DNA of 48,687 nt. Origin: an uncultured Bacilli bacterium. Its GTDB lineage: Bacteria > Bacillota_I > Bacilli_A > RF39 > UBA660. The translations under genes were made by a program, and so were the position numbers. The notes beneath the pieces are model-generated. The model saw only the letters and a list, made by a program, of their open reading frames with translations. It had not been told where the DNA came from and did not search any database. How positions within the stretch are numbered: the stretch's first letter is position 1; the number at the start of each line of letters is the position of its first letter. Shown one piece after another: positions 1 through 48,687 of the stretch. Where the stretch lies: assembly GCA_944367495.1 (NCBI GenBank), contig CALVWP010000005.1, forward strand, positions 1 through 48,687, in the 5' to 3' direction.

Positions 1-367
1 CTTGTCTATCCAATATTTTAAAACTGCCATTTGGAAAAATTCTTAAATCTAAATCATAATCTATATATTTAATAGTATTATCTTCTATAATATAAGGCGA
101 AGCAATATTACAATAATAAGTAATGCCGTCTTTTTTTAACTGAACAATAATATTGTACCAACGATTTTTAAAAAAATACATAATAGCTGGCTCTTTAGTT
201 CGCCAAGTATTACCTTGTGCCTCTGTTACCAGCGTCCTTTCATTTCCAAACACCATATAATCTTTTTTTACATCGAGTAAAACTGCCTCATCCCAACATC
301 TATGAACTTTCCCATCGTGTTTATAACACTGTATCTGTAATTTGTCTCCTTTTTTTAATTTTTCCAT
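1..367 (-). CDS. DUF402/UPF0374 nucleoside tri-/diphosphatase-like protein (Ntdp/YgaC family); N-terminal part only, 3' end beyond the window edge
   Basis: Absent from the ORF track because it runs off the edge. My translation from ATG at 367: MEKLKKGDKLQIQCYKHDGKVHRCWDEAVLLDVKKDYMVFGNERTLVTEAQGNTWRTKEPAIMYFFKNRWYNIIVQLKKDG... This resembles the DUF402 family as I remember it. Confidence 0.6.
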   Translation of the reverse strand, partial: MEKLKKGDKLQIQCYKHDGKVHRCWDEAVLLDVKKDYMVFGNERTLVTEAQGNTWRTKEPAIMYFFKNRWYNIIVQLKKDGITYYCNIASPYIIEDNTIKYIDYDLDLRIFPNGSFKILDRQ

Positions 368-433
368 AATACTTCGCTCCTCTTTATACATTATAACATT
401 TTTTTCTAAAAAGAAAAGGACACTAACAAAGTG

Positions 434-1690
434 TCACTTTAAAATTATTTCTATTGCTTTTTGCAATTGAGCATCATTTTCATCAGTTGGATTTTCTAAG
501 TACTCGTCACTAAGTGTAACATCATAATCAGGTTCAATACCTTTACCATCTATTACTTTACCCTTAGAAGTAAGCCATGATTTAGTTGTTAATTTATATT
601 GATCACCATCTGTCAACGTTTGTAATTCCTGAACAGTACCTTTACCATAACTTTTTTTACCAACTGTTTTTGCTCCGTATTGCTCAGCTAAAGCTGAAGT
701 TACAACTTCTGAAGCCGAAGCACTATTACCATCTATTAAAATACTAATTTTATAATCCTTAGTCTCATTACCTGTTGAATAATATGTATTTTGACTATCT
801 TTTGATTTAATTTGATAAATAGGATGCGAAGAATCTAAAAATAGTGAAAGTATTTGCTCAGCAGCTGACAAATGTCCACCAGAATTACCTCTTAAATCTA
901 TAACAAGTCCATCTATTCCTTCATTTTCTAATTTATCAAGTTCTTTTTTAAACTGTTCATATGTATTATTCGCAAAAATAGTTGTCCTAATATAACCTAT
1001 CTTTTTATTATCTTTATTAATAATTTTAGATGACACAGACTTAATTTCAATTGTATCAACTTTCAACTTGACAGTTTTTTCATTGCCATCCCTCTTATAA
1101 GTAATATTAAATTCACCTTTTTGATTTTTTACTAATTCAGAAAATTCATCTATAGTCATATTGGTAGTATCATTGTCATTAAGCTTAACAATAATATCTC
1201 CCGCTTTTAATCCCGCTTTACTAGCTGGGGTATTTTCAAAAACAGTATATATAACAATATTTTCATTATCATCATTATACACTTGAATACCAGTACCCTC
1301 ATAAATACCCTCTAGATAAATACTAAAATTAGTATCACTTCCACCAACATAAGCCGAATTTTGATCGAGCGTACTAAGCATACCAGCAATTGCTGAATCC
1401 ACTAATTCTGTTTTATCGACATCGCCATAATAATTATCGACAATATAATCGTAATTAGTAATAAATTCTTGCAATTCATCATCAACTTTTTTGCCCTTTA
1501 AAGCAACATTATAAGTAACAATACCTCCCATAGCCAAACTTATTACAGTTGTAAGAAGTAATAAAAATACAACCTCTTTAGTTTTAAAAGTTGGTACCGT
1601 CTTTCTCTTATTAACTTTAATATCTAAAGACTTTGATAACTTTTCAATATTATCCATTGTTTTTTGTTCTTTATTCTTCATAAGCATCAT
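434..1690 (-). CDS. S41 family C-terminal processing peptidase (Ctp) with PDZ domain and N-terminal membrane anchor
   Basis: PDZ-like segment GLKAGDIIVKLND. S41 motifs RGNSGGHL and DGNSASASE. TM helix near the N-terminus. ATG at 1681 after AAAGGA is an alternative start. Confidence 0.85.
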   Translation of the reverse strand: MMLMKNKEQKTMDNIEKLSKSLDIKVNKRKTVPTFKTKEVVFLLLLTTVISLAMGGIVTYNVALKGKKVDDELQEFITNYDYIVDNYYGDVDKTELVDSAIAGMLSTLDQNSAYVGGSDTNFSIYLEGIYEGTGIQVYNDDNENIVIYTVFENTPASKAGLKAGDIIVKLNDNDTTNMTIDEFSELVKNQKGEFNITYKRDGNEKTVKLKVDTIEIKSVSSKIINKDNKKIGYIRTTIFANNTYEQFKKELDKLENEGIDGLVIDLRGNSGGHLSAAEQILSLFLDSSHPIYQIKSKDSQNTYYSTGNETKDYKISILIDGNSASASEVVTSALAEQYGAKTVGKKSYGKGTVQELQTLTDGDQYKLTTKSWLTSKGKVIDGKGIEPDYDVTLSDEYLENPTDENDAQLQKAIEIILK

Positions 1691-1774
1691 CCTTTAAACA
1701 CTATTAAAAGTATAACACAAAAACAGTCCTCACAACCAAAAAATAATAAAAAAATACGAATGTATACACTCGTA

Positions 1775-2551
1775 TTATTTTACTTCATCTAATTCATTTA
1801 ATTCATCGACAATAGAATCATGATTATCATAAACATCTGTAATTTCGTGATCACTAACTCTAACTAAAGTTGTACCTTTAACTCTAAACTTTGTCATATC
1901 AGAATCGTAATTAGTTTCATCACTTAAATAATTTTTATTAAAACTACTACTTAAATCAGCTGTATATATTTTAGGAGCATCTTCGCTAGCTGAAATTGTT
2001 TGAATTAAAGTTGTATATTCGTTTAATCTAACATCATCTTCATCTTCTATTAAAACGTAAAATGTTCCATTAATGTTAAGCATTGATCCAATCACAATAC
2101 TATCGTATTGAATTTCTGTTGCTTCTTTATTTTCTTCTTCAGCCGCTTCCTTAGCTTTATTAGTAACAACTACTGTCACACCATAGAAAACTACAATAAT
2201 AGCTGTTACAATTAAAACTATTTTTATTAATTTAGAAAGTTCATTAGAATCATTATTCTCATTATAATAAAGTTGTTTACGTGCCTGTTTTATATTTTCT
2301 TTCTTTTCTTTCTGCTTTTTAGTTTCTTTTTCAGGTTTTACTTGCTCCTTAACCTCTTCCACTTTAACTTCTGCTTGAGTATTTTTCTTTGGAGTAGTAG
2401 CCTTTTTTGCAGTCGTTGTCTTCTTTGTTGTTTTACTAGTAGTAGTTTTTTTAGTTGTACTTGTTTTTTTAGTACTATTTTTACTTGAACTAGTTTTAGG
2501 TGCTTTTTGTGCACTAGCTTTACCCTTTTTATTTTTTTCATTTTCTGCCAT
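1775..2551 (-). CDS. Membrane-anchored protein with a Lys/Thr/Ser-rich low-complexity N-terminal region
   Basis: Long ORF with K/T-rich tract (TSSSKNSTKKTSTTKKTTTSKTTKKTTTAKK), one TM helix (LIKIVLIVTAIIVVFYGVTVVV) and a C-terminal globular part. Start moved to ATG 2551, which follows GGTGA; the track start is a GTG inside that RBS. Confidence 0.6.
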   Translation of the reverse strand: MAENEKNKKGKASAQKAPKTSSSKNSTKKTSTTKKTTTSKTTKKTTTAKKATTPKKNTQAEVKVEEVKEQVKPEKETKKQKEKKENIKQARKQLYYNENNDSNELSKLIKIVLIVTAIIVVFYGVTVVVTNKAKEAAEEENKEATEIQYDSIVIGSMLNINGTFYVLIEDEDDVRLNEYTTLIQTISASEDAPKIYTADLSSSFNKNYLSDETNYDSDMTKFRVKGTTLVRVSDHEITDVYDNHDSIVDELNELDEVK

Positions 2552-2683
2552 TTCAATCACCTGAAAGCATTATAGCACATTTTTCCCACTTTTTAAACTT
2601 TTAATTGTTATAAAAGCTTTAAATATAGCCACATTATTATTATGAATCGTTTTAAAACAAATAAACTAACTATAAAAGTTAGT

Positions 2684-3676
2684 CTATTTGCTCACTGGAA
2701 GTACTGATATTGAATTAGCCACATTTAAAAGCTCACTTTCACTCATGTTATCAGCCACCACATAATATTCAATTCCATTACTAATCCAACTTACCATATT
2801 ATCTGAAACCGCTGCTACACTCGTTGCCATCTGATAAGGCTCACCATAAACTGATACGATTGCCAAATCATCACTTACAGATGCTGTTTGTTCAACTAGC
2901 ATAAATGGGCTGTCACCCTCAAATGTCATAATAACTCTTTGACCATTTTCTAAATCGACGGTTTCCTTATCAGCTAATTGTGTATTTTCAGGAATATACA
3001 TTGGATAAATATCACCATCTATTTTACTAACTGTTTCAGTTTCACTTTCCGTAGCTGCTGTCTTCATATTATTATCTAATGAAAAATAATCATCTTTAAA
3101 TTCAGCTTTTAAATCGACTTTTTTAAATGTCATTTTTATTAAAGCTTCCTCATCTTCATTTAAAACCTCAACCTTAGTTGGAATTAACTTTTTATCAAAA
3201 TAAATTTTCTGTTTAATTAAATCACTATTATTTGGATAATTTACTCCTGTAGTAAAAATATAATTATCGCTAGTTTCCTTAAATTCTTTATCACTGTCGT
3301 TTTGAATATCTGAAAGTAATGTTTGAAGTAAGTATACTTGTGAATTATTGTATGGCCAGTCACTTTGGAATTTAAAACTTTTATTTAATGTTGGTGTCAA
3401 AACATAAACCCCATCACTATTTTTCAAAATTATTTGTTCATGATTATTTGTTTTGTTTTTTAAAGATACTCTAAACTTGTCATTTTTACTATAAGAAGCA
3501 TCGACATCATATGTATAAACATCATCATTATTTATTATCTCCATCTCACCAGTTAAATTATAACCATCTAAACCATTAATCTTTTTTTCTAAATCCTTTT
3601 CCGCATCTTTAACCGTATATTTTCCACATCCTACCATTAAAAAACACGCACACAAAATTAAACAAATTTTTTTCAT
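2684..3676 (-). CDS. Lipoprotein, possibly LolA-fold/DUF4367-like
   Basis: Lipobox signal peptide MKKICLILCACFLMVGCGK. Start taken at ATG 3676 after GGTGA. The family assignment is weak. Confidence 0.6.
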   Translation of the reverse strand: MKKICLILCACFLMVGCGKYTVKDAEKDLEKKINGLDGYNLTGEMEIINNDDVYTYDVDASYSKNDKFRVSLKNKTNNHEQIILKNSDGVYVLTPTLNKSFKFQSDWPYNNSQVYLLQTLLSDIQNDSDKEFKETSDNYIFTTGVNYPNNSDLIKQKIYFDKKLIPTKVEVLNEDEEALIKMTFKKVDLKAEFKDDYFSLDNNMKTAATESETETVSKIDGDIYPMYIPENTQLADKETVDLENGQRVIMTFEGDSPFMLVEQTASVSDDLAIVSVYGEPYQMATSVAAVSDNMVSWISNGIEYYVVADNMSESELLNVANSISVLPVSK

Positions 3677-3776
3677 CTTTTTCACCATCTTTCTGCTTAA
3701 ATATATGGATTTTATTTTTATTTATGAATAATTTTTAAAAAATAAACCATTATAAATATTAGAGGAAGGTGAAAAA

Positions 3777-3977
3777 ATGGAAATATTACAAAAAGTATGT
3801 TTAATTCTAACAATTATAGGTGCAATTAACTGGGGATTAATCGGTTTACTTGATTTTAATTTAGTATCATTTTTGTTTGGAGAAATGTCCATGCTATCGA
3901 GAATAGTTTATTCCTTAGTTGGTATTGCCGGTCTAATCAATATAGGACTATTATTTACCCACTTAGAAGACCATTAA
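3777..3977 (+). CDS. DUF378 family small membrane protein
   Basis: 66 aa with two TM helices. GAINWGLIGLLDFNLV is typical of DUF378. RBS GAGGAAGGTGA lies upstream. Confidence 0.7.
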   Translation: MEILQKVCLILTIIGAINWGLIGLLDFNLVSFLFGEMSMLSRIVYSLVGIAGLINIGLLFTHLEDH

Positions 3978-3979
3978 AA

Positions 3980-4009
3980 AATCTATCACAAATGATAGAT
4001 TTTATTTTT
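3980..4009. terminator. Bidirectional rho-independent terminator between convergent genes
   Basis: 9-bp stem AATCTATCA / TGATAGATT with loop CAAA, followed by TTTATTTTT. An A-run on the other side serves the minus-strand gene. Confidence 0.6.
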
Positions 4010-4559
4010 CATCAATAACTTTATCTTTTATAATATTAACCTTTGAATAACTATAAATTGTAAAAATATTACTAATAGCATCCATAGCTAAAATAGCACC
4101 TATTATTTGAACAGTAACTGTCGTAAACTCTAATGGATTAAATACTAATAATAATCCACCACCTAAAATTAAAAATGAAACTATTAACATATGCCACCAA
4201 TTTTTATACTCAAATTTTTTCAAATCAAAAGCCATTGAAAGCTTACTAACTGAATCAGCAAGTAAAAAGATTCCAACAACTAATGGTAAAAAAGCTGCAA
4301 ATACCTCAGGATTTAAAAGTACATATATTCCAAAAGCACCAAAAATAATTGACATTACTAAAGTAAAACTTGTAAAAGCAGTCTTTAACTCAGTCTTCAT
4401 ATACATAACAGCACCTGATGCTGCAACAAATAAAAACATAATACCAACCAAATAACATACAGACTTAATAATAAACTCTGGTAAAAATAACATTACAAGG
4501 CCCAAAACCAAATATAAAATGGCTGTTGCTATCATTGTATTCCTTATTTTTTCAAACAT
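4002..4559 (-). CDS. DUF308 (HdeD-like) integral membrane protein
   Basis: 185 aa with about 6 TM helices. N-terminus AILYLVLGLVMLFLPE is typical of DUF308 repeats. Confidence 0.6.
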   Translation of the reverse strand: MFEKIRNTMIATAILYLVLGLVMLFLPEFIIKSVCYLVGIMFLFVAASGAVMYMKTELKTAFTSFTLVMSIIFGAFGIYVLLNPEVFAAFLPLVVGIFLLADSVSKLSMAFDLKKFEYKNWWHMLIVSFLILGGGLLLVFNPLEFTTVTVQIIGAILAMDAISNIFTIYSYSKVNIIKDKVIDEK

Positions 4560-4629
4560 ATAACTCGCTCCTTTTATAATAATGATAATATTTTTTTATC
4601 ACAAAGTCAACGAAAAAGTAGCCATTAAG

Positions 4630-5988
4630 CTACTTTTCTACAACTCTTATTTTAACCTTTCTAGTTTTAGATAAATACTGAACCCTAGAGTCAGTTCCTT
4701 CAACCTTAACCTCTACTTCGTATTCGCCAGGTTTATAATCCTTTAAATCAATATAAGCTGTTATGTCTTCCGCTGTCAAACTATTAAGAACTGATTCCAC
4801 GCCTTTAACATTCACTGTAACTTGAATATCATTTTGTGATAAACCTTGAACACTATACTTATCATCTAAATTGCGTACATCGATATTGACATTATCAATG
4901 TCTTTATCAGTAGAAGTTCCAAGAGATATGTCAACTGTAACATTATTAACACTCATAGATCTTACACCACGTGGTTTTGAAAGCTCTAGTTTATACTCAC
5001 GGTCATCTTTTAATCCATCAACATCGACCTCAACAGGTACATATTCAAGTTCATCAAGTACACTTTGTTCACCATACACAGTCACATTATTTTGACTCAA
5101 ATTAATTGAACTTATAGCTTGACCAAACGTTACTTCTCCTTTCGGAACAACTCTAATAGGTACTGTTTTACTTGGTGATGATAAATCGACATCGACTTCT
5201 ATTTTAGATGGAACAATTTCTACATCCAAACTATTACCATCAGAATCATAGGCTTTTAAAGGAACATCTTTTAAAGTAATAGTGCCCACATCTTGATCAT
5301 TCAAACTAGATACATCAACCAAAGCTTTAACTGTTGCTACCTTAGTTAAACTATTAATAGCATCCGCATCTTCCGCACCTTTAATTACCACCTTATCAAC
5401 TTCCGGAGTCACATTATCAATTATTAATTTTGGATCTAAACTATCTTGGTTTAATAAATCCATCGTCAAAGTTTTAGACTCTGATACTTTAGGGTAAATA
5501 TTAACTGTCGCCACTGATGGATTAACACTATATTCTACCGAATCATTCGGTCTCATATATTCTATATCTACCTTATGTGTACCAGGTTTTAAACCGGTCA
5601 AATCAACTGTTACTTTTGAAGCAGTCGATTGTTTTGCAATAAATAAATCACTTCGGCTACCCATTAAAGTAATATCAACTTTTTCTGGTAATCCTTCAAC
5701 AACATAAGCCTCTTCATTATAAACAGCTTCAACCGTTTGATCTTTTAAAACTTCCGCACTTGTATCATTAAACGAGATCTTCTTTTGATCAAACAAAATA
5801 AATACCGTTAAAGCTAAAAATAGTGAAACGAAAAGTAAAGTATTACTCTTAGATAAAAATGTTTCTAGTGACCTATTAGAACCACCAAATTTTTTACTAA
5901 TTTTCATGATTGCTCTTGTTACTGGTACAACAACCTTTTTGTCAAAAAATCGGCCTATACGTTTAAAGACATTTGGTTTCTTATTCAT
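4630..5988 (-). CDS. cdaR: CdaR (YbbR-domain) regulator of diadenylate cyclase
   Basis: Lies immediately downstream of cdaA and overlaps it. N-terminal TM helix followed by repeated YbbR-like beta domains. Start taken at ATG 5988 (MNKKPNVF) after GAAGGTGG, giving an ATGAATAA overlap with the cdaA stop. Confidence 0.8.
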   Translation of the reverse strand: MNKKPNVFKRIGRFFDKKVVVPVTRAIMKISKKFGGSNRSLETFLSKSNTLLFVSLFLALTVFILFDQKKISFNDTSAEVLKDQTVEAVYNEEAYVVEGLPEKVDITLMGSRSDLFIAKQSTASKVTVDLTGLKPGTHKVDIEYMRPNDSVEYSVNPSVATVNIYPKVSESKTLTMDLLNQDSLDPKLIIDNVTPEVDKVVIKGAEDADAINSLTKVATVKALVDVSSLNDQDVGTITLKDVPLKAYDSDGNSLDVEIVPSKIEVDVDLSSPSKTVPIRVVPKGEVTFGQAISSINLSQNNVTVYGEQSVLDELEYVPVEVDVDGLKDDREYKLELSKPRGVRSMSVNNVTVDISLGTSTDKDIDNVNIDVRNLDDKYSVQGLSQNDIQVTVNVKGVESVLNSLTAEDITAYIDLKDYKPGEYEVEVKVEGTDSRVQYLSKTRKVKIRVVEK

Positions 5989-6790
5989 AATGGCCACCTT
6001 CTTTCGCACTATCTAAAATTTTATGAGAAGGCGCTAAAGCTTCAAGCAAACGAATTCTCACCTCATCCAAAGAAAGGTTATAAATAAGCTCTCCATTCAT
6101 TGCAATAGAAATTCGGCTAGTCTCCTCTGAAACCACAAGCGCAATCGCATCTGTTCTTTCTGCAATCCCCAAAGCTGCTCTATGACGAGTACCTAATCTT
6201 TTACTAATTGCCATACTATCACTAGTTGGAAATACTGCTCCAGCGCATATAATCTTATCGCCTCTAATAATTACACCACCATCATGAAGCGGATTATTGG
6301 TAAAGAAAATCGAAGAAAGTAATGGACCAGATATATCAGCATATATCTTTTGAGCCTTTTCTACATAACCAGCTAAACTGTTTTCTCTTTCTATAACTAT
6401 TAAAGCCCCAATACGCATCTTTCGCATATAATCAGCCGCACTTGTAATTTCACCAATCGATTTTTCAAGTTCGCTAAGTGAAAGAGTTTTATGTCTTCCA
6501 AGCAACTGAGCTCTACCTAATTGTTCAAGCGCATCTCTAATCTCTGGTTGAAAAATAATAATAAGTGCGAGTGGTGCCCATTCAATAACATAATCTATCA
6601 AATAATTAATAGTTACTAAATCTAAAGCATCCGCTACAAACTTTGTAATAACAATAATTAAGATTCCTTTAAAAAGCATTATCATTTTTACATTTTTTCG
6701 TAAACTTTTTAAAATTAAATAAAATAATCCCCAAACCAATAAAACATCTAATATTTTACGGGCCAATTCAATTAAAGATTCTATTGTCAT
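5981..6790 (-). CDS. cdaA: Diadenylate cyclase CdaA (c-di-AMP synthase)
   Basis: Three N-terminal TM helices plus a DAC domain with motifs HDGGVIIRGDKIICAG and GTRHRAALG. Confidence 0.92.
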   Translation of the reverse strand: MTIESLIELARKILDVLLVWGLFYLILKSLRKNVKMIMLFKGILIIVITKFVADALDLVTINYLIDYVIEWAPLALIIIFQPEIRDALEQLGRAQLLGRHKTLSLSELEKSIGEITSAADYMRKMRIGALIVIERENSLAGYVEKAQKIYADISGPLLSSIFFTNNPLHDGGVIIRGDKIICAGAVFPTSDSMAISKRLGTRHRAALGIAERTDAIALVVSEETSRISIAMNGELIYNLSLDEVRIRLLEALAPSHKILDSAKEGGHYE

Positions 6791-6914
6791 GAAATAACCT
6801 CCATCTAACTTAACTAATTATATCATACTTAAGTTCATGATAAAACCCTTTATTTTTTCCAAATTGAATCAAAACACTTCAAAAGCCGCATAAAAAAAGA
6901 TGAAACTCATCTTC

Positions 6915-7439
6915 TTATAAATTCCAAATATCGTTATTTTTTTCATCAGTTGACTCAGTAGGCTTAGCCTCTTCAGATGTATTTGGTACATTAACATTTG
7001 TAGTCAAAACTTCCGCATTTTCTTCCACTGTAGGTACATCTTTTTGATCATTTAACGTATTATCAACTAAAGGTGTAACCTCAGCCGCAGGAGTTGTAGC
7101 AGACTCATCAACTGAAGGTGTTGTATCATTAACTGTTTCATTTTCTAAAACGTCGGCAGAACTACTTGTATCACTTGCCGTCTCATTCATTGATTCTACT
7201 TTAACTTCATCAAGTGAATTAGAAACTGGTGGCATTGTCATCCAATCATTTGTAACTGGTTCTGTCGGTTGTTCATTAGAATTTAAAACTGTAGGTTCCT
7301 CTTTCATAGGTTCCTCTTTTTCAGCATTTTCTTCTTTCTTCGGTTTTTTCATACTTTCAGTTAAATAACCAATTAAAGCTAAAACAAACACAATTGAAGC
7401 TAATACAACCCAAAAAATCCAATTTGTTAATATTTCCAT
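6915..7439 (-). CDS. Membrane-anchored acidic low-complexity protein
   Basis: N-terminal TM helix (NWIFWVVLASIVFVLALIGYL) followed by an E/T/N/P-rich tail. I recognise no family. Confidence 0.5.
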   Translation of the reverse strand: MEILTNWIFWVVLASIVFVLALIGYLTESMKKPKKEENAEKEEPMKEEPTVLNSNEQPTEPVTNDWMTMPPVSNSLDEVKVESMNETASDTSSSADVLENETVNDTTPSVDESATTPAAEVTPLVDNTLNDQKDVPTVEENAEVLTTNVNVPNTSEEAKPTESTDEKNNDIWNL

Positions 7440-7497
7440 AAACTTGCTCCTTCCTATTCTAAAAAAATAATATCATTTTTTATAACATATTTCAACC

Positions 7498-8004
7498 CTA
7501 TTTTTCCAAATAATCTTTTCCTTTAAACGGTTCGTCCAAAAGTAGTCCATCATAATCACGTTGCCTAAGCACCTCATACACCATAATAGCCACAGTATTA
7601 GACACATTTAAAGCTCTCACTTTATCAGTCATTGGCATTCTAATACAAGTATTTAAATGGTCTTTTAATATTTCTTTAGGAATGCCTGTACTCTCCTTAC
7701 CGAAAACCAAATAAATATTTTCTGTTTTATCACTATAATCAAAAGCTGATTGTGGTTTATGTCCATACCTCGTTAAAAAATAAAAAGTTCCTTGATTTTT
7801 GCTCAAAAAATCTTCCCAATTTTCATACAAAGTATAATCACAGTCATTAATATAATTTGCTCCACTTCTTTTAACTACCTTTTCATCTAAACTAAATCCT
7901 AATGGTTTAATCAAATGCAATTTAGTATTTGTAGCCACACAAGTTCGCATAATATTACCTGTATTTTGTGGAATCTCTGGTTCATAAAGTACTACATTAA
8001 GCAT
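7498..8004 (-). CDS. trmL: tRNA (cytidine/uridine-34 2'-O)-methyltransferase TrmL (SpoU/YibK family)
   Basis: 168 aa. N-terminus VVLYEPEIPQNTGNIMRTC and C-terminal LNVSNTVAIMVYE are typical of the SPOUT TrmL family. Confidence 0.85.
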   Translation of the reverse strand: MLNVVLYEPEIPQNTGNIMRTCVATNTKLHLIKPLGFSLDEKVVKRSGANYINDCDYTLYENWEDFLSKNQGTFYFLTRYGHKPQSAFDYSDKTENIYLVFGKESTGIPKEILKDHLNTCIRMPMTDKVRALNVSNTVAIMVYEVLRQRDYDGLLLDEPFKGKDYLEK

Positions 8005-8510
8005 TATTTAACATCCCACCCATCAATTATTACCTTTAATCTTTTCATTGTATAATCATCAGCATTATTTAAAACTTTCGTAATTTTAGCATCACTAAAC
8101 ATATATATGCTAGCTGGCGATTCGTTTATTTGTTTTTTTACCTTATTATTAAGTGCGAATTTATCACGCAAAAGATTATATAAATCTTCTTTTTTAACGT
8201 CATCTAAATTTAAATACAAAATACTACCGCTCAAATCCATATCTTGAATTAAATCTTTAAAATCATTTTCGAAGTTTTTTAAATTACTATCTTGAGCTGA
8301 AGATACATATAAAATAAATCTTTGATTTTCTAAAACATAGTTGCTAAGTTCTTCACTTTTAATCTCATATGCCACATCACTAATAACCGATTTACGTGCG
8401 TAATACTCCTTGGTCGTATTATACCAACCTCGTGCATAAAAAACCCCTATTACCGTCACTACAAAAACAAACGCTAAAATAATATAATTTTTAATTGGTA
8501 TATTTCTCAT
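8004..8510 (-). CDS. Membrane-anchored hypothetical protein (possible thioredoxin-like fold)
   Basis: N-terminal TM helix with no CxxC motif. Stop overlaps the trmL start. Confidence 0.45.
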   Translation of the reverse strand: MRNIPIKNYIILAFVFVVTVIGVFYARGWYNTTKEYYARKSVISDVAYEIKSEELSNYVLENQRFILYVSSAQDSNLKNFENDFKDLIQDMDLSGSILYLNLDDVKKEDLYNLLRDKFALNNKVKKQINESPASIYMFSDAKITKVLNNADDYTMKRLKVIIDGWDVK

Positions 8511-8551
8511 AAACGTCCTCCTTCCACTTAATTATATGATAAAAAAAGCTT

Positions 8552-9538
8552 TTAAAGATCATTTCCTGTATCGATATCTTCTAATTTTACATCCGGAAGA
8601 ACAATCCCTTCCTCTTCACATATTCTCATAAATTTCTCTCGAAATGCCGCACATTCTTTCACTCTACTGTCAGGATAAATTCTTTTACTATCACGAATAG
8701 CCACATAAACATCCATAATCCCAACTTCTTCTTTATTATCGAATAAAGCATTAGAAAATGCTCCCGATAAAACTGAAAGAGAAACATCAGGATACATCGC
8801 TGAAAGTCCATATACCCTTTTATATTGACTTGTCGCATCAACTATGGATTCCATAAGCATCCTTGTAATAAAACTATTATTAATCATCTTAATACCTGTT
8901 TTATATTCTATTTTGGGAATAGTTCCCAGTAAAATTTGAATCGTCGCTTCCCTATCTGGTTCTAAAACATCAATTCTATCAAAACGTCTCAAAAAAGCTC
9001 TATCGCGCACGATATAAGTTTCGTACTCAATCGTTGTTGTCGCCCCAATCGCCTTAATATCTCCACGATCTAAAGCCGGCTTTAATATATTAGCCAAATC
9101 CATCGGTCCTTCTTCTGAACCGCCAATCAAAGTATGCACCTCATCAATAAAAAGTATAGTTTTAGGTGCTCTTTTAAGTTCAGAAACTAATAGATTAACC
9201 ACTGACTCAGGTTTTCCATTAACCATCATCGTTCCAAGCATTGATGAAGAATTAATTTTCAAAATCGTAAAACCTTTCAAAGCATTAGGTACATCGTCTC
9301 TTTGAATTTTATAAGCAATACCTTCGACAATCGCTGTTTTACCAATACCAGGTTTACCGATAAGAAGTGCTGATTTATCAGGTGTTAATAACACCAGCAT
9401 CGTTTTTTTAATCTCTTCTTCACGCGCAATAGCTGGATTAGTAACATATTTTTTAGCAGTTAAATTTTCACAATAATTAGAAATAATCGGAAAATCACTC
9501 GCATTTAATATAGTTGTCTGATTTAAATTATCATTCAT
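8552..9538 (-). CDS. AAA+ ATPase resembling a stand-alone ClpA/ClpB D1 module
   Basis: Walker A GKPGIGKTAIVEGIA, Walker B ILFIDEVHTLIG, sensor region GDIKAIGATT, arginine finger region RRFDRI. Only 328 aa, with no second AAA domain. Confidence 0.75.
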   Translation of the reverse strand: MNDNLNQTTILNASDFPIISNYCENLTAKKYVTNPAIAREEEIKKTMLVLLTPDKSALLIGKPGIGKTAIVEGIAYKIQRDDVPNALKGFTILKINSSSMLGTMMVNGKPESVVNLLVSELKRAPKTILFIDEVHTLIGGSEEGPMDLANILKPALDRGDIKAIGATTTIEYETYIVRDRAFLRRFDRIDVLEPDREATIQILLGTIPKIEYKTGIKMINNSFITRMLMESIVDATSQYKRVYGLSAMYPDVSLSVLSGAFSNALFDNKEEVGIMDVYVAIRDSKRIYPDSRVKECAAFREKFMRICEEEGIVLPDVKLEDIDTGNDL

Positions 9539-9542
9539 ATTA

Positions 9543-9947
9543 TCAACCCTTTATATAATTATTTTCTTGAAATTTATCTATTATTTTACTTCTTTTAGCC
9601 GCTCCTTCAATCCTATTAAACGTACTTTTTTCTTCACCATCTTCAATAAAAACAGTCGTTGGCGTACCATCTATCGGAAATAAACTAACCAATCTAGACT
9701 CTTCTGCTTTTGATAATTTCGATATATCAATATACTTAACATCCGTTCCGTAATCTTCAATTACTCCATTTAAAGTAACCGAATAACTCGCACAAGCACT
9801 ACAAGTACTAGAACCAATAAACAAAATAAAGTCATCTTTTTCCTCTAACATTTGATCTAATTCATCATAACTGATCTCGTGATAAGTTTTGTTGCCACAC
9901 CCTGTAACCATAAAAATTGTTATAATTAATATAATTATTTTCTTCAC
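9543..9947 (-). CDS. Thioredoxin-fold lipoprotein (bacteriocin-transport-accessory-like)
   Basis: Lipobox (V)KKIIILIITIFMVTGCGN and CSAC redox motif (GSSTCSACASY). Start set at GTG 9947 after GGTGG. The longer track ORF overlaps the upstream LysM gene. Confidence 0.6.
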   Translation of the reverse strand: MKKIIILIITIFMVTGCGNKTYHEISYDELDQMLEEKDDFILFIGSSTCSACASYSVTLNGVIEDYGTDVKYIDISKLSKAEESRLVSLFPIDGTPTTVFIEDGEEKSTFNRIEGAAKRSKIIDKFQENNYIKG

Positions 9948-10020
9948 TTTACCACCATAACCATTATATAACAAAAAAGCATAAAAAAAAAGGCAAATAA
10001 AAAACAAAGCCGCAAAAACT

Positions 10021-10485
10021 TTATTTTTTATAAACAATAAGTTGATCATTCATCAAATAAATTGTCTTATTTTGTCTAGCTAGTTCATCCGCACTTGCCT
10101 TAAGAGTATTCGTCACATTATTTAAAGTGTCATCGTTTTCTGTAACATAAAAACTGACACCACTTCTCGGCAACAAAATTATCTGATCTGGGTAAATAAT
10201 GTCCGTTTCATTTAAACCATTTAACCTTAAAAGTTGCCCTGGATTAATATTACTTTTTTTAGCAATATCATAAATATTATCACCTTTTTTAACCACGTAA
10301 TTTACAAAATAAGGATTCTCCATCTGCCTTTTTGGCACTACAATATACTCTCCCGGCACTAAAATACTACCTACCATAATTCCATTTAAACGTGATAAAT
10401 CTGAAATAGAAGAACCAAACTTACTAGCTACACTAGCTAAAGTATCGCCACTTTGAACTTGATATATTGAATACATATTACTCAC
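10021..10485 (-). CDS. LysM-repeat peptidoglycan-binding protein
   Basis: Three LysM-like units (YQVQSGDTLASVASKFG..., YVVKKGDNIYDIAKK..., YVTENDDTLNNVTN...). Confidence 0.8.
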   Translation of the reverse strand: MSNMYSIYQVQSGDTLASVASKFGSSISDLSRLNGIMVGSILVPGEYIVVPKRQMENPYFVNYVVKKGDNIYDIAKKSNINPGQLLRLNGLNETDIIYPDQIILLPRSGVSFYVTENDDTLNNVTNTLKASADELARQNKTIYLMNDQLIVYKK

Positions 10486-10519
10486 CTCATCATATTATAT
10501 GCCCAAAAAGAAAAATGGA

Positions 10520-11605
10520 CTATTCTTTAGCGCCCATTTTCTTAATAACAACATCATATATAATTCCAATACCTATAATTGTCGAAAGCATAGATACGAT
10601 AAAACTAATACCTGGAATCAAATTTAAAATAAATAATATTGCATAGCCAAAAATACCCACCACTAGCATATTTATATCTTTGTTAAAAAACTTTTGCCAT
10701 AATTTAAAACCAAGTAGATAACCGGTAAAAACCGTTGATAAATAAACTATTATAAAATATAAAGCTAATAAAATAAGAGCAAGTGGAATACCAATTGTCA
10801 TCAAAAGTAAAATCAATATCACAATCGGTACAAATATTAAAAATAATAGTCCTTTTGTAAACGTTTCCATACCTTTATTAAAATCAAATTTTTCATATTC
10901 ATTTTGTATATTTATAAACATTTTAGAAGCCGCTAAACTAAGCACAGCAAAAATCAAAATAACTGACATAAAAGACCAAATCTTATTCATAATTAAATTA
11001 GCTAAAGATTCTTCTTCATTTTGTATTTCTTTAGTTTTAATAATCTCGCCTTTTACAGTTCCTTTTTCTATACTTGCTTCAGCATCACTAGGATAAGATA
11101 AATTACCACCTATTTGTGTATCACTATCAACTTTTAAACTTGTCGCATATACTTTAACATTACCCTCAATCTTAACTCCATCAAAACTAACAGAAGATGC
11201 ATATACACTTATATTTCTAGAAATAGTTCCACTAATTTTTACATCAGCGCCCGCTATCACCACATCACGGTTTAACTTAGCCCCTTTCTTAATGTCGATC
11301 AAATTACCAGCTATAAATGCATCTTTATTAACCTGTCCATCAACTTCAAGCGAATTACCCGCAAAAACAGCATACTCACTGTCACCGTTAAAAACTACCT
11401 GATTTCCAAGTAAAAAACTTACTCCATCCGCACTTCCATCCATCTGGACGTTTGCTCCTGCTAAAACAGTAGATCCTGCCACCTTATCTTCTGATTTTAT
11501 ATCAGAATCAATCATTCCATAAAAATGATCAACCGTCTTAGCCTGAACCGTTCCCACACATACAAAAAGCATTGCTATAAATATTAATAATTTTTTCATA
11601 TTCAC
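10520..11605 (-). CDS. Membrane protein with an N-terminal repetitive beta-rich (bactofilin/polymer-forming-like) ectodomain and a C-terminal multi-TM domain
   Basis: Signal peptide MKKLLIFIAMLFVCVGTVQA. Repeated G..V...G pattern. Four or five C-terminal TM helices. No firm family call. Confidence 0.5.
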   Translation of the reverse strand: MNMKKLLIFIAMLFVCVGTVQAKTVDHFYGMIDSDIKSEDKVAGSTVLAGANVQMDGSADGVSFLLGNQVVFNGDSEYAVFAGNSLEVDGQVNKDAFIAGNLIDIKKGAKLNRDVVIAGADVKISGTISRNISVYASSVSFDGVKIEGNVKVYATSLKVDSDTQIGGNLSYPSDAEASIEKGTVKGEIIKTKEIQNEEESLANLIMNKIWSFMSVILIFAVLSLAASKMFINIQNEYEKFDFNKGMETFTKGLLFLIFVPIVILILLLMTIGIPLALILLALYFIIVYLSTVFTGYLLGFKLWQKFFNKDINMLVVGIFGYAILFILNLIPGISFIVSMLSTIIGIGIIYDVVIKKMGAKE

Positions 11606-11609
11606 CCTC

Positions 11610-12209
11610 CTAATAAGTAACCTCTAAATAACCGTCCGGCACCTTAAATAAATCATCATCAGCCTTACCTTTCATTAAATTAAATCTATAAAACAAAGTT
11701 ATCTGTATACCTTGATATTTTATATATACTAAATCATCTCCACTAAAATAATATGTTGACTGTTCATTATCATAAACATATTTTTCATATATATACTTTT
11801 TCCCATAAATTTTCTCTTCACCAGTCTCATACCCTTTAGTTCTCAAACCTTTTATATCATTAGGTAAAATACCATGAGAATAATCCTTAACCGCACTTTC
11901 TTGCTTGTTATAATTTTTCATCTGTCCATCAATATTATAAACATAACCATCTTTCCAAATATTTATAACATTAATAACTCCATCCATCTCATAGTAATAC
12001 TCATCACCTTTTCTTGCCATAATTATTTTAGTATCATCATTTTTACTATTATTTCGGTCCCAAAGTTCTAAATAATAATTATTAGGATCTAAATCTTTAA
12101 AAAATAAATAAGTCTTAGAATCACCATTTGCTTTATCAATAGTCTGCGTTTCCATCCCACATCCTACAAGTAACAAAGTAAATACACAAATTATTATTTT
12201 TTTTATCAT
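11610..12209 (-). CDS. Lipoprotein, function unknown
   Basis: Lipobox MIKKIIICVFTLLLVGCG. Tyr/Asp-rich beta-type sequence. Confidence 0.55.
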   Translation of the reverse strand: MIKKIIICVFTLLLVGCGMETQTIDKANGDSKTYLFFKDLDPNNYYLELWDRNNSKNDDTKIIMARKGDEYYYEMDGVINVINIWKDGYVYNIDGQMKNYNKQESAVKDYSHGILPNDIKGLRTKGYETGEEKIYGKKYIYEKYVYDNEQSTYYFSGDDLVYIKYQGIQITLFYRFNLMKGKADDDLFKVPDGYLEVTY

Positions 12210-13474
12210 TTTGATCTAGCCCTCAAATACTCCGCAAATCCTAATAATAATTTTTTCTTTTCTAAATCTAAAAAGTCCAAATCTAAAATAGCTTTAAAAC
12301 TTTCATTAAATAACTCATCCATCATTTTTTCCGCATAATCGTGAGCTCCTGATTTATCAAAAATTTCCTTAACCTTTTCCATATCACTAATCTTAACATT
12401 TTTACCATAATATTTTAAAAGTTCATCTTTATATTCAGTATTTATAACATAAGCATATAAAATAGTTTGTTTAAACTCACTAACATCAGAAGTAACTGAT
12501 TTCCCTATATGCTTCTCATCCCCATAAATACCAATCAAATCATCTTTAATCTGAAAAGCCACTCCTAAATTAATCAAAGCATCTTCTAACCTATGTGTCT
12601 TTTCCTCATCACAGCCTCCTAAAATAGCTCCTAAAACATAAGGCCCAACCACTGAATACCAAGCAGTTTTTAACTTATAAATTTCCATAACATGACTTTC
12701 TACATCTTCTTCACCATAAAACTCTTCATAAAATGGTAAAATAACATCCACCATTTCTCCCTCACAAGTTTTAATAGCCACATCATTATAATATTCTAAA
12801 ACCCGATCTAAATTTTCATTATTTCTATAATTTTTAACAATCACCTGTAAAGCTAAATAAAACCCTAAATCACCTAAACATAAAGCCATTGAATTGCTGG
12901 TGTCTTTTCTCTTTACCTCAAAATCATTTCCCCCTTTAATCTGATCACTGTATATTTTTTGATATTTAATAGGAATTGTATCTAAACCTCTTCTTTTATC
13001 AGCTTTATCAATAATATCATCATGAATCAAAATAGAAGTTTGAAATAACTCTAAAGCAATACCTAAAGCTAAATAATCATTATCATTCTTAAAACTTTGA
13101 TAGCCTAAAGCAATTAAACATGCTCTTAAAAACTTACCACCTTTATTACTGGAAGTAAATTGTTCTAAAGCCTCCTGTAAAAACCTGTTATTATAACCTT
13201 TAACAAATAAATCATTGTAATCATCCATCTTTAAAACAAATTCATCTTTAACCTTTAAATAATATTTCAAAAAGGAATACATTACCTCTATTTTTTTTAC
13301 TTCTCCATCTTCATCTAAAATAAATCCAATTTTTTTATTATATAAATTTTTATCACCTAAAAACCATCTTAAAAACTCTTCCCCATTTTTTAAAACAACA
13401 ACCTCATCATTATTATATTCCCTATTACTTATAACATAATCGTTTTCTTTTATTATCTTATCAACCTCAGACAT
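12206..13474 (-). CDS. Polyprenyl (trans-isoprenyl) diphosphate synthase with an N-terminal extension
   Basis: First and second Asp-rich motifs LIHDDIIDKAD and FQIKDDLIG. Chain-length specificity cannot be called. Confidence 0.85.
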   Translation of the reverse strand: MSEVDKIIKENDYVISNREYNNDEVVVLKNGEEFLRWFLGDKNLYNKKIGFILDEDGEVKKIEVMYSFLKYYLKVKDEFVLKMDDYNDLFVKGYNNRFLQEALEQFTSSNKGGKFLRACLIALGYQSFKNDNDYLALGIALELFQTSILIHDDIIDKADKRRGLDTIPIKYQKIYSDQIKGGNDFEVKRKDTSNSMALCLGDLGFYLALQVIVKNYRNNENLDRVLEYYNDVAIKTCEGEMVDVILPFYEEFYGEEDVESHVMEIYKLKTAWYSVVGPYVLGAILGGCDEEKTHRLEDALINLGVAFQIKDDLIGIYGDEKHIGKSVTSDVSEFKQTILYAYVINTEYKDELLKYYGKNVKISDMEKVKEIFDKSGAHDYAEKMMDELFNESFKAILDLDFLDLEKKKLLLGFAEYLRARSK

Positions 13475-13561
13475 ATCAAATCCTCCTAAAATAATTGTAC
13501 CAAATCGCTGAACCGAAGTCTAGTAACCTTAAAAACAAAACAAATTAAAAATTTTTACACT

Positions 13562-13585
13562 CAAAAGCGACCGCTCAGCGATCGC
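13562..13585 (-). terminator. Rho-independent terminator ending the remote DGR-target transcript
   Basis: GC-rich hairpin GCGATCGCTGAGCGGTCGC followed by TTTT on the minus strand. It lies just distal to the conserved 146-nt module. Confidence 0.55.
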
Positions 13586-13652
13586 ACCTATACTTGCTTT
13601 TTAGCTATTTTACTGCATTTATTTATTCACATACATTTTTTATATATTTTAT

Positions 13653-13798
13653 ATTACTAGCATTATCCCTAAAAATTCGTGTCAATTGCTTAGATCATCA
13701 AGCAATTGACAATCCCTTGCGAGGTCTCGTTTTCACTCGCCCCGCTTTCCAAAACTCCTTTGGAGTTTTGCTTATGTGAAAAACTTTCATTTATCACC
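13653..13798 (-). repeat. Conserved 146-nt post-VR module, copy 1, with two perfect hairpins (13681..13710 and 13750..13770)
   Basis: Identical to 46363..46508 (offset exactly 32,710 bp) except inside the two hairpin loops. Stems are GTCAATTGCTT/AAGCAATTGAC and CAAAACTCC/GGAGTTTTG. Confidence 0.9.
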
Positions 13799-15064
13799 CT
13801 AATTTATCACAAACGGATCTAAAGCTTCTCCACTTCCACTCAAGCTGATATCTGAACTTAGAGTAATGGCGGGAAGAACCGCAATAGCATTACGCGCGGT
13901 GTAGCTGTCCAAATAGCCGTAGGTGCGCACAACAAAGACGCTGAAAGAATCACTGGCATAAGGCGATATTGTCCAATAATCTGTTCCTTTAACTAGCCAA
14001 TTCGTTGTTTTACATGTATTATAGTTATCATTATTTAAACTTAAACTTCCACATTGATCTTTGTTTGTATTGGCTCTTAAATATTCACTGGCTGTAATGA
14101 GTCCTACACTGGCTGTCTGTGACTGTGTTCCATTTTCAGCTGCTATTTGATCGGCTAAATCGTTATTATCATAAGTTTCTCCACCTATACTCCATGTACT
14201 AGGTACTATCTTATCTTGATTTGTCGTTATACTCTCTAAATATTCGCCATTTAAATATGTCTTTAAATCAGCTGGTCTATCCCAACTGTTTGAACCCATT
14301 GATACACCAGTTGTATCAAATGTTCTTTTGGAAAGTAATTCATTTCTGACAATCTTTATTCTACCATCTGCTTCGACTGAAAGTATTCGCCATGTTTCAT
14401 TGTTAAAAGTGATATAGTTGTTAGGATTAGTTCCTTTATAAATAAATCTACCACTTTCATATTCATCTTGATATAATCCATCACCTTCAGTAACAGCTAA
14501 TGCTTTTAAATCATCTGAAGTAATTTCAGATGGTGTTGGTGGGATTACTGTACCATTACTTTGTCCATAATCTAATGTTACCGTAATTGTGGCAGTCGTA
14601 TTTTCTGGTTGACTGGTAATACTTGGGTTATAAGTTACTATTACCGTTAATATATCAGTCTCTGATGCTTTTAATTCATCTCCCTCTTCTATTCCACTTG
14701 TCTCAAACGTTATAGCTTCATTATTTGAATTATTTACTTTTATGCTATTTAAAACAGCATCTATATTTCCCTCATTAGCTACCGTTATATCATATTTCAT
14801 CGAATCTCCCGGTGATACTAAATTTGTTTTAAAAGTAGCTGTTGTATCTGTATAACTAGGTTCTATGGCATTACTTGCACTCCCACTTTGTACATTACTT
14901 TGTATATCAGTTATTCTAACTAAGAAATTACTTCTTATATTAGATGTACCGGTTATTTTTAACTGACTTTGAAATGCGGCATAACCTACTACCATTATCA
15001 ATAATATCGCACATAGTCCCATTATCATATAATTTCTCTGCGTCCTATTTAATCTTCTATTCAT
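13799..15064 (-). CDS. DGR target protein, remote copy: signal-anchored secreted/surface protein with a hypervariable C-terminal domain
   Basis: Paralog of 46509..47777. N-terminal anchor NYMIMGLCAILLIMVVGYAAF. The C-terminus contains VR1. Start taken at ATG 15064 after GGGAGTGA; the track start is a GTG inside the RBS. Confidence 0.85.
   Translation of the reverse strand: MNRRLNRTQRNYMIMGLCAILLIMVVGYAAFQSQLKITGTSNIRSNFLVRITDIQSNVQSGSASNAIEPSYTDTTATFKTNLVSPGDSMKYDITVANEGNIDAVLNSIKVNNSNNEAITFETSGIEEGDELKASETDILTVIVTYNPSITSQPENTTATITVTLDYGQSNGTVIPPTPSEITSDDLKALAVTEGDGLYQDEYESGRFIYKGTNPNNYITFNNETWRILSVEADGRIKIVRNELLSKRTFDTTGVSMGSNSWDRPADLKTYLNGEYLESITTNQDKIVPSTWSIGGETYDNNDLADQIAAENGTQSQTASVGLITASEYLRANTNKDQCGSLSLNNDNYNTCKTTNWLVKGTDYWTISPYASDSFSVFVVRTYGYLDSYTARNAIAVLPAITLSSDISLSGSGEALDPFVIN
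13857..13966 (-). repeat. DGR variable repeat VR1 (remote target), including IMH at its 3' (low-coordinate) end
   Basis: 110 bp, collinear with TR 46230..46339. In the variable part, 19 of 20 differences fall at TR adenines on the coding strand; one non-A change is at 13923. The IMH-type end GCGGTTCTTCCCGCCATTACTCTAAG is identical to VR2. Confidence 0.9.
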
Positions 15065-15144
15065 TACTTTCACTCCCTATTTTCTAGTATAAATACTCAT
15101 AGCTATTTTATACCAAATTGTTATAAATTCTATCTTATAGTTAA

Positions 15145-15173
15145 ATATTAGCATTCAAATAAATGCCTGTCAA
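15145..15173 (-). promoter_or_regulatory. Sigma-A type promoter of the remote DGR target gene
   Basis: Minus strand reads TTGACA, 17 nt, then TGcTAATAT (extended -10). It lies about 75 nt upstream of the start codon. Confidence 0.55.
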
Positions 15174-15218
15174 GGAATTCAAATAAATTCTTGTTAAAAT
15201 TTTATTAGGGGTGCTAAA

Positions 15219-15434
15219 ATGTACTTGAGGAAATTAAAAGATTTGCATATTGATAACGATTTATATCAAAAAGAAGTTGCCGACATCCTCAAAATAACTA
15301 GACAACAATACGGTCTATATGAAAGTGGAAAAAGAGATATTCCTATAGACTTATTAATTAAATTGGCTGATTTTTATCATGTCAGTACCAATTATATTTT
15401 AAATAGAACCAAGCAAAAAGAGTTAGTTAAATAA
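15219..15434 (+). CDS. XRE-family helix-turn-helix transcriptional regulator
   Basis: 71 aa. HTH_3 signature YQKEVADILKITRQQYGLYESGKRDIPIDLLIKLADFYHVSTNYIL. Divergent from the remote DGR target. Confidence 0.85.
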   Translation: MYLRKLKDLHIDNDLYQKEVADILKITRQQYGLYESGKRDIPIDLLIKLADFYHVSTNYILNRTKQKELVK

Positions 15435-15437
15435 AGA

Positions 15438-16322
15438 CTAACTCTTAATTTTATCTGATAATTTATAAACTATAAATAATATAATAGCTATAACTAATGC
15501 CCCAATTCCACTATAAAGTATAGGTTTAGTTAAATAATTAGTTAAACTAGTTGCTAGTAAAGATAAATCTGTTTGATTCATCATTTCTATAACTAAACTA
15601 GGCATTATAAATGAAATACCAACAGTCACTAAACCGGCTAATAATAATGCAATTCCCATATTAACGCACCATTCAAACTCTTTTCTTTTAAGAATGATAA
15701 TGACTAAACCACTGACAGTCAAACAAACACATAATATTATTTTTGTCTCAAAACTAAATAAGTTATGAACAACTTTAATATCTGATTTATATTCTTCAGT
15801 CATTATTTCCTGAAAACTAGGAATAACTTTAACAATATCTGGAAGTTGTTTTTTCACTTCTCTTAAAAACTTTTCTTTTTGACCATCATCAATTTCTATA
15901 TCATTTTCTTTTAATACATCATCTAAATTATCGTCGATGAGTTTATAGACATCCTCTTCTGAAAGCACTTTAGAATTTTTTCCATTTATTACATAATCTG
16001 TTAAATTGCCAGTCACTTCTCCAATAATTTCCTTAGTAAAATTAGAATCAATAATTTGGTCAACCACTTCCTCCGAAACAGAAAATTGTGAAGCTAAAGA
16101 ATACATCTCATCGACAATCTGAGCCACACCGTTAGATCCTTCTGAACTTCCACTATTTTTTATTTTTTTAACTTCAGTCAAAAGGTCAACTTGCTTCATA
16201 TTATTTACAATATTTTCCTTAGTAGCAAAATTACTTACATTAAAAATACATATAGTAATAAAGACTAAAATTCCAAAAACAATCGTAAATAAACCGGCAA
16301 TAAAACTTTTAAGGAAATTCAT
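15438..16322 (-). CDS. Integral membrane protein, function unknown
   Basis: N-terminal TM helix, acidic central region and three C-terminal TM helices. Start at ATG 16322 after GGGTGA. Confidence 0.5.
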   Translation of the reverse strand: MNFLKSFIAGLFTIVFGILVFITICIFNVSNFATKENIVNNMKQVDLLTEVKKIKNSGSSEGSNGVAQIVDEMYSLASQFSVSEEVVDQIIDSNFTKEIIGEVTGNLTDYVINGKNSKVLSEEDVYKLIDDNLDDVLKENDIEIDDGQKEKFLREVKKQLPDIVKVIPSFQEIMTEEYKSDIKVVHNLFSFETKIILCVCLTVSGLVIIILKRKEFEWCVNMGIALLLAGLVTVGISFIMPSLVIEMMNQTDLSLLATSLTNYLTKPILYSGIGALVIAIILFIVYKLSDKIKS

Positions 16323-16430
16323 AAAATCACCCATTCCATTAGCTAAATTATATCATGTAATCACTAAGCAAGCAAATTATATATTTCAAATAATTAATAC
16401 TTGTATGCTATAATATTTATGGTGATTCGA

Positions 16431-17636
16431 ATGAAAGAAGTTGTTATAATCGGTGGCGGAGCTGCCGGCCTCACAGCTGCTATCTGGGCGGCAAGAGATG
16501 GAAAAAAAGTAACTATAATTGAAAGAAATAACAAATGTGGAAAAAAACTATCTATTACTGGCAATGGTAAATGCAATTTTTGGAATCAAGATATGTCTTT
16601 AAGTCATTACCACTCATCTTCAGATAATCTTGAAAATTTTATTACAAAAGAAAGAATAGATAGTGTTTTAAAATTTTTCGACTCCCTAGGAGTTATATAC
16701 AAAGTCAAAAACGGTTATTACTACCCTTTTACTAATCAAGCCTTCACTATTACAAATGCTCTAATTTTAGAATGTCAAAAATTAAATATTGAAATTATAA
16801 ATGATATTACCGTTAAAAAAATAATTAAAAAAGATCATTTTATAATAAATCCTCATGAAGAAAATATTATTGCTAAAAATGTAATCATTGCCACAGGTTC
16901 CAAAGCCGCACCTAAAACCGGCTCTGATGGCTTGGGCTATGAACTAGCTAAAGATTTAGGTCACCATATTATCGCTCCCTTACCATCATTAGTTCAGTTA
17001 GAAGGAGAAGAGTCTTATTTTAAAAACTGGAGTGGCATTAGATGTGAAGTCGAAGCTAAAGCCTATATTGAAAATGAATTTATTAAAAGTGAAATTGGTG
17101 AAATTCAACTTACTAATTACGGTGTCAGCGGCATATGCATTTTTAACTTAAGTGAAGAAATTTCCAAAGCTTTATATCATCAAAAAAAAGTTCATTTAAA
17201 ATTAAATTTCATACCATTTGTCAAAGACAATTATCAAACATTTTTAAAAAATATAAACAACAATTCATCTAAAAAAACCATCAGTGAACTACTAGAGGGA
17301 TTTATACACTATAAACTAGTAGATATAATTTTAAAAAAGGCTAATCTTCAAAGAAATTTAATACTAAATTCTCTATCTAATATAGAATTAAATAAACTCA
17401 TAAATACCCTCACCAACTTTGAAATTCCTATTACTAAAGTGCACTCTTTAGATCATGCGCAAGTTTGTTCAGGTGGTATTCCTTTAGATGAAATAAACTG
17501 TCACACATTAGAATCTTTAAAAGTAAAACATTTATATTTTGCTGGGGAAATTATCGATATCGATGGTGATTGTGGCGGTTATAATTTAGGCTGGGCTTGG
17601 ATAAGTGGTATGGTAGCCGGAAAGAATGTGAAATAA
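16431..17636 (+). CDS. HI0933/YhiN-family NAD(P)/FAD-dependent oxidoreductase
   Basis: Dinucleotide-binding motif VVIIGGGAAGLTAA at the N-terminus and C-terminal GEIIDIDGDCGGYNL typical of HI0933-like flavoproteins. Start at ATG 16431. An extended -10 TGcTATAAT lies at 16406..16414. Confidence 0.8.
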   Translation: MKEVVIIGGGAAGLTAAIWAARDGKKVTIIERNNKCGKKLSITGNGKCNFWNQDMSLSHYHSSSDNLENFITKERIDSVLKFFDSLGVIYKVKNGYYYPFTNQAFTITNALILECQKLNIEIINDITVKKIIKKDHFIINPHEENIIAKNVIIATGSKAAPKTGSDGLGYELAKDLGHHIIAPLPSLVQLEGEESYFKNWSGIRCEVEAKAYIENEFIKSEIGEIQLTNYGVSGICIFNLSEEISKALYHQKKVHLKLNFIPFVKDNYQTFLKNINNNSSKKTISELLEGFIHYKLVDIILKKANLQRNLILNSLSNIELNKLINTLTNFEIPITKVHSLDHAQVCSGGIPLDEINCHTLESLKVKHLYFAGEIIDIDGDCGGYNLGWAWISGMVAGKNVK

Positions 17637-19211
17637 ATGCTTAGAGTAAAACAAATAAAATTAAAAATTGATCAAACAGAAAAAGATTTAAAAACTAAAA
17701 TAGCTCAAAAATTAAAAATAAAAGAAAGCGATATTTTAAATTTAATTATAAATAAAAAGTCTTTAGATGCTAGAGACAAAAATAATTTAATTTATGTATA
17801 TGAAATTGATATAAATGTTAAAAATGAACAAAGTATATTAAAAAAACATTTAAAAGATGTTACAAAAACACCAGACGAAACTTACAAATTACCCAAATCA
17901 GGTAATAAAGTAATAAATAACCAAATTATTATTGTAGGCTCTGGTCCAGCCGGTTTATTTGCCGGGTACATGCTAGCCAAAGCTGGCTATAAACCGCTGA
18001 TTATTGAACGCGGTGAAGATATTGATAACCGTGTTAAAACTGTGGAAAAATTTTGGGAAACTGGTAAGTTAAACTTAAATTCCAATGTTCAATTTGGCGC
18101 AGGTGGCGCCGGTACTTTCTCAGATGGCAAATTAAATACTGGCCATAAAGATATCCGTAACAAAGAAGTTTTAAGAATATTTGTTCAAAATGGTGCACCT
18201 AAAGATATCTTATATTTAAATAAACCACATATTGGTACAGATTTATTAAGAGATGTCATTAAAAATATGATAGAAAAAATTATAAAAATGGGCGGAGAAA
18301 TAAAATACAATACTTGCCTAACTAATATCATAACAGATCAAAACAAATTGACGCACATCGAAATCAATCATCAAAAAACAATCCCCTGTGATAATTTAAT
18401 TTTAGCTTTAGGTCATAGTAGCCGCGATACTTTTGAAATGTTATTAAAACAAGGTTTAAATATCGTGCCAAAACCATTTGCCGTTGGTCTTCGTATCCAA
18501 CACCCACAATTTTTAATCAACTATTCACAGTATGGTACTAATCACTTAAATCTTCCACCTGCCTCATATAAGCTGACATATCAAACTTCTAAAAAAAGAG
18601 GAGTTTATACCTTTTGTATGTGCCCAGGTGGTTATGTTGTAAATGCCTCATCAGAAAAAAACATGTTAGTTGTAAATGGCATGAGTAATCATAGTCGAAA
18701 TAGTGAAAATGCGAATAGTGCTATTATCGTTACCATATCACCAGAAGACTATGGAAAAAATCCTTTAGATGGAATAAATTTTCAAAGAAAATTAGAAAAA
18801 AAAGCTTACGAAATTGGTGGCGGAAATATTCCTGTTCAATTATTTAAAGATTTTGTTCAAAATAAACCAAGTCAAAAATTTAACTCTATAAACCCAATTT
18901 TTAAAGGAAATTATGTCTTAACTAATCTGAGAGATATTTTTCCACCATATATTTTCGAAGCCTTAATCGAAGGTATTCAAAATTTTGGTAAAAAAATAAA
19001 AGGATTTGACTGTGATGATGCTATTTTAGCTGCCTGCGAATCTAGAACTTCTTCACCAATTAAAATATTAAGAGATGAAAACCTCACCTCAAACATTCAA
19101 GGAATATACCCTTGTGGTGAAGGAGCTGGGTATGCTGGCGGCATTATGACATCAGCTATTGATGGAATTAAAATTGCCGAAATTCTCATAAAAACTTATA
19201 AGCCATTATAA
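17637..19211 (+). CDS. Uncharacterised FAD-dependent dehydrogenase (COG2509-like)
   Basis: IIIVGSGPAGLFAG Rossmann motif and C-terminal GEGAGYAGGIMTSAIDG. Start abuts the upstream stop. Confidence 0.75.
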   Translation: MLRVKQIKLKIDQTEKDLKTKIAQKLKIKESDILNLIINKKSLDARDKNNLIYVYEIDINVKNEQSILKKHLKDVTKTPDETYKLPKSGNKVINNQIIIVGSGPAGLFAGYMLAKAGYKPLIIERGEDIDNRVKTVEKFWETGKLNLNSNVQFGAGGAGTFSDGKLNTGHKDIRNKEVLRIFVQNGAPKDILYLNKPHIGTDLLRDVIKNMIEKIIKMGGEIKYNTCLTNIITDQNKLTHIEINHQKTIPCDNLILALGHSSRDTFEMLLKQGLNIVPKPFAVGLRIQHPQFLINYSQYGTNHLNLPPASYKLTYQTSKKRGVYTFCMCPGGYVVNASSEKNMLVVNGMSNHSRNSENANSAIIVTISPEDYGKNPLDGINFQRKLEKKAYEIGGGNIPVQLFKDFVQNKPSQKFNSINPIFKGNYVLTNLRDIFPPYIFEALIEGIQNFGKKIKGFDCDDAILAACESRTSSPIKILRDENLTSNIQGIYPCGEGAGYAGGIMTSAIDGIKIAEILIKTYKPL

Positions 19212-19214
19212 AAG

Positions 19215-19246
19215 CTTCGTTTTATTTTTCAAAACGAAGTTTTTAT
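19215..19246 (+). terminator. Rho-independent terminator
   Basis: Stem CTTCGTTTT / AAAACGAAG with a 7-nt loop, followed by TTTTTATT. Confidence 0.75.
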
Positions 19247-19364
19247 TACTCAATAGCACATTACCATCCAAACACAAATTTTGCATTGAAAGGCGTACTC
19301 TTAGTTTAGGACTATATTTTTCATCGTATCGTTTTAAACTAGGACTAATCACACTTTTACGAAT

Positions 19365-20471
19365 TTAAATTTCATTTTTGTCACAGTTTTGCTCTTCTTC
19401 GCCAATCGTACTTACATATTCACCCTTTAAAATTCTATCATAGAACAAGATTTTTCTTTTAAATATATTAGTTACATTTACTAAATAAAATATGCCAAGT
19501 AATAAAACATATATTGCTCCAATTACAAATACTAAAACATTAGGCAAACTAAAATTCTTTATCACAAAAATAAACAAAAATCCAAAACCAAAAGGTATAA
19601 TTACATAATACAAAATTATTAAAAATAATCTTAAACATAATCTTAATAATCTTTTATTAGGGAACACTAACCTCATATTTAAAAACCTACTTCCCAAAGT
19701 TTGACCATTAAGTATAAATGGTATAATCACATAATAAATAATTAATGAAACAAAAGATATATGATTTACATTAATTAAAGATCCTAAAATTCCCGTAAAA
19801 ATCATCCATAAAAATACGTCTAATCCAAATCTCGTCATCCTTCTAAGGCCGCTAACCTTTTTACCTTCCTCAAAAGACTGAAAATCTATATTATCTCTAG
19901 ATGGTAAAAACTTCATGAATATACCCATAACTAAATAACCAATAACCCCGCCTAACGTGTTGATCACTAAATCATCAACATCAAATAAGCGATATGGATG
20001 AGGGTATATAAAATATAAACCAGTTAACTGCGTTAACTCCAAAAACAAACTAAATATAAAACTAAAGATTACTGTTTTCTTTAAATCATTCTTAAAATAA
20101 TATCTTAAATACATTCCAAACGGCACAAACATTAAAATATTAAACAAAACGGTATAAACACTAGAGCTTTGAAAAAATAGCCAAACATTTTTTATCTCAT
20201 CACTTTTCTTTATAATATCAAGCACAAAATTAAAAGGAATTAATTGAGCTACAGGACTATTCATATCTATACTGTCTCTATCTGGAAGTGGAAAAATAGC
20301 TAAAAAATATACCGAAATTATATAAAGAATAAATGAATAAATAATCAATACTCTAAGTTTATTAATTGAACCATATTTATGATATTGCCATAATATAAAA
20401 GGCATAGTAAACAAAAAGGCTAAAAAAGGAAATGTTAAAAAAGCTACCTTAATTGCTTCTAAATAACTCAT
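19365..20471 (-). CDS. VanZ-like / RDD-domain fusion membrane protein
   Basis: N-terminal half has VanZ features (DVDDLVINTLGGVIGY). C-terminal half is multi-TM and RDD-like. Confidence 0.6.
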   Translation of the reverse strand: MSYLEAIKVAFLTFPFLAFLFTMPFILWQYHKYGSINKLRVLIIYSFILYIISVYFLAIFPLPDRDSIDMNSPVAQLIPFNFVLDIIKKSDEIKNVWLFFQSSSVYTVLFNILMFVPFGMYLRYYFKNDLKKTVIFSFIFSLFLELTQLTGLYFIYPHPYRLFDVDDLVINTLGGVIGYLVMGIFMKFLPSRDNIDFQSFEEGKKVSGLRRMTRFGLDVFLWMIFTGILGSLINVNHISFVSLIIYYVIIPFILNGQTLGSRFLNMRLVFPNKRLLRLCLRLFLIILYYVIIPFGFGFLFIFVIKNFSLPNVLVFVIGAIYVLLLGIFYLVNVTNIFKRKILFYDRILKGEYVSTIGEEEQNCDKNEI

Positions 20472-20621
20472 TCTTTACCCCTTATCAATTTAATAAAAAT
20501 AGCTGGTGCAAAAAATAAAATATCTTCTAACATACTCCTCACCTCTAAGTTTAATTATAAACTAATCCATATCATTATACCATCTTTTACACTAACATAT
20601 CATTACAATTTTGTCACATTA

Positions 20622-20650
20622 TTGAACATCCTAAAAATTCATGTTATACT
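20622..20650 (+). promoter_or_regulatory. Sigma-A type promoter for the DedA gene
   Basis: TTGAAC, 17 nt, then TATACT. Confidence 0.5.
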
Positions 20651-20669
20651 TAAAAGGCGAGGTGTCCTT

Positions 20670-21308
20670 ATGCAAGATTTAATAATTGAAATTATGAACA
20701 ACTTTGGTCATTTTGGTTATATCGGAGTCTTTCTTTTAATTACTATTGAAAATATTTTTCCACCAATTCCATCTGAAGTAATTTTACTATTTGGTGGTTT
20801 TATGACTACTTACAGTTCAATGAATGTAATTGGTGTCATTATAGCCTCTACCTTAGGTTCGGTTTTAGGAGCTATAATCTTATATTATATCGGTAAAATT
20901 CTAAACAAAGAAAGACTTAAAAAAATTATCACCAGCAAGCCCGGAAAACTGCTTAGATTAAAACCTGAAGACATCGACAAAGCAGATGAATGGTTTGACT
21001 CAAAAGGAAATAAAACTGTATTTTTTTGCAGATTCGTTCCCGTTATCAGAAGTTTAATTTCTATTCCAGCCGGAATGAGTGAAATGCCAATGAAAAAATT
21101 CTTAATTTATACCACAGCAGGATCTTTAATTTGGAATGCCGCTCTAACAATTGCTGGTAGTATTGTTGGTGAAAACTGGACAAGTATTGTAGAAATAATG
21201 GACAGCTATTCACATATAGCAGTTATTGTTTTAGCCATTATCTTTATAATAGCTATTATAGTTTTCTACACAAAAAGAAAAAAGAAAAATCCTAAAATAT
21301 CAAAATAA
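20670..21308 (+). CDS. DedA/SNARE-associated family membrane protein
   Basis: Typical DedA segments: ENIFPPIPSEVILLFGG and FCRFVPVIRSLISIPAG. Start at ATG 20670 after GGCGAGGTG. Confidence 0.8.
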   Translation: MQDLIIEIMNNFGHFGYIGVFLLITIENIFPPIPSEVILLFGGFMTTYSSMNVIGVIIASTLGSVLGAIILYYIGKILNKERLKKIITSKPGKLLRLKPEDIDKADEWFDSKGNKTVFFCRFVPVIRSLISIPAGMSEMPMKKFLIYTTAGSLIWNAALTIAGSIVGENWTSIVEIMDSYSHIAVIVLAIIFIIAIIVFYTKRKKKNPKISK

Positions 21309-21427
21309 AAACTGGCCTATCTGGCCATTTTTTATATTAAATTTTTTAGCAATCTATCACTTTATTGTATTCATTCAATTGTTTATCAATAATTTCTAAT
21401 CTTGAAGATAAAGCACTTTCTTCACAT

Positions 21428-21718
21428 TTAAAATTCATCATTCATTAAAAAATCAAACATATTTATTTGTTTAACATCATCAGTAAAATAATCTTTTTTA
21501 GTCAAGATTATTATATATTTATTATCATCTATATCATCAAAAGCACTAAATTCTCTAGTCCTTGTTCTTTCATATGATAAATCAAAACAAACTTGAATAT
21601 ATTTAAATTTATTATTTTTCGGTGCTATAAAATTAATTTCACCTTTTTTAGTTTTACCTATAAACACTTTATAATCTTTTCCTATTAAATCATTATATAC
21701 AATATTTTCTAAAGCCAC
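21428..21718 (-). pseudogene. 3' remnant of a DUF4143-type AAA ATPase gene
   Basis: The 96 aa match only the C-terminal restriction-endonuclease-like part of COG1373/DUF4143 ATPases (NIVYNDLIGKDYKVFIGKTKKGEINFIA...YIQV...RE). Full-length members are about 400 aa. The upstream part is replaced by a copy of the fic 5' region. Confidence 0.6.
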
Positions 21719-21755
21719 TAAATAATTAATTTCTTCATTATTTGTTTTGGTTTGT

Positions 21756-21824
21756 TTTGTTCATTATTAGTATTCCTAACACTTATTATATAGAAAAAAA
21801 GATTTAAAATCTTTACATAATGAC
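21756..21824. repeat. Direct repeat, copy A, of the tRNA-Trp terminator / fic RBS-start region
   Basis: About 70 bp, roughly 90 percent identical to 22394..22464 (TTTGTTCATTATTAG.A.TCCTAACA.TTATTATAT..AAAAAAAGATTTAAAATCTTTA..CATAATG). Confidence 0.75.
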
Positions 21825-21865
21825 ACCATGACTTAAAAGATTACAACTTTTTGTTTTATATTTTT

Positions 21866-22402
21866 TTAATCATTAGTTTCATAATAATACGATGTTTCAA
21901 TTCCTTTAAAAAAAGAGTCTAAACTGAAATCATCTGTCAAATTATTTTCTATTAAAGTTTTAATTTCTAATGTATTAATTGGACTTCTTTCCATAGCTTG
22001 TAAATATAATTTTTTATCTATATTTTCCCAATTAACAATTTTGTTTAACCTTTTTTTTAATATCAAATCTAACCATATTCTTGTGGCGCGACCATTTCCT
22101 TCTAAAAATGGATGGGCAATATTCATTTCAACATATTTATTAATAATATCGTCTAACGTATTTTCTTTCATGGTTTCTATTTTTTTTAAAATATCTTCTA
22201 AATATAAAGTATTGGCAAATCTAAAATTTCCTTTAGAAATATTTTTTTCCCTAATTTGACCCGCAAAATCATACAAACCATCAAATAAATATTTATGTAT
22301 TTGCCTTAATCCTTTAACTGTACCAATTTCAATGCTATTAATGTCATTATTTGCAAATAATCTTTTTGCATTTTCTAAACTTTTTTCATCTACTTTGTTC
22401 AT
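21866..22402 (-). CDS. fic: Fic/DOC family protein (putative AMPylase)
   Basis: Canonical Fic motif [12 protein letters not shown] (HxFx[D/E]GNGRxxR). Start at ATG 22402 after AGGAG. C-terminal SYYYET resembles a class III inhibitory SxxxE[G/N] helix, but imperfectly. Confidence 0.85.
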
Positions 22403-22464
22403 TATTAGCACTCCTAACAATTATTATATTAAAAAAAGATTTAAAATCTTTAAATCACATAATG
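22394..22464. repeat. Direct repeat, copy B (tRNA-Trp terminator / fic 5' end)
   Basis: See 21756..21824. Contains the hairpin AAAGATTT/AAATCTTT plus a T-run that terminates the tRNA on the minus strand. Confidence 0.75.
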
Positions 22465-22538
22465 GCAGGGGAAGCAAGACTTGAACTCACGACATTCGGT
22501 TTTGGAGACCGACGTTCTACCAACTGAACTATTCCCCT
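22463..22538 (-). tRNA. trnW: tRNA-Trp (anticodon CCA)
   Basis: Minus-strand AGGGGAATAGTTCAGTTGGTAGAACGTCGGTCTCCAAAACCGAATGTCGTGAGTTCAAGTCTTGCTTCCCCTGCCA folds as a cloverleaf: 7-bp acceptor stem, anticodon loop CUCCAAA, encoded CCA end. It is close to Bacillus tRNA-Trp. Confidence 0.9.
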
Positions 22539-22629
22539 AAGACAAATAAATTATATCATAATAATCTAAGTATTTCAACACATTTTCACCAGCTTTAAAA
22601 AAGTACATATAATATACTGGTGATTTTCT

Positions 22630-23058
22630 ATGGCAATAATAAGAACAACCGATAGCGAAAGAGATTTGCTGGCTAGATTAATGAGAGCAGAGGCTGTAGG
22701 TGAAGGTGACTTAGGTATGCTGATGGTTGGCAATGTCGTAATCAATAGAGCTTTAGCCAATTGTTTAACTTTTAAAAATGTCGATACCATTAGTAAAGTT
22801 ATATATCAAAATCCGGGTGGTTTTTCTGGAGTTGATAGCCCACTATTTTTCAGCAATCCAACGACAGTAGAAAGAAATTTAGCTAATAGAGTCATAAAAG
22901 GAGAATATTACCATCCAGCAACTCATGCTTTATGGTTTTATGCACCAAATTCAGGTGAACCATGTAAAATAACTTGGTGGAATCAATATAATAGTGGAAG
23001 ATATAAAAATCATTGTTTTTACGTTCCTAGTATTGGCGAATGTCCTGAAATACGATAA
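22630..23058 (+). CDS. cwlJ: Spore cortex-lytic cell wall hydrolase, CwlJ/SleB catalytic-domain family
   Basis: 142 aa, collinear with B. subtilis CwlJ as I remember it (DLLARLMRAEAVGEG..MLMVGNVVINR...HCFY). Confidence 0.75.
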   Translation: MAIIRTTDSERDLLARLMRAEAVGEGDLGMLMVGNVVINRALANCLTFKNVDTISKVIYQNPGGFSGVDSPLFFSNPTTVERNLANRVIKGEYYHPATHALWFYAPNSGEPCKITWWNQYNSGRYKNHCFYVPSIGECPEIR

Positions 23059-23064
23059 AAGACT

Positions 23065-24147
23065 CTAATTCGAGTCTCCTATTTGATGAGTTAACTTAAG
23101 AGTTAACTCTTTTTCTCTACCATTTCTAATAACAGTTAATTTAACACTATCACCAATATTGTGTTTATACAAAACGTACTTTAAATGAGTAGAATTTTTA
23201 ACTATAATATCATCAATCTTAGTAATAACATCATTTCTCTGTAGCCCAGCAGCTTCCGCATCTGAACCTCTTTCCACAGAATTAACTACCACACCAGAAG
23301 TAACACTATCATCTATATCTAATTCACTATTACCAATTAAAGGTAAACTATCTAAATCATAAAGTGATACTCCAATCACTGGACGAGCTATTGCCTCACC
23401 ATTTTCAAGTTTATCAATTTGTGACATTGCCACTTCTATCGGAATCGCAAATCCCATACCTTCAATTGAACTTTCTACAAGTTTAACTGAATTAATACCA
23501 ATAACTTCACCATTTATATTAACAAGCGGTCCACCACTATTACCCGGATTAATAGAAGCATCAACTTGAATTGCTTCCATCATATAAGATGTTCCATTGT
23601 CTGTAATAGTAATTTCTCTATTCTCACCAGAAATAATTCCTTTAGTGACCGTTCCAGCATAATCAGTACTAACAGGAGTTCCAACCGTAAATACCGTATC
23701 GCCAAGCTTAGCATCTGTACTATCGCCAATCTCTGCTACTTGTAAAACTTTTTCTTCATCAATTCTAAGTACAGCAATGTCCATGTAAGAATCAGTGCCT
23801 AAAACTTCTGCTTCCACATCTTCACCATTACTCAAAGTAACCACTATTTTGCTAGCACCTTCAACCACATGATTATTAGTTAAAATATAACCAAACTCAT
23901 CATCTTTTTTATAAACAAAACCAGATCCATAACCAGTAAGTCTCGTACCTTGATAATTATTAACAACTACAACTGAATCATAAACTTTCTTGATTGATTC
24001 GTTTATTGACTCATTAGAAGTAATAGTAACATTTCTATTTTCTACCGGAGAATTACTAGAATTATCCTTTACAAAATACAATGTTCCACCAACACCAAGA
24101 GCTAAAACAACTAAAATAACAACTACATTAATTATTCTTTCGCGCAT
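23065..24147 (-). CDS. HtrA/DegP-family serine protease with C-terminal PDZ domain
   Basis: N-terminal TM helix. Catalytic His (TNNHVV), Asp (DIAVL) and Ser (GNSGGPLVN). PDZ segment (AAGLQRNDVITKIDD). Confidence 0.9.
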   Translation of the reverse strand: MRERIINVVVILVVLALGVGGTLYFVKDNSSNSPVENRNVTITSNESINESIKKVYDSVVVVNNYQGTRLTGYGSGFVYKKDDEFGYILTNNHVVEGASKIVVTLSNGEDVEAEVLGTDSYMDIAVLRIDEEKVLQVAEIGDSTDAKLGDTVFTVGTPVSTDYAGTVTKGIISGENREITITDNGTSYMMEAIQVDASINPGNSGGPLVNINGEVIGINSVKLVESSIEGMGFAIPIEVAMSQIDKLENGEAIARPVIGVSLYDLDSLPLIGNSELDIDDSVTSGVVVNSVERGSDAEAAGLQRNDVITKIDDIIVKNSTHLKYVLYKHNIGDSVKLTVIRNGREKELTLKLTHQIGDSN

Positions 24148-24158
24148 AAAATTCCCTC

Positions 24159-25091
24159 CTAACTAAAATCTTTTATTTTTTTCCAATTACTTGGAAAACC
24201 AATTCTATTTAAAATATCATCTAATGGCACAACATCAACAACAGCATCCAAATTGCTAACTTCTCTTTTTATTTCATCAAACATCTCGTTAAAATCATTT
24301 TTACTAAGCATCACTTTCAAAATAATAACCAAAGAAAACAAATCATTTTTTCCATATATGTAACCGTCTTCATTTACTGGTATATTAAGTAAATCATGAT
24401 ACTTACAGTCTGGTATCTCTCTTTGCGTTCTATGATCATACAAAATATCCTCATGAGCACACACGTTTCTAAAATTTGAAAGAAGCGACAAATAAATACT
24501 TAAAGTTTCTGACGAAACACCATAATATTTACTAATCTCTGTTTTGTCCTCCTCTTTCAAAATATCATAAAATTCAGCCATAATTCCAAAAGATAATACC
24601 TTTACTAAAATCCAAAGCGGAATATAACCATAATTTTCTATATAATGAAAGGTAGCCGTGTGTTTGCGCCCATTAACCCTAATTTGTCTTTTAACTTTAT
24701 TTAAAACATCATAAACTTGTCGCGTTTGTAAAGTATCTTGTGAAAAATTTTTGGGATCCAAATAATCTTTCTCTTTAAAACCATACTTCTTAGATAATTG
24801 ATAACTAGTAATAGATTTAATATTGTTTTCAACAATCAAAATGTTTTTAAAAAAAGTATTCCTAATCGCTCTATCAAACAAAAAAGTCGCATAAAGTTCT
24901 TCAAATCGTGTTCCTTCTATAAATTGCTTATCACTAGCTTCATTCATAAATAAATGACGATAACCGCTTATAAAGAAATAATTTTCCCTAAATAGTATTT
25001 CTCTGGCTTTTTTCTCATCATTAACTATTAATCCTTTATTTTTTAAAATATCTACTTGTTCATCTATTGTCTTAAATATTTTTTCTGTCAT
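24159..25091 (-). CDS. Abi_2 (AbiD/AbiF-like) abortive-infection family protein
   Basis: 310 aa. Conserved core NIKSITSYQLSKKYG ... FRNVCAHEDILYDHR is typical of Abi_2/AbiD1-like proteins. Confidence 0.65.
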   Translation of the reverse strand: MTEKIFKTIDEQVDILKNKGLIVNDEKKAREILFRENYFFISGYRHLFMNEASDKQFIEGTRFEELYATFLFDRAIRNTFFKNILIVENNIKSITSYQLSKKYGFKEKDYLDPKNFSQDTLQTRQVYDVLNKVKRQIRVNGRKHTATFHYIENYGYIPLWILVKVLSFGIMAEFYDILKEEDKTEISKYYGVSSETLSIYLSLLSNFRNVCAHEDILYDHRTQREIPDCKYHDLLNIPVNEDGYIYGKNDLFSLVIILKVMLSKNDFNEMFDEIKREVSNLDAVVDVVPLDDILNRIGFPSNWKKIKDFS

Positions 25092-25153
25092 ATGCTCACC
25101 TATAATTCATTATAACACAAAATACTACCCCTTTTATGATAAAATAGTGAAAT

Positions 25154-25813
25154 TTAATCATCAAAATAACGATTAACCGCTGCAGCTATCACATTAGCTA
25201 AACGGTTTTGATAAGTATCATTAGTTAAAAGTGCTCGTTCACTCGCATTTGATAAAAATCCTACTTCCAATAATACCCCTGGTCGGCTCACTCTTCTTTG
25301 TAAATATTTCGTACTATTTTCTTTATAATCTCTATTAGTATTTAATTTTTTCTTAAATTCATCTCGAAAAATTTCAGCAATTTTTTTATTATCTGGATTA
25401 ATCGTATCATAATATACCTCAGCTCCATATAATGTCCCACTATCCTCAGCATTCAAATGAATAGATAAATATAAATCACAATTCGATCTATTAATTATAT
25501 TAGCTCTCCTAGACAAATCGCTTCTTTTTCTATTCCAAGCATTTGTCACCGCTAAATCGTAATCACCATATCTCGTCAAATAAACAATTGCCCCTTCTTT
25601 TTTTAAAACATTCATAACTTTTTTAGTAATTTCTAAATTAACATCCGCTTCCCTGACATTTTTATAAAAAGCTCCGCTGTCAATCCCTCCATGGCCAGCA
25701 TCTAGATATATTACCTTAGACAGCAGTGGTAAAGCCTTATCTTTCGCACTTACTAAATTAAATAAACAAAGTAACATTAGTAAAAAAACTAAAGCTCCTA
25801 TCTTATATTTCAT
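25154..25813 (-). CDS. cwlD: N-acetylmuramoyl-L-alanine amidase (Amidase_3), CwlD-like
   Basis: Zn-ligand motifs LDAGHGGIDSGA, LSIHLNA and LLEVGFLSN. Signal anchor present. Start at ATG 25813 after GGTGAT. Confidence 0.75.
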   Translation of the reverse strand: MKYKIGALVFLLMLLCLFNLVSAKDKALPLLSKVIYLDAGHGGIDSGAFYKNVREADVNLEITKKVMNVLKKEGAIVYLTRYGDYDLAVTNAWNRKRSDLSRRANIINRSNCDLYLSIHLNAEDSGTLYGAEVYYDTINPDNKKIAEIFRDEFKKKLNTNRDYKENSTKYLQRRVSRPGVLLEVGFLSNASERALLTNDTYQNRLANVIAAAVNRYFDD

Positions 25814-25862
25814 TAATATCACCACTAAAGCATATGAAAAAAGCAATAAATCTATACTAAAT

Positions 25863-26450
25863 CTATTGCTTTAAATAACCTATCACTACTAACTGACGAT
25901 CTAAACCAAGGCAAGTAATTAAAGTAATGGTATTTTTAGTTCTATCTCTTCGAATTGCCACTTTTCCAGTTTTCAAAACATCATACTTATCTGCAATTTC
26001 ATAAATATACTTTTTATCATTATAAATTAAATTGACTTCATCACCAATCTCTAATTTATGTAAATTTTTAAAATGACCTACCGAACTATTACCATTATGC
26101 GCGGCTAATATAAAATTACCACACGCTTCATCTGGCACGCTAGAACCTTCTAAAATTTCTATATTTTTAGAAACATTGTTTTCTTTAGAACCCATTTTAT
26201 ATAATTTTCGTCGTAAATCAATTTTAGAAATTTCAACCATTCCAATAGACTCATCCTTAATAGCCGCCTTATTCACCTTCATCACATTAGTAGTTACTTT
26301 TTTATTATCTTCATTTTCTATTTGTTTATATAATGCCGGTTCATAATTTCGCATACTATGAACTTCTGATAATACATAACTGCAAAAATAATAATGTCCA
26401 AGAATTATTAATATTAAACCTAAATTTTTAATGACACTTAAATAAGACAA
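25863..26450 (-). CDS. Sortase (small class B/D-like transpeptidase)
   Basis: N-terminal TM helix, His in ILAAHNG, catalytic TLITC motif (NTITLITCLG), Arg near the C-terminus. Overlaps the upstream substrate gene. Confidence 0.8.
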   Translation of the reverse strand: MSYLSVIKNLGLILIILGHYYFCSYVLSEVHSMRNYEPALYKQIENEDNKKVTTNVMKVNKAAIKDESIGMVEISKIDLRRKLYKMGSKENNVSKNIEILEGSSVPDEACGNFILAAHNGNSSVGHFKNLHKLEIGDEVNLIYNDKKYIYEIADKYDVLKTGKVAIRRDRTKNTITLITCLGLDRQLVVIGYLKQ

Positions 26451-27321
26451 ACCCTACACCTACTAACGTCGTAGCTAAAAGACCATTCATACTAATAAAA
26501 CCTGTATTGGGCACTTCTATAACCTCAGGTATTTCCTCGTTTTGAATCTTTAAAAACGTATCTTTATCAGTTGTAATTCTAAGTGCTGCTAACTTTTGTG
26601 ATTCACCATTACTATAAATAAGTAACGGTGAATTATCATAATGTTTTCTTTTTAAAGTTATTGTCTCTTCTGGAACTACCTTCTCATTTAAAGTTATCGT
26701 AAGTTTATTGCCATCTTTAGCAATAGTATGATATTTGCTATCAGAAATTTCAAACTCATCTAAAACATCATTTTCATCATTTAATATAATAGTTTTCCCG
26801 GTTTCATCTTTTACTATCTTCTCACTAAAACTAGGCCTCAAATCGTGCTGATGAACTAAACTCAAAATTTCATTTTTCTCTTTACTAATATCAATAACCT
26901 CACCTGTAAAATTTTTTCCAGTCGTCCAAGTTACTTCTAACTCTGGCCTAACTGCTTTCCAAATAAGTTCTTGAGCTGCTATATAATAATAATTTGTCTT
27001 ATGTCCCGGAAAATCATAACCATAATAACCAATCTTTTCAATATATTCTTTTAATTCATCTGACATATTTACAATATCCCATTCCGTATAAATATCATAA
27101 TAATTATTCGTAATTTCTACACCAGGCTCAATACAATAAGCTATTCTATCACCCATTTGGAACATCGTCGCAATATTAGTCTTAAACTTCCCATCTAACG
27201 TCCGATTATATGCAATTCCATTTAACTTATTATACTTAATTCTAACCTCTTCTGCTTGAACATTAAAATGTGGTATTAAACAAATAGACAAAAACAATAA
27301 AACAGCAAATATTTTTTTCAT
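26428..27321 (-). CDS. Thioester-domain (TED-like) surface protein with a VPNTG cell-wall sorting signal
   Basis: Signal peptide MKKIFAVLLFLSICLIPHFNVQA. Cys motif RIAYCIEPG and Gln motif AAQELIWKA resemble the Cys-Gln thioester pair. C-terminal VPNTG, hydrophobic helix and KCH tail. Confidence 0.65.
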   Translation of the reverse strand: MKKIFAVLLFLSICLIPHFNVQAEEVRIKYNKLNGIAYNRTLDGKFKTNIATMFQMGDRIAYCIEPGVEITNNYYDIYTEWDIVNMSDELKEYIEKIGYYGYDFPGHKTNYYYIAAQELIWKAVRPELEVTWTTGKNFTGEVIDISKEKNEILSLVHQHDLRPSFSEKIVKDETGKTIILNDENDVLDEFEISDSKYHTIAKDGNKLTITLNEKVVPEETITLKRKHYDNSPLLIYSNGESQKLAALRITTDKDTFLKIQNEEIPEVIEVPNTGFISMNGLLATTLVGVGFVLFKCH

Positions 27322-27403
27322 AAAACTCCTTTCTTGCCCCTTCATATATTAACATACGATATTTTTAATCAATTTCCTCTTTAAATTTAAAAAAACTTAC
27401 AAA

Positions 27404-29902
27404 TTAAGTAAGTTTCTTATAAGTAAGTTTTTGAAAAACCATCATAACAATAAATATAATAAAGCCAAATAAACTAACCATTTTACCAATAAAAGCATTA
27501 GGCGCAACGAAAACAATTTCAATATCATGCTTACCACTACTTATCTTAAATCCGATAAAAGCATTATTAATTTTTTCATAATCAACCTTTTCACCATCAA
27601 CTTTTATAGTAAATCCTTTATCATATGGAACCGATAAATTAAAATAACCATCTTTTTCGGCAAAAACTGTTCCACTTATCATATCACCGTCTATTCGCAC
27701 ATTCTCAAAAGATGAAATATCACTATAACTATTTATCAAATCCTCATAATTAATACTATAAAGTTCTACTTTCTTAATATAATGTATTCCCTTAGAAAAT
27801 TCTATAGAAAAATCGTCACTTAAAGTATAATCAAAAGTATAATTGTTATTAAAATACTTCCAACTTTCACAAGTTAATTTATTTTGAATACCATTTACTA
27901 TTATACTTGTATCGCCATTTGAACACTTTTGAGGATTTTCTAAAGTAAATCTAAGTAAATATATTTTATTGGCCTTATCTTTTAAATCTAATTTTAACGT
28001 TCCTTTTTCTTTTTTTACTATAACTTTATAACCATCTTTATACTCTTCTATTTTTAGATTTTTATAATCACCCTTCATTAAATCTAGTTCAACTTTTGAA
28101 AGTTTACTTTCATATACATAATCTCCATCTGGGGCTACCACATTACCAATCAAAGCTAAACTATCATCCGGAAATTTAAGTTTATCATAATCTCTTTCAC
28201 TCATAACTCTATCAGTTACATAACCCAAAGGCAAAGTATTTTCATTAATATAAACTTTATAATTTCCATAACTTTTCCACTTTTTATAACCAAATGGTGC
28301 TTTTTCATCGGTAATTAAATACTTAACCCCCATATAACTTTCAAATAAACTGTTACCTTTTTCACTTGTAATAAACATATTACGAGAAGCTCTATTGTTA
28401 TTGAAACTATAAAAGAAATCACTATATAAAGTGTTATAAGTAGAAGAATAAAGAGTAATAATATTTTCATTAATATTGTTAATTTTATTTACAATCTCAT
28501 TCGATACTCTTAAATTAATAGCTATTCTATAAACCGAATTATCATCATCGGTAATATCTTCGATAATATCGTTAATAACGGGATCATTTTGTTTTTGAAA
28601 TTCTTTAACTGTAATAAGATCATCACCTAAATTTTCAGTCAAACAAAAACCAAAACTAAGTAATAAAAACGGTAAAATAATAATTAAACTCTTTTTATAT
28701 TTTCTATACAACAAATATAAAATCAAAAATAAAACACACTCAAAAGTATAATATAATCTTAAACTATTATTACCTAAATATACTAAAGTTAAACTAACAA
28801 TGATAATCAAAAATATAAGTTTAAAATCAGCTTTACCTTCTAAAACATCCTTTAAAAATAATCCTAACCCTAAAACATAAATTGGTAAAAATGGAATCAA
28901 AGCTTTACCATCTAAATATAAACCGCCATTCAAAACATATACAAATATTGGACAAATAATAAATAATGATAAAATTATACCTAAAAATCTTTGCTCCCTT
29001 TTCTTAAAAATCAAATAGATAATAGAAATAAATGAAATACCTAAAAGTCCAACTGAATAAGAATCATAAAGTAAAAAATTTAAATTAATACTAGGGGTAA
29101 TAGCTTCTAATAAAGTAACTTCACTTAAACTATCACCTCTACCATGCATAAGAGTATGTACAACTGGCAATAAAATAACTCCTGCCATACATATTCCTAT
29201 TATAATAAGTAAAGCAAAATTAAATCCTTTTTTAATAAAATCTTTTAAAACAACTTTATCATTTATCTTCAAATATTCATAAATTCCATATATAGTTAAA
29301 CATAAGATTCCACCAACACTATAATAATAACTAGTCATAATCATTAAAAACACACTAATAACCATTAAGCCTTTTTTTTGGTTATCAAAATATCTTCTAA
29401 CACCTATTAATCCTAAAAGCAAAAATGGCATATAACTAACAAACATAATATGTCTATGACTATGAAATAAAAGTGGTCCCGCCATAGCAAACATAAAAGT
29501 TAAAACAAAACAAATTTTTCTATCAAAAGAAAATCCTTTTACCCATAAATAAAATAAGTAAATAGAAAAAATTCCAATAACCAACATTATAAACGGAATA
29601 TAAAAACTCATAGGAACAAATGGTAACAAATAAGAAATTAAAATAACCGGACTAAGTAAACCATAATAAGCAAAATAATATATATTTTGACCACCACCAA
29701 TATTAAAAGCAAAATCCGGAAACAAATCTCCTGTATTATAAAAAAGCATTCTAAAATACTCAGGAAAAGTAAAATGTTGAAAAATCCAATCGGTTTGTGA
29801 ACCAAAAACGTATTTTCCTCCTGTAATAATAAAAGCAATCAACAAATAAACCATACAAATCCCAAATATATTAAACTTATCTTTTTTATCTAGTCTTTCC
29901 AT
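27404..29902 (-). CDS. YfhO-family polytopic membrane protein (glycosyltransferase-C-like, envelope glycopolymer modification)
   Basis: 832 aa with about 13 N-terminal TM helices, a large extracytoplasmic C-terminal domain and a terminal TM helix. N-terminal GSQTDWIFQHFTFPEYFR is typical of YfhO. Confidence 0.7.
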   Translation of the reverse strand: MERLDKKDKFNIFGICMVYLLIAFIITGGKYVFGSQTDWIFQHFTFPEYFRMLFYNTGDLFPDFAFNIGGGQNIYYFAYYGLLSPVILISYLLPFVPMSFYIPFIMLVIGIFSIYLFYLWVKGFSFDRKICFVLTFMFAMAGPLLFHSHRHIMFVSYMPFLLLGLIGVRRYFDNQKKGLMVISVFLMIMTSYYYSVGGILCLTIYGIYEYLKINDKVVLKDFIKKGFNFALLIIIGICMAGVILLPVVHTLMHGRGDSLSEVTLLEAITPSINLNFLLYDSYSVGLLGISFISIIYLIFKKREQRFLGIILSLFIICPIFVYVLNGGLYLDGKALIPFLPIYVLGLGLFLKDVLEGKADFKLIFLIIIVSLTLVYLGNNSLRLYYTFECVLFLILYLLYRKYKKSLIIILPFLLLSFGFCLTENLGDDLITVKEFQKQNDPVINDIIEDITDDDNSVYRIAINLRVSNEIVNKINNINENIITLYSSTYNTLYSDFFYSFNNNRASRNMFITSEKGNSLFESYMGVKYLITDEKAPFGYKKWKSYGNYKVYINENTLPLGYVTDRVMSERDYDKLKFPDDSLALIGNVVAPDGDYVYESKLSKVELDLMKGDYKNLKIEEYKDGYKVIVKKEKGTLKLDLKDKANKIYLLRFTLENPQKCSNGDTSIIVNGIQNKLTCESWKYFNNNYTFDYTLSDDFSIEFSKGIHYIKKVELYSINYEDLINSYSDISSFENVRIDGDMISGTVFAEKDGYFNLSVPYDKGFTIKVDGEKVDYEKINNAFIGFKISSGKHDIEIVFVAPNAFIGKMVSLFGFIIFIVMMVFQKLTYKKLT

Positions 29903-30558
29903 TTATTAGCTCCAATCCATTCTTCAAATGGTAATATGTGCTTATAATCATCATATATACCATCATATATCTTAACCATGTTGTTAATTTTATTTCGGAT
30001 TAAATCCCCATCTAAAGTAGTTTCTTTATCTAATTTATCTAATTCTTTTTCACTATAATATTTACCAAAATAATAAAGATTATTAATATTTAATTCATTT
30101 AAAATTTTATTAATTTGAACATGTTGATAATTATCATATTCCCCATCAGGATTATGAGTTATAATCTCACTCCAATTTTTATAATTCAAAATATACTTTA
30201 TCTGTTTTTTTATTTTTTTATAGTCAGAATTAAAATATACCTTATCAGAATAACCCATCATAACAACTGAATCTTTACTATAATCCATCGCTTTTAAAAA
30301 ATCATTGGTTTTATCTTTATTATACCCACAAGACACACAAACAACTAAGTAATTATCGGTTAGTAAATGAGCCCCACCCCAAACACTTTCATCTCCAGGA
30401 TGACTTACAATCATTAACTTATCAATATTACTTAAATCTAACTTTTCAATCTGTCCCTTAACTGGCATTAAATTTGGCCTTTTTAAAAATGATTGCACTA
30501 TAAAAAACATTAAAATTAAAATAACAACTAAAGTAATAACATTTTTTATTTTTCTCAT
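29890..30558 (-). CDS. PIG-L/LmbE-family deacetylase, membrane anchored
   Basis: N-terminal TM helix, VSHPGDES metal-binding motif (HPxDE type) and a downstream HNPDGEY motif. Confidence 0.65.
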   Translation of the reverse strand: MRKIKNVITLVVILILMFFIVQSFLKRPNLMPVKGQIEKLDLSNIDKLMIVSHPGDESVWGGAHLLTDNYLVVCVSCGYNKDKTNDFLKAMDYSKDSVVMMGYSDKVYFNSDYKKIKKQIKYILNYKNWSEIITHNPDGEYDNYQHVQINKILNELNINNLYYFGKYYSEKELDKLDKETTLDGDLIRNKINNMVKIYDGIYDDYKHILPFEEWIGANKWKD

Positions 30559-30572
30559 TTAAATCCCCTCAT

Positions 30573-31226
30573 CTAAATACTTTTAAAAAGTGTAAATGGA
30601 AAACGTTCAGGTAATGGTAGTTCAAAACTCACAATCTCCTTAGTAACCGGATGTTTAAACTCTAACTTAGACGCAAACAAAGCAATTTGATCCTTAACCG
30701 CCTTAGGATTATATTTTTGATCTCCATAAAGTGGTATTTTCCTAGAAGCGAACTGCACTCTGATTTGATGACTACGACCAGTTTTTAAACTAATTCTAAC
30801 TAAAGATAAATTATTTTCAAAACCAATCAAATTATAACTAAGTTCCGCTTCCTTACCATCTTCACTAACTTTTGTTATATTAGTTTTTTCATCCTTTTTT
30901 AATTTATCTTTAAAAGTTCCACTTTCACTAACCTTACCCTCTATTACCGCCATGTAAATTTTTTTAAACTCATGTTTTTGAATTTGTTTAGAAAGCCTAC
31001 TAGCCGCTTTAGAAGTCTTCGCAAAAACCATAACTCCTGAAACTGGTCTATCAAGTCTATGAACTAAACCCAAATACACATCTCCAGGTTTATTATATTT
31101 CTCCTTCAAATATTTTTTTAATATAGTTAATAAATCCTCATCACCACTTTTATCAGCTTGTACAGGAATATTAACTGGTTTTTCTACTACCAATAAATGA
31201 TTATCTTCATAAATAATATTAATCAT
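30573..31226 (-). CDS. RluA-family pseudouridine synthase
   Basis: Catalytic HRLDRPVSG and GRSHQIRVQ motifs. Start at ATG 31226 (MINIIYEDNHLLVVEKP), overlapping the upstream stop. Confidence 0.85.
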   Translation of the reverse strand: MINIIYEDNHLLVVEKPVNIPVQADKSGDEDLLTILKKYLKEKYNKPGDVYLGLVHRLDRPVSGVMVFAKTSKAASRLSKQIQKHEFKKIYMAVIEGKVSESGTFKDKLKKDEKTNITKVSEDGKEAELSYNLIGFENNLSLVRISLKTGRSHQIRVQFASRKIPLYGDQKYNPKAVKDQIALFASKLEFKHPVTKEIVSFELPLPERFPFTLFKSI

Positions 31227-32100
31227 TACTTTCCCATCTCCCATATATTCCACAAGGCAATACCATATCATTTTTCTTTATTGGTAACCCAACCTCTCCA
31301 GAAGTAACCTTGCCATTTGGAAAAAGTGGCAACATCATCGTTTTAAGCATATTAGCTAAAACTATATTACTTATACCAGTTGTATATGCATTAATTAATA
31401 AAAATAAAGGTTCATCACTAAGTATTTTTAAACAAGCATCTAATAAAACAGCCATATTCTTTTCAAACTTCCAAACTTCTTTATTGGGTCCTCTTCCATA
31501 ACTTGGTGGATCCATAACAATCCCATCATATTTATGACCTCTTCTATATTCTCTTTCCACAAACTTTAAACAATCATCTACAATAAATCTTATATTATGA
31601 TCAGTTAAGCCGCATAAATCTCTATTTTCTTTGGCCCATTCCGTCATTCCTTTTGAAGCATCTACCTGAACCACATCTGCCCCCGCTTTACTACAAGCCA
31701 TACTAGCAGCTCCCGTATAAGCAAATAAATTTAATACCTTAACCTGTCTGCCTTTAGAAACAGTGTTTTTAATTTTGTTCATCATAAAATCCCAGTTTGT
31801 CGCTTGCTCTGGAAACAAACCAGTATGCTTAAAATTAGTAGGTGTAACTTTAAAAGTTAAATCTTTATATTTAACAGTCCAAAATTCAGGTAATTTTTCT
31901 TTAAATTCCCAATAACCTCCACCTTTATTAGACCTATGATAAAAACCACTAACCTTATTCCAATTTTCATCAAAATTAATCTGCCACATTGCTTGTGGTT
32001 CTGGTCTTCTTAAAACAATCTTGCCAAAACGTTCTAATTTTTCACCATTACCCGCATCTAGACATTCATAATCCTTCCACTCATCACTAATTTTAAGCAT
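31219..32100 (-). CDS. Class I SAM-dependent RNA methyltransferase (RlmI/RlmK-like, COG1092)
   Basis: SAM motif VLNLFAYTGAAS and catalytic-type DPPSYG. Start at ATG 32100 (MLKISDEW). Confidence 0.75.
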   Translation of the reverse strand: MLKISDEWKDYECLDAGNGEKLERFGKIVLRRPEPQAMWQINFDENWNKVSGFYHRSNKGGGYWEFKEKLPEFWTVKYKDLTFKVTPTNFKHTGLFPEQATNWDFMMNKIKNTVSKGRQVKVLNLFAYTGAASMACSKAGADVVQVDASKGMTEWAKENRDLCGLTDHNIRFIVDDCLKFVEREYRRGHKYDGIVMDPPSYGRGPNKEVWKFEKNMAVLLDACLKILSDEPLFLLINAYTTGISNIVLANMLKTMMLPLFPNGKVTSGEVGLPIKKNDMVLPCGIYGRWESND

Positions 32101-32310
32101 TTTTATCACCAACTTCGTTTAATTTACACTAATTAGTATACCATAATATATTAATTTCTGGAAATTAACATAGAAAAAAGTTGGAAAATTGAATTGGCAC
32201 ATGCCAGCCCCTATTTTTTCCAACCTTATACTAACATTATATGTACATATTTAAAATTAGACAATAATTTCCATTAAAATTATTATAACTTTACACAATC
32301 TTTTACATGG

Positions 32311-32337
32311 AAAAAGGCATTGAAACTCAATGCCCTT
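32311..32337 (-). terminator. Rho-independent terminator after rpsI
   Basis: Minus strand GGCATTGA-GTT-TCAATGCC followed by TTTTT. Confidence 0.75.
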
Positions 32338-32349
32338 TGATAAAACATA

Positions 32350-32763
32350 TTATCTCTTAGAGAATTGTGGAGCTCTACGCGCACCTTTAAGTCCTGGTTT
32401 CTTTCTTTCTTTAACTCTAGAATCACGAGTTACAAAACCAGCTCTTTTTAAAATTTTTCTATAACTATCTTCTTTACCTTCGTTTTCTTTATCGTACTCA
32501 AGTAAAGCTCTAGTAATACCTAAACGAATCGCACCTGTTTGACCAGTAAATCCGCCACCATTAACTTTAACAGTAATATCAAATGTATTTTCATTATTTG
32601 TTGCAACTAAAGGTTGCATTAAATCCATAATATTAGTTTCATATGGGAAGAACTCTCTTACATCTCTACCATTTACCGTAATAGTTCCTTTCCCAGGCAC
32701 CATCTGTACTCTAGCAATAGATGCCTTTCTTCTACCAGTTCCTACAAACTTTCTAGTTTCCAT
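32350..32763 (-). CDS. rpsI: 30S ribosomal protein S9
   Basis: [12 protein letters not shown] near the N-terminus and C-terminal [17 protein letters not shown]. Confidence 0.97.
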
Positions 32764-32773
32764 TTAAAACCTC

Positions 32774-33205
32774 CTAGTCCACTTTAAGCTCAACAGGTTT
32801 TTGAGCACTGTGTGGATGATTTCCCTCTGCATATACAAATAATTTTTTATACATTTGTCTACCTAATCTTCCTTTTGGAAGCATACCTTTAACTGCTCTT
32901 TCAATCATTTCAGTAGGGTATTTTTCTACCATTTCCTTAGCTGCTCTTACACGTAAACCACCAGTATATCTACTGTGATTATAATACATCTTATCGTTTA
33001 ATTTGTTACCAGTAAGTACTATCTTTTCAGCATTTACTACAATAACATAATCGCCACCATCAACATGTGGAGTGTAAGTTGGTTTATGTTTTCCTTTTAA
33101 AATGTTTGCTACTTTACTAGCCAAACGTCCTAAAGTTTGACCCTCAGCGTCAACAACATACCAACATCTAGTGACGTCTTCTTTTCTTTGCATGTATGTT
33201 TTCAT
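32774..33205 (-). CDS. rplM: 50S ribosomal protein L13
   Basis: [30 protein letters not shown] is the canonical L13 N-terminus. Start at ATG 33205 after GGAGAAAGGAAAAG; the track ORF is over-extended. Confidence 0.95.
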
Positions 33206-33285
33206 TTTTACTTTTCCTTTCTCCATTTTTTTCGTAAGTTTTCCCAAGACTTACGTATATGGGATAAATAAATGTACCAGTATCA

Positions 33286-33313
33286 ATTATATCAAAAAAT
33301 GTATAAAAGTCAA
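33286..33313 (-). promoter_or_regulatory. Sigma-A promoter of rplM-rpsI, followed by a leader hairpin at 33233..33255
   Basis: Minus strand TTGACT, 16 nt, TGaTATAAT. The leader contains stem CGTAAGT/ACTTACG just 5' of the RBS. This may be an L13 autoregulatory leader, which I cannot verify. Confidence 0.55.
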
Positions 33314-33458
33314 TAAAATTATATGATTTTCGTCCAACTTTATGTACCAAATCTATACAGTAAAGTTTTGACACTTAAATTAAATTTTTTCATATTTTTG
33401 CTATTATTACATATATTTTACATAGTTTTAATAATTTTTCAAAAACATTACCTTTATA

Positions 33459-34202
33459 TTAGTAAAGCACATCTTTTAAATATAATCCCTCAGGATTAGC
33501 TGTCTTTCCAGCTTTTCTTCGGTCTTGAGCATTTAATATATCAATTATATCTTCACTTTTACGTTTACCTTCACCAATTTCAATTAAAGTACCTATCATA
33601 TTTCTAACTTGATAACGCATAAACCCGGTCCCTAAAAAACTAAGTGTAATTTTATTTACATTTTTAAGTTCTCTAGTCAATCTAGTTTGAACTATAGTTC
33701 TCACATAATCATCTTTTTCTTCATCGGTTTTCGTAAATGATTTAAAATTATGTGTTCCTTCTAAATATTTTAAAGCTCTTTCCATCTCTACTACATCTAA
33801 CTTTTTATTATATTGGTATATATAATCTTTTTCAATCGGATTATACTCCCCCATATTAATTATATAAATATATTCCTTAGCTTTCGCATTAAATCTCGCA
33901 TGAAAATCATCAGCTACAATTTCCACATTTTTAACATAAATATCTTTAGGAAGCAGACTATTAAGTCCATCTTTTAATTTTTCTGGAGTAATATGTTTAA
34001 TATCTAAATCAAAATGAGCCTTTTGATTATAAGCATGAACTCCCGCATCAGTTCGCCCAGATGCATGTACACTAACCTTTTTATGACCATTAATAGTTTT
34101 TAAAGCCCTTTCCATCTCCCCTTGTACTGTTTTTTCCTTAGGTTGCTTCTGATAACCTTTATATTTAGAACCATCATAAGCAAACGTTATCAAATATCTC
34201 AT
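33459..34202 (-). CDS. truA: tRNA pseudouridine(38-40) synthase TruA
   Basis: MRYLITFAYDGSKYKGYQKQ N-terminus and catalytic Asp in ASGRTDAGVHA. Start at ATG 34202 after AAGGAGGAG. Confidence 0.93.
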   Translation of the reverse strand: MRYLITFAYDGSKYKGYQKQPKEKTVQGEMERALKTINGHKKVSVHASGRTDAGVHAYNQKAHFDLDIKHITPEKLKDGLNSLLPKDIYVKNVEIVADDFHARFNAKAKEYIYIINMGEYNPIEKDYIYQYNKKLDVVEMERALKYLEGTHNFKSFTKTDEEKDDYVRTIVQTRLTRELKNVNKITLSFLGTGFMRYQVRNMIGTLIEIGEGKRKSEDIIDILNAQDRRKAGKTANPEGLYLKDVLY

Positions 34203-34284
34203 AATACTCCTCCTTGCGCGAACAAAGTCAAAATAAATTTTGCCTATATTATTGTAACACAAATAAACAATTAACGCACATTCA

Positions 34285-35076
34285 TCATCTAACAAATCTA
34301 TATATATCTTTCATCAAATCATTTATATCATCACGGCATTCTAATTTAACACCTTTCAAATCCTTAACCAAATCAGTAAACTTAGTTATTTGTGGTTTTG
34401 AAATGTTAGCTTGCTTTAACAATTTATTATTCAAAAACAAATTATATTTATTACCCTTAAATATAAGCTTTCCATCGTCTAAACAAATAACTTCATCAGA
34501 AAGTTCCAAACCAGCATCTACATCATTAGTTGCAATAATAAAAGTTTTTCCATATCTTAATTTCATCATTCTAAACAATTTAATAATTTTTTTCTTACTA
34601 GCATAATCTAAATTAGTAAAAGGTTCATCTAAAATAAACAATTTAGGATTACAAGCTAAAACCTTCGCCAAAGCAATTTTTTTTTGCTCGCCCTTACTAA
34701 CCTCAAAAGGTGAACGATTTAAATAAGTTTTATCTAACCCAACCATCTTTAAAGCACTAATTATTTTTTTATCATAATCACATTTTATCTTCCTTTTCTT
34801 AAGTTCAAATAATATCTCTTCATAAACCGTATTACAAAAAAAATAATCTTCAGGATTTTGCCTTAAAAAACAGACACTTTTAACTTCACATATAACTTCA
34901 CCAAAAGAAGAAATATCGTCACCAGCAATCAAAGAAAGTACAGTACTCTTACCACGTTTTCCAAAAATAAATGTTATTTTTTTCTCCTTAATTTCAAAAG
35001 ACAAATCATCAATTATCTTACTAACATAACCTTCTGATAGCACATCTAAACTCACATTTTTAAAAGCTATTTCCAT
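34285..35076 (-). CDS. ECF-transporter-type ABC ATPase, EcfA2 position, with divergent motifs
   Basis: Conserved position ecfA-ecfA'-truA. Walker A reduced to FGKRGKST, Q-loop RQNPED, signature VSKGEQKK, Walker B LFILDEP, H-loop position ATN. Confidence 0.7.
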   Translation of the reverse strand: MEIAFKNVSLDVLSEGYVSKIIDDLSFEIKEKKITFIFGKRGKSTVLSLIAGDDISSFGEVICEVKSVCFLRQNPEDYFFCNTVYEEILFELKKRKIKCDYDKKIISALKMVGLDKTYLNRSPFEVSKGEQKKIALAKVLACNPKLFILDEPFTNLDYASKKKIIKLFRMMKLRYGKTFIIATNDVDAGLELSDEVICLDDGKLIFKGNKYNLFLNNKLLKQANISKPQITKFTDLVKDLKGVKLECRDDINDLMKDIYRFVR

Positions 35077-35846
35077 AAATCATCCACCAGTTTCTTCTCG
35101 TCAAAATAGATTTTGTTGATAAGTTCATAAAATTTGAGTTTATTTGATAAACTAACAACAAAAGGTAAAGACATATTATTTTTTTCAAAAAATTCCACTC
35201 TTTCAAGTACTTTTCTTTTAGAACCTTCCAAAAGAACTTTACCCTCACTAATAATTACTATATTATCAGCTAATAAAGTATCTTCAACATCATTAGTCAT
35301 ATTAATCACTGTTATCTTTTCTTTTTTAGAAAACTGCTTTATATTTTTTAAAATTTTAATCTTTAATTCTCTATCAAAACCATCAAAAATATTATCTAAA
35401 ACTAATATCTTCGGCTTTTTAATTAAGGTTATTCCTAATACAACTAACGTCTTTTCTTGGAAAGAAAGGAATTTAAAAGATTTATCTAAAACATCATTAA
35501 TTTTAAGCACTGACGCAATATTTATAACTCTATCTTGTATCTCTTTTTTACTAAAGCCTTTTAATGAAGCTACCAACATATCCATAACCATATCAAAACT
35601 ATCGTAATCATCATAATCTGGAAAAACAGCTTTAATTATATTCTTATTTAACTGTTTATTTAAAACTAAAATCTCACCATTAAATTTTAAATCACCTGAT
35701 AAAATGCGCGCAAGTGTTGTTTTGCCACTACCATTTTTACCTAACAAAACTGTAAAATCACCCTCAGATATACTTAAGTTTAAGCCAGTAAACACTTTAA
35801 CATTTTTAAAACTAAAACTCAAATTTTTTATATCAACTACCTGCAT
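35067..35846 (-). CDS. ECF-transporter-type ABC ATPase, EcfA1 position, with degenerate catalytic motifs
   Basis: Walker A GKNGSGKTT is intact. Signature is LSFQEKTL, Walker B is ILVLDN (no catalytic Glu), and the H-loop His is replaced (MTN). Confidence 0.7.
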   Translation of the reverse strand: MQVVDIKNLSFSFKNVKVFTGLNLSISEGDFTVLLGKNGSGKTTLARILSGDLKFNGEILVLNKQLNKNIIKAVFPDYDDYDSFDMVMDMLVASLKGFSKKEIQDRVINIASVLKINDVLDKSFKFLSFQEKTLVVLGITLIKKPKILVLDNIFDGFDRELKIKILKNIKQFSKKEKITVINMTNDVEDTLLADNIVIISEGKVLLEGSKRKVLERVEFFEKNNMSLPFVVSLSNKLKFYELINKIYFDEKKLVDDLWK

Positions 35847-35866
35847 ACATTTTCACCACAGAAATT

Positions 35867-35895
35867 ATTATAATATAAATAACTTTGATTTACAA
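35867..35895 (-). promoter_or_regulatory. Sigma-A type promoter in front of the ecfA-like genes
   Basis: Minus strand TTGTAA, 17 nt, TATAAT, then GTGGTGA RBS and ATG 35846. Confidence 0.5.
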
Positions 35896-35904
35896 TGAAA
35901 AACT

Positions 35905-37089
35905 TTATATATTCCTATTTCTTTCATATACCTTTACCATTATAGGCAATGTTTCCATAATAGCTAAAGTATTACTCTCAATAATTTTAGAGTATACCCA
36001 CTTAAAATTACCATCACTACCATCTAAATTAATATCTATAAATTGTGATAAAGGTGTTGCTCTAACACCTCCAAGTTCAATTAACAAAGTAACTGGAAAT
36101 AAACTTTTCAATTTAGAATCCATTGTCGTATAAATTTCTAAGCCATCCAATTTATAACCAATTTTATCTGCATACACTTTAGCTACATTATAATTTTCTT
36201 CTTCATCTTTTTTTGTCAAAGAAACCCAAGGATTTTCCTCTTCAGCACCACCTAAATAATACACAATATTTCCGCAACTATGATAAATAAACGAACCAAT
36301 TAAATCATATTTTGTTTTTATTTCATTATAAAAATTAAATAAAGCCTCGTTTTCTTTTTCAATTTCACCTTTTTCATTAAAATAAGGACAGCCTAAAGGA
36401 CCTAATTTGTTTCTCTTAATATTATTTAAATGAAGTGACGCATGTATTTCTTCGCCGCTTTCAACTCTATCAGCAAACTCACCACATTCAATATTACTAT
36501 TTAAATCTACACCTCTACCATTGCTAGACCAATTTATCATACATCCAGTGGGTAAATCGTTTTCTTTAAATAATTTTTTTAAATATTCTTTAAGTAATTT
36601 ATACCTATCATCTAATATGTCAGGCATTGCATGTCTAAACATCATTTGTTGCAATTTATAACCATGGTCGCCATATCTATTCGCATAATCACCTTCAATA
36701 TAACAATTTCTATAATAAGTTAAAAAATATGTTTGCTCTTCTTCTTCACTTATGTCTCTTGGAATAAGTGACCTAATCGCACTTGTCACAATAACCGTTC
36801 CCTCAGGATTTACTATTGGAATAAAATGAACAGTATATAAATTATCATCTATGTTTATCTCTCTTGTACAAAGCTTTTCCATAAATCTAAGCACAAACAC
36901 ATTACTGATTAATTCACTACTATGTGTCCCACCAGTAATAATCACATGATACTTCCCATGCCCATAAACATAATGATCAATAGGTAAACCAAAATAAGTA
37001 TAACCTATTGGTTTTTCTTTTCTAATAATTTTACTATCAAAATTATCTAAAATTTCATTCATCTCATCATAATCTAAAATTTTACCCAT
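35905..37089 (-). CDS. M14-family zinc carboxypeptidase-like protein
   Basis: HxxE zinc motif in VIITGGTHSSELIS. Length and layout resemble gamma-D-glutamyl-diamino-acid peptidases. Substrate unknown. Confidence 0.65.
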   Translation of the reverse strand: MGKILDYDEMNEILDNFDSKIIRKEKPIGYTYFGLPIDHYVYGHGKYHVIITGGTHSSELISNVFVLRFMEKLCTREINIDDNLYTVHFIPIVNPEGTVIVTSAIRSLIPRDISEEEEQTYFLTYYRNCYIEGDYANRYGDHGYKLQQMMFRHAMPDILDDRYKLLKEYLKKLFKENDLPTGCMINWSSNGRGVDLNSNIECGEFADRVESGEEIHASLHLNNIKRNKLGPLGCPYFNEKGEIEKENEALFNFYNEIKTKYDLIGSFIYHSCGNIVYYLGGAEEENPWVSLTKKDEEENYNVAKVYADKIGYKLDGLEIYTTMDSKLKSLFPVTLLIELGGVRATPLSQFIDINLDGSDGNFKWVYSKIIESNTLAIMETLPIMVKVYERNRNI

Positions 37090-37145
37090 ATTATCACTTC
37101 CACACTATAAGCATACGCAAAAACAAAAGTTAAATCACTTAAGTT

Positions 37146-37898
37146 TTAACTTCGTTTTCCATTTTGAATCTTATAACTAATCTTTAAAAGTAATTTTCGT
37201 GGTATAAATCTAATTAAAAATACACCTATTTTCATTTTTAATCCAGGAATAATAATTAACTTCTCATCAAACATTTTCTTAACAGCATACCGAGCCACAT
37301 CCATACTTTCCATCCCTTTAATTGAAAAATGAACCCTAGCCACTTTATTAAACTCCGTATTAACTGGTCCCGGACATAAAACACTAATAGATACATTACT
37401 GTCTTCTTTTTTTAACTCTTCATAAATAGCCGAAGTTAAACTGACTACATAATTTTTAGTCGCATAATATGTAGCCATTAAGGGTCCCGACATAAACCCG
37501 GCCGAAGAAGCCACATTTAAAATGTAACCTCGATCTTTTTTCTTAAAATCCTTTAAAAATAATTTAGTTAAAACATGTAATGACTTCACATTTAAATCAA
37601 TCATATCAAGTTCCTTATCTAAATTAGTTTCACTAAATTCACCAAAAACCCCAAAACCAGCATTATTAATTAAAATATCTATATTCTCTTTTTTCACTTC
37701 ATTATAAAGCTCCATGCAATTAAAAGTACTCGATATATCTTTAACAATATAAGTTGCCTTGTCTCCAAGTTCCTTAGCTAATTTTTCAAGTCTTGTCTTT
37801 CTTCTAGCTACAAGTATTACTTCATAACCTTCAGATACTAAAACTCTAGCCATATCAGCTCCTATACCAGAAGAAGCTCCTGTAATTAATGCTTTCAT
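37146..37898 (-). CDS. Short-chain dehydrogenase/reductase (classical SDR)
   Basis: TGASSGIG, NNAG and YYATK motifs. Start at ATG 37898 after AAAGGTGA. Confidence 0.88.
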   Translation of the reverse strand: MKALITGASSGIGADMARVLVSEGYEVILVARRKTRLEKLAKELGDKATYIVKDISSTFNCMELYNEVKKENIDILINNAGFGVFGEFSETNLDKELDMIDLNVKSLHVLTKLFLKDFKKKDRGYILNVASSAGFMSGPLMATYYATKNYVVSLTSAIYEELKKEDSNVSISVLCPGPVNTEFNKVARVHFSIKGMESMDVARYAVKKMFDEKLIIIPGLKMKIGVFLIRFIPRKLLLKISYKIQNGKRS

Positions 37899-37962
37899 AC
37901 AAATCACCTTTAAAACATTATATAATAAGCCAAAAACTTTGTAAATAAAAAGACATGAAATA

Positions 37963-38829
37963 TCACATCTTTGAATTATCATCTATCAACTTTAAAAGAC
38001 CATTAGCTGAGTTAATCAAAAATTCCTGAGTTATTAAAATTTCTAAAACTTCTGATTTTTCACCCATTTGATAATAATTAATTTGATCAACATCATCTAA
38101 ATCATCAGATAAAAGCATATCTATAAAATATGGATTTGCTTTTTTTATTTCTTTTAAAATTTCTAAAGTTTTTTTGTTATCACCCAACTTATAATATAAA
38201 AACATTTTAGGAACTAAGAAAAATAGATTTTTTTCACCATATTTTTTATAAAGTTTATTAAAACTTTTTTCATCCTCAAAATAAGCATAAATAGCAGAAA
38301 GTACATATCTTGCACCCAAATTATCGTGCTCATTAAGTTTTATAATCTCTTCTAATTGTTTTTTAGCTAAATTTATTTTGCCATATTGAAGTAAAACTAA
38401 AGCTCTTTGTTGTAAACCTCTAATATATGGTCTCGTTTCCCATATACCATAAAAATGTCCTTCATCCTCAAAATAGCCTTGTTTTCTAAGTCGCTTTTCT
38501 TCCCTATCTAAAACTTTATTCATTTCTGTTAAAACTTCTTCACCCTCATATTCATAAGGAATTATAAATAAATATGGTTCAATATAATCCGGATCAATTT
38601 TAATGGCTTCCTTAGCTAACTTAATTGCCATTTTTTCCGTTTTTGCCTCATAAGCTTCACTAAATTTTTCCATCGCTTTATCAAAAGGAGTTTCTTCTAT
38701 ATTTAAAGTTCCATTATTATATCGTTTAATAAATTCATCTAATACGCCATGCATATTATTTTCAGTAACATTCTTGTCTTCCATAAACTTATCTAACTTA
38801 CTATAAATTTTTTCAAAATCATTTTTCAT
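37963..38829 (-). CDS. Helical-repeat (TPR-like) hypothetical protein
   Basis: Helix-rich sequence with repeated A..YY/L..G patterns. Start at ATG 38829 after AGAGGTG. No family recognised. Confidence 0.45.
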   Translation of the reverse strand: MKNDFEKIYSKLDKFMEDKNVTENNMHGVLDEFIKRYNNGTLNIEETPFDKAMEKFSEAYEAKTEKMAIKLAKEAIKIDPDYIEPYLFIIPYEYEGEEVLTEMNKVLDREEKRLRKQGYFEDEGHFYGIWETRPYIRGLQQRALVLLQYGKINLAKKQLEEIIKLNEHDNLGARYVLSAIYAYFEDEKSFNKLYKKYGEKNLFFLVPKMFLYYKLGDNKKTLEILKEIKKANPYFIDMLLSDDLDDVDQINYYQMGEKSEVLEILITQEFLINSANGLLKLIDDNSKM

Positions 38830-38892
38830 CCAAACACCTCTTTCACTAATAACATAACACATTTAATAAATATAATCAAATTCATCTTTTAG

Positions 38893-38921
38893 TTGACATA
38901 ACCAATAAGTAAGCTTAATAT
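38893..38921 (+). promoter_or_regulatory. Near-consensus sigma-A promoter
   Basis: TTGACA, 17 nt, TAATAT, 24 nt upstream of ATG 38945. Confidence 0.6.
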
Positions 38922-38944
38922 ATTATTAAAGAAAGGAATTTATT

Positions 38945-39454
38945 ATGAACCACAATTTTAAAAATGGTGAAGAACTATTTAAAGCCATACTTACTGACCC
39001 TCAAATTTTAGAAACACTACCAATTAATTATAAATATGATACAGATTTTTTAGAAACATTTTATATTATTTTAGAAGATCAAATTAAACCATATATCCCA
39101 AAAGAAATCTTTAGTATTTTAAAACATCATGATGTCATTTTTAAAAATAATCATCCGATAAAACTAAAATACAAACCCCAAGTTACTTTAAAAGATGAAG
39201 CAGAAATATTACACGATCTTTTAACTGATCCCAAAACAATCGAAACTATACCAACTAATGATAAATACAATAATGATTTTTTAGAAATGTTATATATTAT
39301 TTGGGAAGATGAAATTGAACCTTATATTCCCAAAGAAATGTTTGAAACGTTAAAAAATGAAGCTTTAATGCATGAATATCATCACAATCATCAATTAAAA
39401 CAAAAAATATGGGTCAAAGAAGAACATGCTAAAAAGTTAAAGGAGTTACCTTAA
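38945..39454 (+). CDS. Hypothetical protein built from two tandem ~85-aa repeats
   Basis: AILTDPQILETLPINYKYDTDFLETFYIILEDQIKPYIPKEIFSILK is repeated as DLLTDPKTIETIPTNDKYNNDFLEMLYIIWEDEIEPYIPKEMFETLK. Confidence 0.55.
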   Translation: MNHNFKNGEELFKAILTDPQILETLPINYKYDTDFLETFYIILEDQIKPYIPKEIFSILKHHDVIFKNNHPIKLKYKPQVTLKDEAEILHDLLTDPKTIETIPTNDKYNNDFLEMLYIIWEDEIEPYIPKEMFETLKNEALMHEYHHNHQLKQKIWVKEEHAKKLKELP

Positions 39455-39472
39455 AAATAACTCCTTTTATTT
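39442..39472 (+). terminator. Rho-independent terminator between convergent genes
   Basis: Stem GGAGTTA / TAACTCC with a 9-nt loop, followed by TTTTATTT. Confidence 0.55.
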
Positions 39473-40579
39473 GTGCCTACCAATTTCATCATTCTTAAAA
39501 TATTTAATACTATCTTCAAAATCTCGAAGTTCTTCATCTGTCATGTTCAAAAAGCCCCTATACATTGTTTCAATTGAACTACTAATTTCTTTATTACTGT
39601 TTAAAACATTAATTAATTTTTTCACTTCTAACAGTTCATCTACTGTTAATCCTTTCAAAGAATCCATAATTTGATTTTTTAAAATCGTCTTCTTACCAAG
39701 ACCTCTTCTTCTAATTTTCTTAGGTTCAGTTATATTAACTGGTAAACTTTCTTTATTAAAAATCTCTGGTGCATCAACCTCTAAAGGCTGAATTTTTTTA
39801 AACACACCTTCATCTAATCCTTCAGGAAATAATTCCTCTATCTCATCATCATTAACTACTGGTTCTCTATTTAAAATTCTCATTATTTCCACTAAAATAT
39901 TATTACTATCATTAAAAATTTCCTCTCTTTTTTTTGGCATATTAACCATATCTTTTAAATCGTTAATTTGCCTACTAAGCTTTGATAATCTAAATTTTAA
40001 ATTATCTACCATCTTCTGATTGTTATTATCTTTTTTTATCTCAACCCCAACAACACATAAAATATTATCTTTAAGCATCGTCGTAAAAATCCTCACTTGA
40101 TAACCTTTAAATTCTAAAACTTTAAAAGGAAAATTATTATTCGTATAAAATTTCGCTTTCGTATTATCAGCCATATCAACACCATATATTGCATTTTCTA
40201 AAGTCTTCTTAACCTCACCATAAACTTCCTCTGGTATACTCTTCAAATCAGCTAAAAAATATGGTTTGCCAGCTGGAGTTTTTGCAAAAACTAACTGATG
40301 AACAACTTCTCTTTTTTCTTCTTTATTTTCTCCTTTAATATATTTCACGCAGTACATTAACTTTTCTTCCAAATCATGTATATCACTATCAAGTTCATGA
40401 TTGTCATTTTCACTATTTAATTCTCTTAAAGTTTTAATATTTTCTGCCAAAGCATCGCAAATTTTATTTATTTTAATATCTGCATTATATTCACTTAACT
40501 TAGGTAAAACACCATCCAGCTCATCTAGCGAACTTGTTTCAATTTTAGCCACATAAGCCTTAACTTCCTCTTCCGTCAT
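39467..40579 (-). CDS. Hypothetical 370-aa protein with a central RelE/gp49-like segment
   Basis: Central KVLEFKGYQVRIFTTMLKDNILCVVGVEIKKDN resembles the beta-core of RelE/ParE/phage gp49 toxins. It is flanked by acidic helical regions. The match is weak and by eye only. Confidence 0.4.
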   Translation of the reverse strand: MTEEEVKAYVAKIETSSLDELDGVLPKLSEYNADIKINKICDALAENIKTLRELNSENDNHELDSDIHDLEEKLMYCVKYIKGENKEEKREVVHQLVFAKTPAGKPYFLADLKSIPEEVYGEVKKTLENAIYGVDMADNTKAKFYTNNNFPFKVLEFKGYQVRIFTTMLKDNILCVVGVEIKKDNNNQKMVDNLKFRLSKLSRQINDLKDMVNMPKKREEIFNDSNNILVEIMRILNREPVVNDDEIEELFPEGLDEGVFKKIQPLEVDAPEIFNKESLPVNITEPKKIRRRGLGKKTILKNQIMDSLKGLTVDELLEVKKLINVLNSNKEISSSIETMYRGFLNMTDEELRDFEDSIKYFKNDEIGRHK

Positions 40580-40655
40580 ACTATCACCACTATAATGGTA
40601 TCATCTATCAAAATAAAATGCAATAAACTTATCTTATAAGTATCCTTCAAAACCT

Positions 40656-41085
40656 TTAATTTTTCAGTAAATTATAACAATTTCCCCACTTTAAATGGCC
40701 TTTATAACTATTTATAATTTGTAAAGCTTTTCTTTCATCCACCTTACCCATTTTTATAACCCTCATTTTTCTTTTAAACCGCTTCTTTGTGTCTTTCCTA
40801 ACTTTCATAATAATTTTATTATTCCAAATATAAAACCTAAATCCTAAAAAACCTATACCCTCTTTACTGACATTAATAATTTTCGTTTTCTTATTTAATT
40901 TTAACTTATATTTACTAACCATTTCCTCTATTTTCTTTAAACAATACTTTAAATATTTCTTGTCAGAGGAAAGTAATAAACCGTCATCCATATACCTTAT
41001 GTAATATTTAATGTGTAATTTTTCTTTAATAAAATGATCCAATTCATTTAAATAAAATACCGCCATGATTTGACTAGTCATATTC
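40656..41085 (-). pseudogene. DGR reverse transcriptase, C-terminal fragment (split by RIT insertion)
   Basis: Begins ..IGN-MTSQIMAVFYLNELDH (RT motif 4, SQ). Contains RYMDDGLLL (YxDD catalytic motif) and a thumb-like C-terminus. The frame continues from 44539 once 41092..44542 is removed. Confidence 0.88.
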
Positions 41086-41115
41086 CCTATATTATGTAAA
41101 TCTTTACATAAAATT

Positions 41116-41193
41116 GGTTATAGCAACTAAAATATTATAGAAAGTAATATGTGAGAAAGCTTATATTTACAAGAATTTATTTTATTAATTTTT
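41116..41193. repeat. RIT terminal inverted repeat, left
   Basis: GGTTATAGCAACTAAAATATTATAGAAAGTAATATGTGAGAAAGCTTATATTTACAAGAATTTATTTTATTAATTTTT is the exact reverse complement of 44461..44538. Confidence 0.9.
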
Positions 41194-41251
41194 GCATAAT
41201 ATTATTGCATTTTTTTAATAATTTTGAAAATACTAGTTTTAGGTGAATTTT

Positions 41252-42475
41252 ATGGAACGATTAAATTTGAAAGATTTATTGAACCGAGCTGAAAAAATTT
41301 TAAGAGAAAAAAAATATAGTGAGAGTACAATTCAAGATTATAAGTATGTTTGGAAAAAATTTTATAATATATGTGAATTATGTAATATAAAATATTTCGA
41401 TTTAGAATTGGCAAAAAAATTTTTAAAAATATATTATAATATTGATTTAAAAAATGGAAAAGGAAGATTATATACAAGAAGAATGCGTAGTATATATGTA
41501 TTAGATTCTATTGATAGGAATAAACCAATAAAAAATTTTAGACCTAAAGTAGAAAAAAGGTTACCAGAAGAATTTAATGATATTTTTTATGAATATGATG
41601 AATATTTAAAATCTAATTATTCTTATAATACTATAATGGCAAGTGAGAAAGTATTAGTTGATTTTTTTAAATATTTAAAACAAAATAATATAAATTCAAT
41701 AGAAAATATAGCAATTCAAAATATATATAATTTTGTAAATTCTATTAATACTCAAAAATATTCCTTAAATACAATATATGAAATTAAATATAAATTAAAA
41801 AATTTTTTTAAATATTTATATAATAATCATAAATATAAATTTGATGGAACTGATATTTTTCCAAAAATTGCAAAATTTGAAAGAAGTAAATTGCCATCTT
41901 ATTATACAATAGATGAAATAAATCAAATTTTAAAACAAGTAGATAGAAATACAAAAAAAGGAAAACGAGATTTTGCAATTCTTTTATTAGCAATTGTATA
42001 TGGATTAAGAAACTCAGATATTGTACATTTAAAAAAAGAAAATATTTTATGGAATGAAAATAAAATTGAGTTAGTTCAATATAAAACTAAAAGATTATTA
42101 GAATTACCTTTAACTGAAAATGTGAAATATTCATTATTAGATTATTTAAAAAATGCAAGACCAAAAATTAACACACCATATATTTTTTTACCAACAAAAC
42201 CACCTTATACTTATACTGATATGAAAAATTATTCTTCATTATATAAATCAGCTGAACAATATATAAATAAAGCAGGTATAGATGTAAAGAATAGAAAAAG
42301 AGGATTACATTCATTAAGACATAGTCTTGCATCTAATATGTTAAAAAATAACATTGAAATATCAACAATTTCAGGAGTCTTAGGTCATAGTAACATCAAT
42401 GTTACAAATATATACTTAAACATAAGTGAAAATCAGTTGAGAAAACTTGCATTGGAGGTTCCAAAATATGAATAG
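41252..42475 (+). CDS. Tyrosine recombinase, RIT subunit A-like
   Basis: Catalytic residues: R (YGLRNSD), HSLRHS, GHSNINVTNIY. Start at ATG 41252 after AGGTGA. Confidence 0.85.
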   Translation: MERLNLKDLLNRAEKILREKKYSESTIQDYKYVWKKFYNICELCNIKYFDLELAKKFLKIYYNIDLKNGKGRLYTRRMRSIYVLDSIDRNKPIKNFRPKVEKRLPEEFNDIFYEYDEYLKSNYSYNTIMASEKVLVDFFKYLKQNNINSIENIAIQNIYNFVNSINTQKYSLNTIYEIKYKLKNFFKYLYNNHKYKFDGTDIFPKIAKFERSKLPSYYTIDEINQILKQVDRNTKKGKRDFAILLLAIVYGLRNSDIVHLKKENILWNENKIELVQYKTKRLLELPLTENVKYSLLDYLKNARPKINTPYIFLPTKPPYTYTDMKNYSSLYKSAEQYINKAGIDVKNRKRGLHSLRHSLASNMLKNNIEISTISGVLGHSNINVTNIYLNISENQLRKLALEVPKYE

Positions 42476-43430
42476 TAATAACTTTATAGGACCTTTTAAA
42501 AATGTTGCTCCATTATATATTGAATATAAAAAAAGTTTAGGATTTGAGGCTAAGTCAGAATATAATGAATTGAAAAAATTAGATAGATATTTTTATAATA
42601 AAGGAATTAATGAAGTAAAACTTACAAAAGATATGGCAGAAGAATACGGAATTTTAAGAGAAAATGAATCTCCTAAAACTCAAGCCAAGCGATTATCTAT
42701 ATTAAAACAATTTGCTGTATATTTGCAAAAAATAGGATATTCAGATGTATATGTACATCACATAAAGCCTAATAAAATTGATTCCAAATTTAAACCATAT
42801 ATCTATTCAGAAAAAGATTTAAATATGATATTTGAATATTTAGACAAGCACCAATATGATACTAATTCAATATTTAATCGCGTTTTACCAATATTAATTA
42901 GAATACTATATGGGACTGGGCTTAGAAAAGGTGAAGTTATTAATTTAAAAAATGAAGACGTAGATCTGAATAAAAACATTATAACTATTTATAATGGCAA
43001 AGAAAATGTTACAAGAATAGTTCCAATCTCAGAAAGTCTTTCAGAATCAATTAAAATATACAAATCGAAATTTTTATGTAATAATCAATATTTTTTATGT
43101 GATTCTAAAGGAAATAAAATCAATTATCATATTACAGAATATTTTCAAAAAATATTAAAAAAAATAAATATATTGCGACCAGATGGGACTCCTCCAAGAT
43201 TTCACGATTTTAGATTTACATTTGCAGTAAATGCATTAGAAAAAATGGATAATAGTGGACAAGACTTATATACAACATTGCCTATTTTAAGTAAATATTT
43301 GGGACATAAAAATATAGAAGCAACAGAATATTATTTATTGTTAGCTAAAGATTATTTCGTTAATATAACTGATAAAGAGGAAAAATATTATAATGATTTT
43401 AAATTTATTAAGGATGATGAAAATGAATAA
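42468..43430 (+). CDS. Tyrosine recombinase, RIT subunit B-like
   Basis: R (GTGLRKGE), HDFRFT, GHKNIEATEYY. Start at ATG 42468 after GGAGG, in an ATGAATAG overlap with the upstream stop. Confidence 0.85.
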   Translation: MNSNNFIGPFKNVAPLYIEYKKSLGFEAKSEYNELKKLDRYFYNKGINEVKLTKDMAEEYGILRENESPKTQAKRLSILKQFAVYLQKIGYSDVYVHHIKPNKIDSKFKPYIYSEKDLNMIFEYLDKHQYDTNSIFNRVLPILIRILYGTGLRKGEVINLKNEDVDLNKNIITIYNGKENVTRIVPISESLSESIKIYKSKFLCNNQYFLCDSKGNKINYHITEYFQKILKKINILRPDGTPPRFHDFRFTFAVNALEKMDNSGQDLYTTLPILSKYLGHKNIEATEYYLLLAKDYFVNITDKEEKYYNDFKFIKDDENE

Positions 43431-44439
43431 AAAGGAATTAGATTATTATTTACAAAGGTTTTTAGATATTGAATTAAAAAAAAGTATTAATGTTTCTGAA
43501 AATACTATTATTTCGTATAAATTTGCTTTCATATCGCTTTTAGAATTTATTATTAAAAATTATAATAAAAATATTAAAGATATAAAAATTGAAACAATAA
43601 ATAAAAAAGTTATTATAGAATATTTAAATTATTTAGAATTAGTAAAGAAAAATTCTATTTCAACTAGAAATCAAAGATTAGCGGCAATAAAATCTTTTTA
43701 TAATTATTTAGCACTTGAAGAAATTGAATATTTGCCACTATGCAATGATATTCTTTCAATAAAAACAAAAAAAAGCAATCACAAAACAGTAAAATATTTA
43801 TCAAAAGAAGGTGTAAAAGAAATATTATCTTTACCAAACACTTCGACTAAGCAAGGTATTAGAGATTTAGCTATATTAACTTTATTATATGATTCTGGAG
43901 CAAGAGTTCAAGAATTAATAACGTTAAACATATGTGATTTAAATTTAAAAAATAAAACATTAAATTTATATGGCAAAGGAAGAAAAAATCGTACAATACC
44001 TTTATTAAGACAAACAATAAAAATTTTAGAAAAATATATTAAAATCTATAAGATGAATTTTAATAGCCCTAGTTTGTTATTTTTTAATAGTAAAAAAGAA
44101 GCTCTATCAAGAATGGGTGTAACTTATATAATAAATAAATATGTAAAAATAGCTAAAAAAAAGAACCCAATAGAATTTCAAATAAAAGTAACACCACATA
44201 TTTTTAGACATTCTAAAGCAATGCATCTTTTAGAAAGTGGAGTGAACCTAATATATATTAGAGATTTTTTAGGTCACGAAAGTGTAACAACTACAGAAAT
44301 TTATGCTAAAGCAAATCCTGAGATAAAAAGAAAAGCAATAGAAACAAATTCAAAAGAACTTTCAAAAACGATTCAATTTTCAGATAAAGAAAAAAAAGAT
44401 TTATTATGGTGGCTTAAAAATTCTTTAAAAGAAAATTAA
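43423..44439 (+). CDS. Tyrosine recombinase, RIT subunit C-like
   Basis: R (SGARVQE), HIFRHS, GHESVTTTEIY. Start at ATG 43423, in an ATGAATAA overlap with the upstream stop. Confidence 0.85.
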   Translation: MNKKELDYYLQRFLDIELKKSINVSENTIISYKFAFISLLEFIIKNYNKNIKDIKIETINKKVIIEYLNYLELVKKNSISTRNQRLAAIKSFYNYLALEEIEYLPLCNDILSIKTKKSNHKTVKYLSKEGVKEILSLPNTSTKQGIRDLAILTLLYDSGARVQELITLNICDLNLKNKTLNLYGKGRKNRTIPLLRQTIKILEKYIKIYKMNFNSPSLLFFNSKKEALSRMGVTYIINKYVKIAKKKNPIEFQIKVTPHIFRHSKAMHLLESGVNLIYIRDFLGHESVTTTEIYAKANPEIKRKAIETNSKELSKTIQFSDKEKKDLLWWLKNSLKEN

Positions 44440-44460
44440 TATTTTTAATAAATATTATGT

Positions 44461-44538
44461 AAAAATTAATAAAATAAATTCTTGTAAATATAAGCTTTCT
44501 CACATATTACTTTCTATAATATTTTAGTTGCTATAACC
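44461..44538. repeat. RIT terminal inverted repeat, right
   Basis: Exact reverse complement of 41116..41193. About 10 further bp inward match with one mismatch. Confidence 0.9.
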
Positions 44539-45231
44539 TATAGGAAGTCCCTTACCTTTTTCGTATAATGGAATATTTTCTATCTCTTTAATCACTTTCT
44601 TATAATGATTATTTAAAATATTCATATTTTGCACTTTATTTAACTCTTTATCTTTTAAAAACTGTATTTCCCCATTAACATAATCCATATCAGTCGATTT
44701 TATTATTTTCCAAATAATATTTAAACTATCTTTATCTTTTATCTTTGTTTTTAATAAATCAAATAAAATTTCATGATCAATACTATAAAAATATTTACTT
44801 ATATCAAATTTCAAAGCATAAATAGTATTCCCCTTTAATTCATTTAAATATTTCTTTAAATATCTAATTCCATAGTGCGTTCCCTTATTTTTTCTAGTAG
44901 CTACATTCGTATCAATCAAACATTTATCTAAAACCGGTAATAAAATCTTATCAGCTACCACATGATTAATTAACTTATCACTAATATTTTGACTCATTAT
45001 AATTCTATATTTTGGCTCTTTAATTAAAAATATATTATACTTACTAGGCATATAATTTTTATCATTAATTATTTTTTTAACTCTAGCTAAATTAACCGAA
45101 TAAAAATCTTCAAACTTTCTTATTTTAACTTTATTCTTAGTATTAACTCTTATTTGCCTTAAATAAACTCTCTTAATATCTTCAAAAGTAATACTATCAT
45201 ATAACTTTCTTTTCATATTTAATCCATCCAT
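44524..45231 (-). pseudogene. DGR reverse transcriptase, N-terminal fragment (frame runs into the RIT repeat and stops)
   Basis: RT motifs 1-3 (EPKYRIIMSQNISDKLINHVV, ATRKNKGTHYG, ALKFDISKYFYSIDH). Native sequence ends ...KGLPIG at 44539. The last residues YSN and the stop are encoded by the RIT inverted repeat. Confidence 0.88.
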
Positions 45232-45541
45232 AAAGTAATCTTAAAATATCAAGTAAATGCAGACTAACCTTTTGATATTTTTTATATGAAATATATTTCT
45301 TATCACAAGATACTTTCAAATAAAAATCAAGCATCTTAATTTTTACAATAGCCTTAAATTGATATTTTTTTCTTTTATCTCTAAACTCGTTAGCCATATA
45401 TAAAATTTCTAATAAATCATAAAGCTCTTCTCTAATCTTATCTTTTAATACCCTCTCATTACTCGGAAAATTAACAACAATCTTATCTAAATATAAAATA
45501 GTTTTCTTTAACTCGGTTATAATATTTAAACTATCTTTCAT
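45197..45541 (-). CDS. avd: DGR accessory variability determinant (Avd-like four-helix-bundle protein)
   Basis: 114 aa, basic and all-helical. FPSNERVLKDKIREELYDLLEILYMANE pattern. Sits directly upstream of the RT and overlaps it, as Avd genes typically do. Confidence 0.75.
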   Translation of the reverse strand: MKDSLNIITELKKTILYLDKIVVNFPSNERVLKDKIREELYDLLEILYMANEFRDKRKKYQFKAIVKIKMLDFYLKVSCDKKYISYKKYQKVSLHLLDILRLLYGWIKYEKKVI

Positions 45542-45942
45542 ATGATCTCTTCAATAGCCTCCAAAATAATACTTATCTTAGAAGTATCTTTCAAAACCAT
45601 AAGTTTTTCACATATCCTATCAATCCTAACACTAATACTATCATCACATCTAACATATTTATCATAATTATTGTTATTAAATTTCTTTTTAGTAATATTT
45701 ACACCCTCAACAATCAAATAATTAATCTTAAAACATTTAAGTTTATCAGTAACTTTGTTATAAGCAATCAAAGGAAAACCAACTCTTCTAACACCACCAA
45801 CCTCTTTAATCTTATAATCAAATAAATTATTCATTAAATAAGTATCTTCACCATAAGTTTCATAAAAATTCCCAACTTTAATTAAAATAACATACTTGTC
45901 GTATTTTTTCTTCTTTTCACTGTAAATATCATAAATTTTCAT
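45538..45942 (-). CDS. MutS domain I-like (mismatch-binding-domain-only) DGR accessory protein
   Basis: YVILIKVGNFYETYGEDTYLMNNLFDYKIKEVGG..VRRVGFPLIAYNKVTDKL aligns by eye with E. coli MutS [51 protein letters not shown]. The Phe-x-Glu motif (FYE) is retained. ATGA overlap with avd. Confidence 0.65.
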   Translation of the reverse strand: MKIYDIYSEKKKKYDKYVILIKVGNFYETYGEDTYLMNNLFDYKIKEVGGVRRVGFPLIAYNKVTDKLKCFKINYLIVEGVNITKKKFNNNNYDKYVRCDDSISVRIDRICEKLMVLKDTSKISIILEAIEEII

Positions 45943-45956
45943 AAAACATCCCTCCC

Positions 45957-45997
45957 ATAAAAAAGCAATACCAAATAATCAAATAAAGGTATTGCTT
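45957..45997 (-). terminator. Terminator/attenuator-like hairpin between the TR region and the accessory genes
   Basis: Minus strand AAGCAATACC, 15-nt loop, GGTATTGCTT, then TTTTAT, immediately followed by RBS GGGAGGG and ATG 45942. Confidence 0.45.
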
Positions 45998-46229
45998 AAA
46001 TTTAAAAATATAGGTTTTATCATATCATATCTTTTTCGAAATTTCTAAAATTATAATTTACATATTCCATCATAATTATAACTCTTTCCTACTAAAGTTA
46101 TCTCTGACTATATTTAGTTTTTAGTCAGTAATTTTATTAAGGATATATGAAACCCTAATTACTAACAAGGAATAACACTTATTCTCTAATCTTTTCTTTA
46201 TGACCATATTAGTTCATAAACCATAGTGC

Positions 46230-46339
46230 TTTAGAGAGTTGGCGGGAAGAACCGCATTAGTATTATTCGCGTTGTTGTTGTTCAAATTGCCGTTGCTGTT
46301 CACATTAAAGACGTTGTTAGAATTACTGGCATTAGGCGA
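46230..46339 (-). repeat. DGR template repeat (TR)
   Basis: 110 bp. The coding-strand reading encodes SPNASNSNNVFNVNSNGNLNNNNANNTNAVLPANSL (15 AAY codons, 33 adenines in the variable part). Collinear with VR2 and VR1. The 3' end (IMH*) GCGGTTCTTCCCGCCAACTCTCTAAA differs from the VR IMH at 4 positions. Confidence 0.92.
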
Positions 46340-46362
46340 ATAAAACTAACAAAAAGTCCCAC

Positions 46363-46508
46363 ATTACTAGCATTATCCCTAAAAATTCGTGTCAATTGCT
46401 TGATGATCCAAGCAATTGACAATCCCTTGCGAGGTCTCGTTTTCACTCGCCCCGCTTTCCAAAACTCCAAAGGAGTTTTGCTTATGTGAAAAACTTTCAT
46501 TTATCACC
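46363..46508 (-). repeat. Conserved 146-nt post-VR module, copy 2, with hairpins at 46391..46420 and 46460..46480
   Basis: Identical to 13653..13798 apart from the two hairpin loops (GATGATCC vs AGATCATC; AAA vs TTT). Confidence 0.9.
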
Positions 46509-47777
46509 CTAATTTATCACAAACGGATCTTCAACTTCTCCACTTCCACTCAAGCTGATATCAGAGCTTAGAGTAATGGCGGGAAGAACCGCACCAGTAC
46601 TAAACGCGCCGTCGCTGGACAAAGTGCCGTCGCTGCTCACACGAAAGACGCTGGAAGAACTACCGGCATAAGGCGATATTATCCAATAAAAACTGCCTTT
46701 AAATAGCCAATTCGTCGTTTTACATATATCTTTGTTATCATTATTTAAACTAAAACTTCCACATTGTTCTTTATTTGTATTGGCTCTTAAATATTCACTG
46801 ACTGTAATTAAACCTACACTGGATGTCTGTGACTGAGTTCCATTTTCTTTTGTTATTTGTCCAGCTAAATCATTATTATCATATGTTACTTCTCCTATAC
46901 TCCATGTACTAGGTACTATTTTATCTTGGTTTGTTGTTATACTCTCTAAATATTCGCCATTTAAATATGTCTTTATATCTGCTGGTCTATCCCATTCATT
47001 TGAGCCATATGTTCCACCAGTTGTATCCCATGCTCTAGCCGAAAGTAATTCATTTCTAACAATCTTTATTCTGCCATCAGCTTCTACTGATAATATTCGC
47101 CATGTTTCATTGTTAAAGGTGATATAGTTGTTAGGATTAGCTCCTTTATAAAAGTATCTTCCACTTTCATATTCATCTTGATATAATCCATCAGCTCCAT
47201 CTGAAGCAAGTGGTAGAGTTATTCCTCCTACTGTTGGTCCTTCTGGCGTTGGTGGAGTTACTGTACCATTACTTTGTCCATAATCTAAAGTTACGGTAAT
47301 TGTTGCTGTCGTATTTTCTGGTTGACTGGTAATACTTGGGTTATAAGTTACTATTACCGTTAATATATCACTCTCTGATGCTTTTAATTCATCTCCCTCT
47401 TCTATTCCACTTGTCTCAAACGTTATAGCTTCATTATTAGAATTACTTACTTTTATACTATTTAAAACGGCATCAATATTTCCCTCATTAGCTACCGTTA
47501 TATCATATTTCATCGAATCTCCTGGTGATACTAAATTTGTTTTAAAAGTAGCTGTTGTATCGGTATAACTAGGCTCTATGGCATTACTCGCACTCCCACT
47601 TTGTACATTACTTTCTATACCAGTTATTTTAACTAAGAAGTTACTTGCTATATTAGATGTACCGGTTATTTTAAGCTGGCTTTGAAAAGCCGCATAACCT
47701 ACTGCCATTATTAAAAGTACTGCACACAGTCCCATGATCATATAATTTCGCTGCGTCCTATTTAATCTTTTATTCAT
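46509..47777 (-). CDS. DGR target protein, element-adjacent copy: signal-anchored secreted/surface protein with a hypervariable C-terminal domain
   Basis: Paralog of 13799..15064. Anchor NYMIMGLCAVLLIMAVGYAAF. VR2 encodes SPYAGSSSSVFRVSSDGTLSSDGAFSTGAVLPAITLS. Start at ATG 47777 after AAAGGAG. Confidence 0.88.
   Translation of the reverse strand: MNKRLNRTQRNYMIMGLCAVLLIMAVGYAAFQSQLKITGTSNIASNFLVKITGIESNVQSGSASNAIEPSYTDTTATFKTNLVSPGDSMKYDITVANEGNIDAVLNSIKVSNSNNEAITFETSGIEEGDELKASESDILTVIVTYNPSITSQPENTTATITVTLDYGQSNGTVTPPTPEGPTVGGITLPLASDGADGLYQDEYESGRYFYKGANPNNYITFNNETWRILSVEADGRIKIVRNELLSARAWDTTGGTYGSNEWDRPADIKTYLNGEYLESITTNQDKIVPSTWSIGEVTYDNNDLAGQITKENGTQSQTSSVGLITVSEYLRANTNKEQCGSFSLNNDNKDICKTTNWLFKGSFYWIISPYAGSSSSVFRVSSDGTLSSDGAFSTGAVLPAITLSSDISLSGSGEVEDPFVIN
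46567..46676 (-). repeat. DGR variable repeat VR2 with IMH
   Basis: All 22 differences from the TR in the variable part fall at TR adenines on the coding strand. The GC-rich GGTTCTTCCCGCC element is followed by the IMH. Confidence 0.92.
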
Positions 47778-47830
47778 TGCTCTCACTCCTTTATTATGAA
47801 TATTTAGTCGCTTATTTATGCTACAATTTT

Positions 47831-47859
47831 ATTATAATTTATTTTTAAACATAAAACAA
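47831..47859 (-). promoter_or_regulatory. Candidate proximal promoter of the adjacent DGR target
   Basis: Minus strand TTGTTT, 17 nt, TATAAT, about 50 nt upstream of ATG 47777. In AT-rich DNA this could be a chance match. Confidence 0.4.
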
Positions 47860-47978
47860 CAATTATTTTTCTGTCTCAATATCATCTCCTCATTGAATAT
47901 CCTTGTACCTCCTATTTTAATTATAAAGCACATTCCTCTTCTAAGCAATACATTCACCTATATTCTACATATATTTTA

Positions 47979-47997
47979 CCCCCCCCCCCCCCCCCCC
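47979..47997. repeat. C19 homopolymer (G19 on the gene strand) between -35-like and -10-like hexamers
   Basis: Counted directly: 19 consecutive C. Minus strand reads TTGAAG-TTT-G19-TAAAAT, a 22-nt spacer. Confidence 0.9.
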
Positions 47998-48076
47998 AAA
48001 CTTCAACACATTTTAATCATTTTTTTATTTAAAAACCTCCCTCCCCTTCAAAAAAAAAAACCTACCTATTTTCAAA

Positions 48077-48101
48077 TTTTTTTTTCCCCCCCCCCCCCCC
48101 C
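48077..48101. repeat. T9C16 compound homopolymer (G16A9 on the gene strand)
   Basis: Counted directly. Nearby are A11 at 48050..48060 and G7 at 48163..48169. A consensus TTGACA (RC of 48109..48114) lies 7 nt upstream of G16 on the minus strand. Confidence 0.9.
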
Positions 48102-48180
48102 TATAAAATGTCAAGCAATTTTACACTTTTTCTAATTTTTTATAAAAATAAATTTATTATAAGGGGGGGTAAAATATTGC

Positions 48181-48206
48181 AAAAAAAGAATGCTTATTTT
48201 GCATCC
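48181..48206 (-). terminator. Rho-independent terminator of rplQ
   Basis: Minus strand GGATGC-AAAATAA-GCATTC with the stop codon in the loop, followed by T7. Confidence 0.55.
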
Positions 48207-48550
48207 TCTTCAACTAAAGATAAAACAACCATTAAAGCGTCGTCTCCTCTTCTTTCATCAATTTTAGAAATTCTAGTATAGCCGCCATTTCTTTTAGCAT
48301 ATCTAACTGCTAAAACATCAAATACTTTTTTAACAGTATCTTTATCATTATGTAAGAACGCTAAAGCTTTTCTTCTAGCTACTAGTGATCCATCTTTACC
48401 ATAAGTAATTATTTTATCGACAAACTTACGAACTTCTTTAGCTCTAGTTTCAGTAGTAATAACTCGCTCATTATTGATAACATCTTTAGTTAAATTAGCT
48501 AGCATGCTTCTTCTATGTTTGTTGTCGCGTCCTAATTTTCTATAAGCCAT
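48194..48550 (-). CDS. rplQ: 50S ribosomal protein L17
   Basis: [20 protein letters not shown]... is the canonical L17 N-terminus. RBS GGAGGGAA. Confidence 0.96.
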
Positions 48551-48564
48551 TGATTCCCTCCTAA

Positions 48565-48687
48565 CTAATCTTCATCACGGAATTTAAGTCCCATATCTTT
48601 AATTTTGTCTATAACTTCTTTTAAAGATTTTTTACCTAAATTACGAATTTTCATCATTTCTAATTCTGATTTTTCAGTTAAATCACC
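48565..48687 (-). CDS. rpoA: DNA-directed RNA polymerase alpha subunit, C-terminal end (5' part beyond the window)
   Basis: My translation: [40 protein letters not shown]. This is the alpha-CTD helix-hairpin-helix, located upstream of rplQ as in most bacteria. Confidence 0.85.

Follow-up and report, generated by a model that had tools for sequence, protein, structure and literature searches.

Comparison of the two VR-bearing loci in the window (the whole 48,687-nt stretch of DNA that was analysed) with each other and with related genomes gives good support to the region 13,653-15,073 being a genuine non-adjacent target of the DGR whose TR lies at 46,240-46,339. The explanation that we consider probable is that this is a long-standing non-adjacent target of a chromosomal DGR, and that a 146-nt module found behind the gene acts in cis on the target side. 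The first-pass annotation had already called the gene a second DGR target, and this call stands: the differences are almost confined to A sites, the A sites vary across species, and a non-adenine allele of the TR, T37, has been copied into both VRs. The features of the two loci are listed in Table 1.

Table 1. Coordinates of the features of the remote locus and of the DGR cassette in the window, in order of position.
Feature	Position	Strand	Remarks
GC-rich intrinsic terminator, remote locus	13567..13585	-	inside terminator motif recurring behind other target genes
Module copy 1	13653..13798	-	four hairpins H0-H3; starts directly after target stop codon
Conserved 3' motif, copy 1	13653..13673	-	TTTAGGGATAATGCTAGTAAT
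H3, copy 1	13680..13711	-	13-bp stem, terminator-like
H2, copy 1	13719..13745	-	GC-rich
H1, copy 1	13750..13770	-	loop AAA
H0, copy 1	13776..13797	-	
Remote target gene	13799..15073	-	424 aa from GTG start; 421 aa from ATG at 15064 (ORF list)
IMH of VR1	13857..13880	-	GGTTCTTCCCGCCATTACTCTAAG; identical to IMH of VR2
VR1	13867..13966	-	collinear with TR core
Promoter, remote target	15145..15173	-	TTGACA-17-TAATAT, upstream TG; consensus scan 10/12 matches
Divergent XRE/HTH_3 regulator gene	15219..15434	+	71 aa; Pfam HTH_3 E = 2.6e-10; syntenic in L001, L089, L094
RT gene, 3' part	40656..41085	-	NMTSQ...YMDD...; RVT_1 profile positions 126-205
RIT element	41086..44536	+	3,451 bp; splits RT gene between GLPIG and N codons
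RIT tyrosine-recombinase genes	41243..42475, 42447..43430, 43393..44439		overlaps 29 and 38 nt; all Phage_integrase
RT gene, 5' part	44537..45231	-	ends ...GLPIG (CCTATAGG); RVT_1 profile positions 7-107
avd	45197..45541	-	114 aa; Pfam bAvd 48.1 bits, cut-off 40
MutS-domain-I-like accessory gene, MSL class	45538..45942	-	134 aa; Pfam MutS_I 32.2 bits, cut-off 20.6
Post-TR conserved region, presumed Sp part of DGR RNA	45957..46227	-	also follows TR in L006, L019, L025, L099
IMH* of TR	46228..46252	-	GGTTCTTCCCGCCAACTCTCTAAAG
TR core	46240..46339	-	33 A, 66 non-A positions; 15 AAY codons
23-nt spacer	46340..46362	-	GTGGGACTTTTTGTTAGTTTTAT; between module copy 2 and TR
Module copy 2	46363..46508	-	H1 loop TTT, H3 loop GGATCATC, both inverted relative to copy 1
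Cassette-adjacent target gene	46509..47786	-	425 aa from GTG; 422 aa from ATG at 47777
IMH of VR2	46567..46590	-	GGTTCTTCCCGCCATTACTCTAAG
VR2	46577..46676	-	in cassette-adjacent target

Against the TR core, VR1 differs at 19 of the 33 A sites and at one of the 66 non-A sites (Fisher p = 1e-10), the sole non-A difference being at position 13,923, where the G of the TR is a C in the VR; the collinearity and the counts reported in the first-pass annotation were reproduced. VR2 differs at 22 of the 33 A sites and at none of the 66 others (Fisher p = 3e-14). Fifteen A sites are changed in both VRs, only 5 of the 15 to the same base, which bears out the earlier suggestion that VR1 was diversified independently of VR2. 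For the IMH 24-mer GGTTCTTCCCGCCATTACTCTAAG the window contains just two perfect matches, where chance would give 0, and the identity of the IMH and of the hairpin stems at the two loci, also noted before, was confirmed in the window. At the IMH end both VRs read GGTTCTTCCCGCC-ATTACTCTAAG and the TR reads GGTTCTTCCCGCC-AACTCTCTAAAG, that is, an IMH versus a slightly different IMH*. The window TR and both window VRs carry T37; in L099 both the TR and the VR have C37, and C37 is also found in the remote-locus VRs of L089 and L094. Judged from these alignments, cDNA information from the window TR lineage, including the non-adenine allele, has evidently been written into VR1 separately from VR2. 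The mismatch at 13,923 was also considered as the legacy of an older TR allele which, like the TR of bin116, had an A there; this reading is less parsimonious, and was rejected because VR1 also carries the derived T37, which lies 5' of 13,923.

The syntenic remote locus is A-diversified in related species too: 27 of its 33 A sites are polymorphic across them, as against 3 of the 66 non-A sites (p = 2.5e-15), and the arrangement of XRE gene, target and polyprenyl synthase gene is kept in L001, L089 and L002. Within the species, the only other contig with VR1 is L093, which is 99.94% identical to the window and therefore probably represents the same strain.

Non-adjacent DGR targets are known from Treponema denticola and others (Wu et al., 2018, PMC5758913), where they were recognised by having only A-to-N differences, with minor exceptions allowed, and by not being part of another DGR. 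The target described here falls within that definition, with one non-A exception, and no RT, avd or TR was found near 13,653-15,434. Like the targets of the survey, it has a VR outside the cassette, nearly A-only differences and the same IMH as the adjacent VR; the DGR is likewise chromosomal and not phage-associated, and its set of MSL (an accessory class described in the same survey), avd and RT is their architecture D. The distance of 32.7 kb belongs to their 'non-adjacent' class and not to their 'remote' class (>100 kb), the word 'remote' serving here only as a label for the locus. Unlike the targets of the survey, it has a conserved multi-hairpin unit in the 146 nt beyond its stop codon, a feature not described there.

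The remote gene had been taken for a paralogue of the element-adjacent target, and the two products do share 84% amino acid identity. In the remote protein, a membrane anchor at the N-terminus is followed by an Ig-like domain, then a linker and, at the C-terminus, the DUF6273 domain that holds VR1; the Pfam match to DUF6273 scores 27.1 bits (cut-off 23.5), and the Ig-like match is weak. Its AlphaFold model is confident for the Ig-like domain only, with pLDDT <50 for the DUF6273 domain, so a structure-based search for the fold of the latter was dropped, the model being too poor; PDB sequence and profile searches with this domain gave no match. The VRs of DGR targets are typically placed in a variable domain of C-type-lectin-like or Ig-like fold, mostly C-terminal. 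DUF6273 domains of other DGR targets have been modelled as C-type-lectin-like (PMC10743442). The locus was said to have its own promoter, a divergent XRE gene and its own terminator, and all three were located; the terminator motif recurs behind the targets of L002 and L083 and, in a looser version, in L010. The surface-protein family appears to combine hypermutation with phase-variable promoters. G tracts are present in the window at 47,979-47,997 and 48,086-48,101.

The two loci are collinear base for base from 13,653/46,363 through the VR, in the exact register and at the constant offset of 32,710 originally claimed, until a 3-nt linker indel at about 14,484 shifts the offset to 32,713. The central linker does differ between the paralogues, both variants having been confirmed, and the mosaic history proposed on that ground is supported. 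The abrupt end of homology at 13,653/46,363 is real in the window, where identity to the left is about 28% (chance level), but it is not general: at the orthologous locus of two related species, L001 and L089, a TR-like fragment comes after the module and homology to the cassette runs past it, the spacer before the fragment being the cassette's own 23-nt spacer in L089 and a different one in L001.

The consensus structure of the module was derived from an alignment of 7 copies. As RNA, copy 1 folds at -45.9 kcal/mol (z = -5.1), two further bases of the 8-nt spacer in the H3 loop being paired in this fold. The first hairpin begins 59 nt, and H1 86 nt, after the IMH; most of the stems are AT-rich, and the loop has 3 nt in H1 and 6-8 nt in H3. 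Precisely two instances of the hairpin GTCAATTGCTT-N8-AAGCAATTGAC are present in the window, against 0 expected. Outside the loops the two copies are identical at 135 of 135 positions; the 10 differences between them all lie inside two loops, each of which is the reverse complement of its counterpart (AAA/TTT in H1, and GATGATCT vs GGATCATC in H3). Flipped loops of this kind would result if perfect inverted repeats underwent template switching or were processed as cruciforms (quasipalindrome mutagenesis). The 4-fold sites of the adjoining coding sequence are 65-78% identical (34/52 = 65%). The block of homology adjoins the duplicated gene without a break, as it would if the shared 146 nt had simply been left behind, under no selection, by the duplication from which the paralogue arose. 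This is scarcely credible, the chance of 0 substitutions in 135 non-loop positions being ~1e-13 at 80% per-site identity, and the same element with the same boundary recurring at the orthologous locus of bin116, where flanking genes are about 78-80% identical.

H3 has a stem of 13-14 bp, followed by CGAATTTTT / the T-run CGAATTTTTA, and in both copies it scores as an intrinsic terminator in the consensus scan; bin116 has a weaker T-run. The stem of H3 has undergone compensatory changes in L089 and L099, and a half-step in L001, while covariation statistics for H0-H2 are uninformative because these stems are nearly invariant. A predicted function as an intrinsic terminator is an adequate explanation of H3, which like rho-independent terminators has a stem and then a T-run, but H0-H2 and the 3' motif are left unexplained by termination. 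Searching Rfam with both module regions and the cassette gave chance-level matches only. A 30-aa small ORF in the module (13,698-13,790, with a Shine-Dalgarno-like sequence) was considered and rejected, its ATG being ACG in L025, L002 and L089 and its length also being altered by the loop flips. Pairing or similarity between the module and the spacer, TR or Sp RNA amounted to nothing >8-mers, with one exception: the last 13 nt of the module match the 5' end of the TR at 12 of 13 positions (TAATGCTAGTAAT vs TAATGCCAGTAAT, E = 0.17), a match that is only suggestive.

Eight distinct loci have the full module (the two in the window, L001, L089, L094, L025, L002 and L099), and at all of them it begins directly after the stop codon of an IMH-bearing target, as does the partial module of L083. 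A search of GTDB species representatives with a 27-mer from the module and with the IMH 24-mer gave the same 3 loci for both and no others, a co-occurrence at 3 of 3 loci; the exact window hairpin had no match among these representatives, and the module and hairpin patterns had none in viral and JGI metagenome contig collections. In the loci examined, the module was not found behind genes other than IMH-bearing targets. A more distant type, which keeps a GCAAA-stem-loop-stem-TTTGG hairpin with different stem sequences, is present at the cassettes L006 and L019 and also at L009 and L011. In these alignments the 146 nt clearly behave as a discrete four-hairpin 3' element that travels with IMH-bearing targets of this DGR lineage and is kept unchanged. 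Target and module together are 88-97% identical between species as compared with 78-82% for flanking genes, so that recent transfer or gene conversion makes the conservation across species look greater than it is.

The module could, alternatively, be merely the 3' UTR or terminator of the surface-protein family, serving mRNA stability or termination with no part in the DGR; it would then co-occur with the IMH only because the gene whose 3' end holds both has recently spread. The terminator score of H3, the apparent movement or conversion of target plus module between species as a block, and the diversified VRs still carried by module-less IMH targets all agree with this. It would not account for the lack of a module in paralogues without the IMH (e.g. 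L044, L050, L075) and in many VR-bearing paralogues of other IMH classes, nor for H0-H2 and the 3' motif, which are more conserved than a terminator needs and are placed both upstream and downstream of the terminator hairpin; the module is invariant, whereas synonymous sites beside it have diverged by 35%. We regard this alternative as quite improbable.

On the evidence of these loci, a gene can have an A-diversified VR without a complete module or indeed any module: the IMH-bearing, A-diversified target L083 keeps no more than the initial ~75 nt, and in L095 and L096, related strains like L083, the module is absent although the IMH is the same and the VRs are A-biased. (The module-less remote VRs of OZ007038 were set aside as a test, the gene ends of L015 and L018 being abutted by an apparent IS element.) Nor, to judge from bin116, does having the module suffice for a remote VR to stay as current as an adjacent one. 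The remote target of this genome (L002) has the full module and an identical IMH, yet its VR has 7 non-A mismatches to its own TR, as against 0 in the cassette-adjacent VR. Of the earlier proposal that the module is a functional unit for trans-targeting and not a leftover, what stands is that the element is discrete, conserved and target-specific; trans-targeting itself we can only infer.

In every cassette examined (the window, L025 and L099, and L006 and L019 for the distant type) the spacer and TR come straight after the module, and one possibility, in our view rather unlikely, is that the module acts on the donor side as a structured 5' leader of the TR RNA, whether as an upstream segment, a cDNA stop or an expression signal. 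The remote copies would then be duplicated target-module-TR units that later lost the TR and kept their likeness by gene conversion from the cassette copy. The A-rich TR-like fragment of L089, with the cassette's spacer before it, fits such a history, as do the TR-like or VR-like 3' gene fragments after the module in L001 and L094, though these remote TR-like fragments come without the conserved post-TR (Sp) region. Copies within one genome also share derived states (bin116 vs window), and therefore appear to have undergone concerted evolution, and the BPP-1 template is reported to need both upstream and downstream RNA segments (bioRxiv 10.1101/2023.10.23.563531). However, the module is intact to the same 3' boundary at TR-less loci of two species (the window and L002 of bin116), and the distant type occurs at L009 and L011 with no TR seen in the 260 nt inspected. 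No sigma-70-type promoter for a TR RNA was found on the sense strand of the module (spacings measured by hand were 12 or 20-21 nt), and H3 would terminate transcripts just before the TR.

Action in cis on the target side is, by analogy with phage BPP-1, the most likely role of the module. H3 would end the target transcript, and the proximal hairpins H0-H2 would supply secondary structure beside the VR that aids uptake of mutagenised cDNA, much as has been proposed for the stem-loop beside the IMH in BPP-1. A stem-loop/cruciform downstream of the IMH in the BPP-1 target raises homing efficiency (Guo et al., 2011, PMC3240598; E. coli reconstitution, bioRxiv 10.1101/2025.08.18.670894); the DGR stem-loop has a GC-rich stem of 7-10 bp and a 4-nt GRNA loop whose sequence matters, and lies 4-34 bp from the VR (PMC3240598), and a downstream stem-loop has been reported as not universal among DGRs. 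As in BPP-1, inverted repeats are present 3' of the target IMH and absent after the IMH* of the TR, the stem is kept by compensatory changes, and the proposed effect is to raise the efficiency of cDNA uptake and not to set the site. Unlike BPP-1, there are four hairpins over 146 nt, beginning well beyond the IMH, mostly AT-rich and with loops in both orientations, and they fall outside the canonical description of the DGR stem-loop (PMC3240598). A point against any part of the module in homing is that the AAA/TTT loop inversions correspond to the GAAA-to-CTTT change that abolished homing in BPP-1 (PMC3240598).

A bolder reading, which we put forward tentatively and think doubtful, is that IMH and module together form a portable 'address label' by which genes elsewhere become open to rewriting in trans by this chromosomal DGR lineage, via hairpin extrusion at the replication fork: hairpins extruded in single-stranded DNA at the fork would keep the target accessible to the cDNA, and the loop inversions, being recurrent, would be the footprint of that extrusion. 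The determinant would in that case be much larger than, and built unlike, the single GC-rich GRNA stem-loop of BPP-1, and full, half and absent modules would lead to graded homing efficiency; should the module have no bearing on homing, what is left is a non-adjacent DGR target of the ordinary kind. How the cDNA finds and enters its target is an unsolved step of mutagenic retrohoming, for which only one stem-loop in one phage has been dissected. The loci described here lend themselves to natural comparison -- one IMH accompanied by a full module, by half of it or by none, adjacent versus remote, RT intact versus disrupted in strains of one species -- and TR alleles copied into VRs are built-in markers that could make target-site requirements testable.

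Within the cassette, the post-TR region ends in a terminator-like hairpin (45,957-46,003), which surfaced among weak Rfam matches only, and the avd product scores 58 bits against NCBIfam DivGenRetAVD, below the cut-off of 80. The RT gene is in two pieces. When joined, the fragments read ...GLPIGNMTSQ...YMDD..., i.e. RT motifs 4 and 5 (IGxxxSQ; YxDD), and they are 98-99% identical to uninterrupted 374-aa RTs. The IGxxxSQ motif is specific to DGR RTs. To judge from the reading frames, no full-length RT can at present be produced from the DGR in the window; the system is switched off in this strain, its RT gene being divided by the RIT element between the codons for GLPIG and N, and both VRs are therefore best read as a record of past activity. 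The interruption of the RT gene is an addition to the first-pass annotation, from which it was absent.

Recombinase-in-trio (RIT) elements have been described as three adjacent, overlapping tyrosine-recombinase genes in about 3.5 kb (Van Houdt et al., 2012, PMC3414803). The element in the window resembles these in its three overlapping recombinase genes, its size and its terminal inverted repeats, which are 118 nt long, with a 6-nt TATAGG repeat at both junctions. Unlike the proteobacterial RITs of that study, it resides in low-GC gut Bacilli, the three copies seen all being at the same palindromic site (CCTATAGG) in the DGR RT genes of three species. The RIT-disrupted strain of the window is represented by ERZ24773443; the L099 strain, from sample ERZ24773472 and 99.4% identical, has an intact RT gene and an empty site with no RIT, giving a filled/empty pair within one species, and here a DGR is seen switched off by a site-specific mobile element.

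Compared base by base at an offset of 32,710, the two target loci stand in the exact register described by the first-pass annotation, with near-complete identity from 13653/46363 to about 14484 and identity left of 13653 at about 28%, the chance level; past a 3-nt indel in the linker the genes are still alike at offset 32,713. Over the 99 positions shared by the template repeat (TR) and the variable repeats (33 adenines, 66 others), VR1 of the remote gene differs from the TR at 19 adenines and, as had been claimed, at one other position (Fisher 1e-10), namely 13923, where the TR has G and VR1 has C. VR2, in the cassette-adjacent target, differs at 22 adenines and nowhere else (Fisher 3e-14). 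Fifteen adenines are altered in both repeats, only five of them to the same base, so the two were written separately, as the annotation had proposed. The 24-mer of the IMH at the VR 3' end occurs exactly twice in the window, as does the long hairpin of the 146-nt module behind each target, with none expected by chance in either case; all ten differences within the 146 nt fall in two hairpin loops, the stems being identical. The promoter, XRE gene, extra terminator and two linker variants are likewise as described. The observation on the remote locus is confirmed; its interpretation is partly supported.

Features of the two loci and of related contigs (window positions unless a contig is named)
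Feature	Sequence	Position	Strand	Remark
Cassette-adjacent target gene, DUF6273 domain	window	47786..46509	-	first in cassette order
VR2	window	46577..46676	-	
Module of cassette	window	46508..46363	-	directly after target gene
23-nt spacer, then TR and IMH*	window		-	after module
TR core	window	46240..46339	-	
Conserved post-TR region, terminal hairpin	window	to 45957	-	after IMH*
MutS-domain-I-like (MSL) gene, then avd, then RT	window		-	after post-TR region
RT piece	window	44524..45231		Pfam RVT_1 profile positions 7-107
RT piece	window	40656..41081		Pfam RVT_1 profile positions 126-205
Recombinase-in-trio (RIT) element, 3.45 kb	window	41086..44536		
RIT element	L006	13178..16632		
RIT element	L025	2745..6205		
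VR1	window	13867..13966	-	
Inverted loop	window	13750..13770 / 46460..46480		
Inverted loop	window	13680..13711 / 46390..46421		
Module end / TR-VR 5' end	window	13653..13665 / 46322..46334		
GC-rich terminator with motif	window	13560..13610		
Homopolymer tract C19	window	47979..47997	+	G19 on gene strand
Homopolymer tract C16	window	48086..48101	+	G16 on gene strand
TR-like fragment	L001	11445..11612		
TR-like fragment	L089	9436..9660		
TR-like fragment	L094	2020..2200		
Insertion in second DGR	L013	11613..13163		
Distal IMH of adjacent target	L099	370..420		

The order of the cassette is that of the MSL-containing architecture of a DGR survey (PMC5758913). Since the genes between the two loci (HtrA-like protease, YfhO, VanZ, FAD oxidoreductases, polyprenyl synthase) are ordinary chromosomal ones, the DGR is chromosomal and not phage-borne. 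Both targets lie on the strand with nearly all genes and positive GC skew in the window, and thus probably run in the same direction as replication, which a reconstituted DGR favours (bioRxiv 10.1101/2025.08.18.670894). The host, an uncultured gut bacterium, belongs to the Bacilli and has a small genome of low GC content (28% in the window); its relatives are MAGs, among them complete chromosomes of 1.3-1.5 Mb and 'Firmicutes bacterium CAG:822'.

The remote locus (membrane protein, XRE gene, target, polyprenyl synthase) is syntenic in the related contigs L001 (genome bin53), L089-L092 and L002 (genome bin116), which are assigned to other species because their flanking genes are only 78-82% identical to those of the window. 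Among four VRs in XRE context (VR1, L001, L089 and L094, with full synteny in L001 and L089 and only the upstream XRE gene in common in L094), polymorphism affects 27 of 33 TR-adenine positions but 3 of the 66 others (p = 2.5e-15). The TR of contig L099, from another sample, differs from the window TR at one non-adenine, position 37, with C in L099 and T in the window. C is also present in the L099 VR and at the remote locus of L089 and L094, and T in both VRs of the window; non-adenine TR alleles are therefore copied into VRs, remote ones included, as a natural counterpart of marker co-conversion. Since VR1 carries T37, its non-adenine mismatch more plausibly stems from a later point mutation or rare non-adenine misincorporation than from an older TR of which it would be a relic. 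No independent sample of VR1 was found within the species, contig L093 being 99.94% identical to the window; the adjacent VR differs between the window and L099, at adenine sites. Diversification is not continuous in all lineages, since two related target proteins each recur unchanged in 6-7 contigs, which come from up to six samples. The case for the remote gene as a true second DGR target is strong, and there is little doubt that it is one. Compared with window 13799..15064 and 46509..47777, the database protein P0010, from an ENA contig of 2,180 nt, joins an adjacent-type linker to a C-terminus and VR that match VR1 exactly; it is a genuine recombinant of the paralogues or else a chimeric assembly of both copies.

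Read as RNA, the sense strand of the module folds into four hairpins, H0 to H3 (-45.9 kcal/mol, z = -5.1), and its complement folds about equally well, as expected of palindromic stems. Eight full copies have been recovered (two in the window and one each in L001, L089, L094, L025, L002 and L099); all start right after the stop codon and seven end in ...GCTAGTAAT, the exception being L094, which ends ...GTAAC. What follows differs by locus: cassettes continue with a spacer and TR; the remote loci of the window and bin116 (L002) continue with AT-rich DNA and then a GC-rich terminator; L089 and L001 have an adenine-rich, TR-like piece of a gene 3' end, preceded in L089 by the cassette's own 23-nt spacer and in L001 by a different one; and L094 has a fragment of another paralogue. 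With constant limits and differing sequence beyond, the module is a discrete unit. The abrupt end of homology at 13653 seen in the first-pass annotation is thus particular to some genomes, the window among them, and not general to remote targets, TR-like fragments following the module in L001 and L089.

The window copies are identical at 135 of 135 non-loop module positions, whereas four-fold sites agree at only 34 of 52 in the C-terminal coding part next to it and at 47 of 60 in the N-terminal part, which rules out a neutral leftover and calls for selection, or for gene conversion limited to the 146 nt. Between species, target and module are 88-97% identical and the flanking genes 78-82%, so recent transfer or conversion accounts for part of the 'conservation'. 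The two ends of the module (first ~60 nt, last ~20 nt) have hardly changed in bin116, and H3 has a different sequence there; judged by eye its pairing is still possible, though the alignment-based pair counts are out of register for the bin116 copies. Compensatory pairs occur in H3 of L089 (one) and L099 (a different one), with a half-step in L001. In a more distant DGR cluster the module is longer and has the GCAAA-stem-loop-stem-TTTGG hairpin in common, with different stems; this type is found at the cassettes of L006 and L019, and at loci of L009 and L011 that show no TR in the 260 nt inspected. Within the GTDB species representatives, three loci are the only matches of the module 27-mer and also the only ones of the IMH 24-mer, and a pattern search of viral and JGI metagenome contigs gave no module copy; neither collection placed module-like sequence behind unrelated genes. 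The module is likely to be a functional conserved element. Its last 13 nt (TAATGCTAGTAAT) match the TR/VR 5' end (TAATGCCAGTAAT) at 12 of 13 positions, a statistically weak likeness (E = 0.17 in a small search) that may represent a fossil TR start or microhomology used in rearrangements.

In both loops that hold the ten differences, one window copy is the reverse complement of the other. Close relatives have the H1 and H3 loops in either orientation and in all four combinations; loop inversion at these perfect inverted repeats is thus recurrent, and tolerated. Hairpins that form in DNA would be expected to leave such inversions behind. The distant module type also has an AAA/TTT loop pair.

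The first-pass annotation took the module to be a functional unit for trans-targeting. That it is discrete, conserved and no leftover is upheld; a role in trans-targeting is not established, given the poor fit to the known DGR stem-loop, the tolerated loop inversions, the terminator-like H3, the diversified targets with half a module or none, the unequal VRs of bin116 and the signs of transfer or conversion between species. A specific role of this kind seems possible rather than probable. On the favoured reading the module would be a target-side cis element, with H3 doubling as terminator; a consensus scan calls H3, with its CGAATTTTT tail, an intrinsic terminator. In the defined DGR stem-loop, which lies 4-34 bp from the VR, a GC-rich 7-10 bp stem carries a GRNA tetraloop, and replacement of its GAAA by CTTT abolished homing (PMC3240598); the module, by contrast, has its first hairpin 59 nt after the IMH and mostly AT-rich stems. 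A 2025 reconstitution proposed the stem-loop as a wedge that keeps the target single-stranded, helpful but not essential (bioRxiv 10.1101/2025.08.18.670894), and a four-hairpin block adjoining the VR would fit that idea. The main rival puts the module on the donor side, as the 5' leader of the TR RNA: it is always positioned before the TRs in cassettes, and TR-like fragments follow it at remote loci, though it is kept intact at TR-less loci in two species.

Loci with incomplete modules show a range of mismatches. L083, with the first ~75 nt only, has 18 adenine and 1 non-adenine differences from the window TR, while L095 and L096, with the IMH and no module, have 15-17 and 4-5, counted against the window TR and not their own; against the TR allele of L099, which comes from the same sample as L096, their non-adenine differences are 3 and 5. 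The remote VR of bin116, with full module and identical IMH, has 7 non-adenine mismatches to its own TR and the adjacent VR none, so that module and IMH together do not guarantee equal homing; the remote module copy there carries private changes, and in this single case VR decay and module decay go together.

The TR-like 3' fragments at remote loci are adenine-rich, derive from a paralogous target gene and have a different IMH-like end (GGCGTCCGTCC...). They run through the gene tail and stop codon into the opening bases of another module and lack the conserved post-TR region; that of L089 has an internal duplication. They may represent a second template, a relic, or the way in which TRs originate from target 3' ends.

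Absent from the first-pass annotation is the interruption of the RT gene by a RIT element. The RT pieces are separated by three tyrosine-recombinase genes that overlap one another, with 118-nt inverted repeats on either side, an arrangement that fits the published description of recombinase-in-trio elements (PMC3414803), with junctions (slashes) ...CCTATAGG/TTATAGC... and ...TATAGG/GAATATG.... Removal of the element in silico restores ...GLPIGNMTSQ...YMDD.... L099, 99.38% identical to the window over 8.26 kb, has an uninterrupted RT, the alignment breaking exactly at 44537/41091, and full-length RTs of 98-99% identity are present among database proteins; the insertion is therefore polymorphic within the species. 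The window DGR is currently unable to make full-length RT, so VR1 and VR2 are a record of past activity.

The insertion site is the palindromic CCTATAGG, at the P-I-G codons of GLPIGN. Two further species, with RTs of only 72-85% identity, have the element at the same RT codon, 99.8% identical and in one case in opposite orientation; a 32-nt near-palindrome between its right inverted repeat and the RT 3' part is flipped along with it. It is single-copy per genome, and 3/3 copies are in DGR RT genes, which suggests a site-specific mobile element aimed at such genes, or possibly an excisable switch. This restriction to DGR RT genes, with a filled and empty pair in one species, adds to the window's value.

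Non-adjacent DGR targets and MSL accessory genes (PMC5758913) and DUF6273 variable domains (PMC10743442) have already been described. New here are an extended, discrete, conserved 3' module common to adjacent and remote targets, of which no description was found in open-access literature text; a natural series of full, half and absent modules; and the tracking of TR alleles into a remote VR.

Both homopolymer tracts lie upstream of the cassette-adjacent target gene, the first between -35-like and -10-like hexamers (TTGAAG-ttt-G19-TAAAAT), the second (TTGACA-ttttata-G16-) followed only by an A-run, with no clear -10. The same design (TTGACA/TTGCCA, G11-G15, TATAAT-like) recurs at related loci: in L031 and L028 it immediately precedes a target paralogue, and L013, L029 and L030 have it elsewhere. 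Of the 9 G/C runs of at least 9 in 1.3 Mb of fetched DNA, 8 show this design, and the ninth (L077) is cut off by the contig end. Homopolymer lengths, those of the window included, are unreliable in assemblies. The remote target copy has a fixed consensus promoter instead of a G-tract. From sequence, the design looks like phase-variable promoters on DGR target paralogues, which also add to the window's value.

The GC-rich terminator with upstream AAAAAGCAAGTATAGGTGCGA motif recurs behind target genes of other species and genomic settings (L002 and L083, more loosely L010), which gives it the look of a shared terminator cassette. In L099 the distal IMH of the adjacent target reads GCC-CTCTATCTTTCC instead of GCC-ATTACTCTAAGC, with RT intact and 14 differences, adenine-only, between the VR and its own TR, so the distal IMH half is variable. 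In L013, a related complete genome (OZ007038.1), the TR of a second DGR with intact RT is split by a ~1.55-kb insertion with a 393-aa ORF, inverted ends (ACGGACAGTTTT...) and an 8-bp duplication (GGGGTTTG) at its flanks; the insertion's end sequence also abuts the 3' end of two other target genes (L015, L018).

Follow-up and report, generated by a model that had tools for sequence, protein, structure and literature searches.

A recombinase-in-trio element splits DGR reverse transcriptase genes at one conserved Ile-Gly codon pair

Recombinase-in-trio (RIT) elements such as those of Cupriavidus metallidurans CH34 and C. necator pHG1 (Van Houdt 2009/2012, Ricker 2013) carry ritA, ritB and ritC in this order with short ORF overlaps, in a unit of ~3.4-3.5 kb that has no cargo, is bounded by terminal inverted repeats and bears a palindrome at one end. 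Earlier RIT insertions have occasionally been seen inside mobile-element genes (the Tn6049 transposase, radC of Tn6054). Transposition of known RITs has never been reproduced and their target specificity is listed as "not tested" (PMC10214605). Published mobilome work was unable to detect circle junctions of RITs and proposed intermediates with hairpin ends (PMC5737581). The RIT described here, which lies in a stretch of 48,687 nucleotides (the window) from an uncultured Bacilli bacterium, is like these elements in all the structural features listed above, and each of its proteins best matches the positional counterpart in pHG1. It differs from them in that all members of a lineage share one defined target and a defined core of 6 bp, in that the attachment site can be deduced and is used in both orientations, and in that its hosts are AT-rich, small-genome Bacilli/Clostridia of gut metagenomes rather than Proteobacteria. 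We found no paper describing the targeting of DGRs by RITs.

Several other classes of element invite comparison. Tn554 and SE/GInt, like the present element, insert site-specifically without true target duplication and can carry a 6-bp core, termed a 6-bp footprint, from the old site to the next. However, Tn554 has two recombinases plus TnpC and inserts in one orientation at att554, and SE/GInt has four genes plus cargo; the present element encodes three recombinases, its junction is palindromic with two cores, and it inserts either way round. A Tn554-type transposon was rejected on these grounds, since the third gene is a tyrosine recombinase (TnpC is a non-recombinase) and both orientations occur; only the 6-bp-core behaviour is similar. 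In B. subtilis skin/sigK, the Anabaena nifD element/XisA, the Listeria comK prophage and SpyCIM1 in mutL, a recombinase-bearing element likewise splits an ORF at a short core repeat, so that the gene would be made whole by precise excision; what SpyCIM1 interrupts (mutL) also controls mutation rate. Those elements are single-locus and host-integrated, with demonstrated and regulated excision, whereas this RIT is a promiscuous transposon spreading among RT (reverse transcriptase) alleles, with no excision observed and no link to differentiation. Finally, inteins and group I/II introns with homing endonucleases also settle in the best-conserved coding segment of a gene family that is itself widespread, which guarantees them a target after horizontal transfer. 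A homing intron or intein leaves its host gene functional, because it is taken out of the RNA or the protein; the present element, in contrast, is DNA-only and its host gene is inactivated while the element is present.

The insert is a true RIT element of 3.4 kb, without cargo, whose three co-oriented, overlapping tyrosine recombinase genes follow the order ritA, ritB, ritC between 118-nt inverted repeats and move whole as a ~3.5-kb unit (Table 1). The repeats are 87% complementary, with the outer ~78 nt identical in a repeat search, and each end is unique within the window. Comparison by blastp with the pHG1 trio H16_RS31805/10/15 gave identities of 29% for RitA (2e-53), 29% for RitB (8e-52) and 38% for RitC (2e-77), spanning the full length for RitA and RitC, with far weaker matches between non-counterpart genes. 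All three recombinases have the catalytic R...HxxR...Y (GLR/GAR, HxxR(H/F), LGHx(8)Y), in agreement with the original prediction that they look intact. RitA has ~110 extra N-terminal residues ahead of its SAM-like domain, and RitC has ~45 residues beyond the catalytic Tyr. Described RIT proteins include a RitA with two CB domains and a RitC with an extra C-terminal helix (PMC8138268).

Table 1. Features of the interrupted DGR locus and its RIT element (positions refer to the window).
Feature	Position	Strand	Remarks
RT, C-terminal part	40656..41085	(-)	G-NMTSQ...YMDDG...thumb; ORF 40656..41081, first residues MTSQIMAVFYLNELDH
Core X1	41086..41091		CCTATA; RT-C junction
P, 20-bp palindrome	41092..41111		TTATGTAAA-TC-TTTACATAA; part of element
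Core X2	41112..41117		AATTGG; inverted core copy adjoining left inverted repeat
Left terminal inverted repeat	41118..41230		ritA-proximal; outer end TTATAGCAAC...
ritA	41252..42475	(+)	Tyrosine recombinase, 407 aa, extra N-terminal region; Pfam Phage_integrase + SAM-like domain
ritB	42468..43430	(+)	Tyrosine recombinase, 320 aa; Pfam Phage_integrase 2e-22; 8-bp overlap each with ritA and ritC
ritC	43423..44439	(+)	Tyrosine recombinase, 338 aa; Pfam Phage_integrase 8e-35
Right terminal inverted repeat	44424..44536		ritC-proximal; outer end ...GTTGCTATAA
Core X3	44537..44542		CCTATA; 6-bp crossover or overlap sequence; RT-N junction; direct repeat of X1
RT, N-terminal part	44543..45231	(-)	Residues 1-~230, end ...GLPI-G; 99% identical to intact RTs P0001-P0003
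bAvd accessory gene	45197..45541	(-)	Pfam bAvd 2e-12; NCBIfam DivGenRetAVD 8.5e-16, under the model's cut-off
MutS-like (MSL) DGR accessory gene	45538..45942	(-)	Pfam MutS_I 1.4e-7
TR core	46239..46339	(-)	101 nt
VR1	46576..46676	(-)	3' end of target gene 46509..47786(-) (DUF6273); 101 nt; 23/23 mismatches at TR adenines
VR2	13866..13966	(-)	In paralogous target gene 13799..15073(-); mismatches at TR adenines save one position

As originally proposed, this trio splits the RT inside its (I/L)GxxxSQ motif, with the same hexamer at both junctions. When 3451 bp are deleted (41092..44542; 7 registers are equivalent, the first being 41086-44536 and the last 41092-44542), 44524..45231(-) and 40656..41081(-) join to form a 374-aa DGR RT reading GLPIGNMTSQ...YMDDG, and the restored ORF matches Pfam RVT_1 (2e-21) with IGNMTSQ and YMDD in place. 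In the window, the upstream ORF ends in ...EKGKGLPIG-YSN*, its final three codons and stop being supplied by the inverted repeat of the element. The 8-bp palindrome CCTATAGG noted at the native site is there as described, but it is no general target feature, as other sites read CCAATAGG, CCTATTGG, GGAATTGG and similar. The absence of other obvious lesions held for the rest of the DGR but not entirely for the RT halves, as the C-terminal fragment has G310 at a position taken by D or E in 108 of 110 homologues. This and three further derived substitutions hint at drift after inactivation. Nonsynonymous and synonymous changes number 4:2 in the RT and 22:18 in neighbouring genes, a ratio that is not higher in the RT.

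The surroundings are those of a DGR, with (I/L)GxxxSQ and YxDD motifs, a TR/VR pair with A-specific differences and an adjacent avd gene. What the window lacks is an intact RT, the frame stopping at ...PIGYSN*, and an intact allele is found in other strains; the DGR of the window is therefore currently off. The MSL class of DGR accessory genes has been described (PMC5758913), and the locus resembles DGRs of avd + MSL architecture (architecture D of Wu et al. 2018) in its MSL and avd genes, IGxxxSQ RT, TR, A-specific VR differences and DUF6273/lectin-type target. It departs from them in its interrupted RT and in one TR common to two paralogous targets 32 kb apart. The VRs record A-mutagenesis that predates the insertion, as the original prediction had held. 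An uninterrupted RT in related genomes, which it had named as a check, occurs in four syntenic metagenome contigs of the same species (L015, L016, L017 and L018; 99% identical), which align to the window with a break at precisely 41091/44537 and have an empty site reading GGACTTCCTATAGGGAATATG. VR1 of the empty-site strain differs from that of the window at TR adenines while the TR is conserved, and the DGR was therefore recently active in this species. Within the occupied haplotype of the window, VR1 is identical in two assemblies.

The insertion is one of many at the same codons. The identical RitC protein is present on 13 metagenome contigs, and the contig index lists the identical RitA protein in 59 of its blocks (21 contigs were read). 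Wherever a locus was recovered, the break made by the RIT lineage in the RT falls at one and the same pair of codons, Ile-Gly (...G-x-x-I / G-N-x-x-S-Q): this holds for 5/5 genome-contig loci with a RitC relative (at window-RT residue 231/232), for all contigs with identical RitC or RitA, for 2 JGI contigs, and for elements with RitA only 65% and 46% identical. At least 10 distinct RT genes, 32-99% identical, have been hit, with at least 10 distinct flanks, all of the form ...G(L/I/M)xI / GNxx(S/A)Q, and the element is inserted in both orientations. Where the RT genes share 69-85% identity, the 3419-nt unit inside them is still 99.7-99.8% identical, showing that the RIT spread horizontally and recently. 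Deletion of the element gives a full-length RT ORF at every locus with both flanks, and no decayed RT was seen at any occupied site. Carriers are ~1.5-Mb uncultured Bacilli/'Tenericutes'-like MAGs, and the RT is uninterrupted in 74 of the 80 nearest loci at species level. As judged from sequence, then, insertion of this RIT lineage is specific to one site in DGR RT genes. Recurrence at this codon in at least 10 RT genes and in both orientations makes the motif its dedicated attachment site, which probably comprises the nucleotides encoding Ile-Gly-Asn of the RT motif (consensus ..CC-WATWGG-NAAT..).

The junctions have a constant order across loci: 6-bp core, 20-bp palindrome (P), inverted core and inverted repeat at one end, and inverted repeat and core at the other. 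The core is CCWATW in all loci, with differences confined to wobble positions. Read on the opposite strand, X2 is CCAATT, which serves as the core in another targeted RT type, and when X1, X2 and X3 are compared across loci it matches the cores of other RT types; it would be a second, unused crossover site of the attachment site. Carry-over of a footprint-type core, as in Tn554 and SE/GInt, would explain both the difference between X1 and X3 and this 'memory' of other RT cores in X2. The arms of P resemble the inverted repeat tips (TTATAGCAAY... in this lineage) and are putative recombinase-binding 9-mers; similarity between the target arms and the element 9-mers is weak, which makes their part in target recognition tentative. 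P lies on the RT C-terminal side at every locus, and its central dinucleotide, read outward, strictly follows element orientation: ritA-proximal junctions all have GA (at least 11 loci) and ritC-proximal ones all have TC (L019/L030, L027, L028).

Taken together, we are fairly confident that this is a RIT transposon with its attachment site at the Ile-Gly-Asn codons of DGR RTs; it would insert by way of a circle and most likely lives as a selfish specialist that would silence the DGR reversibly as a by-product. The element would transiently form a circle whose joined ends make one long palindrome (IR - CCWATW - TTATGYAAA NN TTTRCATAA - WATWGG - IR), amounting to two inverted core-type sites, each with a 9-bp arm, 6-bp overlap and 9-bp arm. 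In a conservative crossover catalysed by tyrosine recombinase, one core or the other would exchange strands with its 6-bp match in an RT gene, giving insertion in either orientation, and either choice would leave the 20-bp palindrome on the RT-C side and a 6-bp core at each junction. Which protein binds which site is presumptive in this scheme. Such a two-core palindromic attachment site would explain why P always lies on the RT-C side and why its centre flips with orientation; the P centre predicted by the model was found at all loci read, in both orientations. Insertion truncates the RT after the motif-4 Gly (...PIG-YSN*) and turns this DGR off. Were the two flanking cores to recombine, the element would be released and the RT precisely restored, with at most two wobble bases changed.

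Precise excision is mechanistically plausible, and empty-site alleles exist that may have originated by it. In another strain, the RT that is occupied in L019 also has protein-identical intact genes, whose site carries either of the two junction cores of that locus. A search made without read data found no circular junction, joined-end molecule or excision product. A collection of 15 billion proteins lacks the exact RT that excision would restore in the window haplotype, although the occupied haplotype was assembled in several samples, and excision is therefore infrequent in this lineage. The original interpretation is partly supported; it missed that the insertion is not a one-off, the same RIT lineage occurring in at least 10 RT genes. 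Of the two readings first offered for the locus, a recently killed DGR with frozen VRs fits the window, where VR1 is identical in two assemblies and no intact version of the exact haplotype is on record. A reversible ON/OFF arrangement has indirect support only, from the conservative 6-bp-core recombination, the occupied and empty alleles of a protein-identical RT and the lack of decayed occupied RTs. The accompanying analogy to developmentally excised elements of spore-formers is without support, as nothing ties the element to differentiation, and a host-regulated, sporulation-like switch is not supported.

It is unlikely that the RIT is a domesticated switch, kept by the host or co-evolved with the DGR, through which regulated excision and reintegration give heritable, reversible control of diversification. 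Conservative recombination at a 6-bp core makes exact restoration possible, occupied RTs never decayed, alleles with and without the element encode a protein-identical RT, exchange of one core for another would leave the protein unchanged, as cores vary only at wobble bases, and an association that reaches RITs with RitA 46% identical is an old one. Yet the RIT contains no regulator, excisionase or signal-responsive element, most of the closest RT loci are uninterrupted, the search for an intact copy of the haplotype occupied in the window found none, and its RT has G310 at a conserved acidic position, while 99.8% self-identity across RT genes 69-85% identical is the behaviour of a selfish element. 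That same identity, together with empty sites in 99%-identical genomes and the predicted P flip between orientations, already contradicts a single ancient insertion inherited vertically with a dead DGR, in which the element and RT halves would be relics and the VRs frozen for good. The identical VR1 in two assemblies and the four derived RT amino-acid changes would suit such a relic, but all RT halves and the three recombinases are intact and the RT shows no excess of nonsynonymous change over its neighbours, leaving it very improbable.

We give just as little credence to a working split RT, whose separately expressed fragments would reassemble and keep the DGR active. The C-terminal fragment of the window does start at the native Met of GNMTSQ, with AGGG ahead, but in most of the other RTs targeted this residue is V, Y, L or E and the junction offers no start codon, the break falls within the conserved (I/L)GxxxSQ motif, and VR1 is identical in the two occupied assemblies. 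Least probable of all is an assembly artefact, in which the repeated RIT was threaded into a truly intact RT gene. Chimeric joins through the RIT do occur: many short-read contigs join flanks of different RT genes (in every combination: A+a, A+b, A+c, B+a, B+b and B+c) and L034 has two N-fragments, so part of the metagenome evidence is chimeric assembly. The junctions between RT flank and inverted repeat are nevertheless real, as they recur in dozens of independent contigs; moreover, two long-read assemblies, OZ007038.1 (a metaFlye circular genome) and tig00017183, show the same RT-C / RIT / RT-N structure, and the two flanks of the window are syntenic neighbours in the empty-site contig L015.

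The element is most likely a selfish specialist: a conserved gene that is non-essential and moves horizontally would serve it as a safe harbour, and reversible silencing of the DGR would be a side effect. It is unlikely that this RIT clade acts as a heritable, reversible hypermutation switch that enters and precisely leaves the RT catalytic motif with silent wobble footprints; if it does, lineages would alternate between diversifying and frozen receptor repertoires, and the age of the association (RitA down to 46% identity) would allow for co-evolution with DGRs. This RIT lineage represents a specialised, probably reversible disruptor of bacterial targeted hypermutation.

The reverse transcriptase (RT) gene of the diversity-generating retroelement (DGR) in the window lies on the minus strand in two pieces, and in silico removal of the intervening 3451 bp rebuilds a single 374-aa ORF (...GLPIGNMTSQ...YMDDG; Pfam RVT_1, 2e-21). 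This confirms the original prediction of an RT split in its signature motif that reads as one frame on deletion. Deletion of 41092..44542 is equivalent to six other registers, because CCTATA stands at both junctions. The DGR around the split gene is complete, with bAvd, a MutS-like accessory (MSL) gene, a template repeat (TR) and two variable repeats (VR1 and VR2), and it is currently inactivated. The insert is a recombinase-in-trio (RIT) element. Between 118-nt inverted repeats (IRs) whose outer ~78 nt are identical lie three tyrosine recombinase genes (407, 320 and 338 aa) that overlap, point the same way and all encode R...HxxR...Y. The best matches of the three proteins are their positional counterparts in the RIT trio of Cupriavidus necator pHG1, a plasmid cited in the literature as RIT-rich, with full-length identities of 29%, 29% and 38%.

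Features of the DGR and its insert in the window
Feature	Coordinates	Strand	Remarks
169-aa ORF	38945-39454		internal tandem duplication (38956-39153 and 39187-39384, 71% identical)
RT C-terminal ORF	40656..41081	-	start reads MTSQIMAVFYLNELDH
ritC		 	longest ORF start 43393; called start 43423
RT N-terminal ORF	44524..45231	-	end reads ...EKGKGLPIG-YSN*; RT-derived part 44543-45231
bAvd	45197..45541		Pfam profile
MSL gene, MutS_I-like	45538..45942		Pfam profile
TR core	46239..46339
DUF6273 gene with VR1	46509..47786		23 mismatches, 23/23 at TR adenines
Paralogue with VR2	13799..15073		32 kb away
Poly-C tract C19	47979-47997
Poly-C tract C16	48086-48101

The two DUF6273 target paralogues are 88-95% identical outside the VR, and the single TR serves both. 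The poly-C tracts, which are poly-G on the gene strand, lie 200-300 bp upstream of the VR1-bearing target gene, and two comparison loci (L127 and L028) have tracts of G12-13 equivalently placed upstream of their target genes; such tracts may allow slipped-strand phase variation of the diversified protein. The 169-aa ORF is kept beside the DGR in all syntenic contigs.

An uninterrupted RT, sought in relatives, proved to be present. A search with the restored RT returned intact proteins of 369-374 aa that are 98-99% identical to it, encoded on four same-species metagenome contigs (L015-L018) that share synteny with the window, L015 with 99.1% identity over 8.3 kb. The point at which their alignments to the window break is exactly 41091/44537; the site without the insert is GGACTTCCTATAGGGAATATG. 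VR1 of L015 differs from that of the window almost only at TR adenines, while the TR differs at one base; the DGR was therefore recently active in this species.

The insert belongs to a RIT lineage that specialises in the signature motif of the DGR RT, and the logic of its attachment site can be deduced. RT fragments stood at the ends of every contig read with an identical RitC (13 contigs) or an identical RitA (21 contigs, from 59 index blocks listed). The IR tip also occurs in two species-representative genomes, one of them the circular long-read chromosome OZ007038.1, and in both a diverged DGR RT is split at the same place. Three Clostridia MAGs with RitC relatives at 85% identity also have split RTs, only 32-39% identical to the window RT, and RITs with RitA identities of 65% and 46% likewise interrupt the RT there. 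A trio in an Alkalihalobacillus genome with a RitA 38% identical is not inside an RT, and the specificity is therefore limited to a clade. The flanks at all junctions encode ...G(L/I/M)xI on one side and GNxx(S/A)Q on the other, in at least 10 RT genes. The predicted splitting of the RT by a mobile element is real, and of wider interest than a one-off event: the same codon is hit in all of these genes. Copies of the 3419-nt element in RT genes with only 69-85% identity to each other are themselves 99.7-99.8% identical; these are therefore recent independent insertions by a site-specific element and do not reflect shared ancestry. In frame, the IR tip is TTATAGCAAC/T-TAA, so every interrupted RT N-terminal fragment carries the terminal tag ...IG-YSN*.

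Occupancy is the exception among related RT genes: the RT was uninterrupted in 74 of the 80 best species-level loci. A JGI metagenome scan by IR tip gave two further loci only. All occupied sites have the 6-bp core WATWGG, but so do 61 of the 74 unoccupied ones, and the core preference is not significant. A large number of short-read contigs are chimeras joined at the repeat. Distinct insertions were counted from junction sequences and long-read assemblies, not from left-right pairings. In one contig (L034, BRZ_SB) the RIT lies between two RT N-terminal fragments in inverted orientation, and in six others (L004-L009) the left and right flanks come from different RT genes, in all combinations; these joins stem either from short-read assemblies made chimeric by the 3.4-kb repeat or from genuine recombination of RIT copies with each other.

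Genomes of this group hold several DGRs, each independently occupied or empty, as follows from OZ007038.1, which bears one RIT-split DGR and also a second, intact DGR (841523-852614) with target, VR/TR, MSL, avd and RT present. The RT of this second DGR is 92% identical to the one that the RIT splits in contigs L027 and L028. Positions 1-2788 of L027 hold a second, different recombinase trio (405, 312 and 319 aa; RitC 41% identical), directly upstream of the TR of the DGR whose RT the main RIT splits, which may point to a second RIT family linked to DGR loci.

Followed along the RT from its N-terminal to its C-terminal end, all occupied sites share one order: RT N-terminal half, WATWGG, IR, ritABC in either orientation, IR, CCWATW, a 20-bp palindrome P (TTATGYAAA NN TTTRCATAA), WATWGG and RT C-terminal half. 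P is always on the C-terminal side, and in the lineage with 46% RitA identity its arms and the IR tip share one 9-mer. We considered whether the 24 bp that separate the left IR from the RT were host DNA and rejected this reading, since they are missing from empty sites and move with the element. In 6 of 10 loci both junctions have the same core; in the others the differences are confined to the two W positions, both of them wobble positions of codons. The inner core that is not used often corresponds to that of another RT type (the window has AATTGG, which reverse-complements to CCAATT), a pattern that resembles the 6-bp carry-over described for Tn554/SE elements (PMC10214605).

If the element ends were joined, IR-core-P-core-IR would form one long palindrome, predicted as GCTATAA-CCWATW-TTATGTAAA-NN-TTTACATAA-WATWGG-TTATAGC, with two core-type sites, each having 9-bp inverted arms round a 6-bp overlap. 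Crossover of either core with the RT site would yield either orientation while always leaving P on the C-terminal side. On this model the centre of P, which is asymmetric, should reverse whenever the element does, and this is observed: read outward, the centre is GA in all ritA-proximal copies (at least 11 loci) and TC in all ritC-proximal ones (three independent loci). The element interior is inverted in L002/L019 and in L023. Both in-situ inversion between the 118-nt IRs and mis-orientation by the assembler would account for an inverted interior, and both are excluded because the non-palindromic P centre is external to the IRs and yet always turns round together with the interior. For the RT type of L019, an intact gene with identical protein exists, and its empty sites read CCTATTGG in three contigs and CCTATAGG in one. 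These are the two cores at the junctions of the occupied L019 copy, and only six positions of the 1158-nt gene vary, this one among them, which is suggestive, though not proof, of core exchange.

Whether the window DGR is dead or switchable can be weighed on several lines of evidence. That the insertion is reversible, with the RT restorable by excision, is plausible: recombination at the direct 6-bp repeat is conservative, a full-length RT ORF is intact after in silico excision at every locus with both flanks, RIT mobility is evidently frequent, and for the L019 type a protein-identical RT is known in occupied and empty alleles. Against this, no joined-end (circle) junction or excision product was found in the assembled fetched loci, genome contigs or viral contigs, and the IR itself was absent from the viral contigs searched. 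An exact-sequence search with nine restored RT variants found an intact gene for the L019 type only.

Other observations favour a window DGR that is off for good. An independent assembly matches the occupied haplotype at 100% identity in VR1 and 2.2 kb of flank; the exact restored window RT protein is missing from a collection of 15 billion proteins; and this RT has four derived amino-acid changes, including G310, a position that is D or E in 108 of 110 homologues. On the other hand, the RT ratio of nonsynonymous to synonymous changes is not above that of neighbouring genes (4:2 versus 22:18 in ten neighbours), numbers too small to speak for or against relaxed selection. Relative to four intact alleles, the occupied haplotype shows clustered, mostly A-to-G changes at codons 133-135 (AAA GGT GAT to AAG GGG AAT), 187-188 (AGA AAA to GGG GAA) and 310 (GAT to GGT), which could represent drift after inactivation or a short conversion tract. 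Of the two readings originally offered, killed or switchable, present inactivation stands and reversibility is plausible, whereas a regulated ON/OFF switch is unproven and nothing supports developmental excision of the sporulation type.

RIT elements have been known since 2009, with target choice and attachment sites still undefined; their transposition has yet to be reproduced, and the literature gives their target specificity as not tested (PMC10214605); mobilome work recovered exonuclease-protected RIT DNA with palindromic ends and no circle junction (PMC5737581). Our literature search found no paper treating DGRs together with recombinases in trio, and the DGR surveys examined do not mention RT interruptions of this kind. 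This is the first mobile element seen homing specifically into the DGR RT signature motif. The lineage supplies a natural target of ~30 bp, a 6-bp crossover core and a predicted palindromic two-core donor site, which would explain why circle junctions are hard to find, and RIT transposition is now directly testable in a three-gene, two-plasmid assay. The ...IG-YSN* tag offers a simple protein-database signature for occupied DGRs, which surveys may score as RT-less or degenerate in these hosts when the RT is merely occupied. In gut Bacilli and Clostridia, the RIT gives hypermutation an OFF state that occurs naturally, and it may even act as an OFF/ON toggle.

Follow-up and report, generated by a model that had tools for sequence, protein, structure and literature searches.

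A diversity-generating retroelement (DGR) is a known kind of bacterial system in which a reverse transcriptase (RT) copies a template repeat (TR), with errors at adenines only, into a variable repeat (VR) of a target gene. The DGR of the Bordetella phage BPP-1 has the gene order mtd-avd-TR-brt, and its DGR RNA was seen by cryo-EM (bioRxiv 10.1101/2023.10.23.563531). The DGRs containing a MutS-like (MSL) gene constitute the "Architecture D" of Wu et al. (NAR 2018, PMC5758913), with 16 examples, that of Legionella being one. The archetype of the recombinase-in-trio (RIT) elements is that of Cupriavidus metallidurans CH34; this literature gives them no defined target specificity and states their mobility as undemonstrated (Van Houdt et al. 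2012, PMC3414803; Ricker et al. 2013).

The whole stretch of DNA analyzed here, 48,687 nucleotides long, is called the window in the following. It very probably carries a chromosomal DGR of uncultured low-GC gut Bacilli, made of a TR, a neighboring VR2 and a remote VR1 at the tips of two surface-protein genes, in which the RT gene is split by a RIT element and the cassette is most likely off in cis. Elements which interrupt genes and are removed by site-specific recombination include the sigK skin element and the nifD, fdxN and hupL elements of heterocyst cyanobacteria.

The Template and the Two Variable Repeats

The preliminary description of this DNA had aligned the TR by hand with VR2 and reported a collinear pair without indels, differing at 22 positions that were all template adenines. 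A programmatic ungapped alignment gave the same picture. Exactly three copies of the 110-nt repeat were found, all on the minus strand and with zero indels: the TR (46339..46230), which belongs to no real gene; VR2 (46676..46567), adjacent to the TR at the C-terminal end of target gene 2; and VR1 (13966..13857), located in target gene 1 at 32 kb from the TR. Over positions 1–84, all 22 mismatches of VR2 fell on a TR adenine (a plus-strand T), with a change to G at 12 of them, to T at 6 and to C at 4, and VR1 showed 20 mismatches, 19 at A and one G>C at position 44. For these positions, the tabulation of the three repeats by TR base, which had been proposed as a check, contained a single non-A change and no indel. 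With 33 adenines among the 84 positions, the hypergeometric probability was 2e-12 for the 22/22 mismatches of VR2 and 4e-9 for at least 19 of 20 in VR1, so that the adenine bias is not due to chance. The lone exception at position 44 corresponds to drift of the TR, since the TR of the related locus L016 has an A there.

The pooled count was also reproduced: 26 of the 33 adenines were altered in at least one VR. All 33 occupied codon position 1 or 2, and none position 3. The TR holds 15 AAY codons within the variable part, plus one in the 3' zone. Because the adenines lie at these two codon positions, mostly in AAY codons, each of the 15 Asn codons can give 15 amino acids and no stop, as had been argued from the sequence; the translations of the repeats were identical to those given then.

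TR positions 85–99 form a 15-nt GC block, GCGGTTCTTCCCGCC, unchanged in the VRs and IMH-like in VR2 (46592..46578, minus strand). It is followed by four mismatches, at positions 101 (A>T), 102 (C>T), 103 (T>A) and 110 (A>G), the same in VR1 and VR2. This is the arrangement that had been noticed by eye; by analogy only, the end of the VR may be called IMH and that of the TR IMH*. Among 80 related loci, 38 TR/VR pairs had at least 75% of their mismatches at TR adenines, and the GC-rich identical 3' block was present in most of these pairs.

The Target Genes and Their Variable Domain

Target gene 2 (46509..47786, minus strand, 425 aa) encodes an N-terminal hydrophobic helix, an Ig-like domain and a C-terminal DUF6273 domain carrying VR2. 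Two poly-G tracts, G19 and G16, lie upstream of this gene and are candidates for phase variation. The Pfam DUF6273 match was above the cut-off (E = 4e-7), and VR2 corresponds to residues 371–398, at the end of this match. Target gene 1 (13799..15073, minus strand, 424 aa), which carries VR1 (13857..13966), is 83% identical to target 2, and the 3' flanks of the two genes are homologous over about 215 nt. The reading frames of VR1 and VR2 are both intact.

The Ig-like domain was modeled by AlphaFold with a pLDDT around 90. The VR domain had a pLDDT below 50 in both AlphaFold2 runs, one on the whole target (31 sequences) and one on its C-terminal domain (73 sequences). The full-length target profile gave no match in the PDB at E up to 1, and a second target alignment, searched up to E = 10, matched three coiled-coil peptides only, with E of at least 1. 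DUF6273 in DGR targets was described as C-type-lectin-like (PMC10743442), and we infer a C-type-lectin fold for the VR domain. In a set of 16 close sequences (14 database homologues and the window's own two targets), the entropy reached 2.77 bits at the TR-Asn codons, compared to 0.55 at the other VR positions and 0.33 outside the VR. This population hypervariability at the TR Asn codons backs the TR/VR reading.

The Cassette Genes and the Split RT

The genes of the cassette are in the order target-TR-MSL-avd-RT. The MutS-like (MSL) accessory gene (45538..45942, minus strand, 134 aa) matched Pfam MutS_I with 32.2 bits for a cut-off of 20.6. The accessory variability determinant (Avd) gene (45197..45541, minus strand, 114 aa) matched Pfam bAvd with 48.1 bits for a cut-off of 40, and NCBIfam DivGenRetAVD with E = 8.5e-16 and 58 bits, under its cut-off of 80. 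No match to HRDC was found in the cassette genes.

The RT gene is in two pieces, split at GLPIG/N by a 3,445-bp insertion. The N-terminal part (44537..45231, minus strand), ending with GLPIG, covers RVT_1 profile positions 7–107 and, by tblastn, residues 1–232; its frame continues into the inserted element up to a stop at 44524. The C-terminal part (40656..41091, minus strand), with NMTSQ, YMDD and the thumb, covers profile positions 126–205 and residues 231–374. Rejoined, the two parts give a protein of 374 aa with the motifs IGNMTSQ and YMDD, 99% identical to an intact public protein (P0121). Intact RT alleles exist elsewhere in three public proteins (P0121–P0123) and three loci (L086–L088) with 98–99% identity. 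The best PDB match of the rejoined RT was the Bordetella phage bRT (8ub7_A, E = 1e-34), with both halves aligned, and group II intron RTs ranked behind it (E = 1e-13). Among NCBIfam models the RT matched none that is DGR-specific, and only RT models, below their cut-offs. The intact RT expected of a DGR is thus missing from the window, and no second RT was found in its 48.7 kb. As the gene is split by the RIT, the cassette is probably off in this genome. The locus still counts as a DGR, but this does not imply that it functions at present.

A RIT Element Inside the RT Gene

The insertion is a RIT element (41092..44536, plus strand, 3,445 bp) with three tyrosine recombinase genes, ritA (41243..42475), ritB (42468..43430) and ritC (43423..44439), all on the plus strand and overlapping by 8 nt each (42468–42475 and 43423–43430). 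A Phage_integrase domain was detected by Pfam in all three, and HxxR...Y motifs are visible in their translations. The preliminary description had overlooked this 3.4-kb recombinase element and the split it causes in the RT gene. The inverted repeats of the RIT are 118 nt long, 78 nt of which are perfect (arms 41113–41230 and 44424–44541). A terminal palindrome occupies 41092..41111, and the 6-bp direct repeat CCTATA flanks the element at 41086..41091 and 44537..44542.

The target of this RIT subfamily is the pair of I-G codons in the LPIGN motif encoded by the RT genes of DGRs, with CCTATAGGGAAT as its predicted target sequence. The empty site GGACTTCCTATAGGGAATATG was found in L086, L087 and L088; the predicted junctions are CCTATAGG/GAAT for an empty site and GTTGCTATAACC..TTATGTAAAGATTTACATAATATAGG/TTATAGCAAC for a RIT circle. 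Members of the subfamily were present at the same RT codon in 17 loci (window included), in diverged RT genes and in both orientations. A metagenome scan with RitC yielded one close copy (L081), and the route through protein clusters was far more productive. In L016 the RIT is 99.8% identical to the copy in the window, with flanks about 85% identical. Judged from sequence comparison, the copies in different contexts and the occupied versus empty sites indicate a mobile element. We hold with good confidence that this is a dedicated RIT subfamily, site-specific for the sequence encoding LPIG/N of DGR RTs.

The RIT of the window is inverted compared to most copies. Such differences in orientation could be explained by inversion between the long inverted repeats. 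A flipped loop of the RIT palindrome had been considered as proof of independent insertions in opposite orientations; this argument is weakened, since palindrome loops flip elsewhere in the locus, between strains and between paralogues.

A Conserved RNA Fold Around the TR

The TR lies in a conserved RNA fold, supported by covariation, which resembles the published Bordetella DGR RNA. All elements are on the minus strand. The 5' strand of the long-range helix P1, AGGGAUAAUGCU, is located at 46369..46380, 29 nt upstream of the TR, and by analogy corresponds to the upstream strand of the "cPRT Stop" duplex in Bordetella. The core of the spacer RNA 3' of the TR (46168..46237) contains successively the 5' strand of P3, UCUCUAA (TR nt 103–109, 46237..46231), the P2 hairpin (46220..46197), the 3' strand of P3, UUAGAGA (46189..46183), and the 3' strand of P1 (46179..46168). 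The A at 46183 is the putative priming site, from its likeness to Sp A56 of phage BPP-1. In P1, 97.9% of cells were paired, with compensatory changes in 9 of the 12 pairs; the values for P3 and P2 were 82% and 81% of cells paired. Over 20 loci, P1, P2 and P3 together had 89% of cells paired, compared to about 50% in slid controls, and double-sided changes in 18/26 pairs; none of 500 shuffles reached the observed values. The pairing of the TR-specific 3' end with the downstream spacer RNA in P3 is a structural reason why this end differs from the VR. The adjacent DGR-type RT, Avd and MutS-like genes and this covarying fold further back the initial TR/VR reading.

In the remaining spacer (45959..46167), the alignment of relatives indicates a stem-loop and an A-run just after P1, a conserved block AAAUAUAGUCAGAGAU and, before the MutS-like gene, a hairpin resembling a terminator (45997..45959). 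On the other side, between the stop codon of target gene 2 and the DGR RNA, are two perfect palindromes (46390..46481). The first, with a 9-bp stem (46481..46460), recurs 86 nt after VR1 at 13750..13770. The second, with a 13-bp stem (46421..46390), stands directly upstream of P1 and was the only terminator-like site given by the terminator scan; a promoter scan for the TR RNA gave no convincing candidate. The GC-rich interval between VR2 and the TR was considered as a conserved structured RNA and discarded, only the first hairpin being conserved in position and the remainder being confined to close relatives. A scan of 45800..46800 against Rfam, with E up to 1, matched no family, hence the DGR RNA is not a curated Rfam family.

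Comparison of Strains and Lineages

Over 8.2 kb, the locus L086 shares 99.4% identity with the window. Between its VR and VR2 there are 24 differences in 99 positions, 23 of which are at TR-A, and the following 170 nt are identical, which indicates that homing was recent in the lineage of the window. More generally, near-identical strains differ in the VR only and there almost exclusively at TR-A positions, as expected of a TR rewriting a VR. Between the TRs of the window and of L016 there are nine non-A differences, and at all nine each VR has the base of its own TR; the same is true of position 36 in the comparison of the window with L086. The one-way flow of information from TR to VR that had been deduced from the 3' mismatches holds, and is backed by three lineages in which the VRs follow their own TR wherever the template base is not A.

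After the GC block, L086 has a patch, CTCTATCTTTCC, that was considered as the TR 3' end mutagenized at its adenines. Five of its seven differences are at A and two are not, and recombination accounts for it equally well because the patch matches the consensus of other paralogues.

Discussion

We propose that the RNA from about 46380 to about 45960 folds by pairing the two sequences that flank the TR with each other (P1) and the TR 3' end with the spacer (P3), beside a conserved adenosine. The fold itself is shown by the covariation, and its role would be that suggested by the structure from the Bordetella phage. As in other members of the family, RT, Avd and the MutS-like protein would self-prime at this adenosine, copy the TR into cDNA and misincorporate opposite adenines. 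The cDNA would then replace the VR of either target with a 3' crossover in the identical GC block, a mechanism suggested by the pattern of the mismatches. As this crossover falls in the GC block, the TR-specific 3' end would never be transferred and the TR never overwritten. Diversification would hit the ligand-binding face of the C-type-lectin-like DUF6273 domain. Points that weigh against this scheme are the split RT, the terminator-like hairpin directly upstream of P1, the low pLDDT of the VR domain and the Avd score under the NCBIfam cut-off.

The three repeats could instead be ordinary paralogous sequence diverging by mutation or gene conversion, and the resemblance of the two target genes and of their 3' flanks would agree with this. 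This reading is effectively refuted: the mismatches are confined to a single base of one repeat and to the first two codon positions, RT, Avd and MSL genes are adjacent, the pattern is repeated in the 38 related pairs, and across lineages the VRs follow their own TR. If the locus is a DGR, its split RT might function as two polypeptides, the C-terminal half starting at the natural Met of GNMTSQ with AGGGA before it. Both halves are intact, and the C-terminal frame opens with an ATG at the junction, 3 nt after a purine-rich stretch, but the break lies in the palm and separates motifs belonging to one active site. Moreover, the residue after GN is not Met in L081, L095 and L105, no promoter is evident, and the inverted orientation of the RIT in the window means that the expression context is not conserved. 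Two cooperating polypeptides therefore appear very improbable. Another DGR of the same genome might provide RT and Avd to the TR and VRs in trans, which also seems quite unlikely. Several DGR RT loci can exist in one bin (L004, L006 and L068 all come from E08__bin338), and the core elements of the RNA are conserved family-wide; against this, the window, which covers part of the genome only, holds no second RT, RNA recognition in Bordetella uses many specific RT-RNA contacts, and the helix sequences covary between loci, arguing for cognate pairing.

The cassette might also be switchable, the RIT being precisely excised via its 6-bp flanking repeats in part of the population, which would restore the RT and allow bursts of diversification. 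Removal of the RIT and one repeat does restore the full RT frame in all six occupied loci with both flanks, some of whose RTs are only about 50% identical. Clean empty sites exist at 98–99% RT identity, the three tyrosine recombinase genes are complete with their catalytic motifs, and VR1 and VR2 have intact frames with recent turnover. However, recent insertions and never-occupied empty sites predict intact halves and clean sites equally well, and RIT excision was never experimentally demonstrated in the literature. A circular or excised form was not found in the element-only contigs, whose ends do not overlap directly and lie at or within the inverted repeats. We consider such switching of the cassette unlikely. 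In its general form, that the LPIG/N-specific RIT subfamily is by insertion and precise excision a reversible off/on switch of hypermutation in gut Bacilli, the proposal is a tentative and rather doubtful one. A selfish element with a safe landing site is the alternative to this role. We retain a DGR interrupted by a RIT and most likely silent in cis; ongoing VR heterogeneity is not expected from this cassette here, unless the RIT excises or another RT acts in trans.

The comparative support for the DGR is unusually good, near-identical strains differing almost only at the TR-adenine positions of the VR, and covariation recovered, in a distant lineage of Bacilli, the RNA fold known from cryo-EM of the Bordetella phage system. 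The RIT subfamily offers a defined 5–6 bp core, a palindromic end, occupied sites with their empty counterparts and one biological target only, the DGR RT gene, which makes its integration and excision directly testable. The possibility is raised that a mobile element gates hypermutation in these bacteria. A prediction of DGR activity from TR/VR pairs alone would wrongly call the locus of the window active.

Comparison with Known Systems

The locus shares with BPP-1 the adenine-specific TR/VR differences, a VR at the C-terminal end of the target, an Avd, and a GC-rich identical block followed by TR/VR mismatches (IMH/IMH*-like), and the best solved relative of its RT is bRT. The RNAs are also alike: in both, the two flanks of the TR form a duplex, which a 3-nt linker separates from a second duplex, that of the TR 3' end with the spacer (template:primer), and a stem-loop lies in between. 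The DGR of the window differs in being chromosomal and not phage-borne, in its additional MutS-like gene, in its two targets, one of them 32 kb away, in a target domain that is DUF6273 instead of Mtd, and in its interrupted RT. The upstream strand of P1, which in BPP-1 is the end of avd, is intergenic here. Like the members of Architecture D, it has a small MutS_I-like gene beside avd and no HRDC gene, a likeness of gene content; its host lineage (uncultured gut Bacilli) and its DUF6273 targets may set it apart from them. In the Treponema denticola DGR (tvpA and remote targets), one TR likewise serves an adjacent target and scattered chromosomal target(s), with an HRDC accessory gene where MSL and Avd are found here.

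The inserted element resembles the known RITs in its size (~3.5 kb), its three adjacent tyrosine recombinase genes of ~410, 320 and 340 aa with 8-nt overlaps, its terminal inverted repeats and palindrome, and its near-identical copies in different genomes. It differs from them by a single defined target, the I-G codons of LPIGN in DGR RTs, with matched empty sites, and by inverted repeats of 78–118 nt instead of roughly 30. As in the sigK and nifD types of gene-interrupting elements (for those of heterocyst cyanobacteria, cf. PMC4874684), an insert bearing recombinase genes lies in a coding sequence that its precise removal would restore, the comparison applying to the switch reading only. The DGR itself is a further textbook example; the link between RIT and DGR is more novel.

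Template and Variable Repeats

An ungapped scan of both strands of the window, with the 110-nt template repeat (TR) as the query, detected three copies, all on the minus strand. The TR itself was located at 46230–46339, the adjacent variable repeat VR2 at 46567–46676 (84 of 110 positions identical to the TR) and the remote variable repeat VR1 at 13857–13966 (86 of 110). On the coding strand, 22 differences separated VR2 from the TR in positions 1–84 and all of them fell on TR adenines (p = 2e-12), the exclusive restriction to adenines claimed for VR2 in the preliminary description. VR1 showed 20 differences in the same positions, 19 at adenines and one G>C change at position 44. Within positions 1–84, this was the single exception to the adenine rule when substitutions were tallied by TR base in a programmatic alignment of the three repeats, which was collinear and ungapped. 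The 33 adenines of this part were all at codon positions 1 or 2, and a recount returned the same number altered in at least one VR (26). The 15 AAY codons of the variable part and the translations were exactly as first described. The GC-rich block GCGGTTCTTCCCGCC at positions 85–99 was identical between the TR and the VRs, and was followed by the four reported mismatches (positions 101, 102, 103 and 110), the same in VR1 and VR2. The whole observation was confirmed and its interpretation as TR and VR supported, and chance or ordinary paralogy as the source of the pattern is excluded.

Cassette and Target Genes

The whole cassette lies on the minus strand in the order target gene 2, TR, MutS_I-like gene, Avd and reverse transcriptase (RT). 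The 425-aa product of target gene 2 (46509–47786) has a hydrophobic helix at its N-terminus, followed by an Ig-like domain, and its C-terminal DUF6273 domain ends in VR2. Spacers of 227 and 287 nt separate the TR from target gene 2 and from the MutS_I-like gene (45538–45942, 134 aa), respectively; Avd occupies 45197–45541. Diversity-generating retroelements (DGRs) with a MutS-like (MSL) gene and avd form a class already described (PMC5758913). Published models give DUF6273 domains in DGR targets a C-type-lectin-like fold (PMC10743442); the pLDDT of the present domain was below 50 in two AlphaFold runs, and these models did not confirm the fold. Target gene 1 (13799–15073), 83% identical to target gene 2, was found 32 kb away amid housekeeping genes. 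Since rplQ is just upstream of target gene 2, the DGR locus is chromosomal and not obviously phage-borne. The GC content of the window was 28%. The related loci came from uncultured gut "Bacilli" or "Tenericutes" genome bins of humans, rabbits, ruminants and other hosts, some of them circular genomes of 1.2–1.5 Mb.

A 370-aa ORF without a family match (39467–40579) was present directly downstream of the RT, and at the same position in four related loci (L016, L086, L087 and L088). The sole long homopolymers of the window, G19 (47979–47997) and G16 (48086–48101) on the coding strand, were located between rplQ and target gene 2. The G19 tract lies in a 22-nt spacer that separates TTGAAG from TAAAAT, and looks like a slipped-strand phase-variable promoter. 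Tracts of G10–G13 were seen at an estimated 200–400 nt upstream of the DGR targets in L012, L050, L055 and L071.

Interruption of the RT Gene

The RT gene was found to be split, which had gone unnoticed in the first reading of the sequence. Positions 7–107 of the Pfam RVT_1 profile matched the ORF 44524–45231 and positions 126–205 the ORF 40656–41081. The 3445 bp insertion (41092–44536), with a 6-bp direct repeat on both flanks, carries three tyrosine recombinase genes on the opposite strand, bordered by inverted repeats of 118 nt (78 nt perfect). Joining the halves at GLPIG/NMTSQ (the slash marking the junction) gave a 374-aa protein, 98–99% identical to the public proteins P0121, P0122 and P0123, all three uninterrupted. 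Its best solved relative was the Bordetella phage DGR RT (8ub7_A, E = 1e-34), with an alignment spanning both halves. The same locus in the strain L086, 99.4% identical over 8.2 kb, showed the empty site GGACTTCCTATAGGGAATATGACT, and the site was empty as well in L087 and L088. No other RT was encoded in the window, so that the DGR in this genome is without a functional RT in cis.

The insertion fits the definition of a recombinase-in-trio (RIT) element, with a size of about 3.5 kb, inverted repeats, a terminal palindrome and the genes ritA (410 aa), ritB (about 320 aa) and ritC (about 338 aa) overlapping by 8 nt. RIT mobility was described as undemonstrated and target specificity as untested (Van Houdt et al. 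2012, PMC3414803; Ricker et al. 2013), and our literature search found no publication connecting RITs with DGRs. In the relative L016, the element (2745–6174) was 99.8% identical over 3430 nt, versus approximately 85% in the flanks, and occupied the same codon, its interior in the opposite orientation. RitC homologues with at least 64% identity were traced into their own contigs, and L081 was added from a separate metagenome scan. Every context with enough flank showed the order MSL, Avd, RT N-fragment, trio, RT C-fragment: 17 loci from many samples, the window among them, in both orientations. DGR RT genes were the only sites of this subfamily (window 41092–44536, L016 2745–6174, L081 1–2070, L089–L098 and L102–L106); the insertion always followed the I-G codons of LPIG/N, with a 5–6 bp direct repeat and the terminal palindrome on the RT-C side. 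The N-side junction was always ...CCNATWGG/TTATAGCAAC... and the C-side junction always ...GTTGCTATAACC-N-ATWTTATGKAAA-NNN-TTTMCATAA-NATWGG/NAAY..., although the host RT genes were just 50–86% identical. A more distantly related trio (L110–L114; RitC identity 52%) was inserted instead in istB of an IS21-family element, which makes the DGR target specific to the present subfamily; dedicated targets appear to differ between RIT subfamilies. In L081 (2160–4000), the RT C-terminal part after the RIT was broken again at YMD/D by a group II intron (GTGCGAC..., intron RT ORF of 438 aa), so that one DGR RT gene was struck by two different mobile elements.

TR-to-VR Rewriting and Its Recency

Among 80 related loci we found 38 TR/VR pairs with at least 75% of the mismatches at TR adenines, the VR usually being about 300 nt upstream of the TR. 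The TR of L016 differed from that of the window at 11 positions. At nine of these, with A in neither TR, the L016 VR had the L016 base, and VR1 and VR2 the window base. TR position 44 is G in the window and A in L016, and the C of VR1 there is best explained as a trace of an ancestral TR adenine, in which case the last rewriting of VR1 would predate that TR change. The TRs of L086 and the window differed only at position 36, where each VR followed its own TR; the L086 VR and VR2 differed at 24 of 99 positions (23 TR adenines and position 36), and the following 170 nt were identical. In a set of 16 close sequences (14 database homologues and the two targets of the window), the mean entropy was 2.77 bits at the TR Asn codons, 0.55 at other VR positions and 0.33 in the rest of the protein.

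In the 12 nt after the GC block, 8 positions differed between the window (46565–46576, ATTACTCTAAGC, AITLS) and L086 (397–408, CTCTATCTTTCC, ALYLS), and 5 of the 7 differences between L086 and the TR were at TR adenines. Either the homing tract sometimes runs past the GC block, or this patch would reflect an exchange with a paralogue. Upstream of the VR and outside the TR homology, residues 364–366 of target 2 (GSF; 46677–46700) varied by 1.8–3.3 bits among close homologues, and the window and L086 showed short clustered patches of difference at 46700–46900 in a gene otherwise identical; this variability may correspond to mosaic recombination among paralogues.

Two perfect palindromes downstream of VR2 (46460–46481 and 46390–46421), with counterparts at 13750–13770 and at about 490–590 in L086, had loops that were exact reverse complements between the window and L086 (TTT/AAA and GATCAT/ATGATC). 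The loops were also reverse-complemented between the target-2 and target-1 flanks of the window, the target-1 type being that of L086, which suggests that the palindrome loops were inverted or that the paralogous flanks underwent gene conversion. Target gene 1 has a 3' flank (13650–13870) copied from that of target gene 2, the correspondence extending across both palindromes and the 5' strand AGGGATAATGCT of helix P1 (described below). The homology ended about 8 nt past this strand, with no TR beyond; the flank looks like what is left of a target-plus-spacer module that was duplicated, or of a second cassette since deleted.

Present State of the Cassette

We consider it very probable that the cassette is a genuine, recently active DGR of known type, most likely silenced in this genome by the site-specific RIT insertion. 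Removal in silico of the element and one repeat restored an RT frame of 350–397 aa in the six occupied loci with both flanks; the element-only contigs examined for a circular form gave no circular signal and ended at the inverted repeats. Reversible excision of the element is an unlikely description of the present state. Service of the TR and VRs in trans by another DGR, a situation favoured by the presence of three DGR RT loci in one related genome bin, seems less probable still, and it is hardly credible that the split RT is functional as it stands. Silencing by the insertion is the reading that we retain.

Predicted RNA Fold around the TR

The TR is embedded in a conserved RNA fold, as deduced from an alignment of 20 loci (A1) with 500 shuffles and slid alignments as controls. 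In helix P1, AGGGAUAAUGCU (46380–46369, minus strand, 29 nt upstream of the TR) pairs with AGUGUUAUUCCU (46179–46168). In P3, the TR 3' end UCUCUAA (TR nt 103–109) pairs with UUAGAGA (46189–46183, minus strand), and P2 is a hairpin between the P3 strands. The paired cells amounted to 97.9% for P1, 82% for P3 and 81% for P2, with 9 of 12, 5 of 7 and 4 of 7 pairs, respectively, changed on both sides. These values were reached by none of the 500 shuffles, and the slid controls were 42–54% paired. No Rfam family matched the RNA around the TR. P3 and P1 are separated by a 3-nt linker; a stem-loop and an A-run come directly after P1, which a terminator-like hairpin abuts. In seven loci (L008, L013, L015, L017, L020, L021 and L023) the TR and the same P1/P2/P3 core were downstream of the RT, not upstream, and the RNA module may move as a unit within this RT family.

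The TR 3' end must pair with the spacer and the VR 3' end encodes AITLS, which would account for the "IMH*" mismatches. Both VRs keep TT at positions 101–102, where the TR has AC, and the 3' junction of the transferred information must therefore fall within the identical GC block. The one-way direction from TR to VR, proposed from the putative role of IMH, fits this junction. In the 38 related pairs, the longest identical run (median 17.5 nt, 65% GC) was GC-rich in most and near the 3' end in many.

The Bordetella DGR RNA has the same topology. There, an upstream:spacer "cPRT Stop" duplex lies 2 nt (3 nt in the window) from the template:primer duplex of TR and spacer, and cDNA synthesis is primed by the last spacer nucleotide of the latter duplex, A56; one stem-loop immediately follows the TR, and another, short and trailed by adenosines, follows the Stop duplex (bioRxiv 10.1101/2023.10.23.563531). 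In the window, cDNA synthesis would by analogy be primed by A46183 and start with TR nt 102 as the first base copied. Similar RNA elements were reported in 207 of 278 DGRs (bioRxiv 10.1101/2023.10.23.563531), and the present locus adds a further example to a known DGR type.

Follow-up and report, generated by a model that had tools for sequence, protein, structure and literature searches.

The window analysed here, a stretch of 48,687 nt from an uncultured Bacilli bacterium, carries a genuine DGR, which has two targets, one adjacent and the other 32.7 kb away. The two target genes, like the RT, its accessory genes, the repeats and the hairpins, lie on the minus strand. Target gene 1 (13799-15073) encodes a protein of 424 aa, and its paralogue, target gene 2 (46509-47786), a protein of 425 aa; both products contain DUF6273 and an Ig-like domain. 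The template repeat (TR) core is located at 46241-46339 and is matched by the VR1 core at 13868-13966 and by the VR2 core at 46578-46676. Mismatches to the TR fall at TR adenines in 19 of 20 cases for VR1 and in 22 of 22 cases for VR2. The VRs and the TR share a GC-rich IMH end, GCGGTTCTTCCCGCC, beyond which the sequences diverge. Two accessory genes are present downstream of the TR, a bAvd gene at 45197-45541 and a small gene with a MutS_I domain, of the MSL type, at 45538-45942. MSL accessory genes of DGRs have been described (PMC5758913). The reverse transcriptase (RT) gene is interrupted by a 3.4-kb element with three tyrosine recombinases, so that its N-terminal part (RVT_1 profile positions 7-107) is found at 44524-45231 and its C-terminal part (profile positions 126-205, YMDD included) at 40656-41081. 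Since the RT is split by a mobile element, present-day activity of this DGR is doubtful. The GC skew is negative throughout the window and, by the usual Firmicutes rule that relates skew to replication direction, the minus-strand targets are probably co-directional with replication, in which case the sense strand would be the lagging-strand template.

Each target gene contributes its final 22 nt and its 3' untranslated region to a repeated block, and within each copy of the block lies a module of three hairpins. Module copy 1, at 13653-13798 in the 3' UTR of target gene 1, is followed by no TR. The copy next to the RT, at 46363-46508, would serve target gene 2 as its 3' UTR and the TR as its leader; at this master locus the TR begins 23 nt past the module end. 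The order on the sense strand is stop codon, hairpin B, hairpin M, hairpin A and a conserved tail, CGAATTTTTAGGGATAATGCTAGTAAT (46363-46389). Hairpin B is found at 46460-46480, where it reads CAAAACTCC-TTT-GGAGTTTTG on the sense strand, and at 13750-13770, the polyprenyl-synthase locus, where its sense loop is AAA; four of its nine pairs, as read from the sequence, are G-C. The middle hairpin M (46429-46453; second copy 13719-13743) has the sense sequence GGGGCGAGUGAAAACGAGACCUCGC with an inner GAAA loop and is the same in both copies. Hairpin A of the RT-adjacent target, at 46390-46421 (inverted-repeat pattern 46391-46420), reads TGTCAATTGCTT-GGATCATC-AAGCAATTGACA on the sense strand and has 13-14 pairs, 5 of them G-C, with a DNA fold of -13.4 kcal/mol (z = -7.3). 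Its counterpart at the polyprenyl-synthase locus, at 13680-13711 (pattern 13681-13710), has the sense loop GATGATCT. When folded as RNA, the module gave z = -4.5 for 46363-46508 and z = -4.3 for 13653-13798. Downstream of module copy 1, at 13567-13585, there is an intrinsic terminator of the canonical GC-rich kind, GCGATCGCTGAGCGGTCGC followed by TTTT, and terminators of the same type also stand after the targets at loci L083, L004 and L011, which were fetched from other contigs.

An earlier note on this DNA had claimed that the two modules are the same over 146 nt except for hairpin loops inverted in place. When both copies were read and aligned, the restriction of the differences to the loops was borne out, and the length had to be corrected, the block being in fact 168 nt long (13653-13820 vs 46363-46530). 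It differs at 10 positions only, all 10 confined to the loops of two perfect inverted repeats with arms of 12-13 bp (A) and 9 bp (B), and the flanks are unchanged across the surrounding 168 nt. This block is unusually uniform, because the gene bodies adjoining it are merely about 86-95% identical. Seven of the differing positions are in the loop of hairpin A (13692-13698 / 46402-46408), and the remaining three make up the whole loop of hairpin B (13759-13761 / 46469-46471). On the plus strand, the hairpin A loops are AGATCATC in the 13.7-kb copy and GATGATCC in the 46.4-kb copy. The reverse complement of AGATCATC is GATGATCT, which agrees with GATGATCC at seven of eight positions; in other words, reverse-complementing the sense loop of the other copy and adding one C-to-T change gives the sense loop GATGATCT. 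The hairpin B loops on the plus strand are TTT and AAA, respectively, and are reverse complements at 3/3 positions. All 10 changed bases are thus those predicted by reverse complementation, an outcome with a chance probability of (1/3)^10 = 1.7e-5 by our arithmetic, and the inversion of the loops in place between perfect inverted repeats is confirmed. The hairpin A pattern GTCAATTGCTT-N8-AAGCAATTGAC and the hairpin B pattern CAAAACTCC-N3-GGAGTTTTG each occur exactly twice in the window, compared with 0 occurrences in 100 shuffles. According to the energy computation, both loop orientations fold about equally well on either strand.

Strains can be told apart by three SNPs, located in the final codons and at the start of the module, with the haplotype CCG..GTG..AAAT in some and CCA..GTA..AAAC in others. 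Both paralogous copies in the window have the first haplotype, and L102 and L113 have the second, so that paralogues within a strain share one SNP haplotype. The paralogous copies thus evolve in concert, which points to gene conversion. Since gene conversion would reduce ordinary divergence between the copies to zero, the flipped loops become conspicuous. Gene conversion would also lead to the sharing of alleles between loci, and the loop GATGATCT, extra C-to-T change included, was found at both loci, in L102 at the RT-adjacent locus and in the 13.7-kb copy of the window. Homogenisation of the module by DGR cDNA was considered as well and rejected, as the module is without adenine mutagenesis and a different sequence follows the TR.

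Homologues of the target protein number about 1,800 and are nearly all metagenomic; the genome contigs bearing them come from uncultured Bacilli of the gut, whose genomes are small and rich in paralogues. Contigs of relatives were fetched via the target genes and the neighbouring genes, and the loop states were read on the sense strand. Those contigs which were reached via the upstream HTH gene end inside the target gene and so do not include the module. At the RT-adjacent locus, the window and L101 have the B loop TTT and the A loop GGATCATC. The partial contig L104, in which hairpin B is not covered, also has GGATCATC, and L102 combines TTT with GATGATCT. The RT-adjacent locus of L103, which has a different TR, carries AAA in hairpin B and ATTTGG in hairpin A, the latter on a different, compensated stem, ACATG/CATGT. 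At the polyprenyl-synthase locus the B loop is AAA in every copy. Here hairpin A has the loop GATGATCT in the window and L113-L115, GATGATCC in L116 on a stem AACTG/CAGTT, GGATCATC with a one-arm mismatch in L003, L090, L091 and L093-096, and GATGATTC on a compensated stem ACTTG/CAAGT in L092 and L098-100. A third location, the ligase/hrcA locus (L083-088), has TTT in every copy and no hairpin A, the module being cut off before it.

The loop GATGATCC of L116 is the exact reverse complement (8/8) of GGATCATC in the window, and the reversed alleles GATGATCT and GATGATTC are each one C-to-T change away from the exact reverse complement. Hairpin A is therefore in the forward orientation at the RT-adjacent locus of the window, L101 and L104 and reversed at that of L102; at the polyprenyl-synthase locus it is reversed in the window, L092, L098-100 and L113-116 and forward in L003, L090, L091 and L093-096. 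All four combinations of B and A orientations were found among the relatives. Of the two orientations that the earlier note had proposed to look for in other isolates, both thus occur for hairpin A at each of two loci, and hairpin B turned out to be nearly locus-specific, given its constancy at the polyprenyl-synthase and ligase/hrcA loci. The loop variants of close relatives are clean reverse complements, as the proposed inversion predicts, and no random substitutions were seen among them.

An assembly error, which the earlier note had itself put forward as an alternative, is contradicted by the recurrence of each allele in independent assemblies. L101 is identical to window positions 42038-46732 at 100% over 4,695 nt and has the 46.4-kb allele; L114 and L115, which are separate assemblies, have the 13.7-kb allele. 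More generally, each allele recurs in assemblies made independently from different samples (L101, L102, L104, L113-L116), and stems of 9-14 bp should be far below the k-mers of assemblers. Considering also the agreement of 10/10 changed bases with the reverse complement, which chance point substitutions would hardly produce, an origin of the differences in assembly, sequencing or chance has a negligible probability.

The most informative relative is L116, which is near-clonal with the window and shows 5 differences from it in 4634 nt. Three of these are inside hairpin A, at the loop-closing base and at the paired stem positions 13686 and 13705; the chance of finding 3/5 differences within a 32-nt hairpin is about 3e-6 by our arithmetic. 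As two of the changes form one base pair, they point to one arm having been copied from the other. The loop of L116 has the same orientation as that of the window at the polyprenyl-synthase locus, so that a hotspot of continuing mutation is seen here, and no flip. A second series, at the same locus, is made up of L003, with a one-arm mismatch and a forward loop, and L098, with a compensated stem and a reversed loop, which look like the intermediate and the compensated steps of one process. Template switching in hairpins is reported to turn a loop around and to bring about compensatory changes within a single event (PMC8794818). The intrastrand template switching suggested earlier is in agreement with the paired compensatory stem change in near-clonal L116. 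The accompanying suggestion that the flips are a sign of cruciform extrusion in duplex DNA goes too far, as they show just that the arms paired or recombined at some point, which is general for inverted repeats.

We consider the best explanation, with a probability of roughly 0.7, to be an apparently neutral micro-inversion, mediated by inverted repeats, of the two outer hairpins of the module, whose copies are otherwise homogenised by gene conversion. The loop inversion would come about either by a template switch of the nascent strand across the hairpin at replication, or by recombination between the two arms. The same event may copy one arm onto the other and so give rise to compensatory changes, and gene conversion between the paralogues would keep the rest of the module identical. 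The flips would be neutral or nearly so; it would be the shape of the hairpins that is read, probably from the sense strand, and not the sequence of the loops. The mechanism of inversion is deduced from the pattern, in which template switching and recombination of the arms look alike. Flipping by the nearby tyrosine recombinases was also considered and rejected, as their genes make up a mobile element of its own, dedicated sites were not found, and segments of 3-8 nt are far too short for recombinase synapsis.

The observations could also be explained by only one ancient inversion per hairpin, the old alleles being shuffled ever since by gene conversion and homologous recombination, with no recurrent flipping. 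The strain-specific SNPs common to both loci do reveal sequence exchange, and the presence at both loci of the derived loop GATGATCT with its extra C-to-T change is what such shuffling would produce, as is hairpin B with AAA in all polyprenyl-locus copies and TTT in all ligase/hrcA-locus copies. However, the loops of B and A are about 60 nt apart, and shuffling them into four combinations would need very short conversion tracts. Moreover, orientation and stem compensation change together between L003 and L098, and the near-clonal L116 has three of its five differences in hairpin A. We therefore regard a single ancient inversion as unlikely, and prefer recurrent micro-inversion.

The occurrence of such changes at other hairpins was surveyed in the window and all fetched loci. 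A screen for perfect hairpins yielded 476 groups, 21 of which were present in two or more sources; loop polymorphism was confined to hairpins A and B, and both cases were reverse complements. Because of the small denominator, this screen tells little about genome-wide rates. A BLAST-based screen for micro-inversions between strains gave three reverse-complement-like matches, all without inverted-repeat flanks, and this screen is too crude, in that it missed the known flip of hairpin A between L102 and the RT locus of the window.

The conservation of the module was assessed with a covariance model, R1, built from the close copies. Full-length matches were also obtained in L004, L042, L014 and L015. 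Matches to R1 are limited to this sub-lineage, and other lineages have different modules with a similar layout. In the alignment, which was fitted to the model and consists of 11 distinct but related sequences, 98% of the cells are paired, compared with 22-44% after shifting the 3' partner by one to three columns. Changes on both sides were found for 10 of the 13 pairs of hairpin A. There are 10 sense-strand G-T wobbles as against 2 A-C, a small number from phylogenetically non-independent sequences and one that the aligner favours, and in hairpin M of relatives C-to-U changes retain a wobble pair on the sense strand. The covariation, strong in hairpin A, is supportive though not decisive for a conserved three-hairpin structure of about 145 nt. 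The Rfam 15 covariance models gave no match at E <= 1 in window positions 44000-48687, and a search of viral contigs for the module core found nothing. Searching metagenome contigs with the hairpin A pattern returned two unrelated chance palindromes (L001 and L002).

A simpler role for hairpin A would be that of a plain intrinsic terminator, or of a 3' hairpin stabilising the mRNA, with an unconstrained loop and with the DGR context being incidental. Both copies are indeed terminator-like on the sense strand, with a stem of 13-14 bp and then CGAATTTTTA, the wobble bias favours the sense strand, and a function in mRNA stability has been assigned to the small-inversion hairpins of plastids (PMC6824564). 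The U-tract is missing, however, from L004, L042, L014, L015 and L103, which keep the hairpin, and is confined to the lineage of the window. At the remote loci a canonical GC-rich terminator stands further downstream (13567-13585; L083, L004). Hairpin A is unlikely to be just a terminator, since the U-run is confined to one lineage and a canonical terminator follows. A strong terminator at this place would also block co-transcription into the TR, which starts 23 nt further on with no promoter-like site between. All this makes the terminator role quite unlikely. A promoter for the TR inside the module itself was rejected, as TTGACA in the 3' arm of hairpin A is only 10-12 nt away from GATAAT and a scan of the sense strand found none.

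A different role was suggested by the DGR of the Bordetella phage BPP-1. The earlier note had stated that a hairpin or cruciform downstream of the IMH, with strand-specific loop requirements, is needed there for target recognition, and this is accurate. In BPP-1 and related phage DGRs an inverted repeat is located 4-34 bp after the VR, with a GC-rich stem of 7-10 bp and a 4-nt loop, GRNA on the sense strand, and in BPP-1 the replacement of the GAAA loop by CTTT nearly abolished homing (PMC3240598). The distances here, given in the note as about 90 to 170 nt, were measured in agreement with it as 97 nt for hairpin B and 156 nt for hairpin A from the IMH end at 46578. Thus the hairpins of the window differ from the phage hairpin in position, in their stems, which are AT-rich and of 9-14 bp, and in their loops, which on the sense strand are UUU/AAA and AUCA/UGAU, GAAA being present only inside hairpin M. 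They also belong to a three-hairpin module of about 145 nt that in addition adjoins the 5' side of the TR. As phage-type target hairpins they therefore fail in position, stem and loop alike. A phage-type hairpin right after the IMH was looked for too, and the candidate palindrome, AAGCTCTGATATCAGCTT in VR2, was rejected as it is coding and not kept in VR1. There is a likeness to the phage in that an inverted repeat follows the VR and none follows the TR (2 copies in the window), and in that the shape of the stem outweighs its sequence, as described for the phage (PMC3240598) and suggested here by covariation.

The consequences of loop orientation for targeting can be judged from the VRs. Comparison of orthologous VRs between strains gave 19-32 differing positions, of which 68-100% are at TR adenines, and such rewriting is seen beside AAA or TTT in hairpin B and beside forward or reversed A loops. 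Even for VRs beside a truncated module (L083) or no module (L117), nearly all differences from the orthologues are at TR adenines. Since every loop state adjoins a rewritten VR, this argues against an on/off role of orientation; the rewriting of a VR might predate a given flip, and neutrality is thus read from history. The proposal that flipping changes the targeting competence of a locus consequently finds no support, rewritten VRs being present beside every loop state as well as beside a truncated or missing module. Unlike the GAAA to CTTT replacement in BPP-1, inversion of the loop is tolerated in nature here, and we argue that the loop sequence is probably not read in this lineage, in contrast to BPP-1.

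These data bear on the idea that the hairpins are functional equivalents of the BPP-1 hairpin or cruciform and that orientation tunes or switches retrohoming locus by locus. Speaking for it, the module comes after the VRs and not after the TR, and its hairpin structures are conserved with covariation. In distant relatives the first hairpin usually has a purine-rich sense loop (GAA, AAA) closed by C-G, which recalls GRNA (PMC3240598). Furthermore, the sense strand is probably the lagging-strand template, and a stem-loop on that template has been proposed to aid cDNA annealing (PMC12875486). Against this stand the distances of 97/156 nt instead of 4-34 bp, the AT-rich stems and loops other than the 4-nt GRNA (PMC3240598), as well as the rewriting of VRs beside all loop states, without hairpin A (L083) and without the module (L117). 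The remote targets L078 and L055 are also without the module of their own genome. In the clade as a whole the module is never missing from the position just upstream of the TR. Equivalence to the phage hairpin is accordingly very unlikely in our estimation.

The position of the module is more readily understood from the TR side. At the master loci of the clade (window, L103, L042, L009, L032, L040), VR and TR are in every case set apart by a structured spacer of 150-200 nt, and remote targets without the module exist, namely L078 and L055, both of which match the L009 TR, and L117. Since the spacer is constant at master loci and missing at some remote targets, the module is most likely a structured VR-TR spacer, in which the TR RNA would have its leader and the target gene its 3' UTR. 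Duplication of target units would have taken the module along to other loci, where gene conversion then keeps it uniform. Alternatively, as single-stranded sense DNA, the module may hold the target open at the replication fork. In BPP-1 it is on the 3' side of the TR that a functional structured spacer is found, and the sequence flanking the TR on its 5' side codes for avd (PMC12875486). Structured non-coding sequence directly beside the TR is common to both systems; the difference is that the module here lies 5' of the TR and would double as the 3' UTR of the target. At the polyprenyl-synthase locus of related strains, the module is still followed by a decayed TR-like repeat, a repeat that has been lost in the window. 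A more far-reaching idea, for which we see only a slim chance, is that the module represents an undescribed cis element of a DGR lineage of gut Bacilli, common to the 3' flank of the VR and the 5' flank of the TR, that would serve RT, Avd and MSL as a scaffold in single-stranded sense form, as RNA or as lagging-strand template DNA, and that spontaneous flips would act as a stochastic, locus-by-locus modulator of diversification.

Comparison with other systems shows that the class of inversion mechanism is already known, and there is no evidence of a new switch. The fim, hin and shufflon switches likewise have a segment between inverted repeats in two orientations, and differ from the present case in that the inverted segments here are 3-8 nt long and no dedicated sites were found. 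The quasi-palindrome hotspots of E. coli may be a related case. Here the paired double change of L116 and the opposite loops of L003 and L098 resemble the products of template switching (PMC8794818) and of quasi-palindrome correction. The closest counterpart is given by the small inversions of plastids, in which a loop of a few bases between perfect short inverted repeats is reverse-complemented with equal fold energy and both forms, known as A-form and B-form loops, occur among close relatives (PMC6824564). The two share the reversed loop, the unchanged flanks, the equal folding and the scatter of both forms among relatives; what differs is the setting, here a bacterial chromosome with two gene-converted paralogous copies of a DGR-associated module.

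The hairpins thus provide a clean bacterial, population-level case of loop micro-inversion with templated compensatory change, and they suggest that perfect stems can be upheld by the mutation process itself. For the biology of these DGRs, the module would be the more interesting lead, as it is conserved and covaries, is situated between VR and TR with further copies behind remote targets in gut Bacilli, and is outside both Rfam and the hairpin rules of the phage. Its natural variants, with either loop orientation, with compensated stems, and with a truncated module or none, may serve as ready constructs for finding out what a DGR needs downstream of the IMH.

A 3.4-kb element (41113-44541) splits the reverse transcriptase (RT) gene of the DGR into two fragments, 44524-45231 and 40656-41081. 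Within the element, three tyrosine-recombinase genes overlap one another on the + strand (41243-42475, 42447-43430 and 43393-44439), and its two ends are formed by inverted repeats of 118 nt (41113-41230 and 44424-44541; 87% complementary). It resembles the 'recombinase in trio' elements in size and layout (PMC3414803). When the RT-adjacent locus was compared among relatives, all three recombinase genes were present in contig L101, while L102 showed the truncated RT followed by the first part of the inverted repeat, and L103 and L104 the truncated RT only. Between TR and avd, the window contains a small ORF of 134 aa with MutS domain I (45538-45942), matching the MSL class of accessory genes, which a minority of DGRs are reported to carry (PMC5758913).

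Although the interrupted RT is common to L101 and L102, their VR2 sequences (equivalent to window 46578-46676) differ at 21 positions, 20 of which are TR adenines. This difference could be explained either by diversification that preceded insertion of the element, or by recombination that spread the RT insertion. [quoted passage not shown]

At the polyprenyl locus of related strains, an A-rich TR-like repeat comes after the module (L090:3913-4200, L092 and L098; orthologous to window 13474-13653). In L092 and L098, about 40 nt within this repeat are tandemly duplicated. Beyond the repeat lie what remains of the 3' end of another target and then the first bases of another module; there is no RT close by. 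This segment has been lost from the window.

The hairpin B equivalent, the first after the target stop codon, usually has a sense-strand GAA loop with C-G closing in more distant relatives (L014, L015, L009, L021, L022, L068 and L040), the exception being a GATA loop in L040, and the core of the middle hairpin in these relatives stays GCGAAAGC-like. Both the GAA loop closed by C-G and the GCGAAAGC-like core are motifs of mini-hairpins, in DNA and in RNA, that are unusually stable. In the hairpin B equivalent, T-rich loops are a minority, found in L018, L030 and the TTT copies of the window's own lineage, L004 and L042 included.

A GC-rich terminator, GCGAC(C/T)G-loop-C(A/G)GTCGC followed by TTTT, recurs 3' of many target paralogues in different genomes (window 13567-13585; L083, L004, L011, L017 and L065). 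Direct repeats of 198 nt (38956-39153 and 39187-39384; 71% identical) and of 64 nt (21745-21808 and 22383-22446; 78% identical) were also observed. GC skew on the + strand is negative across the whole window and the - strand holds most of the ORFs, including both DGR targets, so the targets are probably co-directional with replication, an orientation reported as favouring DGR editing (PMC12875486).

Three SNPs in the target 3' ends (13799-13830 and 46509-46540) differ between strains and are the same at both loci within a strain (window versus L102 and L113). The 3' ends of the paralogous targets evolve in concert, and this sharing within strains indicates that gene conversion takes place between the two target genes, although they lie 32.7 kb from each other.
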